A stretch of 64,000 nt of DNA from Polyangiales bacterium (GTDB lineage: Bacteria > Myxococcota_A > Polyangia > Polyangiales > Polyangiaceae). The position numbers and the translations under genes were made by a program. The DNA is taken from positions 53,681 to 117,680 of the forward strand of contig JBBQWQ010000021.1 of assembly GCA_038210445.1 (NCBI GenBank), in the 5' to 3' direction. Shown here in pieces: positions 1-64,000 of this stretch. Each line of letters starts with the position of its first letter. Position 1 is the stretch's first letter. Below the pieces are notes generated by a model. The model was given only the letters and a program-made list of their open reading frames with translations, had not been told where the DNA came from and made no database searches.

Positions 1-57
1 GCATAATACACGCATATCGCACAGGGGCCGTGCGTCGGTCGTGGTAAGAGCGAACCC

Positions 58-756
58 ATGAAGTCGCATCGCGAAGGACATCGGGGCAGTCGCGGCGGGT
101 GGTTGAGAGCCGCAGTGCTGGGCGCCGACGACGGCGTGGTCTCCACCGCGAGCCTGATGATCGGCGTGGCCGCCACCTCGGCCTCGAAGTCGGCAGTGCT
201 GGTAGCGGGCCTTGCCGGCCTGGTGGCGGGTGCCCTCTCGATGGCCGCCGGCGAATACGTTTCGGTGAGCTCGCAGCGCGACGCCGAGGAGGCCGACATC
301 GCCAAGGAGAAGGAAGAGCTGGATGCCGACCCGGCGGGCGAGCTGGAGGAGCTCGCCGCCATCTACCGCAGTCGAGGTCTCGACGCGGAGCTCGCGCAGA
401 AGGTGGCCGAGCAGCTGAGCGCCGCCGACAACCGTCTGGCCGTGCACATGCGCGACGAGCTGGGCGTCGAAGAGGCCACCCTGGCGCGCCCGCTTCAGGC
501 GGCGGTCGTGTCTGCCGCGAGCTTCGCCGGCCTTGCGGGGCTCCCCATCCTGGCGCTGCTGCTGGCGCCGGCTGCGGCGAGGGTGGCGGCGGTGGCGGGC
601 GTGAGCCTCTTGAGCCTGGCTGTCCTCGGTGCGCTGGGCGGCCATTTGGGCGGCGCGTCGAAGGCAAAGGCGGCGATGCGCGTGGTGCTCGGCGGCGGAG
701 CCGCGATGCTGGCTACCGCGCTCATCGGGCGGCTCATGGGTGTTGCGGGTCTGTAG
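58..756 (+). CDS. VIT1/CCC1 family (DUF125) Fe/Mn transporter-like membrane protein
   Basis: 232 aa starting at ATG 58. The N-terminal motif GADDGVVSTASLMIGVA and the hydrophobic C-terminal half are typical of the VIT family. Confidence 0.75.
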   Translation: MKSHREGHRGSRGGWLRAAVLGADDGVVSTASLMIGVAATSASKSAVLVAGLAGLVAGALSMAAGEYVSVSSQRDAEEADIAKEKEELDADPAGELEELAAIYRSRGLDAELAQKVAEQLSAADNRLAVHMRDELGVEEATLARPLQAAVVSAASFAGLAGLPILALLLAPAAARVAAVAGVSLLSLAVLGALGGHLGGASKAKAAMRVVLGGGAAMLATALIGRLMGVAGL

Positions 757-800
757 CGGTTCCCGGTTTCGAGCGCGCCGCAGAGTGGTAGAACCACCGC

Positions 801-1361
801 ATGAGCAAAGATATCTCCGTCGCCGTCATCGTGGGCAGCCTGCGCAAGGATTCCTTCAGCCGCAAGGTCGCCACCGCGCTCGCCACCCTCGCGCCCAAGA
901 ACCTGCACTTGGAGATCGTCGAGCTCGGCGAGCTCGCCATGTACAACCAAGACCTCGACGGCGCGCCGCCGGCCGCCTGGACGGCCTTCCGCGACAAGGT
1001 CCGCGCCGCAGGCGCCGTGCTCTTCGTCACGCCGGAGTACAACCGCTCGGTGCCCGCGGTGCTCAAGAACGCCATCGACATCGGCTCGCGGCCCTACGGC
1101 CAGAGCGCCTGGGACGGCAAGCCCGGCGCGGTCATCAGCGTCACGCCCGGAAACCTCGGCGGCTTCGGCGCCAACCACCACCTGCGGCAGTCGCTCATGT
1201 TCTTGAACGTTGCCACCATGCAGCAGCCAGAGGCCTACCTGAGCGGCGCCGGCACGCTCTTCGACGAGAACGGCGCGCTCACCAGCGATGCGACGCGCAC
1301 CTTCCTGGAGAAGTTCGCGGCCGCCTTCGCGGTGTGGGCGGAGACGCACCAGAAGGCCTGA
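801..1361 (+). CDS. NAD(P)H-dependent FMN reductase (flavodoxin-like fold, ChrR/YieF-like)
   Basis: 186 aa with the motifs VIVGSLRKDSFSRK and LFVTPEYNRSVPAVLKNAID, characteristic of the NADPH-dependent FMN reductase family. ATG at 801. Confidence 0.75.
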   Translation: MSKDISVAVIVGSLRKDSFSRKVATALATLAPKNLHLEIVELGELAMYNQDLDGAPPAAWTAFRDKVRAAGAVLFVTPEYNRSVPAVLKNAIDIGSRPYGQSAWDGKPGAVISVTPGNLGGFGANHHLRQSLMFLNVATMQQPEAYLSGAGTLFDENGALTSDATRTFLEKFAAAFAVWAETHQKA

Positions 1362-1382
1362 GGCGCCGCCGCTGGCCCGCGA

Positions 1383-3173
<1,791 letters not shown>

Positions 3174-3917
3174 CGTCCATCGTCACCGGCGTGCCGTCGG
3201 CCGAAACCAGCCGAATCGGCAGCGCCACCACTTCGCCGACCACCACCAGGCCTGGCAAATCGCGGCGGTCGAGCGGGAGCTCCACCCCCGGCAAGTCGCC
3301 CAACGTTCCCCTCCAGGCCCAGGCCCGCGCGGTGTGCGCGCCCAGCACAATCGCCGCTGGCAGTGTTGCAGAGAACCCGTGAGCCAAGGCGGTTCGCGTG
3401 ATCTCGACGCGCCGTCCGAGCGCCATCATGAACACGTAGGTGAGCGCGGCATGCGGTCCCGCTTCGAGCACCGAGACGTAGCTCTGGGCGGGCTCGGCCG
3501 ACAGCACCACGAAGCCGGAGGCCACCCCTCGGTGCGACACCGGGATGCCGAAGGCGCCGGGGCCGGCGATGGCGCTGCTGATGCCAGGAACGATGTCGAC
3601 TTCCAGCCCGGCCGCCGCCAGGGCCAGGGCCTCTTCGCCGCCGCGCCCGAACACGAAAGGGTCACCACACTTGAGGCGCACCACCCGGCGACCGGCGCGC
3701 GCCGCGCGCACCATGAGCGCCGAGATCTCCTCTTGGGTGATGGAAGGCCGCCCGGCGCGCTTGCCCACGTAGAACCGCGAAGCGGTCCCCGCTAGCTCCA
3801 GCACCCGCGGGTCCACCAGGGCGTCGTACAAGACGAGATCGCACGAGCCGAGAGCCCGCGCAGCGCGAACCGTGAGCAGATCAGGATCGCCCGGACCCGC
3901 TCCCACCAGCGTGACTT

Positions 3918-4508
3918 TCATGGGACCTCCCAAACGCGTTCTTCGCGTGCACCATACACTTTTTCCAGCGCCCGAAACAGCAGGTGGCGACGTTCACCGA
4001 AGGGCACCTGCGCCTCCTTCCACCGCGCGCGCTCGAGCCTCGCGAGGTCGAGCCAGCCGCCCAGCTCCTGGGGCAGCACGCTCTCGAGCGCCTCACGCAG
4101 CAGGCGCACCAACGCCGGCGCGTGCCCACCGGTGGAGATAGCGAAGGTGACGCCGCCGCGCTCCACCCGCGCTGCGCCGAACGCGGTGGCCGACGCCAGA
4201 TCGTCCACCGCCACCACGAAGCGGGCCTCGGCATCGCAGGCCTGCCGCACCGCCCGGTTCACCTCGGGCGTGGCCGCCGCCACCACGAACCAAGCGCCGT
4301 GCACGTCGGCGGGAACGAAGGCGCGCTCCGCCAGCGATACGCCGAGCTGGCGAAAGGCAGGCAGGCTCTCCGGCGCCACCACGTCCACCCGAGCGCCCGC
4401 CCGGAGCAGGAGCTCGGCCTTCTCCAGCGCCACCGGGCCGCCGCCCACCAAGAGAATGCGGCGTCCCGAGAGCTTGAGAAAGAGGGGCATGAGCTGGGGC
4501 TCGTTCAT
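3918..4508 (-). CDS. precorrin-2 dehydrogenase / sirohydrochlorin ferrochelatase (CysG N-terminal/SirC/Met8-like)
   Basis: The real start is ATG 4508 (MNEPQLMPLFLKLSGRRILLVGGGPVALEKA), a Rossmann GxGxxA motif typical of siroheme synthase N-domains. The 128 codons upstream in the listed ORF are Arg-rich frame artefact. The stop overlaps the cobA start (ATGA), and the start overlaps the cysH stop (ATGA). Confidence 0.7.
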   Translation of the reverse strand: MNEPQLMPLFLKLSGRRILLVGGGPVALEKAELLLRAGARVDVVAPESLPAFRQLGVSLAERAFVPADVHGAWFVVAAATPEVNRAVRQACDAEARFVVAVDDLASATAFGAARVERGGVTFAISTGGHAPALVRLLREALESVLPQELGGWLDLARLERARWKEAQVPFGERRHLLFRALEKVYGAREERVWEVP

Positions 4509-5236
4509 GGGGCTCCTGTGGCCTGGCGCGCGGGGTGAGAAGGGTGCAGTCCACACTCTTTTTGATCGGGGCTTTCCCAGTAAAAACGGCCCGCGCGCAC
4601 GTCGTCGTCGGGGCCAATGGCGCGGGTGCACGGGGCGCAGCCGATGGATCGAAAGCCCTGGCCGTGGAGCGGATTGAGCGGCACATCGTGTGCGCGCGCG
4701 TAGTCGAAGACATCGGCCTCCGACCAGGCGGCGAGGGGCGCGACCTTCACGATGTCGCCATGGGCTGCGTCGACCTCGAAGGTGGCCAGGCCGCCTCGGG
4801 TCACTGCCTGGTCGCGCCGGAGCCCGGTGATCCACGCGCCGCGGCCAGCGAGCGCGCGGCCCAGCTGCTGCACCTTGCGCACGTCGCAGCACGCCTTCCG
4901 TGCCTCGACCGATCCGCGAAAGCCCAGGACACCCTGCGTACGCACCAGGCGCTCGACCAGGGGCGCCGAAGGGAAATAGACCGCAATCGGCACGGCATAG
5001 CGCGCCTGCGCCTCGGCCAACAGGGCGTAGGTCTCCTCGTGCAGGCGTCCGGTATCGAGGAAGAAGACGTGCGGCAGGGCGAGACCATGCTCCCGGTGGA
5101 GATGCGCGACCTCGCGCAGGAGCACCATGTCCTCGGCGCCCAGGCTGGTGGCCACGGCGAGCGTGCCCCCGAAAGACTCCATGGCCCAGCGAATGACCTC
5201 GCGCGCGGCGGCGCCTTCGGGCGGACGCGGGCTCAC
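4505..5236 (-). CDS. cysH: adenylylsulfate (APS)/PAPS reductase, thioredoxin-dependent, Fe-S type
   Basis: PAPS_reduct-family core (EVIRWAMESFGGTLAVATSLGAEDMVLL) plus the C-terminal motifs KACCDVRKV and IGCAPCTRA. GTG 5236 gives 243 aa, matching the length of characterised CysH proteins. It overlaps the upstream PQ-loop ORF stop as GTGA. Confidence 0.8.
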   Translation of the reverse strand: MSPRPPEGAAAREVIRWAMESFGGTLAVATSLGAEDMVLLREVAHLHREHGLALPHVFFLDTGRLHEETYALLAEAQARYAVPIAVYFPSAPLVERLVRTQGVLGFRGSVEARKACCDVRKVQQLGRALAGRGAWITGLRRDQAVTRGGLATFEVDAAHGDIVKVAPLAAWSEADVFDYARAHDVPLNPLHGQGFRSIGCAPCTRAIGPDDDVRAGRFYWESPDQKECGLHPSHPARQATGAP

Positions 5237-5574
5237 GACGAGGCTCCGGAGAGCGGGGTCATCGCCGGCACCCGGGGCGCAGACACCTCGAGCTCGCGGT
5301 ATACGCGGCGAGCGCGGTGACGGTACCAGAGCACCTGGGTGAGCAGCACCGCGCGCAGGGCGATGCCGAGCACCAGCCCAGCGACGAACATGTGCTCGTT
5401 CTTCGAGGCGGAATACACCAGCGCGCAAACGCGCCCCAGAAGGTTGAGGCCGGGGAAGAACAGGCTCACATCCTCCGATCGCTTCAGCCGATAGAGGCGC
5501 GCGATCTGCGGAAGGTAGGAGCCTTCGATGGCCAGGAGACCGATGCTGCCGAAGAGCCAGTTGATATCCGTCAT
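5233..5574 (-). CDS. small 3-TM PQ-loop (SemiSWEET/MtN3-like or LAB_N-like) membrane protein
   Basis: 113 aa with three hydrophobic segments and a PQ motif after TM1 (GSYLPQIARLYRLKRS). ATG 5574 has a purine-rich GAGAAGAAG upstream. The stop overlaps the GTG start of cysH. Confidence 0.55.
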   Translation of the reverse strand: MTDINWLFGSIGLLAIEGSYLPQIARLYRLKRSEDVSLFFPGLNLLGRVCALVYSASKNEHMFVAGLVLGIALRAVLLTQVLWYRHRARRVYRELEVSAPRVPAMTPLSGASS

Positions 5575-5626
5575 AACGACTTCTTCTCAGATAGCAGACG
5601 AGTTTCCGTTATGCTAGATATTCGGA

Positions 5627-6544
5627 GTGACCCGATCATCGCCTTCTTCGCCCACCCATCTTCGTGCCCTCGAGGACGAAGCCATCTTCGTATTCCGCGA
5701 GATCTGCGCCGAGCGCGAGCGCCCGGCCCTTCTGTTCTCCGCCGGGAAGGACTCGCTGGTGCTGCTGCGACTGGCGGAGAAAGCGTTCCGTCCGGCGCGC
5801 TTCCCCTTCCCGCTCCTGCACGTAGACACCGGTCACAACTTTCCCGAAGCCATCGCGTTTCGCGATCGCAGGGTAGCCGAGCTGGGAGAGCGCCTGATCG
5901 TCGCGTCGGTAGAAACGTCCATCGCCCAGGGCCGGGTGACCGAAGAGACCGGACCGCGCGCGTCGCGCAATCGCCTGCAGACGGTGACGTTGCTCGACGC
6001 CATCGCCGAGCATGGCATCGACGCAGCGTTCGGCGGCGCCCGACGCGACGAAGAACGCGCCCGGGCCAAGGAGCGGGTCATCAGCTTTCGCGACGAGGCC
6101 GGCCAGTGGGACCCCAAGAACCAGCGGCCCGAGCTGTGGGACCTGTACAACACCGACGTTCGGCGCGGTGAGCACCTGCGGGCCTTCCCCCTCTCCAACT
6201 GGACCGAGCTCGATGTGTGGGAGTACATCCGGCACGAACAGCTGGAAGTGCCCTCCATCTACTTTGCCCACCAGCGCGAGGTGTTCTCGCGCGACGGCAT
6301 GCTGTACGCCACCTCGGCATTCGTCACCCGCTCGGCGCGTGAGGTGCCGTTCCGCGAGACCGTGCGCTTCCGCACCGTGGGCGATATGAGCTGCACCGGC
6401 GCCGTACGCAGCACCGCGCGAACGCTCGACGCCATCATCGACGAAGTGGTCTCCGCCACCGTCACCGAGCGCGGCGCCACCCGGGCCGACGACAAGTTCA
6501 CCGAGGCTTCGATGGAAGACCGCAAACGCGAGGGATACTTCTGA
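5627..6544 (+). CDS. cysD: sulfate adenylyltransferase subunit 2
   Basis: 305 aa. THLRALEDEAIFVFREI aligns with the CysD N-terminus, and the PAPS_reduct-like core is present (LLFSAGKDSLVLL). Confidence 0.9.
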   Translation: MTRSSPSSPTHLRALEDEAIFVFREICAERERPALLFSAGKDSLVLLRLAEKAFRPARFPFPLLHVDTGHNFPEAIAFRDRRVAELGERLIVASVETSIAQGRVTEETGPRASRNRLQTVTLLDAIAEHGIDAAFGGARRDEERARAKERVISFRDEAGQWDPKNQRPELWDLYNTDVRRGEHLRAFPLSNWTELDVWEYIRHEQLEVPSIYFAHQREVFSRDGMLYATSAFVTRSAREVPFRETVRFRTVGDMSCTGAVRSTARTLDAIIDEVVSATVTERGATRADDKFTEASMEDRKREGYF

Positions 6545-7791
6545 TGACCACGTTGCTACGAGTGTGCACCGCAGGAAGCGTCGACGACGGCAAGAGCACG
6601 CTCATCGGTCGACTTTTGTTCGACGCCAAAGCGCTCATGAGCGACCAGCTCACCCAGGTGGAGGAAGCGAGCCGGCGCCGGGGGTTTGCCCGAACCGAGC
6701 TGGCGCTGGTGACCGACGGCCTGCGCGCCGAGCGCGAGCAAGGCATCACCATCGACGTGGCCTGGCGCTACTTCTCGGTGCCCGGGCGCCGCTTCATTCT
6801 GGCCGACACACCAGGACACGTGCAATACACACGCAATATGGTCACCGGCGCTTCTACCGCAGAGGCGGCGCTGTTGCTGGTCGACGCCCGGCAGGGGCTC
6901 ACCGAGCAGTCGCGAAGGCACCTGTACCTCACCACGTTGCTGGGGGTTCGGCACCTGGTGGTGGCCATCAACAAGATGGACCAGGTGGCGTTCTCGTTCG
7001 AGCGCTTCGCGGAGATTCGCGACATCATCGACGCCTACCTGCGCGACCATACGCGCGGCGCCGCCAGCGTGGTGTACGTGCCGGTGTCGGCGCTGCACGG
7101 CGACAATGTGGTTACCCGCTCCGGCCGCACGGCCTACTACCAGGGGCCCACCCTGCTCGAGCACCTCACCCTGCTCGACACCGTGCGCGACGAGGCCCAC
7201 GCGCCGTTTCGCCTCCCGGTGCAGTGGATCGTGCGGCCGCAAACCGACGCCCACCACGACTACCGCGGCATCGCCGGGCGCATCGCCGCCGGTACGGTGC
7301 GGGTGGGCGACGCCATCACGGTGCACCCTTCGGGAAAGACCAGCACCGTGCGCGCGCTCGAGACCAGCGGCGGCCCGGTAGAGGAAGCCCGCCGCGGCGC
7401 CTCGGTGACGGTGCACCTGGAGCACGACGTCGACGTGAGCCGCGGAGACGTGCTCGCGGCAGCGGCCACGCCGCCGCGCATCGGCCAGGATCTGGTGGCC
7501 GACCTGGCGTGGTTTTCGCCAAGGCCGGCGGAAGCGGGCAAGCGGTACCTGCTCAAGCACACCACGCGAACCACCAAGGCCACGCTCGCGTCGGTGGAGC
7601 ACGTCATCGACGTCGCCTCCGGCGCGGCGCTCGCGAAGCGCGACGTGGAGGAGAACGACATCGCGCGCGTGGCCTTCAAGACCGCGGCGCCCCTGGTGTG
7701 GGAGCCCTACGAGACCGACCGCATTCTGGGCAGCGCCCTGTTGGTCGACGAGACGACCCACGAAACCCTGGGCGGGCTGATGCTGCGCTGA
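6544..7791 (+). CDS. cysN: sulfate adenylyltransferase subunit 1 (GTPase), not fused to APS kinase
   Basis: GTPase motifs GSVDDGKST, DTPGH and NKMD. 415 aa with no CysC domain. Its start overlaps the cysD stop (TGATG). Confidence 0.9.
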   Translation: MTTLLRVCTAGSVDDGKSTLIGRLLFDAKALMSDQLTQVEEASRRRGFARTELALVTDGLRAEREQGITIDVAWRYFSVPGRRFILADTPGHVQYTRNMVTGASTAEAALLLVDARQGLTEQSRRHLYLTTLLGVRHLVVAINKMDQVAFSFERFAEIRDIIDAYLRDHTRGAASVVYVPVSALHGDNVVTRSGRTAYYQGPTLLEHLTLLDTVRDEAHAPFRLPVQWIVRPQTDAHHDYRGIAGRIAAGTVRVGDAITVHPSGKTSTVRALETSGGPVEEARRGASVTVHLEHDVDVSRGDVLAAAATPPRIGQDLVADLAWFSPRPAEAGKRYLLKHTTRTTKATLASVEHVIDVASGAALAKRDVEENDIARVAFKTAAPLVWEPYETDRILGSALLVDETTHETLGGLMLR

Positions 7792-7822
7792 ATAGGGAGC
7801 GCGAGGCCACCGTCCAAGGCCC

Positions 7823-9094
7823 ATGACTTTTCTTCCTTCGTCGGTCGCTCGAAACACGGCAATTTGCGGCCTCATCGCTGCGTCGCTGGGCTGCGGCGCG
7901 GGTACCGTGGAGCACGGCGCGGTCGATCTCGCCATGACCAGCGCGTACCGACCGACCCGCGGGCATGGGCATGGGCAGGGGCTCGGGAGCGAGAGCGCGC
8001 TGGCGGTCGGGGAGGCTGCCCCCCGCTATCACCTTCTGGGCGGCGATCTGCACTGCCACGTACTGCCGCCCGACGACGCCACCCACGTGTCGCGCTCGCT
8101 CCACGACACGGTGGCGTTGGCCAAGCGCGAGGGGCTCGACTTCGTGGTCCTCACGCCCCACGTTGCGGCGCGCTTCCAAGAAGACGAGGACGCCCGCCGC
8201 GAGGTGGTGCGCGAACAGCGAGCCCTCAAGGACGCCATCAGCGGCGAGTCCCTGGGCGGCCTCATGGTGGTTCCCGGCTTCGAGTACACCGACCACGAGC
8301 TGGGGCATGCGGGCGTAGCCTTCGCCGATCTGGAGCGGGTTCTGGAGAGTGTTTCCGTGCAAGATGCACGAAAGAGCCCAGGGCTATTTTTCGAGCGCTG
8401 GGTCGAGAAGGGCGGCCTCCTGGTGGTGAACCATCCGCTGGTCACCGCCCTCCCCTCCGGGCCCTCCATCGCCCGCGCCGACCTCTCCTGGCGCCCGCTC
8501 ACCGCCCCGGGTCCGGGGTCGGGCGGGCTCCGCGGCGACATCGACGCCATCGATCGCCTGGCGAGTGGCTTCGAGGTGTACAACCTCACCGCCACCCACC
8601 TTCGCGACCGGTACCTGCAGGGCGACACCGACAAGACGCTGCTCGCCACCCTGCTCCGCCTCGACCAGGAGATTCCCCTCCGCAATCGCCGCATGACCCC
8701 CATCGGCGGCACCGACAGCCATAGCTACCACCTACGGCCCACCACCTACGTGCTGGCCGAGACGCGCAGCATCGAGGGCGTGCGTGCCGCGGTAGCGGCA
8801 GGCCGGACCTGTGTGCGCGCACCGGAAGCGTGCTCGCTCGAAGCCCGGGTGCCGGACCAAAGATTCGCCGGCTGGTCGCCGCTGGGCGCCAACCTGATCA
8901 CCGCCGGCGAGGTCGAGCTGCGAGCCACCGGCGACGACATCGAGCTCTACCGCGACGGCGCGGTGGTGGCGACGCCGGCCTCCGGCGCCACGGTGCGGGT
9001 GCCGGTACCTGCTGGCAAGTGCTCGGTGCTGCGGGCGCGGGTGGGCAGGGGATTTTCCGCCCCCATCTACGCCAACTGCGACATTCGCACCTGA
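7823..9094 (+). CDS. secreted/lipoprotein PHP-domain metal-dependent phosphoesterase
   Basis: Signal peptide with a lipobox (AASLGCGAG). PHP motifs LLGGDLHCHVLPPDD and IGGTDSHSY. Confidence 0.65.
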   Translation: MTFLPSSVARNTAICGLIAASLGCGAGTVEHGAVDLAMTSAYRPTRGHGHGQGLGSESALAVGEAAPRYHLLGGDLHCHVLPPDDATHVSRSLHDTVALAKREGLDFVVLTPHVAARFQEDEDARREVVREQRALKDAISGESLGGLMVVPGFEYTDHELGHAGVAFADLERVLESVSVQDARKSPGLFFERWVEKGGLLVVNHPLVTALPSGPSIARADLSWRPLTAPGPGSGGLRGDIDAIDRLASGFEVYNLTATHLRDRYLQGDTDKTLLATLLRLDQEIPLRNRRMTPIGGTDSHSYHLRPTTYVLAETRSIEGVRAAVAAGRTCVRAPEACSLEARVPDQRFAGWSPLGANLITAGEVELRATGDDIELYRDGAVVATPASGATVRVPVPAGKCSVLRARVGRGFSAPIYANCDIRT

Positions 9095-9099
9095 GCGGT

Positions 9100-9993
9100 T
9101 CAGCGCGCGGCGCGCAGCATGGGCACGAAAGCCTTCACGAAGGCCTCGTCGCTGCTCGGCTGCTGCCCGGTGACAAGCTCGCGATCAACCACCACGTGGC
9201 TCGCCCACATGGGTGCAGTATCCACGTTTCCCCCGGCAGCGCGTAGCGCGTCGTCGGGGTAGAAGCGCACCTTGCCTCCCAAGAAGGCCTGACTGCCGCC
9301 CTCTTCCACCGTCTGCTCCTCGGCTGCGCTGAACACCGTCATGCGGTACCCAGCGTACGGCCAGCCGCGCCGTAGCTCGGCAGTGCGCGCCTCGTCGTGA
9401 GCCGCGAGGGCGGCGGCCAGCTCCTTGGGCTGGGCGGTGGCAGCGAGCAACGCGAGTGGCCCGTGACAAAGGAGACCGGTGGGCCGCTGGTGATCGTGAA
9501 ACCAGCGCAGCGTCTTTCCCACCACCGCGTCGCTCGCCAGATCACCCATGGGCGCGTGCCCACCGGGAACGAACACGCCGCGGTAGCGGTCGAGGCCGGC
9601 CGCGACCACATCCCCCAGGCGGCGTGGATGCAAGAGCTCGGGCAGGCTGGCTTGCAGCGTCTTCATGCGCTGATGGAGCGCGCGATCGCCATGAAAGTAC
9701 GCAACGTCGTCGGAGTGCACGTCCATCACCGACGGCGTTCCTTCGGGGTTCGCGAAAACCAGGCGAACCCCCGCTTCTTGCATAGCGGCGACCGGCACCA
9801 TGAGCTCATTGAGAAAGTAGCCGGTCGCGAGCGTCTTGCCGCCTTGCAGGTCGATGGCGTTGCGGCTCGAGAGGATGACCAGCACCGTCGGCGCGTCGGT
9901 TTCGGCCTTCACTGCGGCTGCCGACGGGGCCGCAGACCCGGTCTGGGTGCCGGCATTGCACGCCAGGAGCACAACCAGTGCCAGGGCTTTCAC
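9100..9993 (-). CDS. DJ-1/PfpI (class I glutamine amidotransferase-like) family lipoprotein
   Basis: Only the C-terminal 297 codons of the 982-aa listed ORF look real. GTG 9993 is preceded by GAGGTG. Lipoprotein signal VKALALVVLLACNAG. DJ-1-type motif LLCHGPLALL. Confidence 0.65.
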   Translation of the reverse strand: MKALALVVLLACNAGTQTGSAAPSAAAVKAETDAPTVLVILSSRNAIDLQGGKTLATGYFLNELMVPVAAMQEAGVRLVFANPEGTPSVMDVHSDDVAYFHGDRALHQRMKTLQASLPELLHPRRLGDVVAAGLDRYRGVFVPGGHAPMGDLASDAVVGKTLRWFHDHQRPTGLLCHGPLALLAATAQPKELAAALAAHDEARTAELRRGWPYAGYRMTVFSAAEEQTVEEGGSQAFLGGKVRFYPDDALRAAGGNVDTAPMWASHVVVDRELVTGQQPSSDEAFVKAFVPMLRAAR

Positions 9994-10682
9994 GGGCGCA
10001 CCTCGGCCGAGCCTTTCAGGAGCTTCACCACGGCTTCGCCCACCGCCGGCGCCGAGGCCGGGTTCTGGCCGGTCACCAGCCGCTCCGAGACCACCACCTG
10101 ACTCTGCCAGTTGGGCGCCGGACGATGCGTGGCGCCGCGCTCCGTGAGACGGTCGGCCAGCAGGAAGGGCACCACCTCGGCCAGCCCCGCCGCGCGCTCT
10201 TCCTCGTTGGTGAACGCCGCTACCTCCTTGCCCGCCACCAGGTACGCGCCCGAGCGCAGGCGAACGTTCACCAGGGCGGCCGGCCCGTGGCACACCGCGG
10301 CGACGACGCCGCCCTGTTCGTAGATGCGCGCCGCCACGCCGGCCAGCGTGGCCTCGTCGGGAAAGTCCCACATGGTGCCGTGACCACCCGCGTAGAAGAT
10401 GGCGGCGTAGCGCGCCGGATCGACGTCGCGGGGAGCGGCGCTGGCGTGGATGCGCGCCAAGGTGGCGGCGTCGTCGAGCAGGCGCGCGTTCACCAGATCC
10501 TTGCGATCCACGCCGTCGAGCGGCACCTCGCCGCCGCGCACCGAGACGAAGTCGACGTCGAAGCCAGCATCGGTAAAGGCGGCCCAGGGGTGGGCTATCT
10601 CGGCCAGGTAGGCGCCGGTGGCCTTGCCGGTGCTGCCGAGCGTCGCGTGGCTGGTGAGGGCGATGAGAATGCGGTGTTTCAT
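9990..10682 (-). CDS. DJ-1/PfpI family protein (Hsp31-like glyoxalase/deglycase class), cytoplasmic
   Basis: 230 aa with the motifs AVCHGPAAL and IFYAGGHG. AAGGAG lies 7 nt upstream of ATG 10682. The stop overlaps the GTG start of the downstream DJ-1 paralog (GTGA). Confidence 0.7.
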   Translation of the reverse strand: MKHRILIALTSHATLGSTGKATGAYLAEIAHPWAAFTDAGFDVDFVSVRGGEVPLDGVDRKDLVNARLLDDAATLARIHASAAPRDVDPARYAAIFYAGGHGTMWDFPDEATLAGVAARIYEQGGVVAAVCHGPAALVNVRLRSGAYLVAGKEVAAFTNEEERAAGLAEVVPFLLADRLTERGATHRPAPNWQSQVVVSERLVTGQNPASAPAVGEAVVKLLKGSAEVRP

Positions 10683-10698
10683 GGGATGCTCCTTCTTT

Positions 10699-10713
10699 CC
10701 GAGGGCGTCTCGG
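10699..10713. promoter_or_regulatory. palindrome CCGAG-N5-CTCGG in LysR/DJ-1 divergent intergenic region
   Basis: A perfect 5+5 dyad 17-31 nt upstream of the DJ-1 start codon and about 60 nt upstream of the LysR start. LysR proteins bind dyads in divergent promoters of this kind. Confidence 0.3.
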
Positions 10714-10770
10714 TGAAGGCAATGTGCGCAGCGCCGCGCCCCACCGGTAGCCCATCAGGTGACGTAACAG

Positions 10771-11718
10771 TTGTTCTCTGGTGTAATGAATTGCATGCGC
10801 GACGAAGAAACCACGGGCCACCTGGGCCTCGAGAGCACGTTGCCCAATCTGCTTTCGTTCTGTCGGACCTTCGAGCGCGGCAGCTTCACGCGGGCCGCCA
10901 AGGCGCTGCGAATCACCCCGGCCGCCGTGAGCCGCTCGGTGGCGCGGCTGGAGCGCGCTCTTGGCGCGACCTTGTTCCGGCGCACCACGCGCGAGCTGCG
11001 CCCCACCGCCAAGGGGCGCGCCTACTACGAAAAGTGCGCGGCTGCGCTGCGCCTCCTGGCCACCGGCGAGCAAGAGCTCCTCGACGCAGAAGACGGCCCC
11101 GCGCCCCAGGGCCTGGTGCGCGTCAGCGTCCCCACCACCTACGGCCTGCGGAGGCTCTTGCCGCAGATGGGCGGATTCCGCGAGCGCTACCCCAGCATCG
11201 AGCTGGAGCTCCACGTGTCGAACCAGAACATCGACTTCGTGCGCGAGGGCTTCGATCTGGCGGTGCGCATGGGCGTCATCGGCGACGCCGGCATGGTCGC
11301 ACGCAAGCTCGGCGACTTTCCCCAAGGCGTGTTCGCCAGCCCGGCGTATCTGGCGCGGCGCGGCGCGCCCGGCAGCGTCGGCGACGTCGCCGCCCACGAT
11401 TGCATCGCCTTCGTCATGCCCAGCACCGGCCGCGTACTGCCCTGGTTGTTCGCGTCGCCGAACCGCGAGCTCGTGCCTCCCGCGCAGGTGCGGTGCGCGG
11501 AGGATCCCCACGGCGGCATCGCCCTCTGCAAGGCCGGCCTGGGCCTCTTTCAGACCTACCGGTTCCTGGTGGAAGACGAGGTAGCGCGCGGCGAGCTTTC
11601 GGAGGTGCTGCGCGCGCGCGGCGGCCGCACCCGGCGCTTCTCGCTGCTGTACCCGAAGGACGGCCTGCGCTCGCGGGCCGTGCGGGCGGTGACCGATTTC
11701 ATCCTCGAGCGCCGCTAG
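10771..11718 (+). CDS. LysR-family transcriptional regulator
   Basis: N-terminal HTH (FTRAAKALRITPAAVSRSVARLERALGATLFRR) and a LysR substrate-binding domain. Divergent from the DJ-1 pair. The start may instead be the internal ATG at 10795. Confidence 0.85.
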   Translation: MFSGVMNCMRDEETTGHLGLESTLPNLLSFCRTFERGSFTRAAKALRITPAAVSRSVARLERALGATLFRRTTRELRPTAKGRAYYEKCAAALRLLATGEQELLDAEDGPAPQGLVRVSVPTTYGLRRLLPQMGGFRERYPSIELELHVSNQNIDFVREGFDLAVRMGVIGDAGMVARKLGDFPQGVFASPAYLARRGAPGSVGDVAAHDCIAFVMPSTGRVLPWLFASPNRELVPPAQVRCAEDPHGGIALCKAGLGLFQTYRFLVEDEVARGELSEVLRARGGRTRRFSLLYPKDGLRSRAVRAVTDFILERR

Positions 11719-11844
11719 CCCTTTCCATGGCTCGCGGATCATCCAAGGCTCACCCCAGAAGCAAGGCGATCTCGCCGGAACGTTTCTGCGCGGTAGTCCT
11801 CGGCTGTCGCATCGTATGCTCACCGTGGTGCAGGAGGCAGGATC

Positions 11845-13386
11845 GTGATCCCCAAGAAGCTGGTGGCCGTGACCACGGTGAAGTCGCTCCCCGAGGGCAA
11901 GGCCACGCTGGTCAAGCAAGGCAAGCGGCGGCTCGCTTGCGTGCGCTCCAAGGGTGCGGTGCACGTGCTGGAAGACGCGTGCCCACACGAAGGTCACCCG
12001 CTCTCGATGGGGCTCGTTCGCGACGGCGTCCTCACCTGCCCTTGGCACAACTGGAAGTTCGAGCTAAGCACTGGCCGCTGCGTGTTCGGGGGCGAGTCGG
12101 CGCGGCGCATCGATGCCGAGGTGCACGACGGCGAGGTCTTCGTGGCGGAGGCCAGGGACGATGCGCGCGATCGCGACCGAATCGAGACCGACATGCGGCG
12201 AGCCCTCCACGAGCGCCGCGTGGACGGCGCTACCCGAGAAGGCCTGAGGCTCGCCCTCCACGACGAGGAGGCGCCGTTCGACCTGCTCCTCGAGGTGGCG
12301 TTGGCGGTGGCTCCCTACGGGCTCGGAGAGCCGGCCTGCGCCGTGGGCGCGGCGCGGCGCTTGATGCGCGCAGGCGTGCTCACGGGCGCCGAGGCACTCG
12401 CGGCAACGGCCGAAGCAATCTGCCGCGCGCCCATGGGTGCGCCCACGCCGGAGGGAGGCCCTGCCGCTTTCGAGGCCGATCGAGACGCCCTGCTCGACGC
12501 GCTCCTCGAAGAGCGACGCAGCGAGGCCATCGCGAGGGCCATCGCCGACGAGCGTCCATTCGAGGAGCTGGCTGCGAGCACGTTCTACCCCTTGGCGTCG
12601 CTCAAGCTCTTCGATGGGGGCCTCGCCGTGGTGCGCATCGCCATGGCCGCACATCTGACGCGGTCATTTCCAGAGCGCGCGGCAGCGTTGCGCGGCGCGA
12701 CCGCTCGCATGCTGGGTTGGGCAGTGGCGCGCTCCGACCTCCCGAGCTGGCGCGCCACGCGTGGCGGCATCGCCGAGGCGCTACGCAGCACCCACTTCGT
12801 TGAGAGCCGCGAAATACAGGGAACCTACACGGACCAGCTCCTACTTTCGGAGCGCAAGGCGGTGGCGGCTACGCTGGCGCTGCTCCGCGCGGGGGTCGCC
12901 CCGAAGACCCTGCTCCACCAGGCAGCACAGGCGGCGACGCACAGGCTCGCGCACTACGACGCGCGGTGGTCGATACGCGGCGGCTCCACCGTGACCGTGG
13001 CCGAGCCGGTGGTGGGGTTCCTCTTCGCACGGGCAGCGCAAGCGCTGGAGCTCCCCCCCGATGCGCGATTCGGCGCGCCACTCGCGGTACAGGTGGCGGG
13101 CCTCGTGGGTCGACTGGGGCGGGTCTCATTGCCGGCCCCCGGCGCCGCGGCGCCTACCGGAGAAGCCAGCCGCGACCAGCTACGCGACGTGGTGCTCGCC
13201 AGCGCGCTCGCCGAGGCGAACCCGGCGATGGCTCTGCTCGCTGCCGATGCGCTCGCCGAAGACCACGCCAGCCAGGAGCTGATTCGGCCGATCCTCGACG
13301 AGCCGCGCGGCGCTCGTATCGCGCGCTTGGCGCTGAACGCCGAGCGCGTGGTTCGCACCCGGAGGCCCCACGACGGCATCGACTGA
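11845..13386 (+). CDS. Rieske [2Fe-2S] domain protein fused to ~400-aa helical domain of unknown function
   Basis: GTG 11845 with GGAGG 9 nt upstream. Rieske boxes CPHEGHPL and CPWHNWKF lie in the first 100 aa. The remainder is Ala/Leu/Arg-rich with no recognised family. Confidence 0.65.
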   Translation: MIPKKLVAVTTVKSLPEGKATLVKQGKRRLACVRSKGAVHVLEDACPHEGHPLSMGLVRDGVLTCPWHNWKFELSTGRCVFGGESARRIDAEVHDGEVFVAEARDDARDRDRIETDMRRALHERRVDGATREGLRLALHDEEAPFDLLLEVALAVAPYGLGEPACAVGAARRLMRAGVLTGAEALAATAEAICRAPMGAPTPEGGPAAFEADRDALLDALLEERRSEAIARAIADERPFEELAASTFYPLASLKLFDGGLAVVRIAMAAHLTRSFPERAAALRGATARMLGWAVARSDLPSWRATRGGIAEALRSTHFVESREIQGTYTDQLLLSERKAVAATLALLRAGVAPKTLLHQAAQAATHRLAHYDARWSIRGGSTVTVAEPVVGFLFARAAQALELPPDARFGAPLAVQVAGLVGRLGRVSLPAPGAAAPTGEASRDQLRDVVLASALAEANPAMALLAADALAEDHASQELIRPILDEPRGARIARLALNAERVVRTRRPHDGID

Positions 13387-13436
13387 CGCCGGTCGATTTC
13401 GAAATCCGCGAGGCACTCGGGGCGCATTTCCATGCG

Positions 13437-13925
13437 ATGGCCACCCATTCGAAGTGCAGGATTGCCGCGTTCGTCGCACTCTTTTTCGCCTCGCTTGCTT
13501 GCGTGGGCGAAGGAGAAGGCTTGCCGCCACCCTTGCCACACGATGAAGCTGGGTCTTCTACCGGCGCGGGGTCAGGTGGCGGTGGCGGCGGCGACATCGA
13601 TGCAAAGGCGAGCGACCCGGATGCAGATCTCTACGACGCCGGCCGGCGCGACGCCGCGGAAGATGGCAATCGCTGCATGCCCACGCCCCCGGCATGCCTG
13701 CAGGACGCGACCTCGACGTGCGTCAATCCTTGCCGCGTCACGTACAACCAGTGCAAAGCCAACTGCCCCAACGACGCGAACCTGAGGACCTGCCTCGATG
13801 CGTGCTCAGCCAAGCTCGCCACCTGCCAAGTGCCGTGCACGGGCGACTGTTCCGTCTGCGCCAACGCCAACGGCAGCTGCACCGGAAGCCAGGACTGCGC
13901 GCCCATCGTCTTCAAGGGTCCGTAG
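13437..13925 (+). CDS. small secreted cysteine-rich protein
   Basis: ATG 13437. Signal peptide IAAFVALFFASLACVG, then a Gly-rich linker, then about 16 Cys in 80 aa (CVNPC, CKANCPND, CQVPCTGDCSVC). GC3 is high. Confidence 0.5.
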   Translation: MATHSKCRIAAFVALFFASLACVGEGEGLPPPLPHDEAGSSTGAGSGGGGGGDIDAKASDPDADLYDAGRRDAAEDGNRCMPTPPACLQDATSTCVNPCRVTYNQCKANCPNDANLRTCLDACSAKLATCQVPCTGDCSVCANANGSCTGSQDCAPIVFKGP

Positions 13926-14197
13926 CGGAAAGTTCTCCGTGCCTAGCGTGGTCGACCACGTGCGACGCGTCGTTCCGCACGAAGCGCTGGAGTCGCGCCG
14001 ACGCTGCGCGATTACCTGGTGGTGGGCCCGCCCATCGCGGCGGACCGCCCGAGGCTCGACTGCGATCGCGTACTGCCCGGCCTCGATCTGCCGCCGGTGC
14101 TGGCGCTTCGCCGCAGACTGCGTGCAGCCCGTTGCGCACAAAAGAAGTACGGAGCAAACCTTTCGGCTCGCTCCGCTTCAACTTCATGGGCGCTGGT

Positions 14198-15817
14198 TCA
14201 GCGAACCGTGATGGGCGTGGTCGAGGGCTTGTACTTGTTGTCGAGCTCGCCGTCGACCACGCGCAGGGCGTCTTGGCCCCACGAGTAGCCGTAGCCGGTG
14301 AACTGCGAGTTCTTGAGGATGGTCTTGTAGCTGTTCTGCTTGCCGTCGATGAAGGAGCCGACGAAGCGACCCATGGACTCGCCGCTCTCGTTGACCCAGC
14401 TCTCGAGGCCGTTGGTGACCAGGTCGAGGTTCTGGGTGCCGCCCTCCTTGAGGGGCTTGTAGTCCTTCTCGTAGTAGTTGTACGAGACGCAGCCGTTGAT
14501 CATGAGCACCTGGTAGCTCTTGGGAAAGTCGGCGGCGGTGAAGCGGCTGGGGTCGAGGGGGCCGTAGCCGATGTAGGAGTGACCGTTGTAGACGAAGATG
14601 TCGGAGGTCTTGATGGCGCGCTTGTGCGGGGTCGAGTCGGTCTCGGCGCCGAAGTAGCTCTGGAGCTTGATGGTGACCGGCTTGGTCACGCCCTTGATGG
14701 TGACCTGCACCGGGGCTTCGAAGGTGAGCCAGTGCTTGGCCAGGTTGTTCGCGACCGCCGCGCGAACCTTGTCGCGATTGGCGTAGGTGACGCCGGCCGG
14801 GTTCTGGCCGTCGAGCTCGAACTTCACCAGATCGTCGAAGCTGCCGAAGGCGATGTTCTTACCGTCGACCGTGTACTTGAGAGCGTCGGTCGAGGGCTCG
14901 ACGCTGGTGAGCTTGAAGCCGGGGCGCGCCTTGAAGATCTCGCGGAGGCCGCCGTACCACATCTCGTAGCCCTGATCCTCGAACACCTCGTGGCGCTCGC
15001 CGGCGGCCCAGTCGGCCATCATGCCGCTCACCATGCCGATGACAACCTTGCCCGGCTCCACGCCGCCGGCGTAGAGGCGATCGTACTCGGGGTAGGCGGT
15101 CTTGGTGCTGGTGGCGATGCGGCCGAGCGCCATGCTCACCGGAATGTAGAGGCGGTTGGCTTCGCTCTGCGGCACCACGGTGGCCGAGCTGCCGAGCTTG
15201 GCGCGGTCGGCGTCGACCTTCTGCTGCTCCTTGGCCATGGCGGTCTTGCAGCCGGAGAGCGAGGGGTCGAACACGTACCAGATAGACCCGTTCATGAACT
15301 CGCGGGCGTGCTGATCCTTGGCGGTGCACTCGTCGAAGATGCGCTGGTTCGAGTCGGAGTAGTTGGGGCGAAGGAGCGCCAGCTGGAGCGCCGAGCGGCT
15401 GGCCATGGGCACCGGAACCACCGCGGAGTCGGTGAAGGTGTACGATACACGGAGCTGGTCGACGCCGGGGTCGCCCGCCAGGTCGGCGTTCTTGACCTTG
15501 ACCTTGGTCTTCACGAAGGTCGAGGGGTCCACGTCCTTGAGCTCGCGGCTGTTGACGCCGACGTTGGCTTCGCGCAGGGCGCCGAAGGCCGACTGGGTCT
15601 GCTTACGGATGGCGGCGAGGATGGTGTAGTCGCTGGCGTTGGGCTCGACGAACACCACGCCGGAGAACTTCAGCTCGCGCTGGCGCGCGGTGAGGCTGGT
15701 GAGATCATCTTCGCTGGCGTCGGTGTCCTCGGCGGCGCCGGAGCAACCCACGGCGGTGGCGCCCAGCGTCAGGGCCAGGAGCGGAAGAGCGACGACAGAA
15801 GCGAGCTTGGTCTTCAT
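14198..15817 (-). CDS. lipoprotein of unknown function (539 aa)
   Basis: ATG 15817 gives a lipoprotein signal (MKTKLASVVALPLLALTLGATAVGCSG). The sequence is diverse and non-repetitive. No family recognised. Confidence 0.6.
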   Translation of the reverse strand: MKTKLASVVALPLLALTLGATAVGCSGAAEDTDASEDDLTSLTARQRELKFSGVVFVEPNASDYTILAAIRKQTQSAFGALREANVGVNSRELKDVDPSTFVKTKVKVKNADLAGDPGVDQLRVSYTFTDSAVVPVPMASRSALQLALLRPNYSDSNQRIFDECTAKDQHAREFMNGSIWYVFDPSLSGCKTAMAKEQQKVDADRAKLGSSATVVPQSEANRLYIPVSMALGRIATSTKTAYPEYDRLYAGGVEPGKVVIGMVSGMMADWAAGERHEVFEDQGYEMWYGGLREIFKARPGFKLTSVEPSTDALKYTVDGKNIAFGSFDDLVKFELDGQNPAGVTYANRDKVRAAVANNLAKHWLTFEAPVQVTIKGVTKPVTIKLQSYFGAETDSTPHKRAIKTSDIFVYNGHSYIGYGPLDPSRFTAADFPKSYQVLMINGCVSYNYYEKDYKPLKEGGTQNLDLVTNGLESWVNESGESMGRFVGSFIDGKQNSYKTILKNSQFTGYGYSWGQDALRVVDGELDNKYKPSTTPITVR

Positions 15818-16026
15818 GGTGTATAGATTGAGCACGAACCAGGCCACGTTGTCCTACATCGACACACCACGAAAACATTGAGGAAATTCCAATGTCGGAG
15901 GGCACCGAGTGGATACTTTGGGATCCGGTAGGATAGTGTGTGATCCGGTCGGCACGGAAAACCACACGCCGCGCCGATGCCTTTCGCGGCCCGCGACCCT
16001 AACTCCCCGATGCCCCGTTTCGGCGT

Positions 16027-17241
16027 GTGCTACGCCGCTCCCTCCCCATGGACTCCAACGTTCGTGAAGTCTTCGACCTGGTCGCCCGATGGATTCACCT
16101 CATCGCGGGCATCATGTGGGTCGGCAACTCGATGCTCTTCAACTGGCTCGACCGGAACCTGGAGAAGGTAGAAGACCGGCGCAAGGAGCACATCGGGCGC
16201 ATCTGGATGCTCCACTCGGGCGCCTTCTACGACGTAGAGAAGACCATGCTGGCGCCGGGCGAGATGCCCAAGGTGCTGCACTGGTTCAAGTGGCAAAGCT
16301 ACACCACGTGGATCAGCGGCATCGCGCTGCTCTTCATCGTCTACTACATGGGCGACGGCTCGTTCCTGGTGAACAGCGGCGGCCCGGTGAGCCCCGACCT
16401 GGCCAAGGATCTCGGCATCGGCATCCTGGTGGGCAGCGTCGTGTTTTACGATCTGGTGTGGCGCTTCATCGGCAAGACCATGGAGCGGCAAGCGCAGGTC
16501 ATCTCGCTCGCCGCGCTGGTGGGGCTGGTCTGGGGCTGCACCCACGTGTTCAACGGGCGCGCCGCTTTCATCCACGTGGGCGCAGTGCTCGGCACCTGCA
16601 TGGCCGGCAACGTGTTCCTGCACATCATGCCGTCGCAGCGCGAGCTGGTGAAGGCCACCGAAGAGGGCCGCGAGCAAGACATGTCGCTGTCGCTGCGCGC
16701 CAAGCAGCGGTCGATTCACAACAACTACATGACCTTCCCGCTGCTGTTCATCATGCTCTCGAATCACTTCCCGAGCACCTATGGGCACAAGCAGTCGTGG
16801 CTGGTGCTGCTCACCATGATGCTCACCGGCGCGCTGGTGCGGCACATCCTCAACGTGCGCTTCACGTTCAAGGCGTGGATTCCGGCGCTCGCCACCACCA
16901 TCACCGGCGGGCTCATCGCGCTCATCTACTTCATGGGCATTCGCGGAACCAGCAGCAGCGGCGGCGGGCCGGTCGAGAAGGTCGCCTTCAGCCGCGTGCA
17001 GATCGTCATCAAAGACCGCTGCATGCCGTGCCACGCCGAGCACCCCACCGACAACGTGTACACCCAGGCCCCCAAGGGTGTGATGTTCGACACCCCTGCG
17101 CAGATCAAAGCCTACGCGGATCAGATCAAAGTGCAGGCGGTGGTCTCCAAGGCCATGCCGCAAGGCAACAAGACGAACATCACCGAGGGCGAGCGCGATC
17201 TCCTCGGCAAGTGGATTCTGGGCGGCGCCAACATCGAGTGA
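16027..17241 (+). CDS. multi-TM membrane protein with C-terminal c-type heme motif (PuuD/urate-hydroxylase-like family)
   Basis: N-terminal HLIAGIMWVGNSMLFNW-type membrane domain with 8 or more TM segments. C-terminal CMPCH (CxxCH). The start may be ATG 16048 rather than GTG 16027. Confidence 0.55.
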   Translation: MLRRSLPMDSNVREVFDLVARWIHLIAGIMWVGNSMLFNWLDRNLEKVEDRRKEHIGRIWMLHSGAFYDVEKTMLAPGEMPKVLHWFKWQSYTTWISGIALLFIVYYMGDGSFLVNSGGPVSPDLAKDLGIGILVGSVVFYDLVWRFIGKTMERQAQVISLAALVGLVWGCTHVFNGRAAFIHVGAVLGTCMAGNVFLHIMPSQRELVKATEEGREQDMSLSLRAKQRSIHNNYMTFPLLFIMLSNHFPSTYGHKQSWLVLLTMMLTGALVRHILNVRFTFKAWIPALATTITGGLIALIYFMGIRGTSSSGGGPVEKVAFSRVQIVIKDRCMPCHAEHPTDNVYTQAPKGVMFDTPAQIKAYADQIKVQAVVSKAMPQGNKTNITEGERDLLGKWILGGANIE

Positions 17242-17358
17242 GTAGGGGCGCCCGCGAGCATCATGGGGCCTTCTTTCGTCGGCTGGTTCGCGCAGGATCC
17301 ACGCAGAAAACAGGCTTCGCGCGCAACAGCTTGCGGGAAGCGCGGCCAATGAAAGCGC

Positions 17359-17529
17359 ATGATGGACGACTGCCCCGAGACGCTCACGCCCTGTGGTCGA
17401 TGTCACAACCTCATGCGCCGGCACGAAGCCGCGTGCCCGGCCTGCGCCGCGGTGACCTCGTACCGGCAAAGCCGGCAGCGCATGGTCGCAGCGCCCGCGG
17501 CCACTGTCGGGAGCGGGCAGCGCAAGTAG
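17359..17529 (+). CDS. small zinc-ribbon protein (56 aa), unlisted ORF
   Basis: Translates to MMDDCPETLTPCGRCHNLMRRHEAACPACAAVTSYRQ..., with two CxxC knuckles 10 aa apart. GC3 is about 85%. It lies in a convergent intergenic gap, and the RBS is weak. Confidence 0.3.
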   Translation: MMDDCPETLTPCGRCHNLMRRHEAACPACAAVTSYRQSRQRMVAAPAATVGSGQRK

Positions 17530-17664
17530 TTCGACTTGCGTCGAGCTCAGTCTTCAAGGGAGGCGTGTTCGCTGGGAGGGCCGCGGGTCGCTCACTCGCC
17601 CTTGTCGTGAGCACGCCTGACGACCCCGGGAAGTCCCTGACGTATCGGCCAAAACACCAGTCTG

Positions 17665-18864
17665 CTACGGGACATTGAGAGCCGGGCACGGGATGGCGCG
17701 GACGGCGCGGCGCTCGCTGCCATCGCCGGACTCCACGCTCTGGGGCGCAGGCCGAAAGAGGTAGTCCACTCGATGGGGCAAGACGTAGACGTCGCCGCTC
17801 CCGGGCAGTGGGCGCAGGGTGGGCGGAGGGACGTCGCGACGCCCGTAGTGCACCACCTCTTCGGCGAAGCAGAGCTCGCCGACCGCAGCGCTGGGACCGA
17901 CGACCCAGCCGTCGTCGGCTTTGGGTAGCGCGTAGGACTGATCGACCAGCGGGTCGATGGTCACGTGCACCTCGCTCACGTTTCGTTTGCGAACCTTCAC
18001 CTCGGCGGTGAAGACGTCGCGCGATGAAGCGGCGACGTAGAACGTGGAGAGAGCTTCGCCGGCCGGCTCTACCGTCATGCGCGTTCCCACCGGCGCGCTC
18101 GTGGCGACGATGATGGTCGCGAAGGTGTGCTGGTAGGCGTTGTACATGGCAATGGCGAAGAGCCCGGCGCACGCCATGCCGCCCAGGGCGACCCAGGTTC
18201 CCCAGCCAGACCACGGTACCCCGCGCCCTTGGGTGCGGAGCGGTGCCTCGTACCACTCGAAGCCCGCGCCCTCGGCCTTTTCGGGCTCGTCGTCGTCGTC
18301 CGCACTGCCTTCTTCGTCGCCAAGGGTTCGCGGGAGCCAGAAGAACACCCGCGCCGGAGGCGCCGGCATGACGCCGCCGGGAAAGCCCAGGACCACCGCC
18401 AAGGCGCCGAACGCCGCCGCCAGCGAGAGCGCGATCGCCATGATCAGCAGCGTCGCCGAGTACGTAAGCTCGCGCATGGCCGAGCCGAACTGGGTGAGCG
18501 CGACGACCGTCGCCGCGGCCACCGGTACCGGCAAGACGAGCTTGGCTCGCATTCGCTCCTTGTTGGCGGCCACCGCGAACATGCGCTCGCCATTTCCGGG
18601 CAGGCGACCACAATGAGGACAGGGCGCGCTGGCCATCGCGCGATTGCCGAAGCCGCTCGCCGAGACCTGGGCGCGCCTCGCCGCCTCGTTCAGGTGCTGA
18701 ACACTGCCGCCGGTGAGGTCGTAGTTGGCGGTAGAAGCGCCGTAGCCCCGCGCATGCACCATTGCGTGCAGCATCTTCTCGCAGTGATCACACGGATAGC
18801 TCGCCCGGTGCTCCACCAGGCCGGTCTGCACCGAGTACTGACGCTGCTGCCACAGAAAGTACAT
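17665..18864 (-). CDS. membrane protein with N-terminal zinc-ribbon (CxxC..CxxC)
   Basis: ATG 18864 with GGAGG 5 nt upstream. N-terminus YPCDHCEK...CPHCG, followed by 3-4 TM segments and an acidic linker (DDDDEPEKAE). The listed 567-aa ORF is over-extended upstream. Confidence 0.6.
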   Translation of the reverse strand: MYFLWQQRQYSVQTGLVEHRASYPCDHCEKMLHAMVHARGYGASTANYDLTGGSVQHLNEAARRAQVSASGFGNRAMASAPCPHCGRLPGNGERMFAVAANKERMRAKLVLPVPVAAATVVALTQFGSAMRELTYSATLLIMAIALSLAAAFGALAVVLGFPGGVMPAPPARVFFWLPRTLGDEEGSADDDDEPEKAEGAGFEWYEAPLRTQGRGVPWSGWGTWVALGGMACAGLFAIAMYNAYQHTFATIIVATSAPVGTRMTVEPAGEALSTFYVAASSRDVFTAEVKVRKRNVSEVHVTIDPLVDQSYALPKADDGWVVGPSAAVGELCFAEEVVHYGRRDVPPPTLRPLPGSGDVYVLPHRVDYLFRPAPQSVESGDGSERRAVRAIPCPALNVP

Positions 18865-18896
18865 GGAAACCTCCAGAACGTTGGCGATACCCTCTC

Positions 18897-19667
18897 TCAG
18901 TACGAGACGCCGAGGCCGGCGGAGAGCATGCGCTCGCCGAAGGCGACGCCCTCGGCGAAGAGATCGACGCGCTTCCACAGCACCACCGACGCGCCGGCGC
19001 CGATCTGGTACTTGTACACGTCGGTTCCGGTCAGGCTCTCGCCGCGCAGCTTCCAGAAGATGGGCCCGCCGAACACCCGCGCCGCGGCGTAGATGGTGAG
19101 CACGTCGGCGATGGTCTTGCCGGCCACCGCGCCGAGTCGCAGGTCGAAGGCGTTGTAGCCCACGTAGGCGGTGCGCGCTTCGTGGGTCTTGGCGGTGGCG
19201 TAGCCGAAGGTGCCAGTAAGGCCCACGAAGGGCAGGACGCCCTTCTCTTCGAGCAAGCGGTAGGAGGCGCCGAGCGCCAGCGAGAGGCCGCCGGAAAACT
19301 CGTGGCGTGAATCTGGAAATACCATTTTGCCCGCCAGAAGCAGGCCCGCCGCCAGCTGCAGCGACCACTTGTCACTCACCCGGTATTCGAACGCGGCCGC
19401 CGCGAGGCTGCGCTCGACGTCGGCCTTCTTGTCGCCCGAGAACACGATGCGGGTGGACGAAAACGTGTAATTTACACTGGTTCGAAAGCGGGGGGCGGTC
19501 TCTGCGTCGCCGTCGGTGCAGCGGAAACCCGGCGGAGACCCGGGCGGCGGAACCCCGCAGGCGCGTGCCGACCCCACGTGCGCCAGCAAGGCGGCGGCGG
19601 CCAGGGCGAGCGCGACCAGCGGAGCGAGGACACCGCGAACGGCAGACGGCGAGCGAAGAGAGGGCAC
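18897..19667 (-). CDS. secreted outer-membrane beta-barrel-like protein
   Basis: A signal peptide follows candidate GTG 19667 (VPSLRSPSAVRGVLAPLVALALAAAALLA). The protein has alternating-hydrophobic beta-strand character and a C-terminal aromatic residue (..GLGVSY). Its stop lies 33 nt upstream of the next gene, suggesting an operon. The start is uncertain. Confidence 0.5.
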   Translation of the reverse strand: MPSLRSPSAVRGVLAPLVALALAAAALLAHVGSARACGVPPPGSPPGFRCTDGDAETAPRFRTSVNYTFSSTRIVFSGDKKADVERSLAAAAFEYRVSDKWSLQLAAGLLLAGKMVFPDSRHEFSGGLSLALGASYRLLEEKGVLPFVGLTGTFGYATAKTHEARTAYVGYNAFDLRLGAVAGKTIADVLTIYAAARVFGGPIFWKLRGESLTGTDVYKYQIGAGASVVLWKRVDLFAEGVAFGERMLSAGLGVSY

Positions 19668-19867
19668 GACAGTTGCTATAAGCGCGAAGGCCCGGCGTGC
19701 CAAGGGTGCCAGGCTGCGGGGCCACGCCCCTCGGGTCGCGCCACGCTGCGCTTTGCGCGCGTTTTTCCGTGTGCGTTTGGCAGAGCGCGCCCATTTGCCC
19801 ATTCGGCAGGTGTCCGAAATCGATAGGGAAGACGAATCGGGGGGTGGGCGTACGACTCTCGGAACCC

Positions 19868-20392
19868 ATGTTGCGGCAGGCAAACAACTTCGCGCTGTGC
19901 GAGACCGGGCACAAACTGCCGCTGGTGGCGGAAGCCGACGCGCTGGACGGACGCGCCTCGGTGCGCCGAAAGTGGCGCCGGTGGGCGCGCATCGCCCGCA
20001 CGCCCGGCCAGGATCGGCTGGACCTTCCGCACTGGCTCCTCGATCCGGCCTCGCAGGTCTACTTTCTCCTCAACCGCTGCGGCGGCGCCCCGCGCGCGCT
20101 CGAAGTGGCAGAAGCGCACCTGCGCCACGAAGGCACGTTTCGCCCGACCGTGGAGCTCTGCTTGCTCGACGCCCAGGCTGCGCTGGGGCGAATGACCCAT
20201 GCGCGAAGCTACGCGCGCATGGTCGCGGCTCGCTGGCTGCGCGCCGGCGATGGACGGCACGAGGCGCACGCAGAGCATTGGGTGCGGCTCGCGGCGGTCA
20301 TCGACGAGCTCTTCGGCCCTCGCGACGAGATCACGGTCCGGGTCGCGCGGCGGGCCAACGACGCACCGGCGCGGGTACTCCAGGACGCCTGA
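19868..20392 (+). CDS. hypothetical protein
   Basis: ATG 19868 (MLRQANNFALCETGHKLPLVAEADALDG...). Composition is diverse and GC3 is high. No family recognised. Confidence 0.4.
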   Translation: MLRQANNFALCETGHKLPLVAEADALDGRASVRRKWRRWARIARTPGQDRLDLPHWLLDPASQVYFLLNRCGGAPRALEVAEAHLRHEGTFRPTVELCLLDAQAALGRMTHARSYARMVAARWLRAGDGRHEAHAEHWVRLAAVIDELFGPRDEITVRVARRANDAPARVLQDA

Positions 20393-20541
20393 GCGCTCGC
20401 ACTACTCGAGCGTCACTTCGATCGCGGCCAGGTTGGAGCAGAGTTCCCGCGATTCGATGGCGATCGAGAGCCCTGGTCCCCTCGCTCGGTCCCCTCGCCC
20501 GGCCCCGGAGCGTTCCACGGAGACCGCCAGAGCTCACTCGC

Positions 20542-21471
20542 TCAGAAGCGAATGGTCGCGAAGGCCTCGACTTTGCGGGGTCGGCTCGGTGCCAGGAGCA
20601 GCGAAACGATGCCCGAAGCCAGCGTCACCGCCGCGCCAACGACGAACGCGGTGGCGAAGTTGCCGTAGGTGATCGCGCGATCGAGGCGGTCGAGACCGGC
20701 TTGCCTGCACGAGGCTACCCCGCACTCCTCGCGGCGCGCGGTGTCGTTCTCCACCTTCGCCGCCACGCCGAAGGTGATGGCTCCGACGGTGGCGACGCCG
20801 GAGCTGACGAGCAGGCCGATGCCCACGGGAACGAGGATGCTGCGTCGGCCGGAATGCGGCGCAAAACCAGGGGCCTCCGTCGGCGGACGCAGCTCCGGCA
20901 CCCGGACGCGCACCTCGCGCCGCTGCACCTCCACCCGCACGTGCCACGGAGTCGTTCCCGGCGCCTCTGCAGACACCTCGTGGGCACCGGTGTCCACCGG
21001 GAGCCGCATGCCCCAGGCGGCCTTGCCGAGGTCGAGCCCGTCCTGTCGGATCACCATTCCCGACGCCGGGCTGGGTACCTCGATGATCAGGTACGAGAGC
21101 CTGGGCTCAAGCTCGGCGATCTTGCTGGTGGCATGCTCTGCGCGGCGCACTTGGCCCAAGCGTGACGCCAATACCTGCATCTCGTGATAACGCACCCAGG
21201 CGCTGGCAAAGCGTCTCGTCGCCTCATAGCACTCGGCGAGGTTGAAGAGCGTCCCCGGCGCAACATCGAGGCGCGCGCTCTCCGCGAACTTGGGGCAGGC
21301 CTCCGCGGCGCGCCCCTGGTCCATCAGCGCGCGGCCTTCCTGAAAGAGCTGCTCGGCCATGGCCTTGCCGGCGTCCTCGCCGCCAAGGGGTTCGTCGGCC
21401 GACGCACGGCCAGCGAAGAGCATCGAGGTAGCGAGGAAGCACGCGGCGAGATGATGAGAACCGAGGACCAT
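20542..21471 (-). CDS. secreted TPR-like repeat protein with C-terminal TM segment
   Basis: ATG 21471 with a signal peptide (MVLGSHHLAACFLATSMLFAGRASA), helical repeats and a C-terminal hydrophobic segment. It lies 46 bp downstream of the sigma-54 activator on the same strand. Confidence 0.55.
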   Translation of the reverse strand: MVLGSHHLAACFLATSMLFAGRASADEPLGGEDAGKAMAEQLFQEGRALMDQGRAAEACPKFAESARLDVAPGTLFNLAECYEATRRFASAWVRYHEMQVLASRLGQVRRAEHATSKIAELEPRLSYLIIEVPSPASGMVIRQDGLDLGKAAWGMRLPVDTGAHEVSAEAPGTTPWHVRVEVQRREVRVRVPELRPPTEAPGFAPHSGRRSILVPVGIGLLVSSGVATVGAITFGVAAKVENDTARREECGVASCRQAGLDRLDRAITYGNFATAFVVGAAVTLASGIVSLLLAPSRPRKVEAFATIRF

Positions 21472-21517
21472 GGGGTCGGCCCTCAGCCTACCACCAGGCC
21501 TCGCGCTGCGTCGTCGT

Positions 21518-22834
21518 TCAGCGCAGAGGCGGAATACCGTGCTTGGCCTTGAGCCGATGAAAGTAGCGCCGCGCGATGCCGGACGCGCCGGCGGCCCTCG
21601 ACACGTTCCCACCGTGCACCGCGAGGATCTTGAGCAGATACCGGCGGTCGAACTCTTCGCCGAGGAGCGTGCGCGCTTGTACCAGCGGCAGATCGGCGGC
21701 CAGGAGCCGCTCGGCGATCTCGCCGATCTTCGCCTTGGCATCGTCGCGAAAGGTGGCCTCCGGGTCCACCGCATCGCTGCCGGTGGTGGCGAGCTTCACC
21801 ACCGTGCGCTGCAGCTCGCGCACGTTGCCCGGCCACCGGTAGAACTCGAAGCGACGGAGCGTCATCGGCGAAAGTACCGCGTCGCCCACGTCGAGCCCTC
21901 GCCAGAAGAAGTCGGCGAGGAGCTTGAGATCGCCCTCGCGCACCCGCAGCGGAGGCAGCTCCACCCGCGCTCGCGCAAGGATGCCGGCCAGACCCTCGAG
22001 CACGCGTCCACGCTCCACGTCGAGGTCGAGATCGCGTCGCGAGCTGCCGACCAGGCGCACGTCGAAGGTGGGGAGCACCACCCGGTCGGCGCGCTCCACC
22101 GGCCTGCGCTCCAGGAACGCCAACAAGCGCTCCTGCGACTCGCGCGGCAGATCGCCGAGGTCCTTCAGCAGCAGTGTGCCGCCGTCGGCCCGTTCCAGCT
22201 GGCCCGGCGATCCCTTGGTGCCGAAGAGCCGTGCGTCGACGTCGGGCTCGGTGGCGTCGCAAACCACGAAGGGCCCGTCGGGTCGTGGACCTTGCTCGTG
22301 AAGGACCTCCGCCAAGAGCTCCTTACCGGTGCCGGCCTCGCCCTCCACCAGCGCCGGCGCGCGCGAGGCGGCCAGCTGCGCCAGCAACGGATACAGCCGA
22401 CGCATCACCGGGCTGCCGCCGAGGACCCGTCCGAAGCTTCCCTGCTTGCCGAGCCCGCTGCCGTCGGGTGTGTCGCTCACCGCCTCGGCCATGAGCACCG
22501 TGCCACCGATGCGAATCTGCGCGCTCTCGTTCATCTCGGCCTGGAACACCCGAAGCCCCGACACCACGACGCCGTTGGTGGACTCGAGATCGTCGATGCG
22601 AAGCGCGCCGCCCGAGACCGTGGCGGCGAAGTGCCGACGCGATACCGAGCGATCGCGGAGGCGCAGCGCGCAGGCCTCGCTCGTGCCCACCAGGTAGCGC
22701 GTCTCGGGTCCCACCACCAGGAGCGAAGCTCCGGCATCGGGGCCCGAGATCACGTGAAGCTTGAAGGCGACGTCGCCGATGCCCTTGCGTCGCGGCAGCG
22801 ATTCGGTTCCCGGGTCGTGCTTGGGCTCCGCCAT
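21518..22834 (-). CDS. sigma-54-dependent transcriptional activator with N-terminal FHA domain
   Basis: ATG 22834. FHA domain (YLVGTSEACALRLRDRSVSRRHF...STNG). Sigma-54 AAA+ domain (GEAGTGKELLA, GAFTGA-like region, ESELFGH-type GTLLLKDLGDL). C-terminal HTH. Confidence 0.85.
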   Translation of the reverse strand: MAEPKHDPGTESLPRRKGIGDVAFKLHVISGPDAGASLLVVGPETRYLVGTSEACALRLRDRSVSRRHFAATVSGGALRIDDLESTNGVVVSGLRVFQAEMNESAQIRIGGTVLMAEAVSDTPDGSGLGKQGSFGRVLGGSPVMRRLYPLLAQLAASRAPALVEGEAGTGKELLAEVLHEQGPRPDGPFVVCDATEPDVDARLFGTKGSPGQLERADGGTLLLKDLGDLPRESQERLLAFLERRPVERADRVVLPTFDVRLVGSSRRDLDLDVERGRVLEGLAGILARARVELPPLRVREGDLKLLADFFWRGLDVGDAVLSPMTLRRFEFYRWPGNVRELQRTVVKLATTGSDAVDPEATFRDDAKAKIGEIAERLLAADLPLVQARTLLGEEFDRRYLLKILAVHGGNVSRAAGASGIARRYFHRLKAKHGIPPLR

Positions 22835-22921
22835 AACGCTTCGAGGAGAGCGCGACCCGAGGGATATTGCAATGGGACGTGGCGGCGCCGGCGAAGTGAT
22901 AGCCTTTGCTGGCGCGCCGTG

Positions 22922-24379
22922 ATGCCTGCTCAATCCGACGATAGCTCGACCCGCGAAGGCGGCACTCTGCCCGGCGGCGCCGTGGCCGCGGTGGGCGAGC
23001 GCGTGGGTCGCTACCGGCTGTTCCGCCCCATCGCCTCGGGAGGTATGGGCACCGTGTACCTGGGCTGGCTCGAGAGCGACGGCGGCGTGACGCGTCCCAT
23101 CGCCGCCAAGGTGATGCACGCGCAGGGGCCCGCGGCGGAGCGATTGACGCCCATGGCCCTCACCGAGGCGCGCATCGCGTCGCGCATCCGGCACCCCAAC
23201 GTGGTGAGCCTCACCGACGTGGTGACCGGCGTTCGAGGCCCGGTGCTCATCCTCGAGTACGTCGCCGGCGATTCGCTCTCGCACCTGCTCGAGGCGAGCT
23301 CCCATGCGGTCCCCTGGCCGGTGGTGGTGCGCGTCATGGTCGACGTGCTCGAAGGGCTCCACGCGGCGCACGAGGCCACCAACGAGAGCGGGTTGCCACT
23401 CTCGGTAGTGCACCGCGACGTCTCGCCCCACAACGTGCTCGTCGACGAAGCGGGCATAGCGAAGATCGCCGACTTCGGCGTCGCCAAGGCCCTGGAGCGC
23501 GCTTACACGACGGAGTCCGGCGAGGTGCGCGGCAAGCTGGCCTACATGGCGCCGGAGCAGCTCGACGGAAAGGTGGTCGATCGCCGGGCCGACGTGTGGG
23601 GCGCCGGCATGGTGCTCTGGCAGATGCTGGCGGGCACCCGCCCCTTCGCCGGCCTCGACGTGGGCCCAACCATGAAGCGCATCGCGACCGGCGCGGTGGA
23701 CGATCCGACCACCGTACGCGATTGTCCGGAGGCCCTCGCCCGGGTGTGCTTGCGCGCCGTCTCCACCGATCTCGACGCGCGCTACGCGACCGCTCGCCTC
23801 ATGGCCATCGATCTGGAGCGGGCGCTGGCGCCCGCCTCGCACCGGGACGTCGGTCGCTGGGTGAAGCGAACTGCCGGCAGCGAGCTGGCCGCACGGGCCG
23901 CGCTGGTGAAGGAGATGGAGAGCCTGGCGCTTCGCGAGCGGAGCGGCGCGGTGCCACGACCCGCCGTGCAAGCTCCCGCGTCAGCGGCGCCGTGGGCATC
24001 GACTATCAGCGTCGGTACGGGCCGGGCTCGTCCGCTCGCGCTCCGCTGGGCGATGCTGGGCACGGGGCTCCTGGCGATCGCTGCAAGCGTGGCGGTGGCC
24101 GCGCGCGGGATGCGTTCTTACGACCCCGGTACGCCCTCGGCGGCAGCCTCGTCCGCGAGCTCGCCGGCAGGCCCAACGGCGCACGCCGCACCCACGTCGC
24201 AACCGGAGCGCCCCGCGCCGCCGGACCCGGGTTTGCGTGCGGGGGTCGTCCCCTCCACGCGGCCAACGTCGCGTACCTGGCCGCCGCGGGTGACGCCCAC
24301 CGCATCGGCCACTGCGACAGCATCGGCCACGCCGGCTCCCACCGCCGCCGATACCCTCGGACGCAACCAGCGTAACTGA
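22922..24379 (+). CDS. Ser/Thr protein kinase with TM segment and Pro/Ala-rich C-terminal tail
   Basis: Hanks kinase motifs (GGMGTVYLG, AAKV, HRDVSPHNVL, DFG, APE). The N-terminal 480 codons of the listed 969-aa ORF are antisense to the activator gene and are rejected. Confidence 0.85.
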   Translation: MPAQSDDSSTREGGTLPGGAVAAVGERVGRYRLFRPIASGGMGTVYLGWLESDGGVTRPIAAKVMHAQGPAAERLTPMALTEARIASRIRHPNVVSLTDVVTGVRGPVLILEYVAGDSLSHLLEASSHAVPWPVVVRVMVDVLEGLHAAHEATNESGLPLSVVHRDVSPHNVLVDEAGIAKIADFGVAKALERAYTTESGEVRGKLAYMAPEQLDGKVVDRRADVWGAGMVLWQMLAGTRPFAGLDVGPTMKRIATGAVDDPTTVRDCPEALARVCLRAVSTDLDARYATARLMAIDLERALAPASHRDVGRWVKRTAGSELAARAALVKEMESLALRERSGAVPRPAVQAPASAAPWASTISVGTGRARPLALRWAMLGTGLLAIAASVAVAARGMRSYDPGTPSAAASSASSPAGPTAHAAPTSQPERPAPPDPGLRAGVVPSTRPTSRTWPPRVTPTASATATASATPAPTAADTLGRNQRN

Positions 24380-24390
24380 CGCCAATCTGG

Positions 24391-25572
24391 CTACGGCTTT
24401 GCCAGGCGCAACACGCCGCCGCCGTAGAGGCCGACGTAGATGGCCTGGTCGTCGACCTCGATGTCCTGCACGCGATCGAGGTTCGTGAGCAGGGTGGTGG
24501 CCTGGGTGCAGCCCGCGATTGGGCACGCGTACACGCCGCCGGTGAGCGTGCCTTCGTTGCCCTGGGTTCCCCAGTACACCGTGGTGTCGTCGGCGGTGAC
24601 GCAGTTGGGGAGCACCGCGGCGTTGAAGTAGGCAGTCTGGCTCGTGACGTCGGCGGTGTCGGCGCTGCGCACGAAGCCAGGATTGTCTTTCAGATCGCCG
24701 GCGGTCCAGAACACCCGGCCGCGGCGCACCGCAACGCCGCCGCTGATGGCCGAGCCGCGCGCCTCGCCCACCGGGGTTGCCCCTCCCAACCCGGAGAGCG
24801 GAGCCCGGAAGAGGGAGTTGAGGATGGACTTGTAGTATACATACGTATCGTCCACCGCCAGCTTGAAGGGTCGCCCTGCGGTGGCCAGTGGCACCGCGTT
24901 CGCGCCGTCCCATCGCGAGACGGTGCTGCCCCCGTACTCGGCGAACACGAACGTGTCGCCGGTCCGCGCGCCGGTCAGCACCACGTCGCTGATCTCCGGG
25001 ATGGCAATGACACGGCTCGGCGAGCCGGCGCACCCCTCCTTGGGGCAGCGGTACACGCCGCCGCCAGCGGCGCTCGTATCGCCGGAAGCCCACACCACGA
25101 GCGCGCCACCCACATCGATGCCCCACGCCGCGGTGGTGGTGCCCAACGTCTTGGCGTCGGTGCCGTCCTTCTTCACCCGGCTCACCGCACCCGAGGCGTA
25201 TGATGTAAAATACACGTAATCGCCTTCGAGGGCCACGCCGCGTACGTCGGAGGCAGCCCCGATGCGAACCGGCTGGCACTTTCCGCCGGCGCACGTGCCA
25301 CCGAGGCAGGAGTGGCCACAGCGGCCGCAGTTCTGGTCGTCGCTATCGCGGGCCGGCGCTCCCTCCACGCACGCCTCTGCGTCGGGAGAGCCCGCTTCGC
25401 CGGTGCCCACCTCGACCGGCGCGCCATCCGAGGCCGCATCCGAGGCCGGGTCGAGCGGTGGCTTCTCAATGCCCAGCACCTGGACGCACGCGAAGGAAAC
25501 AGGGAGGCACGCGAGCGCGAGGACCGCGCGACCGGCCACCCTGCGGCGCCACTTTTCCGTTCGATCAGACAT
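24391..25572 (-). CDS. secreted Cys-rich/beta-propeller-like protein of unknown function
   Basis: ATG 25572 with a signal peptide. It carries a CGRCGHSCLGGTCAGGKC module and repeated VY(W/F) strand motifs. Confidence 0.55.
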   Translation of the reverse strand: MSDRTEKWRRRVAGRAVLALACLPVSFACVQVLGIEKPPLDPASDAASDGAPVEVGTGEAGSPDAEACVEGAPARDSDDQNCGRCGHSCLGGTCAGGKCQPVRIGAASDVRGVALEGDYVYFTSYASGAVSRVKKDGTDAKTLGTTTAAWGIDVGGALVVWASGDTSAAGGGVYRCPKEGCAGSPSRVIAIPEISDVVLTGARTGDTFVFAEYGGSTVSRWDGANAVPLATAGRPFKLAVDDTYVYYKSILNSLFRAPLSGLGGATPVGEARGSAISGGVAVRRGRVFWTAGDLKDNPGFVRSADTADVTSQTAYFNAAVLPNCVTADDTTVYWGTQGNEGTLTGGVYACPIAGCTQATTLLTNLDRVQDIEVDDQAIYVGLYGGGVLRLAKP

Positions 25573-25940
25573 GAGCTCCGCTCCCAGCAAACCCTAGCCC
25601 TCCCTTTTGCGCAAGCTAGCCTACGCCGCAGCAAGGAGCGGACCATCGGCGGGTAGCGCGCACACGTACGCGAAGAGCCAACGTGTCATCCCCGGTCTTC
25701 ACGCGCGGCGCGCGCCTGTAGCTCGAAGAAGCCAGGGGTATCCCGCGCGAACCCTGGAACCAAGAGCGAAGCTTCGTCGTGACCGCGACCGGGCACGGCG
25801 AGCTCTCGAGGTCCCTATTCGCCGATCCTCCGAATGGGTCGCCCCACCGGGACCTGGCGGCCCCAGCCGCGAGCTTCGGCGCCAATTGGCCAGATTTGCA
25901 CCATCCGGCGGGCGGCTCGACGATTGCTCATGTCCCTTTC

Positions 25941-26579
25941 ATGCACACGAGCACCTCCTGTCGAATCCTCCTCACTTGCCTTCTGGTAACCACCGGCTGC
26001 GCGTCGTTGCCGGCGCCCACCGGGGTCACCGCCACCGGCGAACCGCTCTCGGTTCAGGAAGAGACCCACACTTACACGTACCGCACCAAGGAACGCGTAG
26101 GCGAGGTGGTATCGCGGGACGCGCACGGCCACCGCTCGACCTCGACCATCTACGCTGATCGGCGGCGCACCGGCCACTACAAGGAGTGGACCGGGTACCA
26201 AGGCAGCACCGCCGTGAGCGACGACGATCTCTTCCGGCTGGCGAAGGACCAGGCCGCGATTGAAGAGATCCAGAGCTCGCGGGAGTCGGGGGTGACCCTG
26301 AATCGCATCGGGTGGGTGACGACGCTCCTCGGCGTCGGCGCTACCGGCACCGGCATCGGCCTGGCGATGGCCAATACCAACGAGGAGCGCGGGTTCTTCG
26401 ATAGCCCCGTGGCGGTCGGGTTGAGCCTCGGCGGCGCCGTGCTGTGGGGTGTCGGCGTCTATCTGGTGACGCACGGAGCCGCCAAGGCGCAAGACAAGCA
26501 CCCGCTGGAGCAAAAACGCGCCGAAGACGCCGCCGATCGCTACAACAAGTCACTCCCGACGGAGGCTGCAGAGAAGTGA
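25941..26579 (+). CDS. lipoprotein of unknown function
   Basis: ATG 25941 (MHTSTSCRILLTCLLVTTGCASL, with a lipobox) and C-terminal TM-like segments. Confidence 0.5.
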   Translation: MHTSTSCRILLTCLLVTTGCASLPAPTGVTATGEPLSVQEETHTYTYRTKERVGEVVSRDAHGHRSTSTIYADRRRTGHYKEWTGYQGSTAVSDDDLFRLAKDQAAIEEIQSSRESGVTLNRIGWVTTLLGVGATGTGIGLAMANTNEERGFFDSPVAVGLSLGGAVLWGVGVYLVTHGAAKAQDKHPLEQKRAEDAADRYNKSLPTEAAEK

Positions 26580-26629
26580 CCGGCACCGCGAAATTCGCCC
26601 CCGCTCGGTGGCCCCGGTAAGCTTACCGG

Positions 26630-27082
26630 GTGATCCCCCGACTGCAGAGCGCCGCGACCCTTCTCGCCCTCGCCACCACCGCTGCGCCCGATATCCTCTC
26701 CTGGGGCCGCCTCAAGGAGACCCTCCGCGACACGGTTGACGCAGACCCCATGGACGCGGCGCTCGGCTTCATCGGCACCGCATCGCTCCTCTTCTACGTG
26801 GCCGAGAAGGGGGAGAACCCCAAGGTCGAGACCCTGGGCGATGCCTTCGTGTTCATCTCCACCTGCATGTCTGTGGGCTACTCCGACATCTTCGCGCGCA
26901 CCGAGGCCGGCAAGGCGGTCGCGACGCTGGTCATGACCTACGGCCCCGCGCTCAGCGCCAACATCCTGCGCAAGGGGCCGGAAGATACGCGCATCGTCCA
27001 GCGGCTCGACAAGCTCATCGAAGCGCTCACCCCTGCCAGCGCAAGCGCCGGCGCCGACGGCACCGTCCCCGGCTCCCGCTGA
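26630..27082 (+). CDS. two-TM pore-loop cation channel (KcsA-like fold) with variant GYS selectivity filter
   Basis: 150 aa with TM1, a pore helix, the filter CMSVGYSD and TM2 (a TVGYGD-like signature with Gly replaced by Ser). Confidence 0.6.
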   Translation: MIPRLQSAATLLALATTAAPDILSWGRLKETLRDTVDADPMDAALGFIGTASLLFYVAEKGENPKVETLGDAFVFISTCMSVGYSDIFARTEAGKAVATLVMTYGPALSANILRKGPEDTRIVQRLDKLIEALTPASASAGADGTVPGSR

Positions 27083-27861
27083 TGGCCGGCCTCCTCGCTC
27101 TGCTCGTGGGCTATCCGGCGGTGGTGTACACCGTGGCCCTCGGCGTGGTGCTCGTCTACTGGTTGTTCGTGGTGCTGGGCGCCGTGCACATCGACACCAG
27201 CCACGCCGACGGCGCGCTCGAGGGCGCCCTCGACGGCGGCGACGTGGGTGACGTGGGCGGCGGCCACCATGGCGACGTGGGCGGCGATCATGGCGGCGGC
27301 GACGTGGGCGACGCAGGCGACGGCGACGCGGGTGGCGATCATGCCGGCGAAGGCGATACGCCCGGCGGGTCGGTCAACATGTTGGCCGCGCTCAAGCTCC
27401 GCTCGGTGCCGGCCACGGTGAGCCTCAGCTTCATCATTCTGTTCGCCTGGATCATCGCCGTCATGGGGATGAACTGGGCGAGTCACGCATTCCCCGGCCT
27501 CTCCACCGCGCTGCTGGGCACCGCCATTCTCCTCCTGGCGCCCCTGCTGGCGCTCCCGCTCACGTCGCTTGCCATCCGTCCGCTGGCGCCGCTCTTCAAG
27601 CACCGCACGGCGACCCGGCAAAAGGAGCTGGTGGGAAAGATCTGCGTGGTGCGCACCGGCACCGTCGACGACACCTTCGGCGAAGCCACCCTCGAAGACG
27701 GCGGCGCTGGGCTGGTGGTGCGCGTGCGCATCGACGCCGGCGAAACACTGAAGCGCGGCGAGCAGGCGGTCATCGTGGGGTTCGACGAGGAGAAAGACGC
27801 CTTCCTGGTGGCGCCCATGTCGGCGGCCGAGCTCGATCCGCCGCCGCGGGCGCGCAAGTAA
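27082..27861 (+). CDS. NfeD/YqiJ-like membrane protein with C-terminal OB-fold and His/Asp/Gly-rich linker
   Basis: The start overlaps the channel stop (TGATG). N-terminal TM segment, a (GDVG/GDHGG)n linker, further TM segments and an NfeD-type OB-fold (GKICVVRTGTVDDTFGEATLEDGGAGLVVRVRI...GEQAVIVGFDEEKDAFLVAP). Confidence 0.6.
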   Translation: MAGLLALLVGYPAVVYTVALGVVLVYWLFVVLGAVHIDTSHADGALEGALDGGDVGDVGGGHHGDVGGDHGGGDVGDAGDGDAGGDHAGEGDTPGGSVNMLAALKLRSVPATVSLSFIILFAWIIAVMGMNWASHAFPGLSTALLGTAILLLAPLLALPLTSLAIRPLAPLFKHRTATRQKELVGKICVVRTGTVDDTFGEATLEDGGAGLVVRVRIDAGETLKRGEQAVIVGFDEEKDAFLVAPMSAAELDPPPRARK

Positions 27862-27869
27862 CCGGGACT

Positions 27870-28832
27870 TCAGCGCGGGGGCGGCGGCAAATCGCGGCAG
27901 GCGGTACCGAACTTGTCGATGGCCTCCTTGAGGCTCTTCGAGAGATCGCCGTCGCAGATGCTGCTGAACACCGCGTTCTTGCCGGTTGCGGTGACGAAGT
28001 CGCCGAGGCGCTTGGCCTCGGCCGCGGAGCCGAACGTCGAGGTGCAGCTGGACTTGCCCGCGATCACCGCGGTGGCCCAGCGCGCGCGATCGCCGGTGAG
28101 CCCGTCGAGCATGGCCACGAAGTCCTGGGGCTTCTCCGCGCCTTTGAGGTCGCTGCACACGTCGCCAAAGCCTTCGTCGAGGTCTTTGGCGGCGTAAGAG
28201 CAGTCGTCTTCGTCGGTGAGGAAGACGATGGCGAGGAGCGCATCTTTGCGCAGGAAGCCGGCGTTGGTGCCGTCGGCGACGCGATCGGTGAGCGCCATCT
28301 TCATGCACTGGAGCGGCATCTCCTCGGAGGGGCCGTCGGTGCCCACGGTGGCCCGGCAACCGAACGACGCCGCAGCCTCGCCGCGGTCGAGCCAGCGCTT
28401 GGCGCCGCCGCAGTTGTTTCGGAACGCGCCGTCGTCGCCCTTCACGTCGTCTACCGTGATGCCGAAAGGCCCCTTGAGCTTGTACGACTTGCCGGTGGTG
28501 GTGACGGCGACGCGGTAGTCGAGCGGACCATTGGGGCCGCGGGTGGCGTCGAGGACGCTCACGAACTTGGGAAAGTTGGCGGCGAGGTTGGTCTGCTCCT
28601 CGGACATGCTGCCCGAGTTGTCGACCACGAACAGGATGTCCATCTTGTTGCACCCAGCGCCGCTATCACTGCCGCCGCCGCCGCCGTCGCCGGTGGGAAA
28701 GTCGAGGCCGTTCCCGCGCGCATCGCCGCCCGCATCGGCGCCGTCCTCGAACGTTGCGGTACCCGCGGCGCCGCAGGCCACCGAGACGACCGCGAGAGAG
28801 GCGAAGAGAGCAAGACCGAGGACGCGCTTCAT
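27870..28832 (-). CDS. von Willebrand factor A (VWA) domain lipoprotein
   Basis: ATG 28832 with a lipoprotein signal (MKRVLGLALFASLAVVSVACG). MIDAS motif ILFVVDNSGSMS. Confidence 0.75.
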   Translation of the reverse strand: MKRVLGLALFASLAVVSVACGAAGTATFEDGADAGGDARGNGLDFPTGDGGGGGSDSGAGCNKMDILFVVDNSGSMSEEQTNLAANFPKFVSVLDATRGPNGPLDYRVAVTTTGKSYKLKGPFGITVDDVKGDDGAFRNNCGGAKRWLDRGEAAASFGCRATVGTDGPSEEMPLQCMKMALTDRVADGTNAGFLRKDALLAIVFLTDEDDCSYAAKDLDEGFGDVCSDLKGAEKPQDFVAMLDGLTGDRARWATAVIAGKSSCTSTFGSAAEAKRLGDFVTATGKNAVFSSICDGDLSKSLKEAIDKFGTACRDLPPPPR

Positions 28833-28943
28833 GGCGGGAGTTTGCGAGGAAGGCCCTGCGATCGCCACCTGCATTTGGCAACCCAGCGCCTATTTTTATG
28901 GCGTTCGGTGCGCTTTCCCGAGCGCACCGAGGGTCGCGCGCGC

Positions 28944-29621
28944 TCAGCCGGGCGGCGGATAGTGCGTCGCCACGCACTCGAAGCGATGGCTGGCAGCCAC
29001 GTAGTCGCACACCCGTGACGGCGCACCCGGCGCGTTGCCGGATCCGCAGTCGCCGTCATCGGCGCAGGTGTCGCGCGAGGTGCGGCAGAACGAGCCTGCC
29101 GGCGGATGAAGCCGCCCGCCGGACATCCCCGCCAGGCCGCACACGTAGCCCGTCTCGCAGTCGGCGTTGCTCCGGCAGTTGTAGGGAATGCACGCGTTGC
29201 GGCCATCGGCGGCGCCGCCGCAGAAGCAACCGGTGCCCGCGGCGCAGTCGGCGTCCTTCTCGCACGCGTCGGCGGTGCACGCCTTGTGCGACATGCCGTG
29301 CCCCATGTACACGCTCCTGCAGCGCGGGTTCTTGCCTTTGGTGCATTCTGCATCTTTCTCGCAGGCATTGCTGGCCCCCGGGTGCAGCGGCTCCGGAGGC
29401 ACCGGCGACTGGGTATCGGTGGGCGGCACGATGCATTTGCCGTTCACCTGCGCGTAGAGCATTCCCAGCGCCGGCGGCGGCGCCTTCTCGCGCGCGCTCG
29501 CGGCGGAGGCGGAGGCGGTGGCCTTCGCCGAGGGCACGCTGCCCGGCTCCACATCGCCCACGCTCTTGCGACAACCGACAGAGAGAGCGAAGAGAAGAAG
29601 CGCGGAGCGCAGGCGGTGCAT
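28944..29621 (-). CDS. lipoprotein with myxobacterial-type Cys-rich repeats
   Basis: Lipobox LSVGC. More than 20 Cys with repeated CxxDA[DE]C units (CEKDAEC, CEKDADC, CRSNADC, CADDGDC). Confidence 0.6.
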   Translation of the reverse strand: MHRLRSALLLFALSVGCRKSVGDVEPGSVPSAKATASASAASAREKAPPPALGMLYAQVNGKCIVPPTDTQSPVPPEPLHPGASNACEKDAECTKGKNPRCRSVYMGHGMSHKACTADACEKDADCAAGTGCFCGGAADGRNACIPYNCRSNADCETGYVCGLAGMSGGRLHPPAGSFCRTSRDTCADDGDCGSGNAPGAPSRVCDYVAASHRFECVATHYPPPG

Positions 29622-29815
29622 GGCGCCAGCGTAGAGGAGATTGGTGTTGTTCGCCGATACCTTCGGGATTCCTTCGCCTCCCGTCGCTGACCTTCCGAAA
29701 TATGCGGCTGCCCATCTACGTGGATGCGGCAGCGGGAGACGGGATCGCGTTCAGCAAGGGGGGCCTCGCTAGGCAGAGCGCTCGGAAGACCCCGCAGATG
29801 GCGAGGACGCGATCG

Positions 29816-30655
29816 CTATTCGTCGACGATGACCGCGTCTCGCACCCCCGCCGCCGCGAGCAGGCCTTCCACGAGCCTGCGCAGCTTCTCGGGGTCGGTC
29901 GTCGCGACGTGGACGTCGACCCGCCCTTCGCCTGCGCCCGCGCTGATGATCTCGCCGAGCCCGCTCGCGCCGATCTTGTCCTCGAGCGCGTGCCTCGCGC
30001 GGAGCTCGCCGCTCGTGGGCAGCTCTGCGCCAGCGATGGAATACTGGATATGGACCTGCTTGCGCGAGCGCTTGCGCGGCCACTTCGCGAGCACCTCGCG
30101 GGTGCGCACGCGCGACCGATCCTCCAGGTCGACCAGCTCTGCTTCGGAGAAGTCCTTCCGCCAGCGGGCGTGGCGCGGATAGGGCGGCACGGTGTGCCCG
30201 GGAAGCAAGCGCTTGTCGATGTGCTTGGGGTCGCCGTAGTGGTCCCAGGGAAAGATTCCCCAGTAGCACTCGAGCTCCCCCTGCGTCATGAATCCCGTCG
30301 AGGAGGCGCCGTTCAACCCGAACGGGGTGAGATGACGGGCCACGTCGAAATTGTCGTACGAACGAAACGGACGATGACCCACCGCGTGCCATGCGCCATA
30401 CCGGATCATGTCATCGGTCGGCGATACGACCATCATCGGTGACGTCGGATCCGTGATGAGGTCGACCGCGAGGGACAGCACCGCCCCCGGTTCGAGCCTG
30501 CATGCGAAGAACGCGACGGCGATCTGCGCGATCGATCCCGATCGGTCGAGCTCGATCGCGCCGGCCAGCTGTCCGAGCGCGGCGCTGCCGTCGAGCAACG
30601 GCACCGCGAGGATGGTGCCGACAGGGGGAAGGCTGGTCTTGCGAGTTTTCGTCAT
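29816..30655 (-). CDS. hypothetical cytoplasmic protein (279 aa)
   Basis: Diverse composition with no signal peptide or TM segment. No family recognised. Confidence 0.45.
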   Translation of the reverse strand: MTKTRKTSLPPVGTILAVPLLDGSAALGQLAGAIELDRSGSIAQIAVAFFACRLEPGAVLSLAVDLITDPTSPMMVVSPTDDMIRYGAWHAVGHRPFRSYDNFDVARHLTPFGLNGASSTGFMTQGELECYWGIFPWDHYGDPKHIDKRLLPGHTVPPYPRHARWRKDFSEAELVDLEDRSRVRTREVLAKWPRKRSRKQVHIQYSIAGAELPTSGELRARHALEDKIGASGLGEIISAGAGEGRVDVHVATTDPEKLRRLVEGLLAAAGVRDAVIVDE

Positions 30656-30997
30656 TTGGGGACGCAGCCACCTGCGTTTGCGTAGTTGGTGTCACTCATC
30701 TCGTGGCGAGCATTTTCCAGGCGCCCGCCCAGGGTGGCTCGGGCGGGTCGGCCAGTGCATGGTAGAGCGATATTTCTGCATGCTGCCACACGACGGTGAT
30801 CGTGCGGATGCCCGCGAGCTTTCGCAAGGCGACGTTCTGCCCGCAGTCCCGATAGGACCGCTCGGGCTCCGGCTCGCGTTTTTCCGGTGCCGCGCGCCAG
30901 CGCCTGCCAGGAAGTTGGCTCCTTTCGCCCAGCTCCGTACGCTTTGCGCTGCGCAGAATGAGGGCGAATCCTCGGAGTGCGCACCTGGAGTCGACAC

Positions 30998-33004
30998 ATG
31001 GCGGAGAATCTTCCCCTTCTCATCATCCTCATCGTCATCGCGGTGCTCATCGTGTTCGGCACGCTGATCATGGTGGCGAGGTTCTATCGGCAGGTAGACC
31101 AAGGCCGCGCCCTCATCGTGAACACGATGCGCTCGGAGCCGGTCGTCACCTTCACCGGTGCGGTGGTTTACCCCATCGTCAACCGCGCCGAGCTCATGGA
31201 CATGTCGGTGAAGATGGTCGAGATCGACCGCCGCGGAAAGGAGGGGCTCATCTGCAAAGACAATATCCGCGCAGACATCAACGTGAGCTTCTTCATCCGC
31301 GTGAACAAGACCCAGGAAGACGTCCTCAAGGTGGCGCAATCGGTGGGCTGCGCCCGCGCCTCCGACGCGGTAGCCCTGCGCGAGCTCTTCAGCGCCAAGT
31401 TCTCCGAAGCCCTGAAGACCGTGGGCAAGCACTTCAACTTCGAAGACCTTTACAAGATGCGCGAAGAGTTCAAAGACCAGATCATCAAGGTCATCGGTCG
31501 CGACCTCAACGGCTTCATCCTCGACGACGCCGCCATCGACTTTCTCGAGCAGACGCCGCTCTCGTCGCTCGACCCCAACAACATCATGGACGCCGACGGT
31601 ATCCGCAAGATCACCGATCTCACGGTGATTCAGAACGTGCAGACCAACGAGCTCCGGCAAAAGGAGCGCATGGAGATCGGCAGCCAGAACCTCACCGCCG
31701 ACGAAGCGGTGTTCCGCTTCGAGCAGCGCCGGGCCGAGGCCGAGGCCAAGAAGGAACGCGAGATCGCCGTCGCCAAGACGCGCGAGCAGAACGAGGCCCA
31801 GCGCATCGCCTCCGACGAGCACAAGAAGACGCTCCTGGTGCAGCACAAAAACGACGAGGAATCGAGCATCGCCGACCAGGCGCGGGCACGCGGCATCGCG
31901 GTGGCCGAGAAGAACCGCGAGCGGGAAATCGCCGTAGAAACCGAGCGCGTCGAGAAGGCGCGGCAGCTCGAGGTCATCAACCGCGAGCGCGAAGTCACCC
32001 TCGGTACCATCGCCAAGGAGAAGGAAGTCGAGCTCCAGAAGAAGGAGATCGCCGACGCCATCCGCGCCCGTATCGCCGTCGACAAGACCGTCGCCACCGA
32101 GGAAGAGGCCATCAAGGATCTGCGCGCCAACTCCCAGGCCACCCGCGAGAAGGACGTTATTCGCATCGCCGCCGAGGCCGAGGCCCAGGGCTCGCTCGTC
32201 AAGCAGATCAAGGCCGCCGAGGCCAGCGAAGAGGCCGCCAAGTTCAAGGCCCGGGAGAAGATCGTCACCGCCGACGCCGAGCTCGACACCGCCGACAAGG
32301 TGGCGCGCGCGAAGATTCGCCTGGCCGAGGGCAAGCCGGCCGAGGCCGCCGCCGAGGGCCTGGCCAACGTGAAGGTGCGCGAAGCCGACGCCGTCGCCAC
32401 CGAGAAGCAGGGTCGCGCCGCCGCCAACGTGGTGCGCGAGAAGCTCCTGGCCGAAGCAGCAGGCGACGAGCAAAAGGGCCTCTCTGCAGCCCGGGTGAAG
32501 GAAGCGGAAGCCGCCGCCATCGAGAAGCGCGGCGCCGCCGACGCCTCCGCCACCCGGCAAAAGCTCTTGGCAGAAGCTGCGGGCATCGCCGAGAAGGCCT
32601 CGGCCATGAAGGCCCTCGACGAGGCCGGTCGCGGCCACGAAGAGTTCCGACTCCGGCTCGACAAAGAGAAGGTGGTGGAGCTCGAGTCCATCAGGAACCG
32701 GAAAGACATCGCCACCGCCCAGGCCGAGGTCATGAAAGAAGCCTTCAGCCACGCCAAGATCAACATCGTGGGCGGCGACGGGCAGTTCTTCGATCGCTTC
32801 ATCAAGGCCGTCTCGGTGGGTCAATCCATCGAGGGCGTCATGGACCACAGCGAGACCGTGCGCACGCTCGCGCAAGACGTGCTGGGCAAGGCCTCGGGCG
32901 ATCCCGCCATCGCCGGCCTGCTCTCGCAGTTCATGAGCCGGGCCGACGACGCCCAGAAGGCGCGCCTGCAGCAGCTTCTGAGCGCCGGCACGCCTACCAA
33001 GTAA
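30998..33004 (+). CDS. flotillin-like SPFH/Band-7 family protein (YqiK-like)
   Basis: ATG 30998 with an N-terminal TM segment (LPLLIILIVIAVLIVFGTLIMV), an SPFH domain and a long Ala/Glu/Lys-rich coiled-coil (EA repeats) typical of flotillins. The stop lies 5 nt upstream of the next start. Confidence 0.85.
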   Translation: MAENLPLLIILIVIAVLIVFGTLIMVARFYRQVDQGRALIVNTMRSEPVVTFTGAVVYPIVNRAELMDMSVKMVEIDRRGKEGLICKDNIRADINVSFFIRVNKTQEDVLKVAQSVGCARASDAVALRELFSAKFSEALKTVGKHFNFEDLYKMREEFKDQIIKVIGRDLNGFILDDAAIDFLEQTPLSSLDPNNIMDADGIRKITDLTVIQNVQTNELRQKERMEIGSQNLTADEAVFRFEQRRAEAEAKKEREIAVAKTREQNEAQRIASDEHKKTLLVQHKNDEESSIADQARARGIAVAEKNREREIAVETERVEKARQLEVINREREVTLGTIAKEKEVELQKKEIADAIRARIAVDKTVATEEEAIKDLRANSQATREKDVIRIAAEAEAQGSLVKQIKAAEASEEAAKFKAREKIVTADAELDTADKVARAKIRLAEGKPAEAAAEGLANVKVREADAVATEKQGRAAANVVREKLLAEAAGDEQKGLSAARVKEAEAAAIEKRGAADASATRQKLLAEAAGIAEKASAMKALDEAGRGHEEFRLRLDKEKVVELESIRNRKDIATAQAEVMKEAFSHAKINIVGGDGQFFDRFIKAVSVGQSIEGVMDHSETVRTLAQDVLGKASGDPAIAGLLSQFMSRADDAQKARLQQLLSAGTPTK

Positions 33005-33009
33005 CGTAA

Positions 33010-36000
33010 ATGACGGACCAGCCCAAGGAGACGCTCGAGGGCGGCAACTACGAGATCATTCGTAGGCGCCTTCTGGAGCAAGCGGCGGAGATTGGCACCA
33101 AGGCCGAGGCGCTGAACCAGAAGCGCAAGACGGTGTTCGGGGGCACCGAGCTCGGCCTGGTCGCCAACGAGCGGGCCCGCACCGAGAACAACTGCATTCC
33201 CCGCGACATGGTCAGCGTCGCAGGGCACTTGCTGTTCGGCTTCGAGGTCTTCATGGGCCTCAAGGAAGAGGTGAAGGTCTCCGACGTTCTCACCTTCCAT
33301 CGCTTCGGCAAAACGGCCGAGGGTTACGAGATCGCCGAGGTCCCGCCCGAGGCTCCCGCCCCTGGCGCGACCGGCGAGCGGCCCCTCGCCTTCCTCGCCG
33401 ACGCGACCTTCGTGAAGGAGTTCAAAGACGTCTTTCGCTACATGAAAGATGCCCGGCTCTCGCAGCTGCGGCGCACCGAGACGCGCCTGTTGTGCAGCGT
33501 GCAAGTCGGCGCCAGCGTGAAAGACGTAAAGGTCTTCCGCTGGGCCATCGACGCCAAAGGCGGCGTCTCGTACATGGATGCCCGCGGCGACGAGGACTAC
33601 GCGCCGCCGCGATCGCACGACTTTGCCTGGACCGCGACCGGTCGCGAGAACCAGGTGGCCGGCAAGTTCCCCCATATCTCGGTACTCAACGAGGTATTCG
33701 TCGAGACCCTGGGTGGCGATCTCACCATCAAGGTGGAGAACAACACCAAGGAGGGTCAGGGCATTTACCGCGAGCCGGTCGACGACCCCAACCAGACGCT
33801 CGACGACGCCGACATCGCCTACGCCAAGGTCGGCTCACTCATCCTGCTCAAGATTCGGCCCTTCCGCGAACAGGCCTATCGATACCTCGTGTATGATACA
33901 CGCAACAAGCGAGTCACCCGCATCGATGCCATCGGCCGGGCCTGCCTCGGTCTTCCCGAAGGGCACGGAATCGTGTTCCCGGGCGGCGTGTACCTCGACA
34001 GCGGCGAGCGCAAGGTGTTCGAGGGCGACGTCGCCGACATGGAGTTCGAGCGGGTCATTCCCTCGCCCAATGGCGAAGACGTGGCGTACGTGTTCTACCG
34101 CCACCACGACGGCCAGTACGTCATCATGCCGTACAACCTCATCCGCAAAGAGGCCGACTCGCCCATGCGGTGCAACGGCTACAGCCTCTTTCCCGATGGC
34201 ACGCTCGCCATCTTTCGCGCCTCGGCCGAGGCCACGCGCATTCACCCCATTCAGGTGTGGCGCACGCCCTTTACCACCGCCGAGTTCGCCGCCGGCGCCA
34301 AGACCGACGGCTCCTACCTGGCCAAGGTCGGCAATGCCGACTTGGTGCGCGGCATCAGCGACGCGCTGGCCCTCCGGCGCCTGGCCAGCAAGGAAGACCC
34401 TTCACGCCAGACCTACGAAGACGTGGTGCGCGGCATCGGTCGCCTCATCGACGCCTACTACTGGCTCGGCAACGACGAGGCCGGCAACCTGCTCGCCACG
34501 CTGCAGACGCTGAAGAAGACCTCCGAGCTCATCATCGACGAGTTCGAGAAGCTGGCCGAGATTCGCAAGCGCGCCGCCGAGCAAACCGCCAAATCGGAGG
34601 CCGCCCTCGCGGAGCTCGAGAAGCGCCTGGCGCCAGACGGCCTCGGAAGCATCGACGCATTCCTGGGCGCGCTCACCGATCTCCGGCGCTTTCGCGGCGA
34701 GCTGGTGACGCTGCGCGAGCTTCGCGGGGTGGAGCCCCCACGCATCGACGCGCTAGAAGGCAAGGCGGTGGCGCTCTTCGACGCCGTCAGCGCAGCCTGC
34801 GTGAAGTTCCTTTTGGCGCGCGACGCCTTCGCCGACCTGGTCACGCGCCTCGACGGCAGCATCGTGGCCATCGAGAAGGTGGTAAAAGCCAGCGAGCTGC
34901 TGCCCTTCGAGAAGGATCTCGACACGGTGCAGACCGGCCTCACCCTGCTGGGCGACGTGGTCTCTGCGCTGGCCATCGACGACGTCACCGAGCGCACCAA
35001 GATCCTCGAAGGTGTCAGCGCGGCTTTCGCCCAACTCAATCGCGCGCGCGCCACCTTCCAGGCGCGCAAGAAGGAGCTCTCCTCCAAAGAGGGCAAGGCC
35101 GAGTTCGGTGTACAGTTCAGGCTCTTCGGCCAGGCGGTCGCCGGCGCCCTCGCGGTGTGCGACACCCCCGAGCGCTGCGATCAGGAGCTCTCCAAGCTGC
35201 TCCTCTCGCTCGAGGAGCTCGAGGGAAAGTTCGCCCAGTTCGACGAGTTTGCGCTGGAGCTGGCCGACAAGCGCCAGGAAGTGCAAGACGCTGTCTCTGC
35301 CCGCCGCCAGCTCCTCACCGACGAGCGCCAGAAGCGCGCCGGCAACCTGGCGCAGGCCGCCGACCGCGTACTGGCCGGAGTGGTGCGGCGCGCGCAAACC
35401 TTCGCGACCCAAGACGACCTGAATGCCTACTTCGCCTCCGACCCCAGCATCCAGAAGGTGCAGGAGCTGCAGAAGGAGCTGGGGCGCATGGGCGACACCG
35501 TGCGCGCCGACGAGATCGCCTCGCGGCTCAAATCGGCGCGGCAAGACTCACAGCGGGCGCTCCGCGACAAGACCGATCTCTTCGCCGAAGGTGCCATTCG
35601 CTTCGGCGCGCACCGTTTTAGCGTGAACACCCAGCCCATGGAGCTGACGCTCATTCCCCGCGAGGGGACCATGATGCTGCACCTCACGGGCACGGACTTC
35701 TACGAGACCCTAGACGACGCCGAGCTCGCTGCAGCCAAAGATCTGTGGGAGCAAGCGTTGCCCTCGGAGTCGCCCGCCGTGTACCGTGGCGAGTTCCTGG
35801 CGACGCAGATCTTCGCCGCCGCCGAGACCAAGCGCCAAGGGCTCACCTTCGAGGCGCTCAAGCTCGCCGGCACCAAGACCGACGGCCTCCTCGACGCCGT
35901 GCGCGAATTCGCCCGTGACCGCATCGACGAGGGCTACGAGCGCGGCGTTCACGACTTCGACGCATCGCTGGTTTTGGAGCGACTGCTCTCGCTCCGCGAA

Positions 36001-38571
36001 ACCGTCGGGCTCCTGCGCTTTTCGCCCGACGCCCGGGCCCAGGCCACGCTCCACTGGCTCGCGCTGGCCGAAGCCGAGCAAATAGGCCTTCGGCGCAAGG
36101 CCCGCGCCGCCGTGCGCATCCGCGAGGAGCTGGGCGACAGCGACCATCTCGTGCATCTTACAGGTACCCTGGGCGAGGCCATGGCTGGCCGAACCGCCGG
36201 AAGCGCGCTGGCGATGATCCCGGCCGCCGCCCGCGCCGCCTCTGAATACCTGATTCTGGAGCTTTCGCGCGAGCCCTTGCGCTTCACCACCACCCGCGAA
36301 GCGGTGGAGCTGGTGGGCGCCCTTCGCCGCGAGCTTACCGCCCTTGGGAGCCAGCGCGAGGTAGAGGCCGATCTCGACGCACTCGGCCCCCACGAGGCCC
36401 TGCCCATCGCCCGCGCCTACCTCGAAGGCTTTTTGAAGAAGCCCGAGCGCGCTGCCCTGCGCCCCTTTTTGCTGGAGGCCGCCGTGGCGTGGACCACCGA
36501 GGGCAGGCTCGACCGCGACGAGAGCGCGGCGGTCACGCGGGTTCAGGTCACAGGCCTTCTGGGTCGTCACGCGCGCATCGAGGACCGCAAGCTCGAGGTC
36601 TCGCTCGACGAGCTCTTGCCCCGGGTCGATGCCTTCATCAGCGAGCAACTGCCGCGCTTTCGCGCCTACCGCAAGCTTCGCACCGAGATTCTCGAGCGCG
36701 AGAAGGCCCGACTGCGCATCACCGAGTTCGCGCCGCGGGTGCTCACCTCGTTCGTGCGCAATCGCCTCATCGACGAGGTGTACTTGCCACTCATCGGCGC
36801 CAACCTGGCCAAGCAGATTGGCGACGTCTCCGAGAAGAAGCGCACCGACTTGATGGGCATGCTCCTGCTCATCTCACCGCCCGGGTACGGCAAGACCACG
36901 CTCATGGAGTACGTGGCTTCGAAGCTCGGCCTGGTGTTCATGAAGGTGAACGGCCCGGCCCTGGGCCACGACGTCACCTCGCTCGATCCGGCGGAGGCCA
37001 AGAACGCCACCGCGCGCCAGGAGGTGGAGAAGATCAGCCTCGCCCTGGAGATGGGCAACAACGTGATGCTGTATCTAGACGATATTCAGCACACCAGCGC
37101 CGAGCTCCTGCAAAAGTTCATTTCCCTGTGCGACGCCCAGCGGCGCATCGAGGGCGTGTGGAAGGGCAAGACCCGCACCTACGATCTTCGCGGCAAGAAA
37201 TTCTGCATCGTCATGGCCGGCAATCCGTATACCGAGTCGGGCGAGCGATTCCGCATTCCCGACATGCTGGCCAACCGCGCCGACACCTACAACCTGGGCG
37301 ATATTCTCGGCGGCAAGGAAGACATCTTCGCGCTCTCCTACCTGGAGAACGCCCTCACCTCGAGCTCCATCCTGGCGCCGCTGGCTGGCCGCGAGCCAAA
37401 AGACGTGCACAAGCTCATTCGCCTGGCGCAAGGCGAGGAAGTGCCGCTCACCGATCTCTCGCACGGGTATTCGGGCGCCGAGGTAGAGGACTTTACCGCG
37501 GTGTTCCAGCGGCTCTTCACCGTGCAGACCACCCTGCTCCAGGTGAATCGCGAGTACATCGCCTCGGCCTCGCAAGACGACAGCTACCGCACCGAGCCAC
37601 CCTTCAAGCTACAGGGCAGCTACCGCAACATGAACAAACTGGCCGAGAAAGTGGTGCCGGCCATGAACCAGGAAGAGCTCCTGCGGCTCATCGACGATCA
37701 CTACAAGGGCGAATCGCAGACGCTGACCACCAGCGCCGAGCAGAACGTGCTCAAGCTCGCCGAGATGCGCGGGCGCATCGCCCCCGAGCAGCAGCAGCGC
37801 TGGAAGGCCATCAAGGAAGAGTTCCTGCGCAAGAAGCGCATGGGCGGCAAAGACGACGATCCCGTGGCCCGCGTCACCGGCACCCTGAGCGGCCTCGATT
37901 CGCAGCTCCAGGGCATTGGCGAGACCCTCAAGCGCGGCCTGGGCGACGAAGCGCGCACCCCCGACTGGGGCGGCCTCCTCGACAAGGTGCAGGCTACACT
38001 CTCTCGCATGCAGGCCCCGCGGGTAGACCTTCATCTGGAGAGCGGCGGCGCAGCCGAGCTCACCGCGGTGGTGGCCGAGCATACTGCGCTTCTTTCGCAG
38101 GTCATCACCGCCTTGGCCAAGGGGCCCAGTCAAGTTCCGCAAGCGGGCGGCGGCGGGCACGAAGTGGCGGCGCGCATCGAAGATCTGGCGCGCATCCTCG
38201 AGCGCATGGAGCAAAAGCTCCGGGCCCCATCGGGCAGTAGCCTTTCCTACGAGGTCGCCCTCGACGCCGGCAGCCCCAGCAACTTCTTCCGCGGCTTCGA
38301 GGGCAACGACGTCATCGCCCACGGCGGCCTCTTCGTGGCCACCTACGAAAGGCTGCCGCCCCTGGGCGCCCGCGCCACCGCGCGCCTCGCCTTCCCCGGC
38401 GGCGCCAACTGCGACGTGGAGGGCACCGTGCTCTTCCGTCAGGATCTGGTCGACGACGAAGGCGCCAGCCTGGTGCCCGGCTTCGGACTTCGCATCGAGA
38501 ACGTCACCACCGATGGCGCCGCGCTCATCGCCGTATTCGCCCGCCAGCGCGAGCCCATGGTGCGCGAGTAG
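33010..38571 (+). CDS. giant (1853 aa) multidomain protein: N-terminal globular region, ~700-aa coiled-coil, single MoxR-like AAA+ ATPase module, C-terminal PilZ-like beta-barrel
   Basis: Uninterrupted ORF with high GC3 throughout. Walker A ISPPGYGKTT (about aa 1290, nt 36880-36900), Walker B VMLYLDDIQ, and a MoxR/AAA_5-like segment AGNPYTESGERFRIPDMLANRADTY. The C-terminal PilZ-like pattern is NDVIAHGGLFV...EGTVLFRQ...PGFGLRIENV...ALIAVF. Confidence 0.8.
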   Translation: MTDQPKETLEGGNYEIIRRRLLEQAAEIGTKAEALNQKRKTVFGGTELGLVANERARTENNCIPRDMVSVAGHLLFGFEVFMGLKEEVKVSDVLTFHRFGKTAEGYEIAEVPPEAPAPGATGERPLAFLADATFVKEFKDVFRYMKDARLSQLRRTETRLLCSVQVGASVKDVKVFRWAIDAKGGVSYMDARGDEDYAPPRSHDFAWTATGRENQVAGKFPHISVLNEVFVETLGGDLTIKVENNTKEGQGIYREPVDDPNQTLDDADIAYAKVGSLILLKIRPFREQAYRYLVYDTRNKRVTRIDAIGRACLGLPEGHGIVFPGGVYLDSGERKVFEGDVADMEFERVIPSPNGEDVAYVFYRHHDGQYVIMPYNLIRKEADSPMRCNGYSLFPDGTLAIFRASAEATRIHPIQVWRTPFTTAEFAAGAKTDGSYLAKVGNADLVRGISDALALRRLASKEDPSRQTYEDVVRGIGRLIDAYYWLGNDEAGNLLATLQTLKKTSELIIDEFEKLAEIRKRAAEQTAKSEAALAELEKRLAPDGLGSIDAFLGALTDLRRFRGELVTLRELRGVEPPRIDALEGKAVALFDAVSAACVKFLLARDAFADLVTRLDGSIVAIEKVVKASELLPFEKDLDTVQTGLTLLGDVVSALAIDDVTERTKILEGVSAAFAQLNRARATFQARKKELSSKEGKAEFGVQFRLFGQAVAGALAVCDTPERCDQELSKLLLSLEELEGKFAQFDEFALELADKRQEVQDAVSARRQLLTDERQKRAGNLAQAADRVLAGVVRRAQTFATQDDLNAYFASDPSIQKVQELQKELGRMGDTVRADEIASRLKSARQDSQRALRDKTDLFAEGAIRFGAHRFSVNTQPMELTLIPREGTMMLHLTGTDFYETLDDAELAAAKDLWEQALPSESPAVYRGEFLATQIFAAAETKRQGLTFEALKLAGTKTDGLLDAVREFARDRIDEGYERGVHDFDASLVLERLLSLRETVGLLRFSPDARAQATLHWLALAEAEQIGLRRKARAAVRIREELGDSDHLVHLTGTLGEAMAGRTAGSALAMIPAAARAASEYLILELSREPLRFTTTREAVELVGALRRELTALGSQREVEADLDALGPHEALPIARAYLEGFLKKPERAALRPFLLEAAVAWTTEGRLDRDESAAVTRVQVTGLLGRHARIEDRKLEVSLDELLPRVDAFISEQLPRFRAYRKLRTEILEREKARLRITEFAPRVLTSFVRNRLIDEVYLPLIGANLAKQIGDVSEKKRTDLMGMLLLISPPGYGKTTLMEYVASKLGLVFMKVNGPALGHDVTSLDPAEAKNATARQEVEKISLALEMGNNVMLYLDDIQHTSAELLQKFISLCDAQRRIEGVWKGKTRTYDLRGKKFCIVMAGNPYTESGERFRIPDMLANRADTYNLGDILGGKEDIFALSYLENALTSSSILAPLAGREPKDVHKLIRLAQGEEVPLTDLSHGYSGAEVEDFTAVFQRLFTVQTTLLQVNREYIASASQDDSYRTEPPFKLQGSYRNMNKLAEKVVPAMNQEELLRLIDDHYKGESQTLTTSAEQNVLKLAEMRGRIAPEQQQRWKAIKEEFLRKKRMGGKDDDPVARVTGTLSGLDSQLQGIGETLKRGLGDEARTPDWGGLLDKVQATLSRMQAPRVDLHLESGGAAELTAVVAEHTALLSQVITALAKGPSQVPQAGGGGHEVAARIEDLARILERMEQKLRAPSGSSLSYEVALDAGSPSNFFRGFEGNDVIAHGGLFVATYERLPPLGARATARLAFPGGANCDVEGTVLFRQDLVDDEGASLVPGFGLRIENVTTDGAALIAVFARQREPMVRE

Positions 38572-38910
38572 GCTAGTTCTACTGGGAGAGGTGCGCGTCC
38601 AAGTCGCATGTACGTTTCAGTCGCAGCGCGGCAGCGAGACCGAAGCGGCGAGGCCGCCGGAATTCGTGGAAGGCCAAGGCATTGCCGTGTGGCGTGATGG
38701 CCAACGCGGCGCCGCCGCAGCCCTGAGCTGAGTGCGAGCGGCGGGTCGCGACGGTCAAAACGTGTCCGTTGAAGCGGACGGTGATTCCTCGAGGTCTCTC
38801 CGTATCGGGGCAGACGGCTCCTGCGCGGCCACGGCGGCAGACGCCAGAGCCATGCGAATCACAATTGAGGACCCGCCTTCTCCCTGACGGATGCAGCGCT
38901 TTCGTAGTGG

Positions 38911-39759
38911 CTACTTGCAGCCCTGGGTGCTGTTCGAGATGCGCACGAGGTCGAGGTTCAGCGCTTCCGCACAGCAATTCGTCTTCGCGACCTTCCCGGC
39001 GAAGACGAGCTTGTCGGCGTCTGCACGAATGTCGCCCACCAGGCTCAGGCCGGAGCTCACGGAGGTGCCAATGTGCGCCTGCTCCGTGTCTCCGCGGACC
39101 AGCGAGCGCGAGCACGGCTCCACGGACTGCCCCGACGGCCCTCCGCACGTCGGCGTACTTCCGGCGCATCCGTAGATGAGGTGGACCGGGCTCAAGTACC
39201 CGTCGGCCCCCACGACGTACTGGATCTGCGTGCCGGTCGCGGCCACGCGGCCTTCGTAGGTACCGGGCTTGAGCTTGAGCGGCGTGGTGAGCAGATCGTA
39301 GGCCCGCTTGTACTCGTTGCCCAGCTTGGTCCGGTATTCTTCCTGCGTCATCTCCACGACGACTTGATCCGTGACCGGCGGTATCTCGAGGTACCCGTAG
39401 CCCCCGACCGCGGCACCGAGGTTGTAGGCTACACCTTTCTGCAAAAGACCCGGCGCCGAGAACTCGACGACGTCGACGGTCGAGCGAATGGTGCTCGCTT
39501 TCCAGAAGACGCGCTTGCCGGACTCCGCCTCCGCCACCGCCAGCATCGCCTCGATCTGCGACTCGCCCATCAATTGGAAGTAGGCGCGCATGCCCGTGAC
39601 GCGGAAGGTGAAGTCCACGGTGCTGGCCCCCGCCTCAGGGATGACGCCCCCGTCGGTGGTCGTGGCCGGGCTCGGCGTCTCCGAGGGCCCCTGTGAGCAG
39701 GCGAAGAGAAGGCCAACGGCGAGCAGAGAGAGCGACCGCGTGCGGTGCGTAGGATCCAT
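38911..39759 (-). CDS. lipoprotein of unknown function
   Basis: ATG 39759 (MDPTHRTRSLSLLAVGLLFACSQG, with a lipobox) and several Cys near the C-terminus. Confidence 0.55.
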   Translation of the reverse strand: MDPTHRTRSLSLLAVGLLFACSQGPSETPSPATTTDGGVIPEAGASTVDFTFRVTGMRAYFQLMGESQIEAMLAVAEAESGKRVFWKASTIRSTVDVVEFSAPGLLQKGVAYNLGAAVGGYGYLEIPPVTDQVVVEMTQEEYRTKLGNEYKRAYDLLTTPLKLKPGTYEGRVAATGTQIQYVVGADGYLSPVHLIYGCAGSTPTCGGPSGQSVEPCSRSLVRGDTEQAHIGTSVSSGLSLVGDIRADADKLVFAGKVAKTNCCAEALNLDLVRISNSTQGCK

Positions 39760-39900
39760 GGCCAGACGGTGACACGCGCCTTCCTCCGCCGCAATCGTCA
39801 CATCGCAGTTGGCGCCCACTGTCCGTGCGCTACGGGCAGCGCACCGACGTGCCGTGCGGCGGTGTAAGACTCGCGCTACGCTCCCGTTTCACACAAGACG

Positions 39901-40695
39901 ATGCTTACCTTCGCACCCAACCATCGCGCCGTCCTCGCTCTCCTCGCGCTCTCGGCCTGCGCGGCCTGCGGTGGCGCCCCACCGCCAAAGCCCGCCGAGG
40001 TCAACCCGCCGCTGGACGCGGGCGTCGTGAACGCGGCCGCGGAGATCGCCGACGCTGCGGCCACGCTCGAGGGCCCTGCCGACGCTGCCTCCCAGACTTC
40101 CTGCGCAGTCAAGAAGGCGAGCCTTACGCGATCGGCCGACGACGCGGAGCATCAATGCCTAGAAGGCGCGGCGCCCCGCGCCTCCGATCTGCGCGTCACG
40201 TTCACCCCCCGCACGCCCACCGTCGCTCCCGGAGGACGCGTCGTTTTCGACGTTCGCATCACCAACGTGTCCGACCACACCGTGTCGGTCCGCACCGAGC
40301 TTCCCGCCACCGAGAGCATGGTGGTGACGACCGAGAAGAACGTCGCCATCGCACCGCCCGCGGGCCCGATGCCCATCACGCCGAACGCCAAGTGCATGGG
40401 GATGACGTGCTCGCACATGACCATCCCGCGCGGCGTCGTGGTCCCACTCCTGCCGGGCGGCGTCATCGAAGACGCGATCACCTGGCAGGCCAGCCACGTG
40501 GCCTGGCCAGCGACCCGCCCGCAAGATTGCCTGGCGAGCTGCATGGGCACCGACGTGATGATCCCCATTGCGACCAAGCCCCTGGCCGCCGGAACGTACC
40601 ACGTGCGGACCAGCGTTCGCGCTTGGTCCCAGCCGGAGTGGCTTGTCCTTCCCGCGACCGCCGACGTGGTGGTGCGTGGAGCGACGATGCGCTGA
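39901..40695 (+). CDS. lipoprotein of unknown function
   Basis: Lipobox ALSACAACGG and diverse composition. Confidence 0.55.
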   Translation: MLTFAPNHRAVLALLALSACAACGGAPPPKPAEVNPPLDAGVVNAAAEIADAAATLEGPADAASQTSCAVKKASLTRSADDAEHQCLEGAAPRASDLRVTFTPRTPTVAPGGRVVFDVRITNVSDHTVSVRTELPATESMVVTTEKNVAIAPPAGPMPITPNAKCMGMTCSHMTIPRGVVVPLLPGGVIEDAITWQASHVAWPATRPQDCLASCMGTDVMIPIATKPLAAGTYHVRTSVRAWSQPEWLVLPATADVVVRGATMR

Positions 40696-40957
40696 TACCG
40701 CTTCTTCGTAGCGGCGGAACCATCGCGATTCCCTACTTGGATTGAGTGGAGCATCCGCTTCCAGCTCGGCAAGAGCGTTCCACCCCGCTGAGCCGCCACC
40801 CGCGACCCGGCGCCTCCGCCAAGAGGTGCCGGCTGCGCGGTACACCACGTTTTCGAGAAGAATCCGGCGGCTCTGGGCTCGAGGCGCAATGAAAATGACC
40901 ACGGGCCCACGCGGATTTCGCGTTTGCGCCGCGCGGGGTGGCGCGCGACTATCAACG

Positions 40958-42535
40958 ATGCGCTCACATCGACTCATGGCTCGCGCGGTCTTCCCGAGCT
41001 TCGTCCTGTTGATTAGCTGGGCCGCCGCGTGCTCCGACGACGCAGCGAGCCCAGGCCCGGCAGAAGCCGACAGCGGACCGCCCATCCAGCGGGTCCCGGA
41101 CGACGCGCAGAGCGGGTCCGACGCGCCCGCTTCCGACGCAGCGCCCGCGACCAAGCCGGGCACTGTGCAGTGGGCCAAGCACTTCGTCGAGTCGGGAACG
41201 GCGTCTGCCACGGCGGTCGCCACCGACAAGGCGGGCAACGTCTTCATCGCTGGAGAGCTCACCGGCACCGTGAACTTCGCGGGGACCGGCCCGTCGGGCG
41301 TCGAGGCCCTCACCAGCGCCACCACCGTGGGGTTCCTCGCAAAGCTCGGAAGCTCCGGCCAGCACCTCTGGAGCAAGAAGTGGGCGGCCACCGGAGGCAG
41401 CGTGTCGACCGTCTCGATGACGACCGACCCCAGCGGCAGCGTGCTCTTCGCGGGTAGGACGAACGGTAGCGTGAGCTTCGGCGGAGCACCGATCGTCGTC
41501 CTGGGCGCCGGCGCGGCGTTCGTCGCAAAGCTCGACGCCAACGGAAACCAGCTGTGGGTGCGCGGCTTCGAGAATGGGGCAGGCACGTCGTCCCGATCGC
41601 TGGCGGTCGACACGGGAGGCGACGTGATCTTGGCGGGAACCTTCTTCAACACCTTGAACCTCGCGTCGCCCGCCGACCCCGGGGCACCCACGCTCACCAG
41701 CGCCGGCGGCCCCGACTACTTCCTCGTCAAGCTGGCAAGCAACGATGGTCACCACCTGTGGAGCCGCCGCTACGGCGATACGTTCGGTCAGCTGTCCATC
41801 CGGGTGGCCGTGGACACGAAGAACTCGGTCACGATCGCTGGCGCGACGTTCGGAACCGTCGACTTTGGCGGCGGACCGTTGTCCGCTGCGTTAGGCAACG
41901 CGGCCGGGTTCATCGCGCACTTCGACTCCGCAGGCGGCCACCTGTGGAGCAAGGGCTTGCCCGACGCGGCTCCCTTGCTCGTTGCCACCGCGGCCAACGA
42001 CGACATCGTGTACGGAGGCAGCTTCCGAGGAATGGTCGACTTCGCCGGGACAGGAACGGCGGGCGGCAACGCGCTAACCGCAAAGAGCACGAGCGATTCC
42101 TTTCTGACGAAGCTCGGAACGAGCGGTGCGCACGCCTGGAGCCGCGGCTTCGGCGAGACCACCACCGCCCCGTTCGCAAGCGGCGTAGCGGTCGACGCGA
42201 GCGGAAGGGCCACCACGGTCGGATTCTTCGCGAAGAACCCGGTAGCCTTCTCCGCCGGCGGCGTCGCCGCGGCGCCCCTCACGTGCGCGGGCGATCAGAA
42301 CCTCTTCATCGCGAGCTTCGACCCGGCAGGCGCCCACAGGTGGAGCTTCTGCGCCGGAACTTCCGGGGCCACGGTGCAGGGTGCGGCCATCGCAGCGGAC
42401 CCGAGCGGCAACGTCTTGGCGGTCGGTAGCTACGCCGCCGCGGCGTCACTCAGCTTTCCGCAGGCTACGCCCGCCGACCTCGTCCTAGCTCGCAACGGCG
42501 TCACCGACATCTTCCTCGTCAAGGTGACGCCGTAG
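40958..42535 (+). CDS. lipoprotein with SBBP-type beta-propeller repeats
   Basis: ATG 40958 with a signal peptide and lipobox (SWAAACSDD). At least 8 repeats of the pattern D.(S/A)GN.(F/Y)..G.F.G...FG. Confidence 0.65.
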   Translation: MRSHRLMARAVFPSFVLLISWAAACSDDAASPGPAEADSGPPIQRVPDDAQSGSDAPASDAAPATKPGTVQWAKHFVESGTASATAVATDKAGNVFIAGELTGTVNFAGTGPSGVEALTSATTVGFLAKLGSSGQHLWSKKWAATGGSVSTVSMTTDPSGSVLFAGRTNGSVSFGGAPIVVLGAGAAFVAKLDANGNQLWVRGFENGAGTSSRSLAVDTGGDVILAGTFFNTLNLASPADPGAPTLTSAGGPDYFLVKLASNDGHHLWSRRYGDTFGQLSIRVAVDTKNSVTIAGATFGTVDFGGGPLSAALGNAAGFIAHFDSAGGHLWSKGLPDAAPLLVATAANDDIVYGGSFRGMVDFAGTGTAGGNALTAKSTSDSFLTKLGTSGAHAWSRGFGETTTAPFASGVAVDASGRATTVGFFAKNPVAFSAGGVAAAPLTCAGDQNLFIASFDPAGAHRWSFCAGTSGATVQGAAIAADPSGNVLAVGSYAAAASLSFPQATPADLVLARNGVTDIFLVKVTP

Positions 42536-42688
42536 GCCGTACCCGGTGCAGCTCGGGGTGCGGCGTCCTCCTGCCGAGACCAATGCCCTCCCGTGCAGCG
42601 GTTTCCGTTGCGCGTTGCGGCGGCTGCCCCGGGCGTAGTCCATTCGGACGACGCACGAACCGTGGGCCCTGGTATTATAGTAGGCTGA

Positions 42689-44626
42689 ATGCGCATCGCG
42701 GCCACGAAGCCCTCGGCTCGACTCCTGGGAGCCCTCGTGGTGGGCGGCCTGCTGGTTGCGGGTGCTGCGCTGTCGTCGCGCACGGTTCCGGCCGCACCCA
42801 GCGCGGTCGATGCGGCACCGCCTACGTTTGTCCACGCCTATGTGCCCGGCCGCACGCTCACCTACTCGCTCGAGCTTCGCTCGGAAGCGTTGCTCGATGG
42901 TCAGCTCGACCACGCCGAGACCGGCGAAGTGCCGCTCCATGCGCGTCGACAGCTCGGGGTGTCGTCGGTTTTCACGGGCGCCTTGATGCTGCTCCCGGTG
43001 CTGCGTCGCCCCGACGGGTCTGCGCGCGTGCTGGCCAGCCTTAGCCTGGACGACATTCAGGTCTCGCTCTCGGGTCGGGCTGCGGGCGTGCCACGCGCCA
43101 CCTTCGATCCGCTCGCGCGCGGCTTTCTGGTGGACTACAGCGCATCGGGGGCGGTGCTGGGAATCGCGCTCGAAGAGGCCACGCATCCGATCGCGGCGCG
43201 CCTCGCCTCGCAGATCATCGGGTTCTTGCAGCTGGTAGCGCCTCCCGACCACGCGATCGCGTGGGAAGGCGATGAGCGTGATTCATTGGGCGAGGTCCAT
43301 GCCCGCTATTCCGTACTCTCCGATCCTCCTTCGCGACCGGGCGATACGCTGATTCAAAAGCTCGTTCAGCGCACTTCGGCGCCCGAGGCAGGAGGCGCCT
43401 TCGGGCGGCTCATCGCCACCGGTCGCGGCTCCGCGGCCGGCAACCTCGCCTACGAGGTCGATGTGGCGCAGGGTCTGCTCGTCGAGGCCGCCGGCGCGCT
43501 CACCACCGAACAGCTGCTGGGCGACCTTCGCGTTGGCGCCAGCGACAGCACGCTGTTGGTCCGGCTCACCGGCAAAACCGAGGGTTCCGCCGAGGCGGCC
43601 GGCGCGCGTCTGGCAGAGCGATTGCCGCACCTGGGGCCACCGCGCGCGCTCGATCCCGCGGCCTTGCGCGCGGCCGAGCAACGGAGACTGCACGAGGCGT
43701 TGCTGGCCAGCATCGATCTGCCCGCCATCGTCACCGACGCACGCGCCCACCCACCGCCGCCCGCGAGCCAGGAGGCTGCAACGTATGACCAGATCTTGGT
43801 GGCGGCGGTTGAAGCCTCTCCCGAATCTCGCCTGTACCTGGAGAAGGTATTGCTCGACGCAAAAACCGGTGAAGACGCCTTCTTGCCGATAGCGCGCGCG
43901 TTCGGCGAAGTGGGCTCGCCGGAAGCGCAGCAGAGCCTGGGGCGGGTCGTGGCATCGCGCCCGCCGCGAGATCCCGCGCGTGAAGCGGCGATGTTCTCGC
44001 TGAGCCGCGTCGATGCGCCCACCGACGCGACCATCGCGCTGCTGGAGGCCTCCGCCAACGCCGCGGCGGAGCCCTGGTCGCACGCGTCGCTGCTCTACCT
44101 GGGCCGGGCCGCAGGCCAGCTCGATGCCACATTCCCTGCGCGCGGCCGCCCGGTGTTGCAGCGGCTCGTGCAACGCGTGCACAATGCACCCGACGACGTG
44201 GCGCGCACGCGGGCGCTGGAGGCGCTGGGCAACGCTGGCTCCCCCTGGCTAACCGACGAGCTCGCCTTCTGGCGACGCGCCGAGGCGCCGGGCGTGCGAC
44301 GCGCAGCGGTGAGCGCCTATCGCTTCATTCCCACGGCGGCGGCACGCGACGTGATGCTCGAAGCCATCCAGCACGATGCCGATGCTTCGGTGCGCGCAGC
44401 CGCCATCGACGCGGTCTTGCTGCGTACCCCCGACGACGCCATCGCCGACACCATCGCGGGCAGCATCGAGCGCGATGCCGACGAATCCATCCGCAAGACC
44501 TCAGTTTCCAAGCTCATCAGCCTTTGCCGCCGCAACAAGCCGGCATGCAGGCACCTCGAACGGCTGAAGAAGAGTGGCGACGAATGGACGCGCCACGAGC
44601 TCTCCACGTTTACGCCCCCCCGATGA
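42689..44626 (+). CDS. secreted HEAT-repeat (PBS-lyase-like) protein
   Basis: Signal peptide. The C-terminal half carries repeated DxxVRxAAxxAL-type HEAT units (DASVRAAAIDAVL, DESIRKTSVSKL). Confidence 0.6.
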   Translation: MRIAATKPSARLLGALVVGGLLVAGAALSSRTVPAAPSAVDAAPPTFVHAYVPGRTLTYSLELRSEALLDGQLDHAETGEVPLHARRQLGVSSVFTGALMLLPVLRRPDGSARVLASLSLDDIQVSLSGRAAGVPRATFDPLARGFLVDYSASGAVLGIALEEATHPIAARLASQIIGFLQLVAPPDHAIAWEGDERDSLGEVHARYSVLSDPPSRPGDTLIQKLVQRTSAPEAGGAFGRLIATGRGSAAGNLAYEVDVAQGLLVEAAGALTTEQLLGDLRVGASDSTLLVRLTGKTEGSAEAAGARLAERLPHLGPPRALDPAALRAAEQRRLHEALLASIDLPAIVTDARAHPPPPASQEAATYDQILVAAVEASPESRLYLEKVLLDAKTGEDAFLPIARAFGEVGSPEAQQSLGRVVASRPPRDPAREAAMFSLSRVDAPTDATIALLEASANAAAEPWSHASLLYLGRAAGQLDATFPARGRPVLQRLVQRVHNAPDDVARTRALEALGNAGSPWLTDELAFWRRAEAPGVRRAAVSAYRFIPTAAARDVMLEAIQHDADASVRAAAIDAVLLRTPDDAIADTIAGSIERDADESIRKTSVSKLISLCRRNKPACRHLERLKKSGDEWTRHELSTFTPPR

Positions 44627-44678
44627 ACCCCACTTGCGCTTCACCCGCCAACCGCACGCCGTGACAAGGGAACTTCGT

Positions 44679-47003
44679 ATGCAAAGAGCCTATCTACCCC
44701 GAGCACGGCACCAGCTGGTTCCGCTTCTTCTCATCGCCCTCGTCGCCACCGGCAGCGGCGCCGTCGCCCAGCAGCCGCGGGTTCCAGCCCGACCCCCACA
44801 GGGGCCAATGGTGGCCCCCACCGTGCCGCGGACGGTCCCGACGGTGCCCGCACCGCCTGCGAATCGCAACGTGGCCATGCCCACCAATCCCTTCGGCGGC
44901 GCACCTGTGGTGGCCAACAAGCGCCAGACCCTCAAACCGAACTTCGAGCTCGTGCGCGCGACGCCGGCGGTTGCGATGGTGGTCGAGCGCGGGCGCATGA
45001 AGCACGCTGCGTTCGACGAGCGGCCGTTGATTCCGGTCATTACCGGGCGCGCGGCCATCGCCCCGACGGCGCTACCGCAGACCCTGGGAAGCGCAGGGCC
45101 TGGCCTGAAAGCCGGCGCCAAGGTCGTGGTCGATATCGACGGGCGCAAGGTGGCCGCCGGTGAGTACCAGCAAGACAATGGCGTCATGGAAGACTACCTC
45201 AATAGCCGAGGCATCACCGAGCGCACCCGTGAGCCTGCGCGATCGCTGCGCGACTTCAAACGTCAGATATCGCGCGGGCAGCTTCCCGCCGCCACGCCCA
45301 CGCTGCTGCGGGCCAGCCCCAATGGCATGAAGGCTCTGGTCGAACCGAAGACAAAGCAGCTGCCGACGGCGAGGGCGCGCACCTTGGCCGAGGCCCGCGC
45401 CGGCCTGTGGGAATCTGGCGATTCGGTCACCCTCGATCGCTACACGTCGAGCCACGAGCTGCGCAAGCCGCCGCCCATGCGTCCCACCGGCCCCAAGGTC
45501 GACAAAGAAGAGATCACCCGCGAATTGACCAGCGTTCCCTGGTTTTACAAGTCCGGTGGCGAGGTGGGCCTCGACATGGATGCCAATAGCACCTTTCGTG
45601 CTGGCAAGACGCGCAGGCAGGCCGGCGCAGCGATGGAGATCAAGGGTCACGCCGCCGGCATCGATTTTTCAATATTCAACGTCCAGGCGGCCATCGAGAG
45701 CACGGTCGATCACACCTACGACAAGGCTTCCAAGCAATTTGGCGTGGCTGGTGATGCGAACGCACTGCATACCAAGAGTGGCTCACTGGCCATCTTCGGT
45801 ATGGCCGTGTCACCGAACCTGAGCGGCTTCAACGAGCCCGCGGCCTGGAAGAAGAACGACGCCTACGGGGTGTCGGCGGCGGTGCCGGTGGGTCCATTCC
45901 TGGCGGAATTCAAGCTGACCGTCGGCTACGAGGTCGGCGGCAAGGCGACCCTGAAGCTGGAAGACGGCGGCCTCGGCGTGGCGGCCGAGGTGGGACCTCA
46001 ATTCGGCGCGTGGGCCGAGCTGACCGCGGGCATTGGCCTAATTGGCTTCAGCGTCGGCGTGGGCGGGCACGTGGCGCTGCTTGGCAACCAAGACGGCAGC
46101 GGCAACGCCAGCTTCACCCGCAACGCCTTCTCTCGCTACACGGAAAGCGGGTGGAAGCAGAGCATGGGCGCTTCGATCGACTCCAACGTATGGGCGCTAT
46201 CGGGCAATCTTTTTGCCTTCGTCGACACCTGGTGGGACCGCTACGACACCGAGATTTTCCGCTGGGGCGGCATCAAGCTGGGTGGCTCCGAGACCGATTC
46301 GGGAAAGACAAGCATTGTCTGGGGCACCCAGCAGGAGCCCGACTACGGACCGCTGAAAGAGCTCCGCGCCTTTGCATGCCGACAGAAAACCTCACCGAAC
46401 GTCGCCAACTTCCCGCACGACTGGACCATCACCACCCGAACCAAGGCCGAGGTCGTGGCCAGTGGCTGCGAGCTCATCGCGGGCAACAACGAGGTGCTGT
46501 TCGGTAAGCTCGCGTCCAAGTGGAACCCCGACACCATTCCGGTGGCAGAGTGCCGCATGGAGACGGCGTGGTTCGGCAACGCGGGCGTGGGCGCGTCGCT
46601 ACCGAACAACCCGATAGGCAAGGGTCCGTACGTCGTCAACGAGTACCCGATGGGCATCTTCAACGACTGGACCGACGCGCCCAGCGAGGCCGAGGTGATG
46701 CGCGTGGCGAGCGCGGTATGTGCCTCCAACAAAGTGGGCAGTGGCCAGCGTGCCACCGCCGTCCGCATCGCTGGCTACGCTTGGCGGGGTTCGGGCGATG
46801 TGCTCCTCAACTGGAAAACCAAGGAAAAGGGCACCAGCATTCCCACCTACCGCTGCAGCGCCGGCTCCGACTGGTTCATGCAAACCAAGCCGGGCGCGCC
46901 CAACTGCCCCGCCGACGCCGGCAACCAATACATTTATCGCAAGGAAGACAGCTCCGGGAAGTTGGTCAACGTCTCGACCGATTTCTCGATCCTGAAGCCC
47001 TGA
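44679..47003 (+). CDS. large secreted protein of unknown function with Gly-rich beta-strand core
   Basis: ATG 44679 with a signal peptide (LVPLLLIALVATGSGAVA). The central region has alternating Gly/hydrophobic strands (LTAGIGLIGFSVGVGGHVALLG). No family recognised. Confidence 0.6.
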   Translation: MQRAYLPRARHQLVPLLLIALVATGSGAVAQQPRVPARPPQGPMVAPTVPRTVPTVPAPPANRNVAMPTNPFGGAPVVANKRQTLKPNFELVRATPAVAMVVERGRMKHAAFDERPLIPVITGRAAIAPTALPQTLGSAGPGLKAGAKVVVDIDGRKVAAGEYQQDNGVMEDYLNSRGITERTREPARSLRDFKRQISRGQLPAATPTLLRASPNGMKALVEPKTKQLPTARARTLAEARAGLWESGDSVTLDRYTSSHELRKPPPMRPTGPKVDKEEITRELTSVPWFYKSGGEVGLDMDANSTFRAGKTRRQAGAAMEIKGHAAGIDFSIFNVQAAIESTVDHTYDKASKQFGVAGDANALHTKSGSLAIFGMAVSPNLSGFNEPAAWKKNDAYGVSAAVPVGPFLAEFKLTVGYEVGGKATLKLEDGGLGVAAEVGPQFGAWAELTAGIGLIGFSVGVGGHVALLGNQDGSGNASFTRNAFSRYTESGWKQSMGASIDSNVWALSGNLFAFVDTWWDRYDTEIFRWGGIKLGGSETDSGKTSIVWGTQQEPDYGPLKELRAFACRQKTSPNVANFPHDWTITTRTKAEVVASGCELIAGNNEVLFGKLASKWNPDTIPVAECRMETAWFGNAGVGASLPNNPIGKGPYVVNEYPMGIFNDWTDAPSEAEVMRVASAVCASNKVGSGQRATAVRIAGYAWRGSGDVLLNWKTKEKGTSIPTYRCSAGSDWFMQTKPGAPNCPADAGNQYIYRKEDSSGKLVNVSTDFSILKP

Positions 47004-47025
47004 CACACATTGCCGAAATGGCGAT

Positions 47026-47061
47026 CGGCATGCGTGGCACTCCCGAGTGCCACGCATGCCG
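47026..47061. terminator. 17-bp perfect inverted repeat between convergent genes (putative bidirectional terminator or operator)
   Basis: cggcatgcgtggcactc-cc-gagtgccacgcatgccg lies 23 nt past the stop of the plus-strand gene and 37 nt before the katG stop on the minus strand. The stem is GC-rich and there is no U-tract. Confidence 0.4.
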
Positions 47062-47097
47062 CTGATGCAGTCCGACGGGCGCGCGACGGCGACGCAG

Positions 47098-49446
<2,349 letters not shown>

Positions 49447-50011
49447 CTAGGATTTTGCGAGTTATGATGCAACCCAACGCTTTCCGGGGACCGGAAACGT
49501 GCAGGAGGCGCGGCGCTCGCCCTTGGCAGCTCGGCGTGGCAAGCTGAGGCTGCATTGGCTTCGGGCATCTAGAGCGCGGAAGTCGGCGCACCGAGCTTCG
49601 TTCCGTCGCGTCGCCCGCGGTGCCGTCGACGGTTACAGCGTTGGCCTCTCGGCCTGCGACCTCGGCCACGATCGTCGTTTCGAAGGTGCCGTCGTTGCGC
49701 ACGCACACCCAAGGTACTCCGCCCGTCGGGGCAAGGAATCGCTGAGCGATAGCGCCGCTGGCCGTTGTAGCCAATGCGCGGACGCGACTACTCCAGCAGG
49801 TACCACCAACGATCCGTCGGCGCCTGCCGTCGCTGGTCGCGTAGACGGCGTCCAGAGGCCAGCTCGTGACCCGGGCTCACTCGCAGCGGGGGAGAAGCGG
49901 CCGAGTTGCATTGGGGGCGCTACCTGGCCTGTCGAGGATGCAGCAGCTGTCGTCCTTTGCACGCGCTCCTCGCCGCCAAGTGAGCGCGGCACCCTCATTT
50001 GCAACCCTCCG

Positions 50012-51331
50012 TCACCAGTCAATGGTCACCTTGGCGTAGTGGGCGGCAACGGGCTTCGTGGTCTCGTAGCTCACCCAAAGGTCGTTGCGGTCCACATAGA
50101 ACGCACCGGACGAGACGTCGGCAGCCGCCGGGAGCATCCTCACCCGCTTGTCCGAGAGCCGAATCACCAGCGCCTGGTTGGCAATGCTCGTAGCGAAGAC
50201 GCCATCGTGGACCATCGAGTACCCATAGTTGAACGTCCCGTCGAGCGCGACGACGAGCTCGGCGCTGCTGTTGAGCGCCGCAATGTCGCGCGTGTACGAA
50301 GCGCGCCACAGCTCGAAGTGGGTCTGCGATACGGTGGGCGATACGCCACCGGATAGCTCGATCCAGTAGAGGGAGCTTCCGTCGTACGTGAGGCCGAACA
50401 CGTGGTGAAGCGGCTTGTCGCGAACGACAACAACCTCGCCGTCTGCTTCGACCCGCGAGAGGCGATACCAGGACGGCGTGGAGTCGCGAACGAACACGTC
50501 ATCATGCACGACGAACGGCACGGTCGCCTTGCCTGTGCTCGCGCGAGCCCACGATAAATCGCTGCGCTTGACGCGAACCACTCTGCCGAGCGTCTCGAAG
50601 GCGATGGTTGTGGCCGAGCTGGTCTGAAACTTCGCGAGATCGGGGAGCGGCGTATACGCCGGGGCAAGGCGAGGAAATTGGGAAGCTTTCCCCCAAGCGC
50701 TGAGGGGGCCGTCTAGAACCGCGAAGCGCGTGTACTCGAACAAGTATGGCTCCCCAAGACCACCGACTGCGGGCTCAATTTGGCAGGCATCGAACGCTCC
50801 TCCAACGGCGCCTCCTGGTATTTGGAACCTGAGCCCGGCTAGCGGTTCGAGGGACGGCATCGCATAAATGGAGCGACGTTCATCGTAGAGATCGCCCGAT
50901 GACTCAAGAAGGTTCGCGACGCGAAGGTATCGCCCATCTGCAGACACTTCGACGCTGCCCTGGAGCGGCGTGGTGGGTGAAGTAAACTTCGTCCAGTCCC
51001 ATTCGGAACACGCCGTTGCTCCGGATGTATAGGGCGGTGAGGTGCACGCCTGCCACACGATGGCGGGCAGCGCGGTCTTGGGATCATCTGCCGTTGAATA
51101 CCCGGTGCACGAAGGTCCGAGGGCGCCGAACCAGGTCCAGCCAGCGCCAGCGTCCGGCACTTCGACCCCAGTGTCGACGCGATCGCGCGTTGACGATTCC
51201 CAAGCGGCGTCTGCCCCGCCGTCGACAGTCGACGTACCCGAGGGAGCTGACGCGCAGCGAGCACACGCCAGAAGAAGCGTACCTACTGCGGGGCCCACCA
51301 TCCAACGTCGGAGGGTCACGGATTTCGGCAT
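50012..51331 (-). CDS. secreted protein of unknown function
   Basis: ATG 51331 (MPKSVTLRRWMVGPAVGTLLLACARCASA). An alternative upstream start at 51553 would add an acidic 74-aa N-terminal extension. Confidence 0.5.
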   Translation of the reverse strand: MPKSVTLRRWMVGPAVGTLLLACARCASAPSGTSTVDGGADAAWESSTRDRVDTGVEVPDAGAGWTWFGALGPSCTGYSTADDPKTALPAIVWQACTSPPYTSGATACSEWDWTKFTSPTTPLQGSVEVSADGRYLRVANLLESSGDLYDERRSIYAMPSLEPLAGLRFQIPGGAVGGAFDACQIEPAVGGLGEPYLFEYTRFAVLDGPLSAWGKASQFPRLAPAYTPLPDLAKFQTSSATTIAFETLGRVVRVKRSDLSWARASTGKATVPFVVHDDVFVRDSTPSWYRLSRVEADGEVVVVRDKPLHHVFGLTYDGSSLYWIELSGGVSPTVSQTHFELWRASYTRDIAALNSSAELVVALDGTFNYGYSMVHDGVFATSIANQALVIRLSDKRVRMLPAAADVSSGAFYVDRNDLWVSYETTKPVAAHYAKVTIDW

Positions 51332-51694
51332 GTTGGCGTCGGGCGCGTTTCTCCCGGCTCCGTTCCGGCCCACCCCGCTCCGGAAGGCTTGGTCGGCACA
51401 AAGTCCTTGAGCGAAGCGGCCGCGGCCGAGATTCTTCGCCCGTGTGCGCGCAGGCACGCTCTCCACGGCCGCTCCGCTCTCGCTGAGTTCGTGCTCCTCG
51501 GGCTCGTCGTCGGGCGACTTCTTGGGATCAGCTGCCGGAGGTTTCTTCAGCACGTTCGATGCACCATTCTCCCTCCATCGGTACAGAGATATCCAGCAGG
51601 GGCTGTCTCACGCCACGTTGACACACAGGTCTGCGCGCGTCACCGAGCACGCGCCCTTTCGCGTGGTCGGCCTGTGGATGGTACCGTCGGCCGC

Positions 51695-52171
51695 CTAACC
51701 TCTCCGCGCCGCTTCGATGCGCGCCACGTCGATCTTCTTCATGGGCATCATGGCCGCGAAAGCGCGCTTCGCCTCGGGCCCGCCTGCGGCCATCGCCTCG
51801 GTCAACGTGCGCGGCGTAATTTGCCACGAGATCCCCCAGCGGTCCTTGCACCATCCGCACTGGCTCTCCTGGCCACCGTTGCCCACGATGGCGTCCCAGT
51901 AGCGGTCCGTTTCTTCCTGGTTCTCGGTCGCGATCTGAAACGAGAACGCCTCGCTGTGTCGGAATCGAGGACCGCCGTTGAGCCCCAGGCAAGGGATGCC
52001 GAGGACCGTGAATTCGACGGTCAGCACGTCGCCTTCCTTGCCATCGGGGTAGTCGGTGGGCGCCTTGTGCGCCGCGGTGATCTCGCTGTTGGGAAACGTC
52101 GCCGCGTAGAAGCGCGCGGCCACTTCGGCGTCTCGTTCGAACCAGAGGCAGATGGTGTTCTTGTGGGGCAT
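51695..52171 (-). CDS. VOC/glyoxalase-fold protein, PhnB/3-demethylubiquinone-9 methyltransferase-like family
   Basis: ATG 52171 with AAAGGAAC upstream. MPHKNTICLWFERDAEVAARFY...GWCKDRWGISWQI matches the PhnB-like family. The rest of the listed 780-aa ORF is antisense to the next gene. Confidence 0.7.
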   Translation of the reverse strand: MPHKNTICLWFERDAEVAARFYAATFPNSEITAAHKAPTDYPDGKEGDVLTVEFTVLGIPCLGLNGGPRFRHSEAFSFQIATENQEETDRYWDAIVGNGGQESQCGWCKDRWGISWQITPRTLTEAMAAGGPEAKRAFAAMMPMKKIDVARIEAARRG

Positions 52172-52414
52172 TTCGAGGTTCCTTTCGTGCGTCGACCGTA
52201 CGATTCGGGGCGAGAATCGCACGCGTTCGGGGCGCGCGGGCCGGCAATGGGCCGCCCCCCACGGGCTCGTGTCACGGGCGGCGCTTTGGTGCCACCGCTG
52301 CGCAACGCGATGCGCTATCGATACCGCTCGGGTTGCGTCGGCGACGGTTTCGTGGAAAAGGTGCAGGATTGCGGCGCTGTAATCCAGCGCCCAACTTGCC
52401 CAGCGAGCGTGTCG

Positions 52415-54067
52415 ATGTCCCGTGTAGCGGTCCTTGGTTGCCTGATTGGTCTCTCGGCTGCTTCCGGCTGGGCATGTTCTTCGAGCGGCGGCGCCACTCC
52501 GGCTCCGGCCGGGCAAGACGCGGGCGTCCCCGACGGCGAAGTGCAGCCCGACGCCGGCCCCGCCTGCACCGGAACCTCGGCCGAGTGCGCGAGCGCCTGG
52601 GAGCAACGGGCCTCCGACCGCTTCGACGCGGTGGTGGGCGCCCCGGCCGACCTGGCCGCGTTCGCCAAGGCCGTGCCCAAGGGCGGCGATCTGCACAACC
52701 ACCTGAGCGGCGCGGTGTACGCCGAAACGTACCTCGACTGGGGCAAGGCCGACGGCGACTGCGTCAACAGCACGAGCTTCGCAGCCGTGTACGGCAACCA
52801 GTGCTCGGCCGCCACGCAACCGGCGCCCACCTCGGGCGCGTTCTTCGAGCAGATTCTCAAGGCGTGGAGCATGAAAGACTTCGTGCCCGGCGCAGAGACC
52901 GGCCACGATCACTTCTTCGCCACCTTCGGAAAGTACGGCGCCATCGCCGGCGCCCATCGCGACGACAGCATCGCCGACGTGCTCAACCGCGCCGCCGACG
53001 AGAACCAGCTCTACGTCGAGACCATGTTCAACCTCGGCAAGAACGTGGGCACCCTGGCCGCGTCGTTGTTCTCCGGAAGCGTCACCGCCGATGCCTTGCC
53101 TGGCTTTTACGACACCCTCACCACCAACGCCGGCTTCAACGCCCAGGTCGACGCCGACGCGGCTGCGGTGAATTCCGCGGGCGCCGCCTACAAGAACGTC
53201 CTCGGGTGCAACGGCGCGAGCCCGGCGCCGGGCTGCAAAGTGGGCGTGCGCTTCGTGGCGCAGGTGTCGCGCACCGGCGCCAACGACACCATCTTTGGTC
53301 AGCTGGTGAGCGCCTACGAGATGGCGGCCAAGACCGGGCAAATCGTTGCCGTGAACCTCTCCTCGCCGGAAGACGACACCACCTCGCTGCGGAACTACGA
53401 TCTGCACATGGCGATGCTCGACTTCTTGTACGCCAAGTACACGGCGACCAAGAAGAGCCCGCTCCACGTCACGCTGCACGCCGGCGAGCTCACGCCGCAG
53501 TTCCTGCCTGCCGCCTACGCCGACGCCAACACCTACCATGTGCGCCACGCCATCGACGCAGGCCACGCCGAGCGCATCGGCCACGGCATCGACGTGCTGA
53601 GCGAGACCGACGCGCCCACCCTCCTCGCCGACATGCGCGCCCGCAACGTGCTGGTCGAGGTGTGCCTCAGCAGCAACGCGCAGATCCTGGAAGTCGCCGG
53701 CGCCAAGCACCCGCTCGGCGAGTACCTGAAGGCAGGCGTTCCGGTGGCCCTCGCCACCGACGATCAGGGCGTTTCGCGCTCGAGCCTCGCCGGCGAGTAC
53801 GTGCGCGCGGCCACCGACCAGAAGCTCACCTACCGTCAGCTCAAAACCATGGCGCGCAACAGCCTCGAGCACGCGTTCCTCCCCGGCGACAGCCTGTGGA
53901 CCGCAGTCGCAGAAGGGAAACCCGTGGCCGATTGCGCCGCCGACGCGACGACCGCAGTGGGCGACGCCCCGAGCGAAGCCTGCAAGACCTTCCTGGGCAA
54001 GAGCGAGCGCGCCGCGATGCAGTGGGAGCTGGAGCACCGCTTCCTCGACTTCGAGAGCAAGCAGTAG
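52415..54067 (+). CDS. secreted adenosine/AMP-deaminase-family metallohydrolase (lipoprotein signal)
   Basis: ATG 52415. Signal and lipobox (VLGCLIGLSAASGWACSS). The amidohydrolase and adenosine-deaminase motifs are KGGDLHNHLSG, HVTLHAGE and ALATDDQG. Confidence 0.7.
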   Translation: MSRVAVLGCLIGLSAASGWACSSSGGATPAPAGQDAGVPDGEVQPDAGPACTGTSAECASAWEQRASDRFDAVVGAPADLAAFAKAVPKGGDLHNHLSGAVYAETYLDWGKADGDCVNSTSFAAVYGNQCSAATQPAPTSGAFFEQILKAWSMKDFVPGAETGHDHFFATFGKYGAIAGAHRDDSIADVLNRAADENQLYVETMFNLGKNVGTLAASLFSGSVTADALPGFYDTLTTNAGFNAQVDADAAAVNSAGAAYKNVLGCNGASPAPGCKVGVRFVAQVSRTGANDTIFGQLVSAYEMAAKTGQIVAVNLSSPEDDTTSLRNYDLHMAMLDFLYAKYTATKKSPLHVTLHAGELTPQFLPAAYADANTYHVRHAIDAGHAERIGHGIDVLSETDAPTLLADMRARNVLVEVCLSSNAQILEVAGAKHPLGEYLKAGVPVALATDDQGVSRSSLAGEYVRAATDQKLTYRQLKTMARNSLEHAFLPGDSLWTAVAEGKPVADCAADATTAVGDAPSEACKTFLGKSERAAMQWELEHRFLDFESKQ

Positions 54068-54105
54068 CGTCGCGAGCGACCCCGCTGCTCGTGTATGTTG
54101 GCTTC

Positions 54106-54876
54106 ATGAATGCGAGCTTCCGATGCGTGGTGGCCGGCGCACTTGTCGCGACCGTCGCGACCGTCGCGACCGCGTGCGACTCCTTCGGCACGGAGCCACC
54201 GGCGGCCATGCAAGACGCGGGTGCCGACGTGGGCAAGGCCCTCGGCCCCTTCTGCTCTCAAGCCGGGGCTGTCACGTTCTGCGACGAGTTCGACCGCCTC
54301 GAACCACTCGGCGGCGGCTGGACGACCCGCAATGTGATTCCCGGTGCCTCGCTGGCGATCCTCGCCGAAGGCGGTCGCGGAAGTTTGCAGGCAACGGTGC
54401 CCGCCTTTGCCGGCGAGGGCTTCGCGCGCTTGGAAAAGCTGGTAGCGATTTCGCCCACGCGCGTGGCCCTGGAGCTTGAGCTGCGCTTCGATGCGTCGCC
54501 AGAGGCGCCGACCCAAGCGATGGCACTCTACTTCGGAAACGTGGCCTCGCTGACCCTCCTCTTGACACCGGGAGCGGCGGGAGGTCCCGGCAAGACCAGC
54601 GTGGTGGAGCAGACCTTCGGGGCCTCGGCTGCGACCGTTCCGCACGATCTGCCGGTGGGGCTCACGCCGGGCGGCGCGCGGCGCGTGCGATTGGCGGTCG
54701 ACTTGGCGCAGCGCAAGCTCGACGTGCGGGTCGACGGGACGCCTGTTCTCGCAGACATGCTGACGCTGACGTTTCCCGCCGCCGATAGGGTGACCGCGCT
54801 GGTGGGCGTCGTCTATGCGAACCCCACCCAACCCTTCACGGCGCGCATCCGCAACGTCTTGCTCGACGTGAAGTAA
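54106..54876 (+). CDS. lipoprotein of unknown function
   Basis: ATG 54106. A VATVATVATA signal peptide followed by a Cys after it. Confidence 0.5.
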   Translation: MNASFRCVVAGALVATVATVATACDSFGTEPPAAMQDAGADVGKALGPFCSQAGAVTFCDEFDRLEPLGGGWTTRNVIPGASLAILAEGGRGSLQATVPAFAGEGFARLEKLVAISPTRVALELELRFDASPEAPTQAMALYFGNVASLTLLLTPGAAGGPGKTSVVEQTFGASAATVPHDLPVGLTPGGARRVRLAVDLAQRKLDVRVDGTPVLADMLTLTFPAADRVTALVGVVYANPTQPFTARIRNVLLDVK

Positions 54877-54897
54877 GCGTGCACAGTTCGCGCGCCG

Positions 54898-56382
54898 ATG
54901 CAGAGTCGCCGCGCGCACTCCCAGCGATTCTCGATCCGGCGCGAGTGGCCGTTCTTCGCGGCCGCGCTCCTGGTGGGCGCGATCGCCGCCATCTTTCACG
55001 AGCCGTGGCGCGACGAAGCGCAGACCGTTCTGGTGGGGCGATTGCCACTGGGCGAAATCTTCCACGTGGCGCGCATCGAAGGCGTACCGCCGGGAATCTT
55101 CCTCATCATGAAGGTGGTGGGCGGCGCCTTCGGCAACCTTAGCCTGGCGGTGCTCGCAGGCGCCGGCTACGCCGTGCTCTTGCGGGGCATCTTTCACCTG
55201 ACGCGTGCGCTCACGAGCGCCCGCGCCGCGTGGATGACCACGGGCCTTCTGGCGCTGTCGTACCCTTGCCTCTTCGAGGGCGGCCTCGTGGCCCGGCAGT
55301 ACGGCCTGGCGCACGGCATCGCCCTCACCGGCTGGGCCGCGTCGCTCGCGTACGCGCGCGCCCGCCGTGGGCACCTGGCGCCGCTTCTCTTCGCGGCCAC
55401 TGCCTGCGGGCTCCTCAACCTGCACGCGTCGCTGCTGGTGGCCTCGGCCATCGCGGTGGCCGTGGGTGTGCGCGCGGTGCGCGTTCGGAGCTTCGCGCCG
55501 CTGGTGCAGGGTCTCGCCTGCGCCCCGGGCCCGTTGCTGGCGCTCGTCTTCGCGCTGCCCCACGCGGAGCGATCGATGCACATGAACGAGAGCGCCGGGC
55601 TCCTCGACGTTCGCTTCGTCTCGGTGGCGCGGGTATGGCGGCGTGCGTTTTTTCAGGCCGAGGGCACGTGGATGCTGCCGGAGTGGCCCTCGGCGTCGCT
55701 CGTCGATGGCCTGGAGCTCCCCACGTTTGCCGGCATGGCGGCGCTCGTGCTCTTCGTCCTTGTGCGACGCGACCGCAAGGCGGCGCTGTTCGGCCTGGGC
55801 TGGGCGCTGGCCTCGGCCGCCCTCACCTACACGTTCGTCACCCGGACCGGTGCACATTACAGGCATCTGGTCTTCATCGCGCTGCCGGCTGCAGCTGCGC
55901 TCGTGGCCGTCGCCCTGCAGCTCGCGCGAACCCGCTCCGCGCTCGGGCTCCCCGCGCTGGGGCTCCTTGTGCCATGGGTGCTCCTGCTGAATGGCCTGGG
56001 CCTGGGTACGCTCGCCGAGGATGTGCAAAAGCCGTTCGCCTCGGCCCGGAGCCAGGCCACGGTGTTTCCACCGGGCGCACAGCTGGTAGCCTCCACCGGC
56101 GCGCCCATCGCGATTCTCTACTACCGGCCCGACCTGGTGTTTCGCGCGGCCACCAACGGGGGGCGCCCGATGCGTCACCTGCTGCCCGACCGCACCTTCT
56201 TCACGCAGGTAGAGGGCACCACGCTGGCAAAGCAGGCCTGCGGCGACACCCACCTGGGCCGCATCTGGACCAGCGATCTCTACGTGTACCAGGAGTGCGC
56301 CACCGGTCTCATCGCCGGCCAGGGTCGCGTGGAAGCCTGGACCTGGTACGTCCTCGACTGCGGTTGCGTCGCCGCCCGCTAG
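54898..56382 (+). CDS. polytopic membrane protein (glycosyltransferase-39/DUF2029-like topology), unknown function
   Basis: 494 aa with 10 or more hydrophobic segments and a C-terminal Cys-containing soluble domain. Confidence 0.5.
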   Translation: MQSRRAHSQRFSIRREWPFFAAALLVGAIAAIFHEPWRDEAQTVLVGRLPLGEIFHVARIEGVPPGIFLIMKVVGGAFGNLSLAVLAGAGYAVLLRGIFHLTRALTSARAAWMTTGLLALSYPCLFEGGLVARQYGLAHGIALTGWAASLAYARARRGHLAPLLFAATACGLLNLHASLLVASAIAVAVGVRAVRVRSFAPLVQGLACAPGPLLALVFALPHAERSMHMNESAGLLDVRFVSVARVWRRAFFQAEGTWMLPEWPSASLVDGLELPTFAGMAALVLFVLVRRDRKAALFGLGWALASAALTYTFVTRTGAHYRHLVFIALPAAAALVAVALQLARTRSALGLPALGLLVPWVLLLNGLGLGTLAEDVQKPFASARSQATVFPPGAQLVASTGAPIAILYYRPDLVFRAATNGGRPMRHLLPDRTFFTQVEGTTLAKQACGDTHLGRIWTSDLYVYQECATGLIAGQGRVEAWTWYVLDCGCVAAR

Positions 56383-56432
56383 AGCTCGTCGGGGCTCTGG
56401 CCAAGAGGCCCGGCTTGGCCTAGCCTCCTCTC

Positions 56433-57434
56433 ATGGGGAGAGCAACGTTGCCGGGGCTGCTGGGGTGGGCGCTCGCATGCGGCGCATGCGCAGCAGCGGG
56501 CGCTGGAAGCGGCAGCGGCAGCCAAACGACCGCGGACGCGGGAACGACCTTCGACGCCGGCGCGGCCGACGCCGCGCAGCTCGTCGACGCGCGAGCACAT
56601 CAGGCGTTGGTCGACAACTGCGCGCTGCTCGATCCCGCACGCTGCCCGGCGCCGTACAAGTCTCCGAGCTACGCATGCGACGCAGGGCCTCTTGCCTTCT
56701 CCCCCCTCGACGATCCGCCCGCCGATTGGACGCTGGAGGCCGACGGTTTTCATACGCCGAGCGGTCCCGTGTATTGCTCGACGACCCACCGCGACGTGTG
56801 CGCGAAGCTCAGCTACGAGGCCGAGCTGTGCAATCGAGTCGTCACCGAGCCGTGTCCTCCGGGCGGCTGCGCGCCCGATCCGTGGGTGTACCCACCCGAC
56901 ACGCGTGCGTCGGTGGGCTTATCTGCGGCCGAGCGCTGCGCGGCCACCGGCCAGGGTCTCTTCTGCGGACCGTCGGGCGCGGCAACGCTCCTGGTCCCCG
57001 GCAGCTTCCGCCTCGTTCTGGCGCTCCGCGGAGGCGCGGTCATCGCCCTGGGCGACGGCGGGCTTGCGTATCACGTCGACACGGCAAAGCACGTCACGCG
57101 CCTCTCCGCGGGTACCGGAGATTTCGTGGGCGTCACCGGCGACGGTCACGCGTGGGCCGCCACTACCCGAGAGGGGCAGCTGGTCATCGGCGAAGGCGCC
57201 GACGCCGCTGCGTGCGCGCTGGCGGAGCACGCAGCCTTCCTGGTCACGCTGTACGCAAACATGTACTTTGCAACCAAAGAAGGCACGGTGGCGCGCATTC
57301 GATCCCCCGAATGCACCCGCGTTCCGGAACCCATTCAAGGGCTCGGGGCACAGTACTGCGGCATCGCCGCTGGCCCCATCGTGTACGGCAAAACCCACGC
57401 CTACTTCCCTCGCGCGGGCTGCGCCTACGATTGA
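56433..57434 (+). CDS. secreted Cys-rich protein of unknown function
   Basis: Signal peptide with lipobox (LLGWALACGAC). About 20 Cys. Confidence 0.5.
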   Translation: MGRATLPGLLGWALACGACAAAGAGSGSGSQTTADAGTTFDAGAADAAQLVDARAHQALVDNCALLDPARCPAPYKSPSYACDAGPLAFSPLDDPPADWTLEADGFHTPSGPVYCSTTHRDVCAKLSYEAELCNRVVTEPCPPGGCAPDPWVYPPDTRASVGLSAAERCAATGQGLFCGPSGAATLLVPGSFRLVLALRGGAVIALGDGGLAYHVDTAKHVTRLSAGTGDFVGVTGDGHAWAATTREGQLVIGEGADAAACALAEHAAFLVTLYANMYFATKEGTVARIRSPECTRVPEPIQGLGAQYCGIAAGPIVYGKTHAYFPRAGCAYD

Positions 57435-57476
57435 CGATTTCGTGACGGATAGCGAACGACCTCGGCAATAGTCCGC

Positions 57477-58361
57477 ATGCGCCTCCTCTTCTCGGCCGCG
57501 ATCCCCGCGCTGGTCCTCCTCTCGTTTGCCTGCAAAACCACCTCCGAATCCTCTGAAGCGGGCGCCGCGGCGGGGCAACCGACCCTGCGATCTGCAGCCG
57601 CCCCCTCCTCCGCAGCCTCGGTCGTTCCCGTGCCGCCCGCGTTCGCCGGCCCCCTCACGGTGGAGCGCGTGGCGTCGGCGCAGGGCGTGGTCCAGGGAAT
57701 GAAGCCCTACGGTGACGCCTACGGAAATCTGCTGAGCCTGCTGGGCCCGCCCACCAAAACGGTGTCGAAGAGCCACGCCCTCGTCGGCAAGAAGCAAGAT
57801 CAGTATCAGTGGGCAGCGCAAGACGGCCACGCCTGCGCCGTGTACTTCGCCATTCAGATCCCCGACGTGCTAGGCGGCCGCGGCATGCTCACCGAAGACA
57901 GCGGGAGCGAGAAGGTCGAGATGCCGGCCAAGGTCAGCTCCGACAACTTCGAAGAGAACGACAAGCTGTGGCGGGCGTGGGACGCGTACGCAAAGTGCCT
58001 GACCATCCTCGGTCAGAAGCCAGGACTCCCTCCTGACGATCCCAAGGGCCAAGGCCCCAAGGCCACCATTACCAAACCCCAGCTCGCCGCGGGTCTCGCT
58101 TCCGCACCGAGCAAGTGGATCGGCAAAAGGGTCACGGTGATCGGCACCTACGAGTCCATCTCCCGGGGCCAGAACATGCTGATAGGCATGCTCGGCGATT
58201 CCGATCCCAAGAAGTTGCTGCGCTGCAAAGTCCCCGCAGGCTCGACGCCGCCCGAGCAAAAGGGTGCAAAGGCGAAGATCGCCGTCACCGGTACCGTGAA
58301 CGATCCGCGCCCTTGGGGAGAAGAGGACGCCGATCTCTTCGACTGCAAGCCGGCCCCGTAG
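57477..58361 (+). CDS. lipoprotein of unknown function
   Basis: Lipobox LLSFACKTT, then a Pro/Ala-rich linker and a globular domain. Confidence 0.5.
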   Translation: MRLLFSAAIPALVLLSFACKTTSESSEAGAAAGQPTLRSAAAPSSAASVVPVPPAFAGPLTVERVASAQGVVQGMKPYGDAYGNLLSLLGPPTKTVSKSHALVGKKQDQYQWAAQDGHACAVYFAIQIPDVLGGRGMLTEDSGSEKVEMPAKVSSDNFEENDKLWRAWDAYAKCLTILGQKPGLPPDDPKGQGPKATITKPQLAAGLASAPSKWIGKRVTVIGTYESISRGQNMLIGMLGDSDPKKLLRCKVPAGSTPPEQKGAKAKIAVTGTVNDPRPWGEEDADLFDCKPAP

Positions 58362-58716
58362 CCTGTCAGTGCGCGCGGCAGCCAGCGGGCCTACACGAAG
58401 GCGGCCAGAACTTCTCCTGACACTCCGGCGCCTAGCAGCGGCAGTCGTCGGCGGTGCAGGCGTGCCGGGCGTGGCGACCTTGCCCGCCTGGTCTACCGGC
58501 ACCAGATCGCATGCATTGCCGCTGCTGTGGGGCGTGGCGTGGCGCCGGGCCAGGCGAGCTTGAGGTCCTGCGGGTTCTTGTCCTTCATAATGAAGTAGCA
58601 CTCGACCTTGCTGTCGCGAACGCCATCGCGCCAGCAGTTGTTGACCTGGATCGAATAGTTGTACTTTGCACGGTCGGACTACGCCCGGGTTGCGCCCGGA
58701 GCGCGCCCGCTCCTCT

Positions 58717-59574
58717 TCAGTTGCAGGGTGCGCCGCCACACACGGCGACGCCGGTGGCGCGGAACGAAGTGGGGTCCGACTGGGTGGGGCGAACGGCGAA
58801 GTACGTGCCCACACCACCTGCGGCCAGCACCGCAGCGCCAACCACCCAGAACCACGGGCTGGCGAGCACGCTCTTGTCGCTCTTGCGCGCGGTCGCCGCG
58901 TCGGCGGCGGCGATCGCGGTCTTGGGCGACTCGGGATTGCCATCTTCGAAGACAACGCTGTCCTTCGCGTCGAATACTTGAACGTAGTAGTCGAGGCGGG
59001 TAGCCCCAGCCGGCGGCGCGGAGACGTCGACTTGCGTATCGCCCAGACGCGCCGACGTCACCAGGTACTCACGTGCGGGAGCCCAGCGGTACCCCGTGGC
59101 CACGCGCACCGCAACCTCGCTGGGGTCGCGGGTTTGAACGCGAATCGCGCCCAGCGCCCCCACGTGGAGCGAAGCGGTGGTCTCTACGCCGGGTCGCTTC
59201 GACTGGGCTTTCCAGTAGCCGCGCGCCTCGGCGAAGGGCTCCTGAAACTTGGGCCCCAGCTTGGTGTCGACCTTGAAGTCCGGATCGTAGGCCAGCAGCA
59301 AGGTGTATGCGTCGCGCGCGGCGTCGGGCTTGTCGAGGGCGGCGTTCGACAGCGCGATGATGCGCACCGTGCGCTGGAGCTGCTCGTGGGTCAGGCCTCC
59401 CTGCTCCCGAAGCCGCTCGGCCTGTTGCCGCGCTTGCGCGTAGTCGAGCGCGGTATAGGCCTTTTCGGCGGCGGCGATCTCAGCCTGGGCGCGCGGGTTG
59501 TTCGCCGCGTGGCCGACGCCGGCCGCGAGGAGAGTCGTCGAGAAAAGGAGAATGATAACCAGACTGCGAATCAT
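58717..59574 (-). CDS. secreted TPR-like protein with C-terminal TM anchor
   Basis: ATG 59574 (MIRSLVIILLFSTTLLAAGVGHA), helical repeats and a C-terminal WFWVVGAAVLAAGGVG segment. It lies 16 nt downstream of the kinase gene. Confidence 0.5.
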   Translation of the reverse strand: MIRSLVIILLFSTTLLAAGVGHAANNPRAQAEIAAAEKAYTALDYAQARQQAERLREQGGLTHEQLQRTVRIIALSNAALDKPDAARDAYTLLLAYDPDFKVDTKLGPKFQEPFAEARGYWKAQSKRPGVETTASLHVGALGAIRVQTRDPSEVAVRVATGYRWAPAREYLVTSARLGDTQVDVSAPPAGATRLDYYVQVFDAKDSVVFEDGNPESPKTAIAAADAATARKSDKSVLASPWFWVVGAAVLAAGGVGTYFAVRPTQSDPTSFRATGVAVCGGAPCN

Positions 59575-59590
59575 ACGGGCACGGCCTCGA

Positions 59591-61408
59591 TTAGAATGCC
59601 AAACGACGAGAAACCAGCTCACCACTCTTGATCGTCACCGTGGTCGTCTGGTGAACGTTCTCCGCCGGGTTGTCGAGCGAGAGGACGTGGGTGCCCGGCG
59701 AGAGCGAAGCGCGCACCACCGGGGTATTGCCGATCACCCGCCCCCCCTCCGTGACCCGCGTCCATGGGTAGGTGTCGATGGTGAGAAACCCCGGCTCCCG
59801 GGGCGCGGCGGTAGCGGGCTCCGGCTTGGGCTCTGCAGCCGACGAGGCTGCGGCTGAGGCCGACGGCAAACCGGGCTGCGGACGCCCGCCGGCGACCGGC
59901 TGCGGCCACTGCACCTTGCGCGTCCCGCTGGGGGGCGCGACCAGCTCGCCGCGACGCGGGGCGGCCGACGGGAGATCCTGTGGGCCGGAGGACTGCGGCA
60001 AAGCCGCCAGAGGGGCGGGCGCGGTGCCAGGCGCGGTTGGCGCTTCGGTCGCCACCTTGCCTGGGTCGTTGGCCGGGCGCCGCAGCGCGAAGAACGCCGC
60101 GAGACCACCGAGGGTCAGAAGCAGGAGGAGAAGCGGCACGGGCCAGAGCGCACGGCGGCGGTCGGGGGCCGACGCCACGGTGCCGCTCTGCGGAGGCGCC
60201 TCGTCGACGGTCGTGTTGCGCGTCGAGCCCGAGGGCGGCGGCGTGCTCGTGAGTGTGGGCGCGCTCGAGAGCTGATCGAGATCGGTGAGCATGTCGAGAC
60301 GCGCGATGCTGCGAATGCGGCTGTCGGGGTTGGAGTGCGCCGACTTGAGCTCACTCGAAATGCGCAGGCCGAGGCGCTTTCGCTGCTCCGCGAAGTGCTT
60401 GTTCACGTAGACGCCCACGTCCTCGAGCGAGACCGCCTCCGGCGCTTCGCGCAGGTACGCCTCGAGGGCCTGCTTCATCTCGAGCGCAGAGGCGAAGCGG
60501 TTTTCGGGGAGCTTCTCCAGCGCCTTGGCGAGCAACGCCTCCAGGGCCGGGTCGATGCTCGGAAGTGCGCTCGAAGCCTTGGGCGCCGGAAGGTTCGGGT
60601 TCACCAGCGACAGCAGCGAGCTGAGGTCGTTCTCGGCGGGAAAGAGCCGCGCGCCGGTGATGAGCTCCCACATCACGACCCCCACCGAGAACACGTCGGC
60701 GCGGCGGTCGACGGTGACGGTAGAGGAAACCTGCTCCGGCGCCATGTAGCGCACTTTGCCTTTGAGAATGCCCGCTTCGGTCTGCGAGGTTTGGAGCGCG
60801 CCCTTGGCGATACCGAAGTCGAGCAAGCGAACCCGGCCGTCGTAGCCGACCATGATGTTCTGCGGGCTCACGTCGCGATGCACGATATTGAGCGGCTCAC
60901 CCGAGTAGTCGCGCATCTCGTGGGCGTAGTGAAGCCCGGAGAGCACCTCGACCATGACGCGACACACCTGCGCCGACGAAAGCACATCGCTTTGCTTTCG
61001 CCCCACGCGGTTCAGTGCCTGGAGGGTATGTCCTTCCAGATACTCCATGACCATGAACAGGTTGCCCTGCTCCTCGCCCGCCTCGTACATCTGTACAATA
61101 CACGGATGATTCAGCTGGGTGGTCAGCCGGGCTTCGTCGAAGAACATCGAACGAAATCGCTCTTCGTTCTCCGACCCCACGTCGGCGCGCATGCGCTTGA
61201 TGACCACCACCTTGCCGACGCCGGCCGTACCCTCGGCGATGGCGAGAAAGATGTCGGCCATTCCGCCGCGCCCGAGCCGGGCGAACGCTCGATAGCGGCG
61301 CAGCAGCTCCGGCGCGCGAACGCCATCGTTCCCCTCGCCCTCCGATGGCGCGTCGGGACCGTTTCCCACGACCAACGCGTCTACTTTCCGCACGAGCGAC
61401 CTCCGCAC
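59591..61408 (-). CDS. Ser/Thr protein kinase with TM segment and C-terminal PEGA domain
   Basis: Hanks motifs (GRGGMADIF, VVIKRM, HRDVSPQNIM, DFGIAK, APEQ). TM segment LWPVPLLLLLLTLGGLAAFFAL. C-terminal PEGA-like beta-sandwich (TIDTYPWTRVTEGGRVIGNTPV...SPGTHVLSL). The listed ATG 61408 overlaps the upstream lipoprotein stop by 28 nt; an in-frame GTG at 61390 would cut the overlap to 10 nt. Confidence 0.85.
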   Translation of the reverse strand: MRRSLVRKVDALVVGNGPDAPSEGEGNDGVRAPELLRRYRAFARLGRGGMADIFLAIAEGTAGVGKVVVIKRMRADVGSENEERFRSMFFDEARLTTQLNHPCIVQMYEAGEEQGNLFMVMEYLEGHTLQALNRVGRKQSDVLSSAQVCRVMVEVLSGLHYAHEMRDYSGEPLNIVHRDVSPQNIMVGYDGRVRLLDFGIAKGALQTSQTEAGILKGKVRYMAPEQVSSTVTVDRRADVFSVGVVMWELITGARLFPAENDLSSLLSLVNPNLPAPKASSALPSIDPALEALLAKALEKLPENRFASALEMKQALEAYLREAPEAVSLEDVGVYVNKHFAEQRKRLGLRISSELKSAHSNPDSRIRSIARLDMLTDLDQLSSAPTLTSTPPPSGSTRNTTVDEAPPQSGTVASAPDRRRALWPVPLLLLLLTLGGLAAFFALRRPANDPGKVATEAPTAPGTAPAPLAALPQSSGPQDLPSAAPRRGELVAPPSGTRKVQWPQPVAGGRPQPGLPSASAAASSAAEPKPEPATAAPREPGFLTIDTYPWTRVTEGGRVIGNTPVVRASLSPGTHVLSLDNPAENVHQTTTVTIKSGELVSRRLAF

Positions 61409-61884
61409 TTGTCGGCCAACGTGCAGTCGGTCGGAGGAATCGGGCGCGCAAAGTCGAAGATGGTGAGGCGCACCGGCAGTACTTCGACCTTGCCGTTGAA
61501 GGTTTGGTTGGCGCAGCCGATGAGCAGCTCCGACGTGCCCGCGGTGCCCACCGCGAGCAGCGTGTACTCACCGAAGGGCAGGGCCAGGGTCGCATTCGCC
61601 AACTGACAGGGAGAGACCGCGCTTGTCTCGCTCACCGGCGGGGTGGCCCACGAAGAGGGGGGACCATAGCTGGAGATGAGGCCCGAGCAGTCGAGGCGAC
61701 CGGAGAATGCGTATACTTGCACGCGGTCGGTAGCTACCGCAGCGGCGCGCGAAGGGAACTCCACCGAGTAGCGTAGCGCAACGGGGTCGCCCGCGGTGGA
61801 GCTACAGGCCAGGGCGAGCAAGAGCGGGCACGCGGCGATCACGCGCCCAAGCCCAAGCCCAAGCCCAAGAATGCGGCTCTTCAT
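61381..61884 (-). CDS. lipoprotein of unknown function
   Basis: MKSRILGLGLGLGRVIAACPLLLALACSS, a lipobox signal peptide containing a (GL)n repeat. Its start overlaps the stop of the solute-binding-protein gene (ATGA). Confidence 0.5.
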   Translation of the reverse strand: MKSRILGLGLGLGRVIAACPLLLALACSSTAGDPVALRYSVEFPSRAAAVATDRVQVYAFSGRLDCSGLISSYGPPSSWATPPVSETSAVSPCQLANATLALPFGEYTLLAVGTAGTSELLIGCANQTFNGKVEVLPVRLTIFDFARPIPPTDCTLADKCGGRSCGK

Positions 61885-63221
61885 TCCACTTCTCCTGCCT
61901 TGTAGACGCGCTTGGGAACGAAGGCCCCATTCACGATCTGGTAAACTGCGTAGTCGGGACTGGCGCTGCCATCGGGCCGAAAAAGGAGCTGCTGCGATGC
62001 TCCAAGGTAGGCCAGGCGCTCGCCACGCCGCACGGTGGCGAACAAGCCTTTGATGTCCTCGAAGGTCTTCAGGTCGCCGATGCTGGTCAGCTCGAGAATG
62101 GCGGTGCGCAGCGCAACTGCGTCGGACGCAGTCTGCGCCTGCTCGATGGCCAGGGCCATGAGCACGACCGCATCGTAGGCCGCCGCCGCGGTGAAGCTCG
62201 GCACCTCGGGGAACTGGGACTGGTAAAGCACGCGAAAGCGCTCGAAGTTGGTGGCGTCGGGAGAGGCCGCGAAGAGAAACGTGCCTTCGGCGGCGCTGTC
62301 CTTGCGCGGGTTGCTCGGCGAGGCGAGCGATCGGGTCACGAAGCTGTCTTGGCGGAGCGAGTCGGAAGCGAGCGTCTGAACCTTGGAGAGGTCGAGGCCC
62401 TTTTGCGCTGCCGCGTCACGAAAGGCAATCATGTAGCGGCTACCCACTTCGACCGACCCGATGACCACCTGGCAAGGGGCGTCTTTGCCCACCATTCCCT
62501 GCACGATGCGATTGGCGTAATCGGAATAGGCGGTGGGCGCCTCGAGCTTCGAGCTCATGGTGATGGTGTCGGCGAGGGCCGAGCCGCGGCTTCGCCACTT
62601 GGCGCTCAGCTCGTTGACCACGGTTTGGCCGTAGGCGTCGTCGGCCACCACGATGGAGAGACTCCGGCAGAACGGCGGAACCTCGTTGGGCCCGAAGAAG
62701 CCCAGCTTGGCCAGGCCCTTGCCCTGTTGCGCGTCGGAGGGAGAGGCGCGAAAGAACGGCCTCGAGCCGACTCTGCTGGCCACCGAGGTGGTGGTCGCGC
62801 TTGCCGAGAACACGACCACCTGGTCTGCCTGAACCAGGGGGTCCATGGCGATGGCAGCTTCGTTCGAGGTGCCGCCCAGCACGCCCACCACGCCTTGGCC
62901 GACCAGCTCGTCGAGCTTGGTCGCGGCAATGGCGCCGCTCGACGCGTCGTCGACGATGCGGAGCTCGATGGGCCTTCCCAAGACGCCGCCGATAGCGTTG
63001 ATCTGTTGCTGCGCAACCTTGGCGCCCCGCAGCTCGTCGTTGCCCACGCCTGCGAACGAGCCCGTGAGCGAAACCACCACGCCCAGCGTGATCTTGTCGA
63101 CCGGCGTCGCCGTGACCTCGAACTTCTTCGAGGAGGCGCAGTGACCGGAGAGGATGGAACTGACGACCAGCGCTCCCATGAGGGCGGCACTGGGTCGTCG
63201 CTTTGTGTTGTTGTTTGGCAT
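61881..63221 (-). CDS. periplasmic solute-binding protein, type-1 PBP (branched-chain amino acid/Liv-like ABC receptor family)
   Basis: ATG 63221 with a signal peptide. The Peripla_BP_6-like motifs are TLGVVVSLTGSFAGVGNDELRGAKVA and GVVGVLGGTSNEAA. Confidence 0.8.
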   Translation of the reverse strand: MPNNNTKRRPSAALMGALVVSSILSGHCASSKKFEVTATPVDKITLGVVVSLTGSFAGVGNDELRGAKVAQQQINAIGGVLGRPIELRIVDDASSGAIAATKLDELVGQGVVGVLGGTSNEAAIAMDPLVQADQVVVFSASATTTSVASRVGSRPFFRASPSDAQQGKGLAKLGFFGPNEVPPFCRSLSIVVADDAYGQTVVNELSAKWRSRGSALADTITMSSKLEAPTAYSDYANRIVQGMVGKDAPCQVVIGSVEVGSRYMIAFRDAAAQKGLDLSKVQTLASDSLRQDSFVTRSLASPSNPRKDSAAEGTFLFAASPDATNFERFRVLYQSQFPEVPSFTAAAAYDAVVLMALAIEQAQTASDAVALRTAILELTSIGDLKTFEDIKGLFATVRRGERLAYLGASQQLLFRPDGSASPDYAVYQIVNGAFVPKRVYKAGEVE

Positions 63222-63265
63222 CGAAATTACTGTGCGGCGGTTGGATGAGACGGAGGCGCGGCCGC

Positions 63266-64000
63266 CTAGTTGCAGTTGAAAGTGCCCACGAGCTTCTTCT
63301 GCTCGGCGCTGTAGGTCTGCCCGGTTGCGTCGAAGAAGAAGGGCTCGCCGGCGCCGTCGAGCTTGACGCAATAGATTGTGTAGTCGCCTGGCGCCTCGCC
63401 CTTCGAGACGTCAAAGTCGAGCGACCCCGAAGCGCCATTGAAGTTGATGCCGCGACCCTCATTCATGAGCTGTAGCCCTTGCGCCAACCCCACCGGGCCG
63501 ACGTCGATGCGCGGAGTGACGCCCGCTGTCTTGGCGAGCCCCTTGGCGAAGTCGGCTCCGGTGAGGAGCCCATCCTTGGTCGCCGCGGCGTACGCCAACA
63601 GGTAGATGGCGTCGTAGGCCTCGGCCATGCCGTACGAGATGCCGCTGGCACCCGGGAACGCAACCTTGTAGCGGTCGTTGAAGAAGCTGTCGGCGAGCGA
63701 GGTGGGAACGCCAGGCACCACGCCGCGGACGCGGGTGCGCAGCGACGCATTGGCCTTGATCGCAGCGAGGAGCTCGGGTGTCCGCGGCCCGTCGGGCGTC
63801 AGGTAGGTGGGCTTCTTGTTGGCCACCACCCCTTCGTAGGGGACCAAGATGCCGGTGATGGTCTCGGTGGTGCCGGCGAGCAACACCACGTCGGGCCGCG
63901 CAGTGCCGAGCGTCGTGGCGGCGGCGGCGAGATCGGTGGCGCTGCCTTCGGTGTACGTCAGGTCGACGAAGTTGGTGGCGTTCGCCGCGTCCGAAACGGG
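63266..64000 (-). CDS. second type-1 periplasmic solute-binding protein (paralog), 5' end beyond window
   Basis: The C-terminal 245 codons are visible. The reading frame stays open to position 64000 (...DLTYTEGSATDLAAAATTLGTARPDVVLLAGTTE...). It resembles the upstream PBP paralog. Confidence 0.7.
   Translation of the reverse strand, partial: PVSDAANATNFVDLTYTEGSATDLAAAATTLGTARPDVVLLAGTTETITGILVPYEGVVANKKPTYLTPDGPRTPELLAAIKANASLRTRVRGVVPGVPTSLADSFFNDRYKVAFPGASGISYGMAEAYDAIYLLAYAAATKDGLLTGADFAKGLAKTAGVTPRIDVGPVGLAQGLQLMNEGRGINFNGASGSLDFDVSKGEAPGDYTIYCVKLDGAGEPFFFDATGQTYSAEQKKLVGTFNCN

Follow-up and report, generated by a model that had tools for sequence, protein, structure and literature searches.

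In a window of 64,000 nucleotides from a member of the Polyangiales (the whole stretch of DNA analyzed), a small PQ-loop gene stands at the head of the sulfate-assimilation operon. Its product is a member of a separate subfamily of SemiSWEET-fold membrane proteins, as yet without a name, that is linked to assimilatory sulfate reduction in at least two bacterial phyla. The probable function of this SemiSWEET-like protein at the head of cysH operons is the transport of sulfate or a related sulfur anion, which would make it a carrier not described before. In the literature, we found no bacterial report linking a PQ-loop or SemiSWEET protein to cysH, sulfate assimilation, sulfite reductase, a sulfate transporter, or APS reductase, and a published survey of SemiSWEET gene contexts contains carbohydrate operons only, in agreement with the initial annotation, which had called such a protein undescribed in cys operons. 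The Arabidopsis cystinosin homologue that is co-expressed with sulfur-starvation genes is a loose parallel and not evidence.

The gene lies at positions 5233 to 5574 of the minus strand, starts with ATG, and encodes 113 amino acids. It had been described as a three-helix protein with a PQ motif, and this was borne out: the translation contains P22-Q23, matches Pfam PF04193 (PQ-loop) over residues 4 to 58 (36.0 bits, with a curated gathering cut-off of 22; E value of 6.1e-9; 29 to 35 bits in its relatives), and is predicted by the AF2 model to form helices at residues 5 to 30 (kinked at the PQ), 39 to 57, and 62 to 98. The GC3 of the ORF (0.85) is similar to that of the adjoining genes. On the grounds of GC3, protein conservation, and a confident fold, a spurious ORF or leader peptide was rejected; the ORF is a genuine gene, and its product is a three-helix SemiSWEET-fold membrane protein. 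At an E value of ≤1, the window protein had no match to PF07578 (LAB_N) or PF03083 (MtN3_slv; only 13 to 15 bits in relatives against a cut-off of 23.7) and none to the CysZ, SulP, CysTW, PiT, or TSUP/TauE models of Pfam and NCBIfam. It remained below the cut-off of NCBIfam SemiSWEET_2 (NF037968), with 20 bits against 80.

The AF2 model, built on an alignment of 54 sequences, had a pLDDT of 90.8 and a pTM of 0.73 (an alignment of 19 sequences gave a pLDDT of 72 and an uninformative Foldseek result). The best 14 Foldseek matches in the PDB were all SemiSWEET structures (TM of 0.7 to 0.9, 1.3 to 3 Å), the closest superposition being on 4RNG, with a TM of 0.91 and an rmsd of 1.3 Å over 82 columns. 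Along similar lines, the subfamily profile gave full-length matches in the PDB to SemiSWEETs only (E values of 1e-3 to 1e-2). LAB_N identity was rejected on these results together, with PF07578 unmatched, PF04193 above its cut-off, and the model superposing on SemiSWEETs. The known SemiSWEETs (PDB 4QNC, 4QND, 4RNG, 4X5M/N, and 9KAX) share with the window protein a length of ca. 90 to 115 residues, three transmembrane helices, the PQ hinge in TM1, the intracellular gate (Y20, D/E35, S37, and F40), and the extracellular Tyr (Y54). We infer an N-out/C-in topology, and by homology, assembly as a homodimer and alternating access would be expected.

The PQ-loop gene is the first of a minus-strand chain that continues with cysH, a sirC-like gene, cobA, and sir and is divergent from cysDN. 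All three short overlaps reported in the initial annotation could be read in the sequence: GTGA between the PQ-loop gene and cysH (5233 to 5236, with the stop codon at 5233 to 5235 and the cysH GTG at 5236 to 5234, an arrangement of translational coupling), ATGA between cysH and the sirC-like gene (4505 to 4508), and ATGA between the latter and cobA (3918 to 3921). The product of cysH (4505 to 5236, minus strand) is an Fe-S type APS reductase (PAPS_reduct; NF002537, 237 bits) with CC...CxxC and ECGLH motifs, and the CC...CxxC motifs visible in the translation point to the APS-reductase type. The sirC-like gene (3918 to 4508, minus strand; TIGR01470) codes for a precorrin-2 dehydrogenase/ferrochelatase equivalent to the CysG N-terminal domain, and cobA (3127 to 3921, minus strand; TIGR01469) codes for uroporphyrinogen-III C-methyltransferase. 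For the NirA-type assimilatory sulfite reductase gene sir (1383 to 3173, minus strand), the longest ORF starts at 3173, so that the 47-nt overlap with cobA given previously is a maximum; the likely start is a GTG in the same frame at 3140, 6 nt past a GGAGG, with which the overlap shrinks to 14 nt. Remoter Sir orthologues align from residue 27 onward only.

On the plus strand, cysD (5627 to 6544) begins 52 bp from the start codon of the PQ-loop gene and is followed by cysN (6544 to 7791), identified with Pfam/NCBIfam and devoid of an APS-kinase domain; a plasmid megablast gave weak cysN-type matches only. The cysD/PQ-loop intergenic region contains an operator-like motif, TCTAGCATA-N11-TCTGCTAT (5591 to 5618, minus strand), an imperfect inverted repeat with TAGCA/TGCTA cores that occurs once in the window (0 expected by chance) and is kept in all 13 Polyangia loci examined. 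Rfam gave no RNA element of any kind in positions 1 to 12000 (E value of ≤1), and so no riboswitch or leader upstream of the PQ-loop gene, and no sigma-70 promoter or terminator was detected in 5200 to 6000. Other transporter families were absent from the 39 window genes scanned and from the cys clusters examined, and there were no carbohydrate or lipid A genes near the PQ-loop gene.

In an exhaustive HMM search, a score break separated the subfamily (ca. 57 clusters at 50% identity, 147 to 80 bits) from generic PQ-loop proteins (≤67 bits). Its signature consists of E17, P22-Q23, P41, N44, G47-R48, A51, G70, R74, and Q80, and the window protein carries E17, P41, N44, G47-R48, G70, R74, and Q80 in addition to the PQ motif. 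In order to measure conservation, 82 subfamily members were compared with 44 generic three-helix PQ-loop proteins. Among the former, R48 and R74 are conserved in 100%, E17 in 99%, and N44 in 96%; the hinge is kept (P22, 93%; Q23, 100%), as are the equivalents of the gate residues, with Y20, D/E35, S37, F40, and Y54 corresponding to Lb F17, D32, S34, M37, and Y51. The two sugar-binding positions differ: Lb Trp48 is replaced at A51 (Ala, 72%; Gly, 11%) and Lb Asn64 at F/L67 (Phe, 82%; Leu, 13%), whereas E17, N44, R48, and R74 are new invariants of the subfamily. The roles of SemiSWEET Trp48, Asn64, Thr13, and the gate residues have been described (PMC5972207). From the alignment and helical periodicity, R48, R74, E17, and N44/Q80 would lie on the pore-lining faces of the helices. 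The protein core holds no conserved Cys or His able to carry electrons.

Gene context was compared among 25 distinct members (<90% identical) from Polyangiaceae/Labilithrix, Armatimonadota, and unassigned metagenomes; named carriers are Polyangiaceae, Labilithrix luteola, Chthonomonadetes, and Fimbriimonadaceae. In 20 of the 25, cysH is immediately downstream of the PQ-loop gene, in most cases with an RTGA overlap, a recurrence that rules out a chance arrangement, and 23 are in contact with sulfate-assimilation or siroheme genes. The tie to the sulfur pathway, which the initial annotation had drawn from gene position, is supported by the presence of the small ORF directly 5' of cysH in all 13 Polyangiaceae/Labilithrix/Myxococcales loci, and likewise upstream of cysH in Armatimonadota and unassigned-metagenome loci, as well as by the HMM results above, in which PF04193 was the family recovered. 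Neither of the outcomes that the initial annotation had named as refuting its idea, absence of the ORF from orthologous operons or a confident LAB_N classification, was observed. Operon architectures vary by lineage: cysD and cysN divergent from PQ-cysH-sirC-cobA-sir, sat-PQ-cysH-sir-sirC-cobA, PQ-cysH-sir-cysK, and cobA-sir-DUF934-PQ-cysH-cysD-cysN. The PQ/cysH junction is an RTGA overlap (all Polyangia loci plus L036/37 and L038), a TGATG overlap, or a spacer of 15 to 18 nt with AGGAGG. In the most divergent member tested (P0076), the gene is again 5' of cysH. At L025/26, it adjoins sir-DUF934 and cbiX, with no adjacent cysH on contigs of ≤4.7 kb, and in a sister clade, a 136-residue protein with no match in Pfam takes the place of CysH, the 4-nt overlap being retained. 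One Armatimonadota lineage has a frameshifted PQ-loop gene with sat and cysH intact, which hints at dispensability. Overall, the gene is linked to the inorganic steps (sat/cysDN, cysH, sir, and siroheme genes) far more frequently than to cysK/cysE. One member adjoins genes for a rhodanese and a Cys/Met PLP enzyme.

Given the loss of the sugar-binding Trp and Asn and the invariant R48, R74, E17, and N44/Q80 on faces that would line the pathway, we propose a sulfur oxyanion, not a sugar, as the substrate. Our preferred reading, to which we give slightly less than an even chance, is a homodimeric sulfur-oxyanion carrier serving assimilatory sulfate reduction, most likely by H+-coupled uptake of sulfate or thiosulfate; transport activity, substrate, direction, dimer formation, and proton coupling are what we infer for the window protein. 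Synthesis of the protein is coupled to that of APS reductase, and the anion taken up would feed CysDN or Sat, then CysH, and then Sir. Proton coupling may take place at the two E17 carboxylates per dimer, so that a divalent anion could be imported electroneutrally. This would parallel H+/pyruvate symport by the mitochondrial pyruvate carrier MPC1/MPC2 (SLC54), a six-helix, SemiSWEET-like dimer of three-helix bundles that moves a small anion and a proton by means of basic residues in the middle of the cavity (K49 and H86; PMC12007569). MPC is a functional precedent for the proposed mechanism, but it is a eukaryotic heterodimer with N-terminal amphipathic helices and a monovalent organic anion as the substrate, and it has no detectable sequence similarity to the window protein (Foldseek E values of 4.5 to 9). 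The conserved translational coupling suggests, in addition, a possible complex with APS reductase. Somewhat less likely is the full version of this reading, in which a proton-coupled sulfate/thiosulfate importer, possibly complexed with APS reductase, accounts for uptake in Polyangia, Armatimonadota, and other lineages; no smaller sulfate transporter would then be known, and the SemiSWEET fold would have its first inorganic-anion substrate.

The physiological role proposed here is filled elsewhere by the known bacterial sulfate and sulfite transporters CysPUWA/Sbp, SulP, CysZ, PiT-type CysP, TSUP/TauE-SafE, and YeeE/TsuA, to none of which the window protein, far smaller than any of them, has a sequence or fold relation. 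The closest parallel in gene order is Bacillus subtilis, where the gene for the PiT-type sulfate permease CysP is inside the cysH operon, directly after cysH, and so beside cysH like the PQ-loop gene. Some points count against anion import. Characterized SemiSWEETs are sugar uniporters, and in the uniport of a divalent anion, the membrane potential drives it outwards, favoring an exporter unless protons are coupled. The partner that replaces CysH in the sister clade also counts against uptake of a sulfur oxyanion. What makes the substrate question directly testable is the combination of a clear pathway assignment for a SemiSWEET-fold clade, a remodelled arginine-bearing pocket, and the availability of at least one carrier in culture (Labilithrix luteola DSM 27648). 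If sulfate, thiosulfate, or sulfite is moved, the subfamily would be a new transporter class for bacterial sulfur assimilation and would close a gap in genome-based sulfur-metabolism models of Myxococcota and Armatimonadota; with MPC as the other case, it would mean that the minimal six-helix SemiSWEET architecture was adapted to anions more than once.

The main rival, which we consider unlikely, is a sulfite/bisulfite efflux valve: when sulfite reductase cannot keep pace with APS reductase, the dimer would export the toxic sulfite, and co-translation with CysH would set the exporter level to sulfite output. The gene is placed strictly 5' of cysH, whose product makes sulfite, and not beside sat/cysDN, whose products consume sulfate; this is no less compatible with a sulfite-related role than with uptake, and the coupled position directly 5' of cysH is kept whatever the other operon content. 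An arginine-lined path would suit an anion, exit of which is favored by the membrane potential in a simple uniporter (the known SemiSWEET mode), and TauE/SafE-type sulfite exporters are typical of sulfite-producing operons. However, exporting an intermediate is wasteful in an ATP-costly assimilatory pathway, with Sir encoded in the same operon at most loci; uniport offers no evident task for the invariant E17; and at L025/26, the gene is found beside sir-DUF934 and cbiX, with no adjacent cysH on these short contigs.

It seems improbable that the protein has no transport function and instead, as a membrane anchor or an assembly partner, tethers or regulates APS reductase (or the 136-residue protein of the sister clade). 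That the 4-nt overlap with the next gene is kept across phyla, even where the partner differs, suggests stoichiometric co-production. Against such an accessory, the subfamily has kept the SemiSWEET hinge as well as both gate clusters, and the subfamily-specific invariant residues are in the membrane helices, where they are predicted to face the pore and not the cytoplasmic surface. The core also lacks conserved Cys or His for electron transfer, and thioredoxin-dependent assimilatory APS reductase is not known to require a membrane.

Of similarly low probability is a carrier of an organic sulfur metabolite, such as cysteine, cystine, S-sulfocysteine, or O-acetylserine, which would follow the analogy with cystinosin-type proteins made in the initial annotation. 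The shared PQ-loop family (PF04193) and the link to sulfur amino acids stand: PQ-loop proteins include carriers of cystine and basic amino acids, and in cystinosin/PQLC carriers, protons are coupled through an acidic residue near the PQ motif. An Arg and Glu pair could bind a zwitterion, and the rhodanese and Cys/Met PLP enzyme genes beside one member, as well as cysK as the last gene of another operon, would fit. The resemblance is nonetheless marginal (profile E values of 0.2 to 0.5, against ca. 1e-3 for SemiSWEETs; Foldseek E value of 1.7); cystinosin/PQLC proteins are eukaryotic, lysosomal or vacuolar, and have seven transmembrane helices with two PQ repeats per chain, compared with one repeat and three helices in the 113-residue window protein, and the predominance of inorganic-pathway linkage over cysK/cysE speaks against an organic substrate.

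An ordinary sugar SemiSWEET or LAB_N-type domain lying beside cysH by chance, which the SemiSWEET fold and some database names might suggest, is effectively refuted and was rejected, given the replaced sugar-binding Trp and Asn, the score below the SemiSWEET_2 cut-off, the missing PF07578 and PF03083 matches, the lack of carbohydrate or lipid A genes nearby, and a synteny with sulfur assimilation (in contrast to the carbohydrate metabolism context of SemiSWEETs) that persists in the 20 members across differing operon architectures. JGI annotates several members as "lipid-A-disaccharide synthase-like uncharacterized protein," a name that goes no further than the COG level.

The 113-aa three-helix protein that the initial annotation took for a PQ-loop transporter of a sulfur species, or an accessory factor of the pathway, is encoded by a genuine gene (5233..5574, minus strand, ATG start), with a GC3 of 0.85 next to neighbors at 0.82 to 0.95, and its product matched the Pfam PQ-loop family (PF04193) at 36 bits, above the gathering score of 22. 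The 4-nt overlaps described for the chain that follows were all found: GTGA between the PQ-loop gene and cysH (4505..5236, minus, GTG start), ATGA between cysH and a sirC-like gene corresponding to the CysG N terminus (3918..4508, minus), and ATGA again before cobA (3127..3921, minus). Pfam and NCBIfam established the identities of these genes and of the NirA-type sulfite reductase gene (1383..3173, minus) at the end of the chain. The overlap between cobA and the latter (3127-3173) does exist, although 47 nt is its maximum length; GTG 3140, in frame and 6 nt downstream of GGAGG, would reduce it to 14 nt and is probably the true start rather than ATG 3173. The CysH translation contains the CC...CxxC and ECGLH motifs, which in this family are the mark of the Fe-S, APS-reducing type. 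On the opposite strand, cysD starts 52 bp from the PQ start codon, and cysN (6544..7791) is without an APS-kinase domain by NCBIfam.

The 52-bp region between cysD and the PQ-loop gene contains a conserved motif, TCTAGCATA-N11-TCTGCTAT (5591-5618, minus), an imperfect inverted repeat with TAGCA/TGCTA cores ca. 20 bp apart. The window contains a single copy, where none would be expected by chance. The motif lies upstream of the PQ-loop gene in 13/13 Polyangia loci and is probably an operator or shared promoter element serving both divergent operons, cysDN and PQ-cysH. The window also encodes a LysR-type regulator (10771-11718, plus). Convergent with the sulfite reductase gene, just past its 3' end, are genes for a VIT1-family, iron/manganese transporter-like protein (58-756, plus) and an NADPH-dependent FMN reductase (801-1361, plus). 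Farther away, an 1,853-aa protein (33010-38571, plus) with DUF3686 ("ATPase involved in DNA repair," 610 bits), DUF7902, and an AAA domain is preceded by a 675-aa protein without a Pfam match (30977-33004).

Relatives of the PQ protein were gathered by exact homologue look-up, a scan of GTDB species genomes, and a metagenome scan, and their loci were annotated by tblastn with the window Cys proteins and additional queries. After PQ proteins at least 90% identical were collapsed, 25 distinct members with context remained; cysH lay directly downstream in 20, and at least one sulfate-assimilation or siroheme gene adjoined PQ in 23. Polyangiaceae, Myxococcales MAGs, and Labilithrix luteola DSM 27648 share the arrangement of the window, cysN<cysD<|PQ>cysH, followed in many by sirC>cobA>sir, and Chthonomonadetes and other Armatimonadota have sat>PQ>cysH>sir>sirC>cobA. 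Other orders were PQ>cysH>sir>cysK (L029) and cbiX..cobA>sir>DUF934>PQ>cysH>cysD>cysN..cysK (L036/37), and PQ precedes cysH even in the most divergent member tested (P0076, 80 bits). The junction is an RTGA 4-nt overlap in 13/13 Polyangia loci, L036/37, and L038, TGATG in L035, and a 15- to 18-nt spacer with AGGAGG in Armatimonadota. The gene is a near-obligate, translationally coupled neighbor of APS reductase within a sulfate-assimilation set, in at least two phyla. In the five cases without adjacent cysH, PQ is followed by a 136-aa gene in L025/26, beside sir-DUF934 and cbiX, and in L027/28, on short contigs; by sirC-cobA in L033; in L034, where the contig ends, cysD is divergent; and L039 (P0054, 3061-3534) has a rhodanese and a Cys/Met PLP enzyme upstream and a contig end 105 nt past PQ.

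The 136-aa cytoplasmic protein, found in a sister clade (P0068, P0070, and P0174), is GTGA-overlapped by the PQ gene in place of cysH (L025:1869-2279, L027:681-1091, and L028:391-801, plus), and in L025 the pair is situated between cbiX and sir-DUF934. It had no Pfam match, has the conserved motifs GLHFEVL...VGSVVYSGG.VAW.K..SAERRWLFE.L and WRLEG, and may be a novel partner in sulfur assimilation. In two PQ clusters unrelated to each other, DUF934 (L036:4426-4992 and L025:2273-2803) comes directly after sir; this pairing is familiar from proteobacterial cys clusters, and to our knowledge DUF934 itself is uncharacterized. A +1 frameshift affects the PQ gene of one Armatimonadota lineage (P0077, 11 contigs; L023:1489-1848 and L024:1336-1695) at a run of T residues close to codon 64; the C-terminal third is still conserved in the shifted frame, and both sat and cysH are intact. 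The cause could be recent pseudogenization, a recurrent assembly error, or frameshifting.

A word-indexed search recovered only 19 clusters (53 to 85% identity), the named ones being Polyangiaceae MAGs, and an exhaustive HMM search gave 565 matches with a clear break in scores: a subfamily of ca. 57 clusters (50% identity) at 147 to 80 bits, with fragments next and generic PQ-loop proteins last, at ca. 50 bits. Neither MtN3_slv nor LAB_N matched the window protein at an E value of ≤1 in Pfam, so that the LAB_N assignment contemplated in the initial annotation does not apply. Searched against PDB sequences, the family profile had full-length matches to SemiSWEETs only (4QNC, 4RNG, 5UHS, 4X5M, and 9KAX; E values of 1e-3 to 1e-2), cystinosin coming next (0.2 to 0.5). 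An AlphaFold2 model built from 54 family sequences (an input of 19 had given a poor model) reached a pLDDT of 90.8 and a pTM of 0.73, with helices at 5-30 (kinked at P22-Q23), 39-57, and 62-98. In Foldseek against the PDB, its best 14 matches were all SemiSWEET structures (4RNG: target-normalized TM-score of 0.91, rmsd of 1.3 Å, 82 columns), with cystinosin, MPC, and SWEET13 ranking far below. The protein has the SemiSWEET fold, with hinge and gates intact, and a predicted N-out/C-in topology, since its basic loop 1 (R26, R29, K31, and R32) and basic C-terminal tail agree with the positive-inside rule.

Across 54 members, Q23, G47, R48, G70, and R74 were invariant, and E17, S19, Y20, P22, L27, S37, F40, P41, N44, V81, and Y84 were at least 90% conserved. 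An alignment of 82 family members was set against an outgroup of 44 generic three-helix PQ-loop proteins, among them the sequences of 4QNC and 4RNG. E17 (99%; V/Q/A in the outgroup), R48 (100%), and R74 (100%) correspond to T14, V45, and V71 of LbSemiSWEET, and N44 was 96% conserved. The SemiSWEET sugar pocket consists of Trp48, Asn64, and Thr13 (PMC5972207); the sugar-stacking Trp48 aligns with A51 (A in 72%, G in 11%) and Asn64 with F/L67. From this alignment, the sugar pocket is seen to be exchanged for an Arg/Glu/Asn-bearing surface. Equivalents of the gate residues (inner gate F17, D32, S34, and M37, with Y51 part of the outer gate; PMC5972207) are kept as Y20, D/E35, S37, F40, and Y54. 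Conserved polar and charged residues are spaced i, i+3/4, i+7 from pocket positions on TM2 (N44, G47/R48, A51, and Y54) and TM3 (67, G70, R74, and V81); given the alignment and this helical periodicity, they should face one common central path. Despite its Pfam membership and fold, the protein should not be labeled a sugar SemiSWEET, since it lacks the sugar-pocket Trp and Asn and scores below the curated threshold of NCBIfam (SemiSWEET_2, 20 bits against 80).

The PQ protein would act as a homodimer by alternating access on a sulfur oxyanion, and we tentatively favor uptake of sulfate or thiosulfate, a prediction that we regard as quite possible, on four grounds. The operons encode every step of the route from sulfate activation to sulfide together with siroheme synthesis, and no other transporter family was found in the collected PQ clusters or among the 39 window genes scanned with Pfam. 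The Bacillus subtilis cysH operon has the sulfate permease gene cysP beside cysH. Moreover, the four Arg and two Glu of the dimer (net +2) would suit a divalent anion, and a protonatable E17 could render import electroneutral, as in MPC, the structurally closest non-sugar carrier, which imports pyruvate thus using K49 and H86 (PMC12007569). Sulfite efflux, the main rival, would fit the strict pairing with an enzyme that produces sulfite and the fact that anions are driven outward, but export would waste a costly intermediate and Sir is co-encoded in most cases, which makes it rather unlikely. A nontransport partnership with CysH is improbable, as the gating machinery is conserved and the invariant residues are placed inside the membrane; an organic sulfur substrate is equally improbable, since the gene is linked to the inorganic steps of the pathway. 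Both a sugar SemiSWEET that is adjacent by chance and a LAB_N domain are effectively excluded. The initial interpretation, which depended on recurrence in orthologous operons and on a fold other than LAB_N, has withstood both comparisons and extends from one operon to a multiphylum subfamily, with function as a prediction.

CysZ, SulP, CysTW, PiT-CysP, TSUP/TauE, and YeeE bear no relationship to the PQ protein. Full-text literature searches gave no account of PQ-loop or SemiSWEET proteins encoded in bacterial cys operons, in keeping with the novelty originally proposed; a published survey dedicated to SemiSWEET gene context reports carbohydrate-related operons only, without a word starting with "sulf." Public labels of members are "PQ-loop repeat-containing protein," "hypothetical protein," and, at the COG level, "lipid-A-disaccharide synthase-like." The fold was already known; the predicted substrate class and the conserved pathway context are new, and the long-open role of bacterial SemiSWEET-fold proteins becomes directly testable for one clade with a cultured representative.

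Some members have C-terminal extensions. One subclade (P0046, P0054, P0062, P0064, P0071, and P0073) has cytoplasmic tails of 50 to 110 aa with a conserved cysteine pair, e.g., LLLQPVLCHADSCQ and MCQPEECG, and extensions of other kinds are found in P0040 (239 aa) and P0056 (190 aa). The cysteine-pair tails may serve in sulfur relay or redox sensing.

Follow-up and report, generated by a model that had tools for sequence, protein, structure and literature searches.

Does a small channel gene that overlaps the gene of an NfeD-like membrane protein belong to a flotillin system, or does the pair only lie close to one? NfeD binds and stabilizes flotillin or stomatin (PMC11222466; PMC2636767). The function and the clients of bacterial flotillins and NfeD proteins are still debated, and the clients proposed so far are many and indirect. 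A small channel that is coupled to nfeD and travels with a flotillin gene through rearrangements would offer a testable client-scaffold pair. The locus lies in a stretch of 64,000 nucleotides from a Polyangiales bacterium, analyzed in its whole length and called the window below, which is G+C-rich and whose closest relatives are Polyangiaceae MAGs with 92% protein identity. In a first-pass annotation, the channel and NfeD-like genes had been described as two ORFs sharing one nucleotide, and the pair, together with a flotillin gene 3 kb away, had been proposed to form a microdomain-associated ion-channel module. Both ORFs and their overlap exist as described (Table 1).

Table 1. Features of the locus, with nucleotide positions counted in the window and residues counted in each protein
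Feature	Position	Strand	Description
Channel ORF	26630-27082	+	GTG start, 150 aa, two-helix K+-channel-type pore subunit
Channel helices (AF2), N-terminal part			N-terminal helices, residues 3-18 and 25-38; TM1 40-59; pore helix 69-81; filter 81-86
Channel helices (AF2), C-terminal part			TM2 92-110 with hinge G105-P106; C-terminal helix 120-133
Filter codons	26870-26887	+	S81 V82 G83 Y84 S85 D86, read from the sequence
TGATG stop/start overlap	27080-27084	+	TGA 27080-27082 and ATG 27082-27084, one shared base (cTGAtg)
NfeD-like ORF	27082-27861	+	ATG start, 259 aa, divergent NfeD2/YqiJ-type: TM1, acidic loop, TM2, TM3, C-terminal OB-fold
Gly/Asp/His-rich acidic loop	27187-27384	+	Residues 36-101, between TM1 and TM2, predicted disordered
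NfeD-type OB-fold domain	27634-27816	+	Residues 185-245
VWA/MIDAS-like protein	27870-28874	opposite	Present at the same place in the two nearest relatives (L001 and L002)
Cys-rich protein	28944-29621	opposite	Present at the same place in L001 and L002
ORF	29816-30655	opposite	Absent from this place in L001 and L002
YqiK-type flotillin	30977-33004	+	675 aa; N-terminal TM, SPFH/Band_7, long coiled coil
DUF3686/AAA+ ATPase	33010-38571	+	1853 aa; begins 6 nt past the flotillin stop

The channel and its selectivity filter

The GTG start of the channel ORF is the one that gene callers picked in related assemblies. The preceding 60 nt or so are kept in four close relatives, including those in which another gene lies upstream. 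A perfect 16-bp palindrome abutting the start codon was considered as a regulatory element and rejected, as it is not intact in close relatives. The encoded protein matched Pfam Ion_trans_2 (PF07885) at 30.2 bits (gathering score 22.5, E 4e-7), and a profile of 74 family members compared with PDB sequences found the KvAP pore (E 4e-9), KCNQ2 and KcsA (about 1e-6). The AF2 model (pLDDT 85.8) displays the fold of TM1, pore helix, filter loop and TM2, and all 50 of the 50 Foldseek matches listed against the PDB were pores of K+ channels or of closely related tetrameric cation channels. Because 73 homologues reaching down to 35% identity were found and the filter is conserved throughout, the ORF cannot be put down to chance or to a sequencing artefact. 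The initial description of a KcsA-like channel with an SVGYSD filter is thus borne out. The family is compact, with 239 representative clusters at E <= 1e-10 out of 1.84 billion (its size is also given as about 240 clusters at 50% identity); the same cluster search gave 1840 generic channel matches at E <= 1e-3.

Thirteen positions (D71, A72, T78, S81, V82, G83, Y84, D86, I87, T91, G94, G105 and P106) are invariant across the 74 channel sequences. The channel shares with KcsA the two TM helices, the pore helix and the filter, and its post-filter T and G-K align with KcsA. Its hinge glycine G105 lies 22 residues past the filter glycine, which we take to be the same spacing as that between G77 and G99 of KcsA. 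The pore helix, shorter by one residue in the profile alignment, has no WW pair of the KvAP/KcsA kind. Furthermore, the inner helix becomes charged (R114 K115) about 8 residues past the hinge glycine, at a place where that of KcsA presumably runs on to the bundle crossing. The inner helix of the channel therefore probably has no KcsA-style bundle-crossing gate, which makes gating by partner proteins plausible. Kcv viral channels are likewise minimal, being small and having a short inner helix. Taken together, the channel is probably a minimal tetrameric KcsA/Kcv-like cation pore. It differs from KcsA and Kcv in the missing WW pair, in the early charged inner helix, in its linkage to NfeD and flotillin genes, and in the filter itself, which reads S-V-G-Y-[S/A/C/D]-D, or more generally S-V-G-Y-x-D, rather than T-V-G-Y-G-D.

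The filter follows the signature T/S-x-G-Y/F-G in its first four positions and departs from it in the fifth (S-V-G-Y-S). The 74 sequences all keep S81, V82, G83, Y84 and D86, and at least 90% of them keep S85. Of 141 channel genes in the fetched loci, 93 have S at the fifth position, 19-20 have A, 12-13 have C, 3 have D and 1 has G, and a few channels had other or degenerate filters (SVGFSD, SVGYHE, NVGYAQ and ASGEAD). Across 144 representatives of 50%-identity clusters, A was the most frequent residue at this position, followed by S, then D and G, then H, and then C and T. As judged from these alignments, replacement of the second filter glycine throughout the family is a family trait; S-V-G-Y and the acidic residue after it are under constraint, and the position of the second glycine is free to vary. 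This pattern of variation excludes a sequencing error. The two results that the first-pass annotation had named as fatal to its reading, a channel not conserved in relatives and a filter variant due to a sequencing error, were therefore not obtained. KcsA builds its sites S1-S4 from Thr/Ser, Val, Gly and Tyr; all of these are retained, with Ser for Thr, and K+ permeation by the predicted channel is plausible. The first-pass annotation had predicted altered or non-K+ selectivity from the loss of the second glycine; the sequence is compatible with either that or K+ selectivity, the exchanged residue being one that simply varies in the family. A description of this 'GYS' filter class was not found in the literature searched, which was an incomplete set. 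A compact K+-channel pore subfamily in which the second filter glycine is dispensable should be useful for studies on filter chemistry and minimal gating.

The NfeD-like protein, the flotillin and the ATPase

The NfeD-like protein has more than 600 homologues and no Pfam or NCBIfam match. The window protein and four close homologues gave no match to NfeD (PF01957), YqiJ_OB (PF07290) or YqiJ_N (PF21001), even at E <= 1 to 10, and BLASTP detected no similarity to E. coli YqiJ. Its identity was therefore established through fold, profile and paralogue. The C-terminal domain is a five-stranded OB-fold of the NfeD type. By hhalign, the family aligned with E. coli YqiJ over TM2, TM3 and the OB-fold (probability 85.8%, E 5e-6). 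A transitive link leads from the window protein to its type C paralogue (1e-16), exemplified by that of Minicystis rosea (L045, 2840-3598), and from type C to E. coli YqiJ (up to 1e-6); the type C NfeD proteins of related loci match Pfam YqiJ_N at 29.6-40.9 bits against a gathering score of 23. Comparison of the profile with PDB sequences brought up only claudin and ZnT7, both insignificant. On fold, profile, paralogue and flotillin neighborhood, the protein is a divergent member of the NfeD2/YqiJ type, and the NfeD-family assignment of the first reading stands.

The loop between TM1 and TM2 has pLDDT values below 50 at residues 52-95. In 54 homologues it is 46-103 aa long and consists of G (31%), A (18%), D (18%) and H (9%) to a large part; in the window protein it has 15 D+E and no K or R. 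Part of it is encoded by imperfect tandem repeats (27250-27349, period 24-51). Basic residues flank TM2 on the loop side and come after TM3, so that the loop and the OB-fold would be cytoplasmic by the positive-inside rule. The same pattern suggests that the channel termini and the SPFH domain of the flotillin face the cytoplasm as well.

The protein annotated as a flotillin 3 kb away proved to be one. Although a full-length scan gave no Pfam match, this was a filtering artefact, and residues 1-230 matched Band_7 at 36 bits (gathering score 23.6). An SPFH/Band_7 domain follows an N-terminal anchor and is itself followed by a coiled coil, and the protein shares 28% identity with E. coli YqiK over 429 residues (E 4e-34). 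A scan for the Pfam Flot domain (PF15975) gave no match in it.

A fourth conserved gene, which the first-pass annotation had overlooked, encodes the DUF3686/AAA+ ATPase. In Pfam, the protein matched DUF3686 (610 bits), DUF7902 (71 bits) and AAA (33.6 bits), and no protease domain was recognizable; its C-terminal match to TIGR02266 (PilZ-like) was 36 bits, below the cut-off. No paper on DUF3686 was found in the literature searched, an incomplete set. An anti-phage defense reading of the module was rejected, because PADLOC gave no meaningful match to its proteins, the ATPase alone drawing weak P-loop matches (E >= 0.0018).

Gene neighborhoods in relatives

In the window, three opposite-strand genes part the channel-NfeD pair from the flotillin and ATPase genes by 3.1 kb, and the four genes are therefore not one transcript. 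We compared this layout with a channel-anchored set of 80 species from GTDB genomes, all Myxococcota (Polyangiaceae, Labilithrix, Sandaracinaceae, Minicystis, Nannocystis and Sorangium), with neighborhood genes detected on stop-to-stop ORFs. Labilithrix luteola DSM 27648 (L016) and Minicystis rosea DSM 24000 (L045) are cultured carriers. The channel adjoins NfeD-like, flotillin or AAA+ genes in 66 of the 80 channel-carrying species (about 80%), a count that, like the others given here, is not phylogenetically independent, because a single phylum, represented mostly by MAGs, supplied all loci. Channel, W-type NfeD, W-type flotillin and AAA+ genes follow one another on one strand in about 20 species, and the last three are divergent from the channel in about 16. 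In 29 species, the channel comes after type C NfeD and flotillin genes, which are paralogous and more YqiJK-like; these type C modules keep channel, NfeD and flotillin, and no AAA+ gene was detected within the locus. In a single species (L079), the AAA+ gene lies directly upstream of the channel. Homologues of the ATPase gene were next to the module in 45 related loci, nearly always right after the W-type flotillin.

In the remaining 14 species, no module genes lie within 6 kb of the channel. Eight of them form one clade with a distinct conserved context, in which MgtE is divergent upstream and genes for a Cys-rich TM protein and an IgGFc_binding-domain protein lie downstream. Both downstream proteins were examined as candidate module members and rejected: the first, of 248 aa with TM and Cys-rich character, as a divergent NfeD (hhalign probability 0.2%), and the second, the IgGFc_binding-domain protein of 672 aa, as a flotillin.

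The converse search started from the NfeD-like profile and yielded 80 metagenome loci, many loci of both sets being MAG or metagenome contigs. A locus was regarded as informative when a channel was detected or at least 600 nt of DNA lay upstream of the NfeD-like gene, which left 65. The channel is present in 60 of these, directly upstream or divergent, and missing from 5, so that the co-occurrence which the first-pass annotation had proposed to check is found. The one-strand coupling is kept as well. Stop/start overlaps occur in 52 of 62 co-directional channel-NfeD pairs of relatives, being 1 nt long in 4, 4 nt (ATGA/GTGA) in 33 and 8 nt in 15. By contrast, gaps of 1-3 kb between the W-type NfeD and flotillin genes recur in other loci; thus the NfeD-flotillin junction tolerates insertions, unlike the channel-NfeD junction. 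Because the channel, NfeD-like and flotillin genes are contiguous on one strand in many relatives, the flotillin 3 kb away in the window belongs to the same module. In a crude neighbor-joining tree of the channel, the leaves cluster by context type.

As far as gene order can tell, linkage of the channel is strong, reciprocal and rearrangement-resistant, existing in at least four arrangements, and the module is confined to Polyangia-type myxobacteria in the genomes compared. The suggestion of a microdomain-associated channel module is hence supported by comparative genomics. The first-pass annotation had also called an NfeD-channel pair unusual, given the usual partners of NfeD. The link to the channel stood; the usual NfeD-flotillin partnership, however, is not replaced, and the channel is added to it. 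In many relatives, the NfeD-like gene directly adjoins an SPFH gene, that of the flotillin.

The channel as a candidate flotillin client

Parts of this arrangement are familiar. Operons that combine a Band-7/flotillin protein with a YqiJ/YuaF-type 3TM protein and a novel AAA+ ATPase, the latter having a large N-terminal region, are described in a comparative-genomics study of PSP systems (bioRxiv 10.1101/2020.09.24.301986, section 19). Its three components appear to be those of the flotillin, NfeD-like and DUF3686/AAA+ genes in the window, where an AAA+ ATPase with a large N-terminal region likewise lies next to the flotillin; that the ATPase families are the same is taken from the description alone. 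In that description, the operon type is given without an ion channel, and the potassium channel mentioned there sits in a separate operon linked to polyamine metabolism. E. coli YqiJ-YqiK and B. subtilis YuaF-FloT (NfeD2-SPFH2; Hinderhofer et al. 2009, PMC2636767) also place a multi-helix NfeD OB-fold protein beside a flotillin-like SPFH protein. In E. coli K-12, no channel gene is annotated alongside yqiJK, whereas the window has a channel coupled to the NfeD-like gene, and the window NfeD-like protein differs from YqiJ and YuaF in being too divergent for the Pfam models and in its long Gly/Asp/His loop. The NfeD-flotillin pairing, its AAA+ extension and KcsA-like pores are already known, and what appears to be new is the channel added to the operon. 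An ion channel tied to an NfeD-flotillin operon was not found in the literature searched, again an incomplete set.

What might the channel do there? We lean, with some reserve, toward a four-gene membrane module in which the channel is a dedicated client or effector of the flotillin. The channel and NfeD-like genes would be one half of this module, composed of a pore, an NfeD2/YqiJ-type protein, a YqiK-type flotillin and a DUF3686/AAA+ ATPase. Through the overlap of their genes, the channel and the NfeD-like protein may be made in fixed proportion and form a membrane complex. The OB-fold would then attach this complex to the flotillin oligomer in the way that NfeD binds stomatin and FloA. The flotillin assembly might confine, stabilize or gate the channel, and cation flux, most likely of K+, would thereby be tied to the state of the membrane or envelope. 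More speculatively, the acidic His-rich loop might bind cations or act on the pore at its cytoplasmic mouth, and the short inner helix may hint at partner-dependent gating. A more specific version, which we regard as possible although doubtful, would have a gate-less mini K+-type pore, as a genetically hard-wired client, held and gated via NfeD in, or at the rim of, the flotillin oligomer, with the Asp/His-rich loop on its inner mouth and the AAA+ ATPase remodeling the assembly. The functional model used here is S. aureus FloA-NfeD, in which NfeD binds and stabilizes a flotillin oligomer that holds client membrane proteins (Ukleja et al. 2024, PMC11222466). The clients in that system are many and mostly unfolded, whereas the myxobacterial module has one genetically linked candidate client, the channel.

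The same gene order might arise from co-regulation without contact, if an ordinary small K+ channel were encoded beside the NfeD-flotillin-AAA+ genes to respond to a shared stress, whether osmotic, of the envelope or of the membrane potential. Operon membership by itself is no proof of contact, and the split of the window module into two transcription units, together with the 14 of 80 species that keep the channel elsewhere, one clade having it by MgtE with a different downstream partner, would fit such an arrangement. We nevertheless consider it unlikely, because the overlap with the NfeD-like gene is kept in 52 of the 62 co-directional pairs, W-type NfeD is almost never without the channel (60/65), and the leaves of the channel tree group with the type of the adjoining NfeD/flotillin paralogue; subunits show such reciprocity more typically than regulon members do. 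Improbable, in our estimate, is a non-conducting scaffold, that is, a channel-like protein that would serve as a small tetrameric anchor or nucleation platform for the NfeD-flotillin assembly. The loss of the second GYG glycine at a position that varies freely (S, A, C, D, H, T and G), the few members with degenerate filters such as ASGEAD and NVGYAQ, and the shorter pore helix without its WW pair would suit a pore relieved of conduction. Yet the family keeps S-V-G-Y with its D, the post-filter T and G-K, and the hinge G-P unchanged or almost unchanged across a wide divergence, a constancy that is hard to explain without a working filter and gate, and the residues of the KcsA ion sites are all retained.

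The flotillin/AAA+ machine might, on the other hand, extract or remodel the channel as a quality-control substrate instead of gating it, by analogy with HflK/C-FtsH. Cages of SPFH proteins that enclose AAA+ proteases are known (PMC13220708), and the ATPase is a constant member of the module that in L079 even lies directly upstream of the channel. However, this ATPase has no recognizable protease domain, and the type C modules keep channel, NfeD and flotillin, no AAA+ gene being detected within the locus; we would give this explanation only a slight chance.

If the more specific version, with a dedicated pore gated via NfeD at the flotillin oligomer, is correct, the module would be the first prokaryotic counterpart of the control of ion channels by SPFH proteins in animals and would provide a defined system in which to study the role of bacterial flotillins. 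In animals, SPFH proteins are coupled to cation channels, as with MEC-2 and MEC-4/MEC-10, stomatin and ASICs, and podocin and TRPC6. Those systems use other channel families and have neither NfeD nor an operon, and the prokaryotic case is purely one of inference. The locus is of interest because it supplies a bacterial flotillin system with one specific candidate client. Carriers of the channel-flotillin module include cultured strains.

The ATPase gene and flotillin of the module

In the window, the start of the 1853-aa ATPase ORF lies 6 nt after the flotillin stop codon, and a homologue of this giant protein adjoins the module in 45 related loci. This constant flotillin context makes the protein's Pfam label, "ATPase involved in DNA repair", seem unfounded. 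The full-length flotillin (30977-33004) itself gave no Pfam match, even at E <= 10, and its N-terminal 230 residues match Band_7 above threshold. As the long coiled coil probably triggers the HMMER bias filter, databases may under-annotate flotillins of this kind.

Features in and around the module (window coordinates)
Feature	Position	Strand	Remarks
Long ORF	21470-24379	+	C-terminal part Ser/Thr protein kinase-like (judged by eye), then Pro/Ala-rich tail
399-aa secreted protein	24391-25590	-	no family match; adjoins the long ORF
Perfect 16-bp palindrome	26614-26629		CCGGTAAGCTTACCGG; immediately 5' of the channel GTG start, no gap
Imperfect tandem DNA repeats	27250-27349		periods 24, 27 and 51; code for the Gly/Asp/His-rich loop of the NfeD-like protein
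VWA/MIDAS-adhesin-like protein	27870-28874	-	
Cys-rich protein	28944-29621	-	probable lipoprotein
279-aa ORF	29816-30655	-	
1853-aa protein	33010-38571	+	DUF3686, DUF7902, AAA+, C-terminal PilZ-like TIGR02266 region

Other arrangements of the channel gene

In the paralogous type-C modules, with a more YqiJK-like NfeD/flotillin pair, the gene order is NfeD, flotillin, channel, and only 4 nt separate the flotillin stop from the channel start (L045 of Minicystis rosea, 2840-6414; also L004). The type-C channel filter more commonly reads SVGYAD and more rarely SVGYDD. One clade of the channel family, found at loci L005, L007, L011, L015, L017, L018, L031 and L054 (also L084-L086), has left the flotillin context and shares another conserved cassette, in which a divergent MgtE gene lies upstream of the channel, and 3' of the channel are genes for a TM protein of about 250 aa bearing CxxC motifs, a protein with an IgGFc_binding domain and one with a TIG domain.

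Variable parts of the module and its flanks

Three genes on the minus strand (27870-30655) interrupt the module in the window. Of these, the 279-aa ORF is absent from L001 and L002, two close relatives, which marks it as a recent insertion. The long ORF and the secreted-protein gene upstream are kept beside the module in the closest relatives only. The palindrome at the channel start is mismatched at two or three positions in close relatives and so is unlikely to be a conserved element; chance alone would give about one 16-bp palindrome of this kind per 64 kb. The Gly/Asp/His-rich loop ranges from 46 to 103 aa among NfeD-like homologues, a spread that suggests expansion and contraction of its coding repeats by slippage.

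Follow-up and report, generated by a model that had tools for sequence, protein, structure and literature searches.

The region at 36850-37340 of the window, by which we mean the whole stretch of 64,000 nucleotides from a Polyangiales bacterium that was analysed, encodes the nucleotide-binding core of a single, complete AAA+ ATPase module. The giant protein that carries this module most likely acts in the cytoplasm, as an AAA+ remodeller that works together with flotillin assemblies: we put at roughly 0.6 the probability that the module is the C-terminal AAA+ motor of an already catalogued protein family and that the giant protein, encoded in a flotillin gene module, remodels the flotillin scaffold or a client. 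It is an open question how bacteria build and renew flotillin and other SPFH scaffolds and link them to their clients. A large, strongly conserved ATPase whose gene is tied to those of a YqiK-type flotillin and of an NfeD-like protein, in Myxococcota, Actinomycetota, Planctomycetota, Acidobacteriota and others, stands out as a candidate for their missing energy-consuming component. The family, its architecture and apparently the same operon type have been catalogued before; the window thus adds a typical representative but nothing new in principle.

Results

The giant gene (Table 1) has a coding-type GC3 of 0.87, and its product matches Pfam DUF3686 (PF12458; E 2e-183, 610 bits against a cut-off of 25) and DUF7902 (E 9.5e-20, 71 bits against 26), with Pfam AAA and AAA_5 both exceeding threshold. 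A hydropathy scan predicts no membrane helix in it. Its DUF3686 domain is beta-rich and propeller-like, with helices at the flanks; structural matches to this domain are weak, and PDB sequence and profile searches returned no match for either the N-terminal or the middle region. The middle region (residues ~500-1225), which includes DUF7902 and other conserved segments, is moderately conserved, rich in Ala, Leu, Glu and Arg and low in Pro and Gly, and is probably helical. A sequence-only reading of the same DNA had set the ATPase between a coiled-coil of about 700 aa and a C-terminal region of about 400 aa, a picture that is right in part. Upstream, some 740 aa of this helix-prone composition are indeed present, but they are preceded by 480 aa of beta-rich DUF3686; downstream, the 400 aa resolve into the AAA+ lid with a helical extension, about 200 aa together, followed by a PilZ-like, lineage-specific extension of again about 200 aa.

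Table 1. Features of the giant gene and its upstream neighbours (nucleotide positions in the window; residues of the giant protein)
Feature	Residues	Position	Strand	Basis
NfeD/YqiJ-like membrane protein (putative), 259 aa, TM segments and C-terminal OB-like region		27082..27861	+	homology, position
Weak vWA-like lipoprotein gene, between NfeD-like and flotillin genes		27870-28874	-	sub-threshold match
YqiK-type flotillin gene, 668 aa, directly upstream of giant gene		30998..33004	+	hhalign vs E. coli YqiK
Giant gene, 1853 aa, DUF3686 / "DNA repair ATPase" family	1-1853	33010..38571	+	ORF and translation, Pfam
DUF3686 domain, N-terminal	29-484	33094..34461	+	
DUF7902 segment	605-689	34822..35076	+	Pfam PF25472
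Complete AAA+ module, alpha/beta core and helical lid	~1250-1640	36757..37929	+	
Walker A / P-loop, SPPGYGKTT	1289-1297	36874..36900	+	sequence, alignments
Walker B, VMLYLDDIQH	1352-1361	37063..37092	+	alignments
Pre-sensor-1 beta-hairpin, RIEGVWKGKTRTYD	1379-1392	37144..37185	+	AF2 model
Sensor-1 to arginine-finger segment, NPYTESGERFRIPDMLANRADTY	1405-1427	37222..37290	+	alignments
Sensor-2 motif, LQGSYRN (R1539)	1534-1540	37609..37629	+	alignments, AF2 model
PilZ-like domain, C-terminal, lineage-specific addition	1747-1841	38248..38532	+	TIGR02266, homology

More than 3400 homologues from Myxococcota, Streptomyces, Planctomycetota and other groups show the same order of DUF3686, DUF7902 and AAA, and the giant protein, with PF12458 at its N terminus, DUF7902 and a C-terminal AAA, is like them in domain order, length class and motifs. 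Across the family, whose members measure 1600-1950 aa, the ATPase module always runs from residue ~1170-1260 onward. What had been taken for an unusual embedding is therefore how the members of this large, already catalogued family (Pfam DUF3686) are invariably built, and the module is not buried, as had been claimed, but C-terminal in the core family. The window copy differs from that core by its 200-aa PilZ-like extension, as do about a third of the sampled relatives (the tail occurs in 26 of 80 related loci). For this copy of the tail Pfam gives no match and NCBIfam TIGR02266 a sub-cut-off one (E 5e-9); the tail is homologous to the C termini of relatives that bear Pfam PilZ PF07238 (E 1e-17 to 4e-33). 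As for its relatives, the giant protein is 97% identical to P0001 and, across the AAA+ module, 99% identical to its counterpart in a Polyangiaceae MAG (L034), while identity to Labilithrix, Sorangium and Chondromyces relatives is 55-60%; Streptomyces relatives share 34-38% full-length identity with P0266, a distant member that served as reference there in place of the window protein.

The three motifs on which the sequence-only reading was built lie within 36850-37340 (residues 1281-1444), namely GYGKTT at 36883-36900 (residues 1292-1297), VMLYLDDIQ at 37063-37089 (residues 1352-1360) and the MoxR-like segment listed in Table 1 as running from sensor 1 to the arginine finger. Its claim of a single P-loop is borne out as well: regex scans of the 1853 aa give one G.GK[ST] and one hhhhD[DE], and Pfam, NCBIfam and PDB profile searches all find a lone NTPase domain in the whole protein. 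Two further GKT strings fall at residue 100, in a poorly conserved loop, and at residue 1386, in the pre-sensor-1 hairpin. Neither finding that was to count against that reading, a best match to ABC or SMC or additional cryptic P-loops, came up. The span of ~1270-1450 that it gave for the module takes in these motifs but is too short, because the module continues to about residue 1640 and includes the helical lid with sensor-2 R1539.

This module is the best-conserved part of the giant protein, and its motif set is complete. Walker A has the form GxxxxGK[ST] with Ser replacing the usual first Gly; S-P-P-G-Y-G-K-T is invariant in three alignments, and the second Thr is invariant in one alignment and at least 90% conserved in another. 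Walker B is an Asp-Asp variant of hhhhDE in every family member aligned, with D1357, D1358, Q1360 and H1361 invariant in the three alignments. All three also keep N1405, P1406, G1411, F1414, P1417, L1420 and R1423 invariant, together with Q-G-S-Y-R of sensor 2, and two of them keep L1534; D1425 is invariant in two and at least 90% conserved in the third. An arginine finger and a sensor 2 had been named as features to look for, and both are there and invariant, as R1423 and R1539. The AF2 model (pLDDT 86.6) has a canonical beta5-1-4-3-2-type core, a helical lid and a pre-sensor-1 hairpin whose antiparallel strands (1379-1384 and 1387-1392) come just ahead of strand beta4. N1405 follows strand beta4, R1423 sits at a helix end directly before strand beta5 (residues 1425-1428) and a lid helix opens with R1539, and it is from these positions that we infer the catalytic roles of the three residues. 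Because no catalytic or inter-subunit motif varies, the module is probably an active, ring-forming ATPase. The Asp-Asp in place of Asp-Glu in Walker B means that hydrolysis could be slow or switch-like. That every member carries this substitution of the catalytic pair, and that long helical regions dominate the giant protein, could also be read as signs of a degenerate, non-hydrolysing domain that acts only as a scaffold, binding nucleotide or supporting oligomerisation in a structural coiled-coil protein. We consider this unlikely, however: the P-loop Lys and Thr, the sensor-1 Asn, the arginine finger and the sensor-2 Arg are all invariant, and conservation that peaks in the AAA+ module is the pattern expected from selection for catalysis. 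Among P-loop NTPases there are some in which Asp can be the catalytic base.

The fold of the module appears nearest that of the MoxR-class ATPases CbbQ and NorQ. Its earlier description as MoxR/AAA_5-like stands as far as the single complete AAA+ module, the AAA_5 match and this fold are concerned, but the sequence signal is mixed. All 37 family members scanned match Pfam AAA_5 (28-31 bits, threshold 22, over profile positions 2-126 of 139) and RuvB_N; family members also match Pfam AAA (31-34 bits against 21.2), and AAA_3, the model for MoxR proper, gives no match. The P-loop half looks classic AAA- and RuvB-like by PDB profile search and hhalign. PDB sequence and profile matches (Rpt3, Rix7, VAT and RuvB) cover that half alone, and when the AAA+ alignment is compared by hhalign with individual E. 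coli proteins (RavA, YehL, FtsH and RuvB), 22-83 columns round the P-loop align, which does not separate the clades. The defining feature of the MoxR/AAA_5 clade is a beta-hairpin insert in helix 2 (PMC7159879). In the single AF2 model, the 18 residues of the beta2-alpha2 segment (1315-1332; P1316, G1319, S1324, D1326 and P1327 invariant) form short helical turns and no hairpin. Two other traits of that clade are present, the pre-sensor-1 beta-hairpin in the model and an arginine finger immediately before core strand 5, as PMC7159879 requires, which R1423 fits. The stand-alone size of ~250-500 aa typical of MoxR proteins is absent, as is a vWA/MIDAS co-chaperone partner: Pfam-annotated neighbourhoods contain no vWA gene, and no such partner is conserved. 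The vWA-like lipoprotein gene of the window (Table 1) was rejected as a MoxR partner, its match being sub-threshold, its product looking secreted, its strand the opposite one and its occurrence restricted to two related loci. The giant protein thus differs from CbbQ and NorQ, which are stand-alone proteins of 250-300 aa and, with midasin and dynein AAA domains, among its closest known counterparts, in size, in lacking that partner, in its Walker B Asp-Asp, in the absence of a modelled helix-2 hairpin and in a P-loop half of classic AAA or RuvB type; sequence identity is only 16-18%.

The RuvB signal bears on the database names of the family, "DNA repair ATPase" and "ATPase involved in DNA repair" (NCBI and Pfam), which imply a DNA repair or recombination ATPase, a RuvB-like motor acting on DNA. 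Beyond the names and the RuvB_N matches, the surroundings of the P-loop and Walker B (LDDIQH against IDEIHR in RuvB) resemble RuvB, hhalign to E. coli RuvB aligns 44 columns at 95.6% probability, and in a Foldseek search RuvB comes first by E-value. RuvB_N above threshold and nearest structural similarity to the RuvB/HCLR clade are not found together, and we found neither a DNA-related domain in, nor a DNA-related neighbour of, the giant gene (Pfam, NCBIfam), nor literature in support. Literature searches on DUF3686/PF12458, on flotillin with the DNA repair ATPase or MoxR, and on SPFH with MoxR returned no paper on this family. We regard a DNA-repair function as very improbable and the family name as probably misleading.

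The gene neighbourhood points to flotillin. Five nucleotides separate the giant-gene ATG from the stop codon of the upstream partner, whose product has an N-terminal TM helix (residues 5-27 by hydropathy), an SPFH domain, a long coiled-coil region rich in Ala, Glu and Lys, and a C-terminal domain. It aligns with E. coli YqiK in hhalign with 99.8% probability (E 3e-29), and its relatives carry the source names YqiK, flotillin or SPFH; Pfam (including Band_7), NCBIfam and PDB profiles give no match. The overlapping ORF at 30958-33009 (+), rich in arginine, was rejected as an alternative frame of the kind usual in high-GC DNA, the real partner frame beginning at 30998. Of 80 loci, 61 have a flotillin gene upstream of the giant gene, 52 of them within ~500 nt, and these loci belong to several phyla; the pairing also occurs in Streptomyces, with a partner 51% identical to that of the window, and in two metagenomic contigs. 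Certain loci of Sorangium and Labilithrix have other genes, 4-6 kb in all, inserted between the two. In 42 of the 61 loci the flotillin gene is immediately preceded by a homologue of the NfeD-like gene, and in the window two opposite-strand genes push the NfeD-like gene 3.1 kb upstream. Pfam gives no match for its product, so NfeD/YqiJ-like is a putative assignment, suggested by position, topology, the OB-like C terminus and a single weak match to YqiJ (E 4e-4, to L068). An NfeD/YqiJ-like membrane protein, a YqiK-type flotillin and the giant ATPase, in this order, form a conserved module.

Outside these three genes, neighbours vary by locus and are of housekeeping type, not defence genes, which matters for a further explanation, namely that the protein serves an anti-phage or biological-conflict system as its NTPase, a MoxR-type thresholding chaperone as in MoxR-vWA ternary systems. 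Such systems belong to multicellular bacteria and are enriched in lineages such as Myxococcota, Streptomyces and Planctomycetota (PMC7159879), where the DUF3686 family is prominent too, and the MoxR-like fold would suit this role. Yet the neighbourhoods examined contain no conserved vWA, effector, protease or nuclease partner, and the unusual conservation of the flotillin partner between phyla fits a vertically inherited cellular function. PADLOC yields matches at the level of P-loop noise (IetA and mad8, E 0.002 or worse) and so gives no defence-system assignment. We therefore hold a role in conflict to be improbable.

Discussion

The functional link that we infer between the giant ATPase and flotillin comes from conserved gene order; the genes inserted in some loci and the displaced NfeD-like gene of the window count against it. 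The absence of a TM segment from the giant protein and the single TM helix of its partner count in favour of a flotillin remodeller. Such a soluble protein would oligomerise through its AAA+ ring, its beta-propeller-like and helical N-terminal regions would dock onto the cytoplasmic side of the flotillin assembly, and ATP hydrolysis would drive assembly, disassembly or remodelling of the scaffold or of a client held there. Docking by the N-terminal domain is a guess, as its structural matches are weak. The PilZ-like tail of Polyangiaceae may supply regulatory input. The mechano-chemical or scaffold function proposed from sequence is plausible. More tentatively, the giant protein might be a dedicated ATP-driven machine that builds or dismantles flotillin cages, with the N-terminal domain recognising flotillin and, in Polyangiaceae, the PilZ-like tail conferring control by c-di-GMP or a similar signal; as a bacterial counterpart, it would then do for SPFH scaffolds what Vps4 does for ESCRT-III or NSF for SNAREs.

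One of the closest known systems is found in a comparative genomics study of the PSP system (PMC11237479, mSystems 2024), which reports a "Betapropeller+Coiled-coil+AAA-ATPase" in flotillin operons and widespread abbreviated operons without PspA. The ATPase architecture and gene order are apparently the same as here, a likeness judged from these features and not from sequence, as is the match of the giant protein to the example protein of that study, from Dokdonia. The window has the adjacent flotillin gene encoding TM, Band-7/SPFH and coiled-coil regions, and differs in that two inserted genes displace its NfeD-like gene. In tblastn searches with E. coli queries, which have low sensitivity, PspA, YjfJ and YjfI (PspA and CesT/Tir genes) were found neither in the window nor in 84 related loci, which fits the abbreviated class. 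The pairing of NfeD and SPFH genes in operons is itself documented (PMC2636767). Finally, the module would parallel other pairings of SPFH and AAA+ proteins such as HflK/C with FtsH (published work cited in PMC11188069 and PMC13220708). The giant ATPase differs from FtsH in being soluble, without a protease domain, of another AAA+ clade and about three times larger; as gene order suggests, the two systems would have in common a membrane-anchored SPFH oligomer genetically coupled to an AAA+ machine.

Results

The giant protein, the DUF3686–DUF7902–AAA family ATPase encoded in the window, typifies a large family that databases already catalogue. More than 3400 database proteins match it at E 1e-5 or better, and among the matches listed—which come from Labilithrix, Sorangium and Chondromyces—lengths are 1800-1980 aa, the Pfam set is identical and the NCBI name is "DNA repair ATPase." The gene is of coding type (GC3 0.87, in a window with a G+C content of 64-71%), no membrane helix is predicted anywhere along its product, and the protein is soluble. 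When the AAA+ module (query residues 1200-1660) was searched against 1.8 billion cluster representatives, 951 matched, 398 of them at E 1e-30 or better, and in the full-length matches the module always lies at about 1170-1260 to 1600-1680, i.e., at the C terminus of a protein of 1600-1800 aa. The module of L034, a locus on a Polyangiaceae MAG contig, is 99% identical to that in the window. P0266, a distant family member, is 46% identical over the module, and a search with it retrieves Streptomyces, Nonomuraea and Burkholderiales proteins of ~1600-1650 aa with identical architecture. Because module position and architecture are constant in relatives, the embedding in a giant protein, which the sequence-only reading had found unusual, is the norm of this family, as is the domain set.

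Conservation along the giant protein is highest in the AAA+ module (residues ~1250-1640). Residues 500-1225, which are rich in Ala, Leu, Glu and Arg with few Pro or Gly, are moderately conserved, and just 26 of the 80 loci compared have a C-terminal tail of an extra 200 aa. This tail is homologous to tails of relatives that bear Pfam PilZ, although the window copy itself has no Pfam PilZ match. The canonical D/NxSxxG motif is not obvious in it, NDVIAHGG standing at that place, and there is a possible RxxxR (RILER) upstream.

Features of the giant ATPase and its neighbourhood (nucleotide positions in the window; residues of the giant protein)
Feature	Position (strand)	Residues	Size	Remarks
Giant ATPase gene	33010-38571 (+)		1853 aa	
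DUF3686 (PF12458)		29-484		Pfam, E 2e-183
DUF7902		605-689		Pfam
AAA		1285-1361		Pfam, first half of profile only
AAA_5		1285-1408		Pfam, positions 2-125 of 139; 28 bits vs 22-bit threshold
Walker A GYGKTT	36883-36900 (+)	1292-1297		
Walker B VMLYLDDIQ	37063-37089 (+)			
Asp-Asp of Walker B	37078-37083 (+)	1357-1358		
MoxR-like segment NPYTESGERFRIPDMLANRADTY	37222-37290 (+)			
PilZ-like tail (TIGR02266)	38248-38532 (+)	1747-1841		NCBIfam, sub-threshold
Flotillin partner (YqiK-type)	30998-33004 (+)		668 aa	
NfeD-like membrane protein gene	27082-27861 (+)			
Channel-like gene	26630-27082 (+)		150 aa	Pfam Ion_trans_2 (K+ channel pore-like)
Probable lipoprotein gene	27870-28874 (-)			vWA match, sub-threshold, E 0.0014
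Opposite-strand gene	29816-30691 (-)		291 aa	Very weak Imm26 match
Ser/Thr protein kinase gene	21458-24379 (+)		973 aa	
Peroxidase-domain protein gene	47098-49446 (-)			PF00141
ORF in other frame over flotillin gene	30958-33009 (+)		683 aa	Arginine-rich; high-GC artefact, no gene

The P-loop, the Walker B strand and the MoxR-like segment picked out by the sequence-only reading are all in place, and its count of one P-loop holds: a pattern scan finds a single G.GK[ST] and a single hhhhD[DE] in the protein, and Pfam, NCBIfam and PDB searches give one NTPase domain. Since a loose Walker A pattern alone is expected in 12% of shuffled sequences, the case for AAA+ rests on profile, conservation and fold evidence. 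In three alignments (one of 139 sequences, made non-redundant at 80% identity, and two others), the invariant residues are Walker A S-P-P-G-Y-G-K-T; D1357, D1358, Q1360 and H1361 in the Walker B region; sensor 1 N1405 and P1406; G1411, F1414, P1417, L1420 and R1423; and sensor 2 Q-G-S-Y-R (residues 1535-1539). D1425 never varies in two of the three and reaches at least 90% conservation in the remaining one. The arginine finger (R1423) and the Arg of sensor 2 (R1539) are among the invariant residues. The AAA+ module is complete and its conservation is consistent with catalysis; a non-hydrolysing scaffold domain is a less probable alternative. Walker B carries Asp-Asp in all family members examined, not in the usual Asp-Glu, which may denote slow or regulated hydrolysis. 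The L-D-D-I-Q-H of the giant protein is reminiscent of I-D-E-I-H-R in RuvB.

The AlphaFold2 model of residues 1225-1650 (70-sequence alignment, pLDDT 86.6) displays a canonical AAA+ core, with a two-stranded pre-sensor-1 hairpin (residues 1379-1392), R1423 at the end of the helix directly preceding strand 5 and R1539 at the start of a lid helix, while strand 2 and helix 2 are connected by an 18-residue loop without a hairpin. The AAA+ assignment is solid. In comparisons with known AAA+ proteins, the highest scores were for CbbQ (17.0, with 238 of 267 residues aligned at 3.1 A) and NorQ (16.8), followed by midasin (14.6), dyneins (12.9-14.2), ClpA (12.8), McrB (12.2) and RuvB (10.8). Foldseek ranks RuvB first by E-value (3.7e-7) with a poor TM-score (0.34), and NorQ and CbbQ first by TM-score (0.53-0.60). 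AAA_5, AAA and RuvB_N each match all of 37 modules from diverse loci, AAA_5 alone with near-whole profile coverage and RuvB_N under its threshold, and AAA_3 matches none of the 37. A family profile searched against PDB aligned only from alpha0 to beta2, to the classic AAA proteins Rpt3, Rix7 and VAT, and hhalign against single E. coli RavA, YehL, FtsH and RuvB sequences aligned the P-loop region only.

Immediately upstream, ending 5 nt before the ATG of the giant gene, lies a gene whose product combines a single TM helix at the N terminus with an alpha/beta region and a long stretch rich in Ala, Glu and Lys. This partner has no match in Pfam (Band_7 is absent even at E 10), NCBIfam or PDB profile searches. 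By hhalign, the alignment of its family matches E. coli YqiK (probability 99.8%, E 3e-29, 401 columns), and its relatives are labelled YqiK, flotillin or SPFH by their sources, some with Pfam Band_7. Among the best 80 related loci, a partner homologue precedes the giant gene in 61, with a gap of less than ~500 nt in 52 of these; the loci examined are labelled Myxococcota, Planctomycetota, Holophagales, Eremiobacterota and Burkholderiales. The arrangement recurs in Streptomyces, with a partner 51% identical to that in the window, and in two metagenomic contigs, one with a Band_7 match. The partner appears better conserved than the giant ATPase between Polyangiaceae and Streptomyces, the ATPase comparison being indirect, via P0266, to which Streptomyces ATPases are 34-38% identical over their full length. 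In some Sorangium and Labilithrix loci (L010, L013, L015, L001-L004), 4-6 kb of unrelated genes separate flotillin and ATPase, so strict adjacency has been lost more than once. These intervening genes are partly on the opposite strand.

The third gene of the conserved gene set, immediately upstream of flotillin in 42 of the 61 loci, encodes a membrane protein of 240-270 aa with an OB-like C terminus. In the window, its homologue (the NfeD-like gene) and the flotillin gene have two opposite-strand genes between them; the vWA-like one recurs only in near-identical L034 and, weakly, in the related locus L059, and the pair thus looks like a recent insertion into the three-gene set. The channel-like gene overlaps the NfeD-like gene (TGATG stop/start), and its homologues adjoin NfeD-like genes, in either orientation, in ~10 related loci labelled Polyangiaceae, Labilithrix or Kofleriaceae. 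Beyond the three genes, no conserved neighbours were found among related loci, and no defence genes were found near the module. The kinase and peroxidase-domain genes of the window are not conserved beside it elsewhere.

Discussion

The giant ATPase has a conserved genetic link to an NfeD-like protein and to a flotillin anchored in the membrane. We put the probability that the identifications above are correct at about 0.9. The family name suggests a true DNA-repair motor, and a conflict-system NTPase is another candidate. Against both stand mainly the membrane-protein gene context, the absence of DNA-binding, effector and vWA domains, and the invariance of the catalytic motifs.

In our reading, the module is a separate AAA+ lineage inside the pre-sensor-1-hairpin group, which in the predicted structure appears nearest to the CbbQ/NorQ branch of MoxR and whose P-loop half seems RuvB-like or classic-AAA-like in sequence. 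The MoxR/AAA_5-like label it was first given is a fair structural description, but membership is not clean: MoxR hallmarks include a helix-2 hairpin and a vWA partner (PMC7159879), whereas the module in the giant protein has no clear helix-2 hairpin and no vWA partner.

The type of operon appears to have been noted already. DUF3686 and PF12458 were unmentioned in our literature search. Pairing of NfeD and SPFH genes in operons, YqiJ-YqiK included, has been described (PMC2636767), and comparative genomics of PSP systems reported three-gene operons in which one member is a YqiJ/YuaF-type membrane protein, sometimes with CesT/Tir-PspA, and widespread abbreviated versions (PMC11237479). Gene order and architecture in the window match these operons, from which we infer that the giant ATPase corresponds to that of the example operon; tblastn finds no PspA-like gene in the window or in related loci.

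How the giant ATPase might act can be proposed tentatively, at even odds or slightly less for the scheme as a whole. The protein would form an AAA+ ring, its N-terminal domains would recruit it to the flotillin assembly, and ATP would be spent to remodel, assemble or disassemble the flotillin scaffold or a client within; in Polyangiaceae the process may also be regulated through the PilZ-like tail. The proposed pairing of flotillin and giant ATPase would be analogous, as an SPFH-AAA+ pair, to HflK/C-FtsH. It is the flotillin link that makes this family worth experimental work.

Follow-up and report, generated by a model that had tools for sequence, protein, structure and literature searches.

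We analysed a window of 64,000 nucleotides from a Polyangiales bacterium, in which a YqiK/flotillin-like gene is followed by a gene for a giant ATPase whose C-terminus carries a PilZ-like domain (Table 1). The stop codon of the flotillin-like gene lies 5 nt before the start codon of the ATPase gene, and the stretch immediately 3′ of the ATPase stop codon showed nothing resembling a terminator or a promoter. The flotillin-like partner has an N-terminal TM segment, an SPFH/band-7 domain of divergent sequence and an extended region, rich in Ala and Glu, that resembles coiled coil (the TM segment and the coiled-coil character were read by eye from the sequence). A Pfam scan of the window's copy gave no match and a phmmer search of the PDB returned noise only; for orthologs of the partner (61–99% identical), the source records use the names YqiK, flotillin family or SPFH, and some of these orthologs carry PF01145.

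In the AF2 model of the DUF3686 region of the ATPase (pLDDT 81), a helix at residues 14–43 is followed by ~28 strands, and the Foldseek matches listed from the PDB were nearly all beta-propeller proteins (probability near 1.0, low TM). The AAA+ module is 86–89% identical among orthologs and 76–86% identical across phyla. A PADLOC scan gave trivial P-loop matches only, with no sign of a known defence system, and text searches of the literature for DUF3686, PF12458, TIGR02266, or PilZ together with flotillin and AAA+ returned nothing.

Table 1. The flotillin-like gene, the ATPase gene and the features of its C-terminal domain (positions in the window)
Feature	Position	Strand	Residues and description	Basis
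YqiK/flotillin-like upstream partner	30977..33004	+	675 aa	ORF, GC3 0.89
Giant ATPase ORF	33010..38571	+	1853 aa; order: coiled-coil, beta-propeller (DUF3686), DUF7902, AAA+, helical tail, PilZ-like domain	
DUF3686	33094..34461	+	aa 29-484; long helix, then beta-propeller-like all-beta domain	PF12458, E = 2e-183
DUF7902	34822..35076	+	aa 605-689	PF25472, E = 9.5e-20
AAA+ ATPase module	36772..37449	+	aa 1255-1480; Walker A GYGKTT, Walker B LYLDD	Pfam AAA, AAA_5, AAA_22
Helical C-terminal tail and poorly conserved linker	37807..38235	+	aa ~1600-1742	Homology to the extreme C-terminal end of homologs that lack PilZ
Columns holding RxxxR in canonical myxobacterial PilZ	38227..38241	+	aa 1740-1744; here P-S-G-S-S, motif absent	Alignment register and column statistics
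PilZ-like C-terminal domain	38236..38568	+	aa 1743-1853 of the ATPase	
Degenerate [D/N]xSxxG loop	38305..38328	+	aa 1766-1773; N-D-V-I-A-H-G-G	Alignment and ortholog counts
P-G-F-G, opening of strand 6	38476..38487	+	Conserved 'G-x-G' PilZ core signature	Column conservation
C-terminal alpha-helix of the PilZ-like domain	38509..38547	+	aa 1834-1846	DSSP on AF2 model (model residues 103-115)

Fold and family of the C-terminal domain

The original prediction placed a PilZ-like barrel at 38270–38568 on the strength of the segments NDVIAHGGLFV, PGFGLRIENV and ALIAVF, and named RMEQKLR and LRAPSG as the only candidates for an RxxxR switch; all five segments occur where it placed them in the translation of the ATPase ORF. 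The region is coding (GC3 = 0.91 across 38236–38568). In the AF2 model, strand 1 begins at aa 1745 (nt 38242) and the domain spans approximately nt 38236–38568, so that the predicted domain is present, whereas its predicted start at 38270 clips strand 1.

TIGR02266 describes a PilZ-related domain that occurs as paralogs in myxobacteria and is the form present in many PilZ proteins of Myxococcus. It was the sole NCBIfam model to match the C-terminal segment when this was scanned alone (E = 1.3e-10, 41.3–41.7 bits, aa 1747–1841, profile positions 4–92 of 96), a match that is statistically significant although it does not reach the curated cut-off of 68.7 bits, and it matched the tails of 44 of 44 orthologs. 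Comparison with PF07238, the HMMER check proposed with the original prediction, gave a divided result: the C-terminus of the query, taken as 133 or 122 aa, had no match at E ≤ 10 or E ≤ 1, whereas 40 of the 44 ortholog tails matched (best E = 1.8e-8), and a precomputed PF07238 match is present on 13 full-length orthologs. The 133-aa tail alone gave no matches in a word-indexed homolog search or in phmmer against the PDB, and detecting relatives required the full-length orthologs and a profile built from the tails of these proteins. The profile built from the 44 tails matched the Xanthomonas PilZ chains 3dsg, 4f48, 7lkq and 3cnr (E = 2e-6 to 1e-5), with the PGFG region aligned to AGIGVQF; in the 44-sequence and 121-sequence sets, the G, F and G of PGFG are invariant or nearly so.

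Structural modelling, which had also been proposed, gave a confident PilZ fold, a six-strand barrel with an enlarged loop between strands 2 and 3 and a long C-terminal helix, and by both sequence profile and structure the closest relative is the type IV pilus PilZ (XAC1133/PA2960 type). It is highly improbable that the tail is a non-PilZ small beta-barrel (e.g., phage hub-like or PUA/RsmE-like) resembling PilZ by chance, and these profile matches and the predicted fold already effectively refute such a resemblance. The outcome named in advance as refuting the original prediction, no significant PilZ HMM score together with a non-PilZ fold, did not occur. The C-terminal ~110 residues are a genuine, conserved domain of the PilZ superfamily, of the TIGR02266 type known from myxobacteria, as the original prediction had proposed in more general terms.

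[quoted passage not shown]

The register of the binding motifs was set by alignment with the canonical relatives P0130, P0148 and P0224, with which the query shares SNFY, GG-FVAT, PG-G and a C-terminal R(E/D)x(L/M)xx(D/E). The original prediction saw no clear RxxxR, and the alignment agrees, with P-S-G-S-S in the corresponding columns. Neither of the two candidate segments fits: RMEQKLR has the spacing RxxxxxR and sits in the preceding helix, which is also found in PilZ-less homologs, and LRAPSG contains a single Arg. The [D/N]xSxxG loop of the query carries a 2-residue insertion relative to the canonical members and has Ala in the Ser column. Among 121 orthologs, [DN]xSxxG is present in none and RxxxR beside strand 1 in only 16, and an Arg precedes strand 1 in 112 of 121 family members, where the query has Ser. 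Several basic residues are conserved family-wide, this Arg and those of SNFY-R, GFG-R and R-E-P, which is a point against reading the tail as ligand-independent.

Because these motifs are absent, there is no evidence of a c-di-GMP input to the domain; their loss predicts, without proving it, that c-di-GMP is not bound. Between the two options left by the original prediction, a degenerate c-di-GMP receptor or a PilZ-fold interaction module, the latter fits better, given that both motifs are missing and not RxxxR alone. One sub-clade of orthologs, with P0096 and P0106 as examples, retains a relic RGMxRPERV and, in DVCSLGG, a Ser at the canonical column, and the ancestral tail may for this reason have been a true receptor, which some members may still be; the sub-clade offers a natural series for the change from c-di-GMP receptor to ligand-blind adaptor.

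That the tail of the query itself is still a receptor for a nucleotide second messenger (c-di-GMP or a related dinucleotide), through a non-canonical site formed by residues that this subfamily conserves or through the upstream Arg-rich helix, is unlikely. Descent from the c-di-GMP-binding PilZ superfamily, the sub-clade with RxxxR beside strand 1 and the canonical Ser, and the conservation of an Asp and several Arg are consistent with such a role, as is RLE[QH]R, a formal RxxxR that 57 of 121 orthologs have ~30 residues before the conserved Asp. However, none of these candidates is present in the query (it has RMEQK in place of RLEQR, Ser for the family Arg, and Ala at the Ser column), and the arginines of the upstream helix are not PilZ-specific, because homologs without a PilZ domain have this helix too. 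Furthermore, the nearest structural relative is a PilZ described as not binding c-di-GMP, and there are no c-di-GMP turnover genes among the window ORFs scanned.

Distribution, conservation and likely role of the tail

The PilZ-like domain is kept in all 120 orthologs listed (55–97% identical overall), with an invariant core of GG-FVAT, PGFG and REP, and its column identity is 35–55% vs. 22–23% for the preceding linker (aa 1651–1750). The tail is present at only 12 of the 80 homologous loci compared across several phyla, and these 12 are all from Polyangia-type myxobacteria. Homologs from Myxococcia, Nannocystales, Kofleriaceae and Gammaproteobacteria end at the helical element that precedes the PilZ domain, and those of actinomycetes are without the entire ~190-aa extension. 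On this distribution of homologous sequences, the PilZ tail is a late accessory of Polyangia-type myxobacteria only. The same motif-less PilZ subtype also ends a separate family of proteins of 250–480 aa, encoded divergently beside ftsE-ftsX-M23 peptidase; because it is common to two protein families, the subtype looks like a reusable module.

The tail could also be a decaying relic, a once-functional PilZ receptor that was fused to the ATPase in a Polyangia ancestor and is now, in this lineage, a folded but inert appendage. The small clade of the query is indeed the most degenerate one, with the family-conserved Arg lost and a 3-aa insertion before PGFG, the query is among the only 4 of 44 tails unmatched by PF07238, and in most lineages the ATPase works without such a domain. 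We nevertheless consider decay quite improbable: the domain occurs, with its core invariant, throughout the orthologs listed, its conservation is far above that of the adjacent linker, its confidently modelled AF2 fold and its normal codon bias are what a maintained domain shows, and the second protein family conserves the same motif-less subtype. The purifying conservation of the tail is a shown result, like its fold, family relationship, motif loss and lineage-restricted accretion.

A homolog of the flotillin-like partner lies directly upstream of the ATPase gene in 65 of the 80 loci. Some PilZ-tailed ATPase copies have no adjacent flotillin gene, and some flotillin-linked copies have no PilZ tail, both of which weaken the notion that the tail is an operon-specific flotillin-binding module. 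According to the original prediction, the domain would in either case tie the AAA+/flotillin pair to second-messenger or pilus-type signalling. The data do not support this: the domain has no binding motifs, scanning of the window ORFs revealed no GGDEF, EAL, PilB, FimX or other pilus genes, most homologs of the pair are tail-less, and tailed copies occur without the flotillin neighbour.

With both c-di-GMP-binding motifs gone, a docking or regulatory module is therefore more likely than a second-messenger sensor. The tail is a PilZ domain that has lost both RxxxR and [D/N]xSxxG and that was added, in Polyangia-type myxobacteria only, at the C-terminus of a flotillin-linked ATPase that is itself widely conserved. 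We propose that it is probably a ligand-independent module for protein–protein docking or for regulation. By analogy with Xanthomonas PilZ and its partners PilB and FimX, the tail could bring the ATPase to a partner specific to this lineage or could influence how the ATPase assembles. A bolder version, by the same kind of analogy, appears doubtful to us: the motif-less PilZ would serve in Myxococcota as an 'ATPase-coupling' module, dedicated to this task and independent of ligand, that physically links membrane-microdomain remodelling by flotillin and AAA+ proteins with the envelope/division machinery, or else would hold a new small-molecule site.

Since the domain lacks the motifs responsible for binding, the label 'PilZ' should not be transferred here as meaning c-di-GMP-regulated or pilus-related. 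The docking or regulatory reading would add one more example to the growing number of PilZ folds that have been put to use in protein interaction, and a binder of the Polyangia-specific tail would be a candidate client or regulator of an extremely conserved, uncharacterised, flotillin-associated AAA+ ATPase.

Comparison with known PilZ proteins and flotillin-linked ATPases

Canonical c-di-GMP-binding PilZ domains (PF07238) include those of YcgR, MapZ/PA4608, BcsA, Alg44 and MotI. In these the ligand-binding motifs are present, whereas the domain described here is without both and is unmatched by PF07238. It also differs from TIGR02266 members in that it scores below the cut-off, has a motif loop lengthened by an insertion of 2 aa, and lacks RxxxR and the Ser.

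[quoted passage not shown] In PilZ proteins of the XAC1133 type, strand 1 is inverted and strand 2 is replaced by a helix, leaving an incomplete five-strand barrel (Galperin and Chou, bioRxiv 10.1101/814665), whereas the model of the present domain has the full six strands and a long C-terminal helix. Because of this structural difference, the analogy between the tail and PilZ–PilB is functional speculation. Moreover, XAC1133/PA2960-type PilZ proteins are stand-alone, ~117 aa long and part of the pilus pathway, in contrast to a domain fused to an AAA+ ATPase of 1853 aa, and they work with PilB and FimX, for which the window ORFs scanned contain no gene.

A comparative genomic study has already described a coiled-coil/beta-propeller/AAA+ ATPase paired with a TM/band-7/flotillin-type gene, in operons that, when extended, add YqiJ/YuaF, PspA and CesT/Tir and that are commonly found in an abbreviated form without these (PMC11237479). 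The ORFs flanking the pair in the window gave no Pfam matches to YqiJ/YuaF, PspA or CesT/Tir. Like the published system, the ATPase described here combines a long helix at the N-terminus with a beta-propeller-like DUF3686 domain and an AAA+ module, and lies directly downstream of a TM/band-7/flotillin-like gene; judging from that description, and not from an accession match, we infer that it belongs to the same family. PMC11237479 makes no mention of a PilZ tail, and the combination of coiled-coil, beta-propeller, AAA+ and PilZ is a new architecture.

Identification of a C-terminal PilZ-fold domain

The region at 38270-38568, read in the original prediction as a PilZ-like C-terminal barrel lacking an obvious RxxxR motif, closes a long ATPase gene (see table), whose translation contains all the sequence strings quoted in that prediction. 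GC3 is 0.87 over the whole ORF and 0.91 over nt 38236-38568, a codon bias that is that of a real gene along its full length.

Features of the ATPase gene and its upstream partner (window positions; all on the + strand)
Feature	Nucleotides	Amino acids	Strand	Remark
YqiK/flotillin-like partner gene	30977..33004	675 aa	+	stop 5 nt before the ATPase start codon
ATPase ORF	33010..38571	1853 aa	+	flagged region 38270-38568 at its 3' end
DUF3686	33094-34461	29-484	+	Pfam, E = 2 × 10−183
DUF7902		605-689	+	Pfam
AAA+ module, Pfam match		1285-1408	+	
AAA+ module, compared region	36772-37449	1255-1480	+	

Pfam returned no match for the last 133 aa of the query, even at E ≤ 10. TIGR02266 (NCBIfam), the PilZ-related paralogous domain of myxobacteria, matched aa 1747-1841 (E = 1.3 × 10−10, profile positions 4-92 of 96), with a score below its strict curated cut-off. 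Among the orthologs listed (Labilithrix, Sorangium, Chondromyces and Polyangiaceae MAGs; 55-97% identical overall), the domain is kept in 120 of 120, and 13 of these carry a precomputed PF07238 match; automated pipelines had already put a PilZ tag on some orthologs, and some bear the JGI name 'Tfp pilus assembly protein PilZ'. When 44 non-redundant tails were each scanned singly, all 44 matched TIGR02266 and 40 matched PF07238 (best 1.8 × 10−8), so that the PF07238 search proposed with the original prediction fails for the query, one of the four unmatched tails, but succeeds for most of its family.

A profile of the 44 tails, compared with all PDB sequences, matched the Xanthomonas PilZ chains 3dsg, 4f48, 7lkq and 3cnr (E = 2 × 10−6 to 1 × 10−5), which the PDB names 'type IV fimbriae assembly protein', with all remaining chains at E ≥ 0.2; the alignment pairs GGlFvaT with GGIFVPT and aGFGvrl with AGIGVQF. 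The AF2 model built from the 44-tail alignment (mean pLDDT 88.7, pTM 0.80) shows a single alpha-helix after six beta-strands, the core of canonical PilZ domains according to Galperin and Chou (bioRxiv 10.1101/814665). Foldseek against the PDB placed Xanthomonas PilZ chains in the top four ranks (probability 1.00, TM up to 0.56/0.62), and YcgR-PilZ, MotI and PA4608 at lower ranks. The predicted fold is that of PilZ, and that the tail is some other, non-PilZ barrel is highly improbable. Strand 1 of the model starts at aa 1745 (nt 38242), and the domain therefore starts ~30 nt upstream of position 38270. The PilZ resemblance is real, since the TIGR02266 match, the listed orthologs, the single-tail scans and the PDB profile search concur.

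The tail profile also retrieved 4,566 cluster representatives at E ≤ 10−3. Fragments of this ATPase account for many of the best matches. The proteins of a large second group (250-480 aa), here called family B, begin with a helical domain of ~110 aa, continue through a linker rich in Pro, Ala and Gln, and carry a closely similar motif-less PilZ domain (SNFYKGLSGNDVIEHGGIFVATY...PGFGA.F...NREPLFHDDL), to which PF07238 matches over profile positions ~32-101 only. In the family B contexts compared (L081, 8001-9320; L082, 2060-3223; L083-L085), three diverged members each adjoin ftsE-ftsX (ABC_tran and FtsX genes) and are transcribed divergently from it. In two of the three contexts ftsE-ftsX is followed by a gene for an M23 peptidase, the third contig ending just past ftsX, and a transpeptidase gene is close by in two of the three.

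Ligand-binding motifs

The motif register was taken from an alignment of the query, its orthologs and canonical myxobacterial PilZ repeats (P0130, P0148 and P0224, from the tail-profile search, 116-159 bits on PF07238), which have both RxxxR and D-I/V-S-x-G-G. At the canonical RxxxR columns the query reads P-S-G-S-S, as its reported lack of an obvious RxxxR had anticipated. The [D/N]xSxxG loop of the query has a two-residue insertion, with Ala in the Ser column, which is variable across the ATPase-tail family (R, M, A, S and others). [DN]xSxxG occurs in none of the 121 sequences and an RxxxR adjoining strand 1 in 16; a single Arg right before strand 1 is present in 112 and is Ser in the query. 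The tail has the PilZ fold and belongs to the TIGR02266 lineage, with neither ligand-binding motif present. That it binds a nucleotide in a non-canonical manner is unlikely.

RMEQKLR, a candidate named in the original prediction, was rejected as the RxxxR switch, its spacing being RxxxxxR in a helix that precedes the conserved Asp by ~30 residues. In 57 of the 121 sequences the corresponding segment reads RLE[QH]R and is formally an RxxxR; the same helix also stands at the very C-terminus of PilZ-less homologs, and so cannot be counted as a PilZ feature.

One sub-clade of tails (C-terminal ~120 aa of P0096, P0100, P0105, P0106, P0112, P0114, P0115, P0117 and P0118) keeps both RGMxRPERV, with RxxxR right before strand 1, and the canonical-column Ser (DVCSLGG); the c-di-GMP site so formed may still work or may be no more than a relic. 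Its survival in this sub-clade points to an ancestral tail that was a genuine receptor, with motifs that have since decayed to differing degrees, the most degenerate being those of the query's clade.

The host ATPase and the distribution of the tail

The closest orthologs of the ATPase and of its partner both come from Polyangiaceae metagenome bins, which assigns the window to a Polyangia-type myxobacterium. The names given to orthologs of the partner (61-99% identical) are YqiK, flotillin family or SPFH, and PF01145 is present in some; the SPFH domain of the partner itself had no Pfam or PDB sequence match, and is a divergent band-7 domain that escapes standard scans. The AF2 model of ATPase aa 1-500 (pLDDT 81) has a long helix, then ~28 strands, and the Foldseek matches listed are beta-propellers nearly throughout. 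Pfam labels DUF3686 'ATPase involved in DNA repair', and the model shows a long helix plus a beta-propeller-like domain; an ATPase fold is absent from the DUF3686 model by AF2 and Foldseek. Nothing found here supports the orthologs' product name 'DNA repair ATPase'. A published account of a flotillin-associated coiled-coil/beta-propeller/AAA+ ATPase (PMC11237479), a description that the host protein fits, leaves PilZ unmentioned.

Scanning for conserved AAA+ patterns, with one genome per species, returned 80 loci (L001-L080). Between Myxococcota, Actinomycetota, Gammaproteobacteria and Acidobacteriota the AAA+ module keeps 76-86% identity in protein sequence. Such closeness is unusual in an uncharacterised protein, and implies that the module either is under extreme constraint or has recently spread by horizontal transfer. 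Immediately upstream, 65 of the 80 loci have a YqiK/flotillin-like gene, and most of those without a match have incomplete upstream sequence. In three PilZ-tailed loci (L002, Myxococcales 68-20; L003, a Labilithrix MAG; L005, Sorangium So ce1000) it is absent from the 4 kb upstream, and these may be paralogous solo copies.

The PilZ tail is present in only 12 of the 80 loci, from Polyangiaceae, Labilithrix and Sorangium, a MAG labelled Nannocystis exedens and a few unclassified Myxococcota or delta-proteobacterial bins. Versions from Myxococcia, Nannocystales, Kofleriaceae and Gammaproteobacteria terminate at the helical element preceding the query's PilZ domain, and actinomycete versions lack the entire ~190-aa extension. 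The tail was thus appended, within a single myxobacterial lineage, to the end of a flotillin-linked AAA+ ATPase, a late acquisition by a far older machine.

Elsewhere in the window, a sulfate-assimilation-type cluster (1383-9094) encodes a nitrite/sulfite reductase, a tetrapyrrole methylase, a PAPS reductase and a CysN-type EF-Tu-like GTPase, and there are two Ser/Thr protein kinase genes (21470-24379 and 59591-61408). A long ORF on the opposite strand (21518-23971) overlaps the former; its GC3 is just as high, and it is probably a high-GC artefact.

Proposed role and comparison with known PilZ proteins

Conservation is 35-55% in the PilZ domain vs. 22-23% in the linker before it, a pattern of purifying conservation as read from the alignment; that the tail is an inert relic is quite improbable. 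The suggested tie to second-messenger or pilus-type signalling is not supported: both motifs are absent, and the window ORFs scanned contain no GGDEF, EAL, PilB/FimX-type or additional PilZ domains. Of the two roles first offered, degenerate c-di-GMP receptor or interaction module, the former is disfavoured by the loss of the motifs. The tail would then not sense c-di-GMP, and most likely serves instead in regulation or in docking to another protein. [quoted passage not shown] The tail's partner could be the ring of the ATPase itself, the flotillin or a client specific to the lineage. The 'PilZ' label on this tail should not be taken to mean c-di-GMP or pilus signalling.

Degenerate PilZ domains and PilZ fusions are already well known; our literature search found no description of this ATPase-PilZ architecture. 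Compared with canonical PilZ domains, the tail is alike in fold and profile, and so a member of the superfamily, but lacks both motifs. Its closest likeness is to the type IV pilus protein xPilZ (XAC1133/PA2960), outside whose structural subtype it falls because it keeps six strands and a long helix and is not stand-alone.
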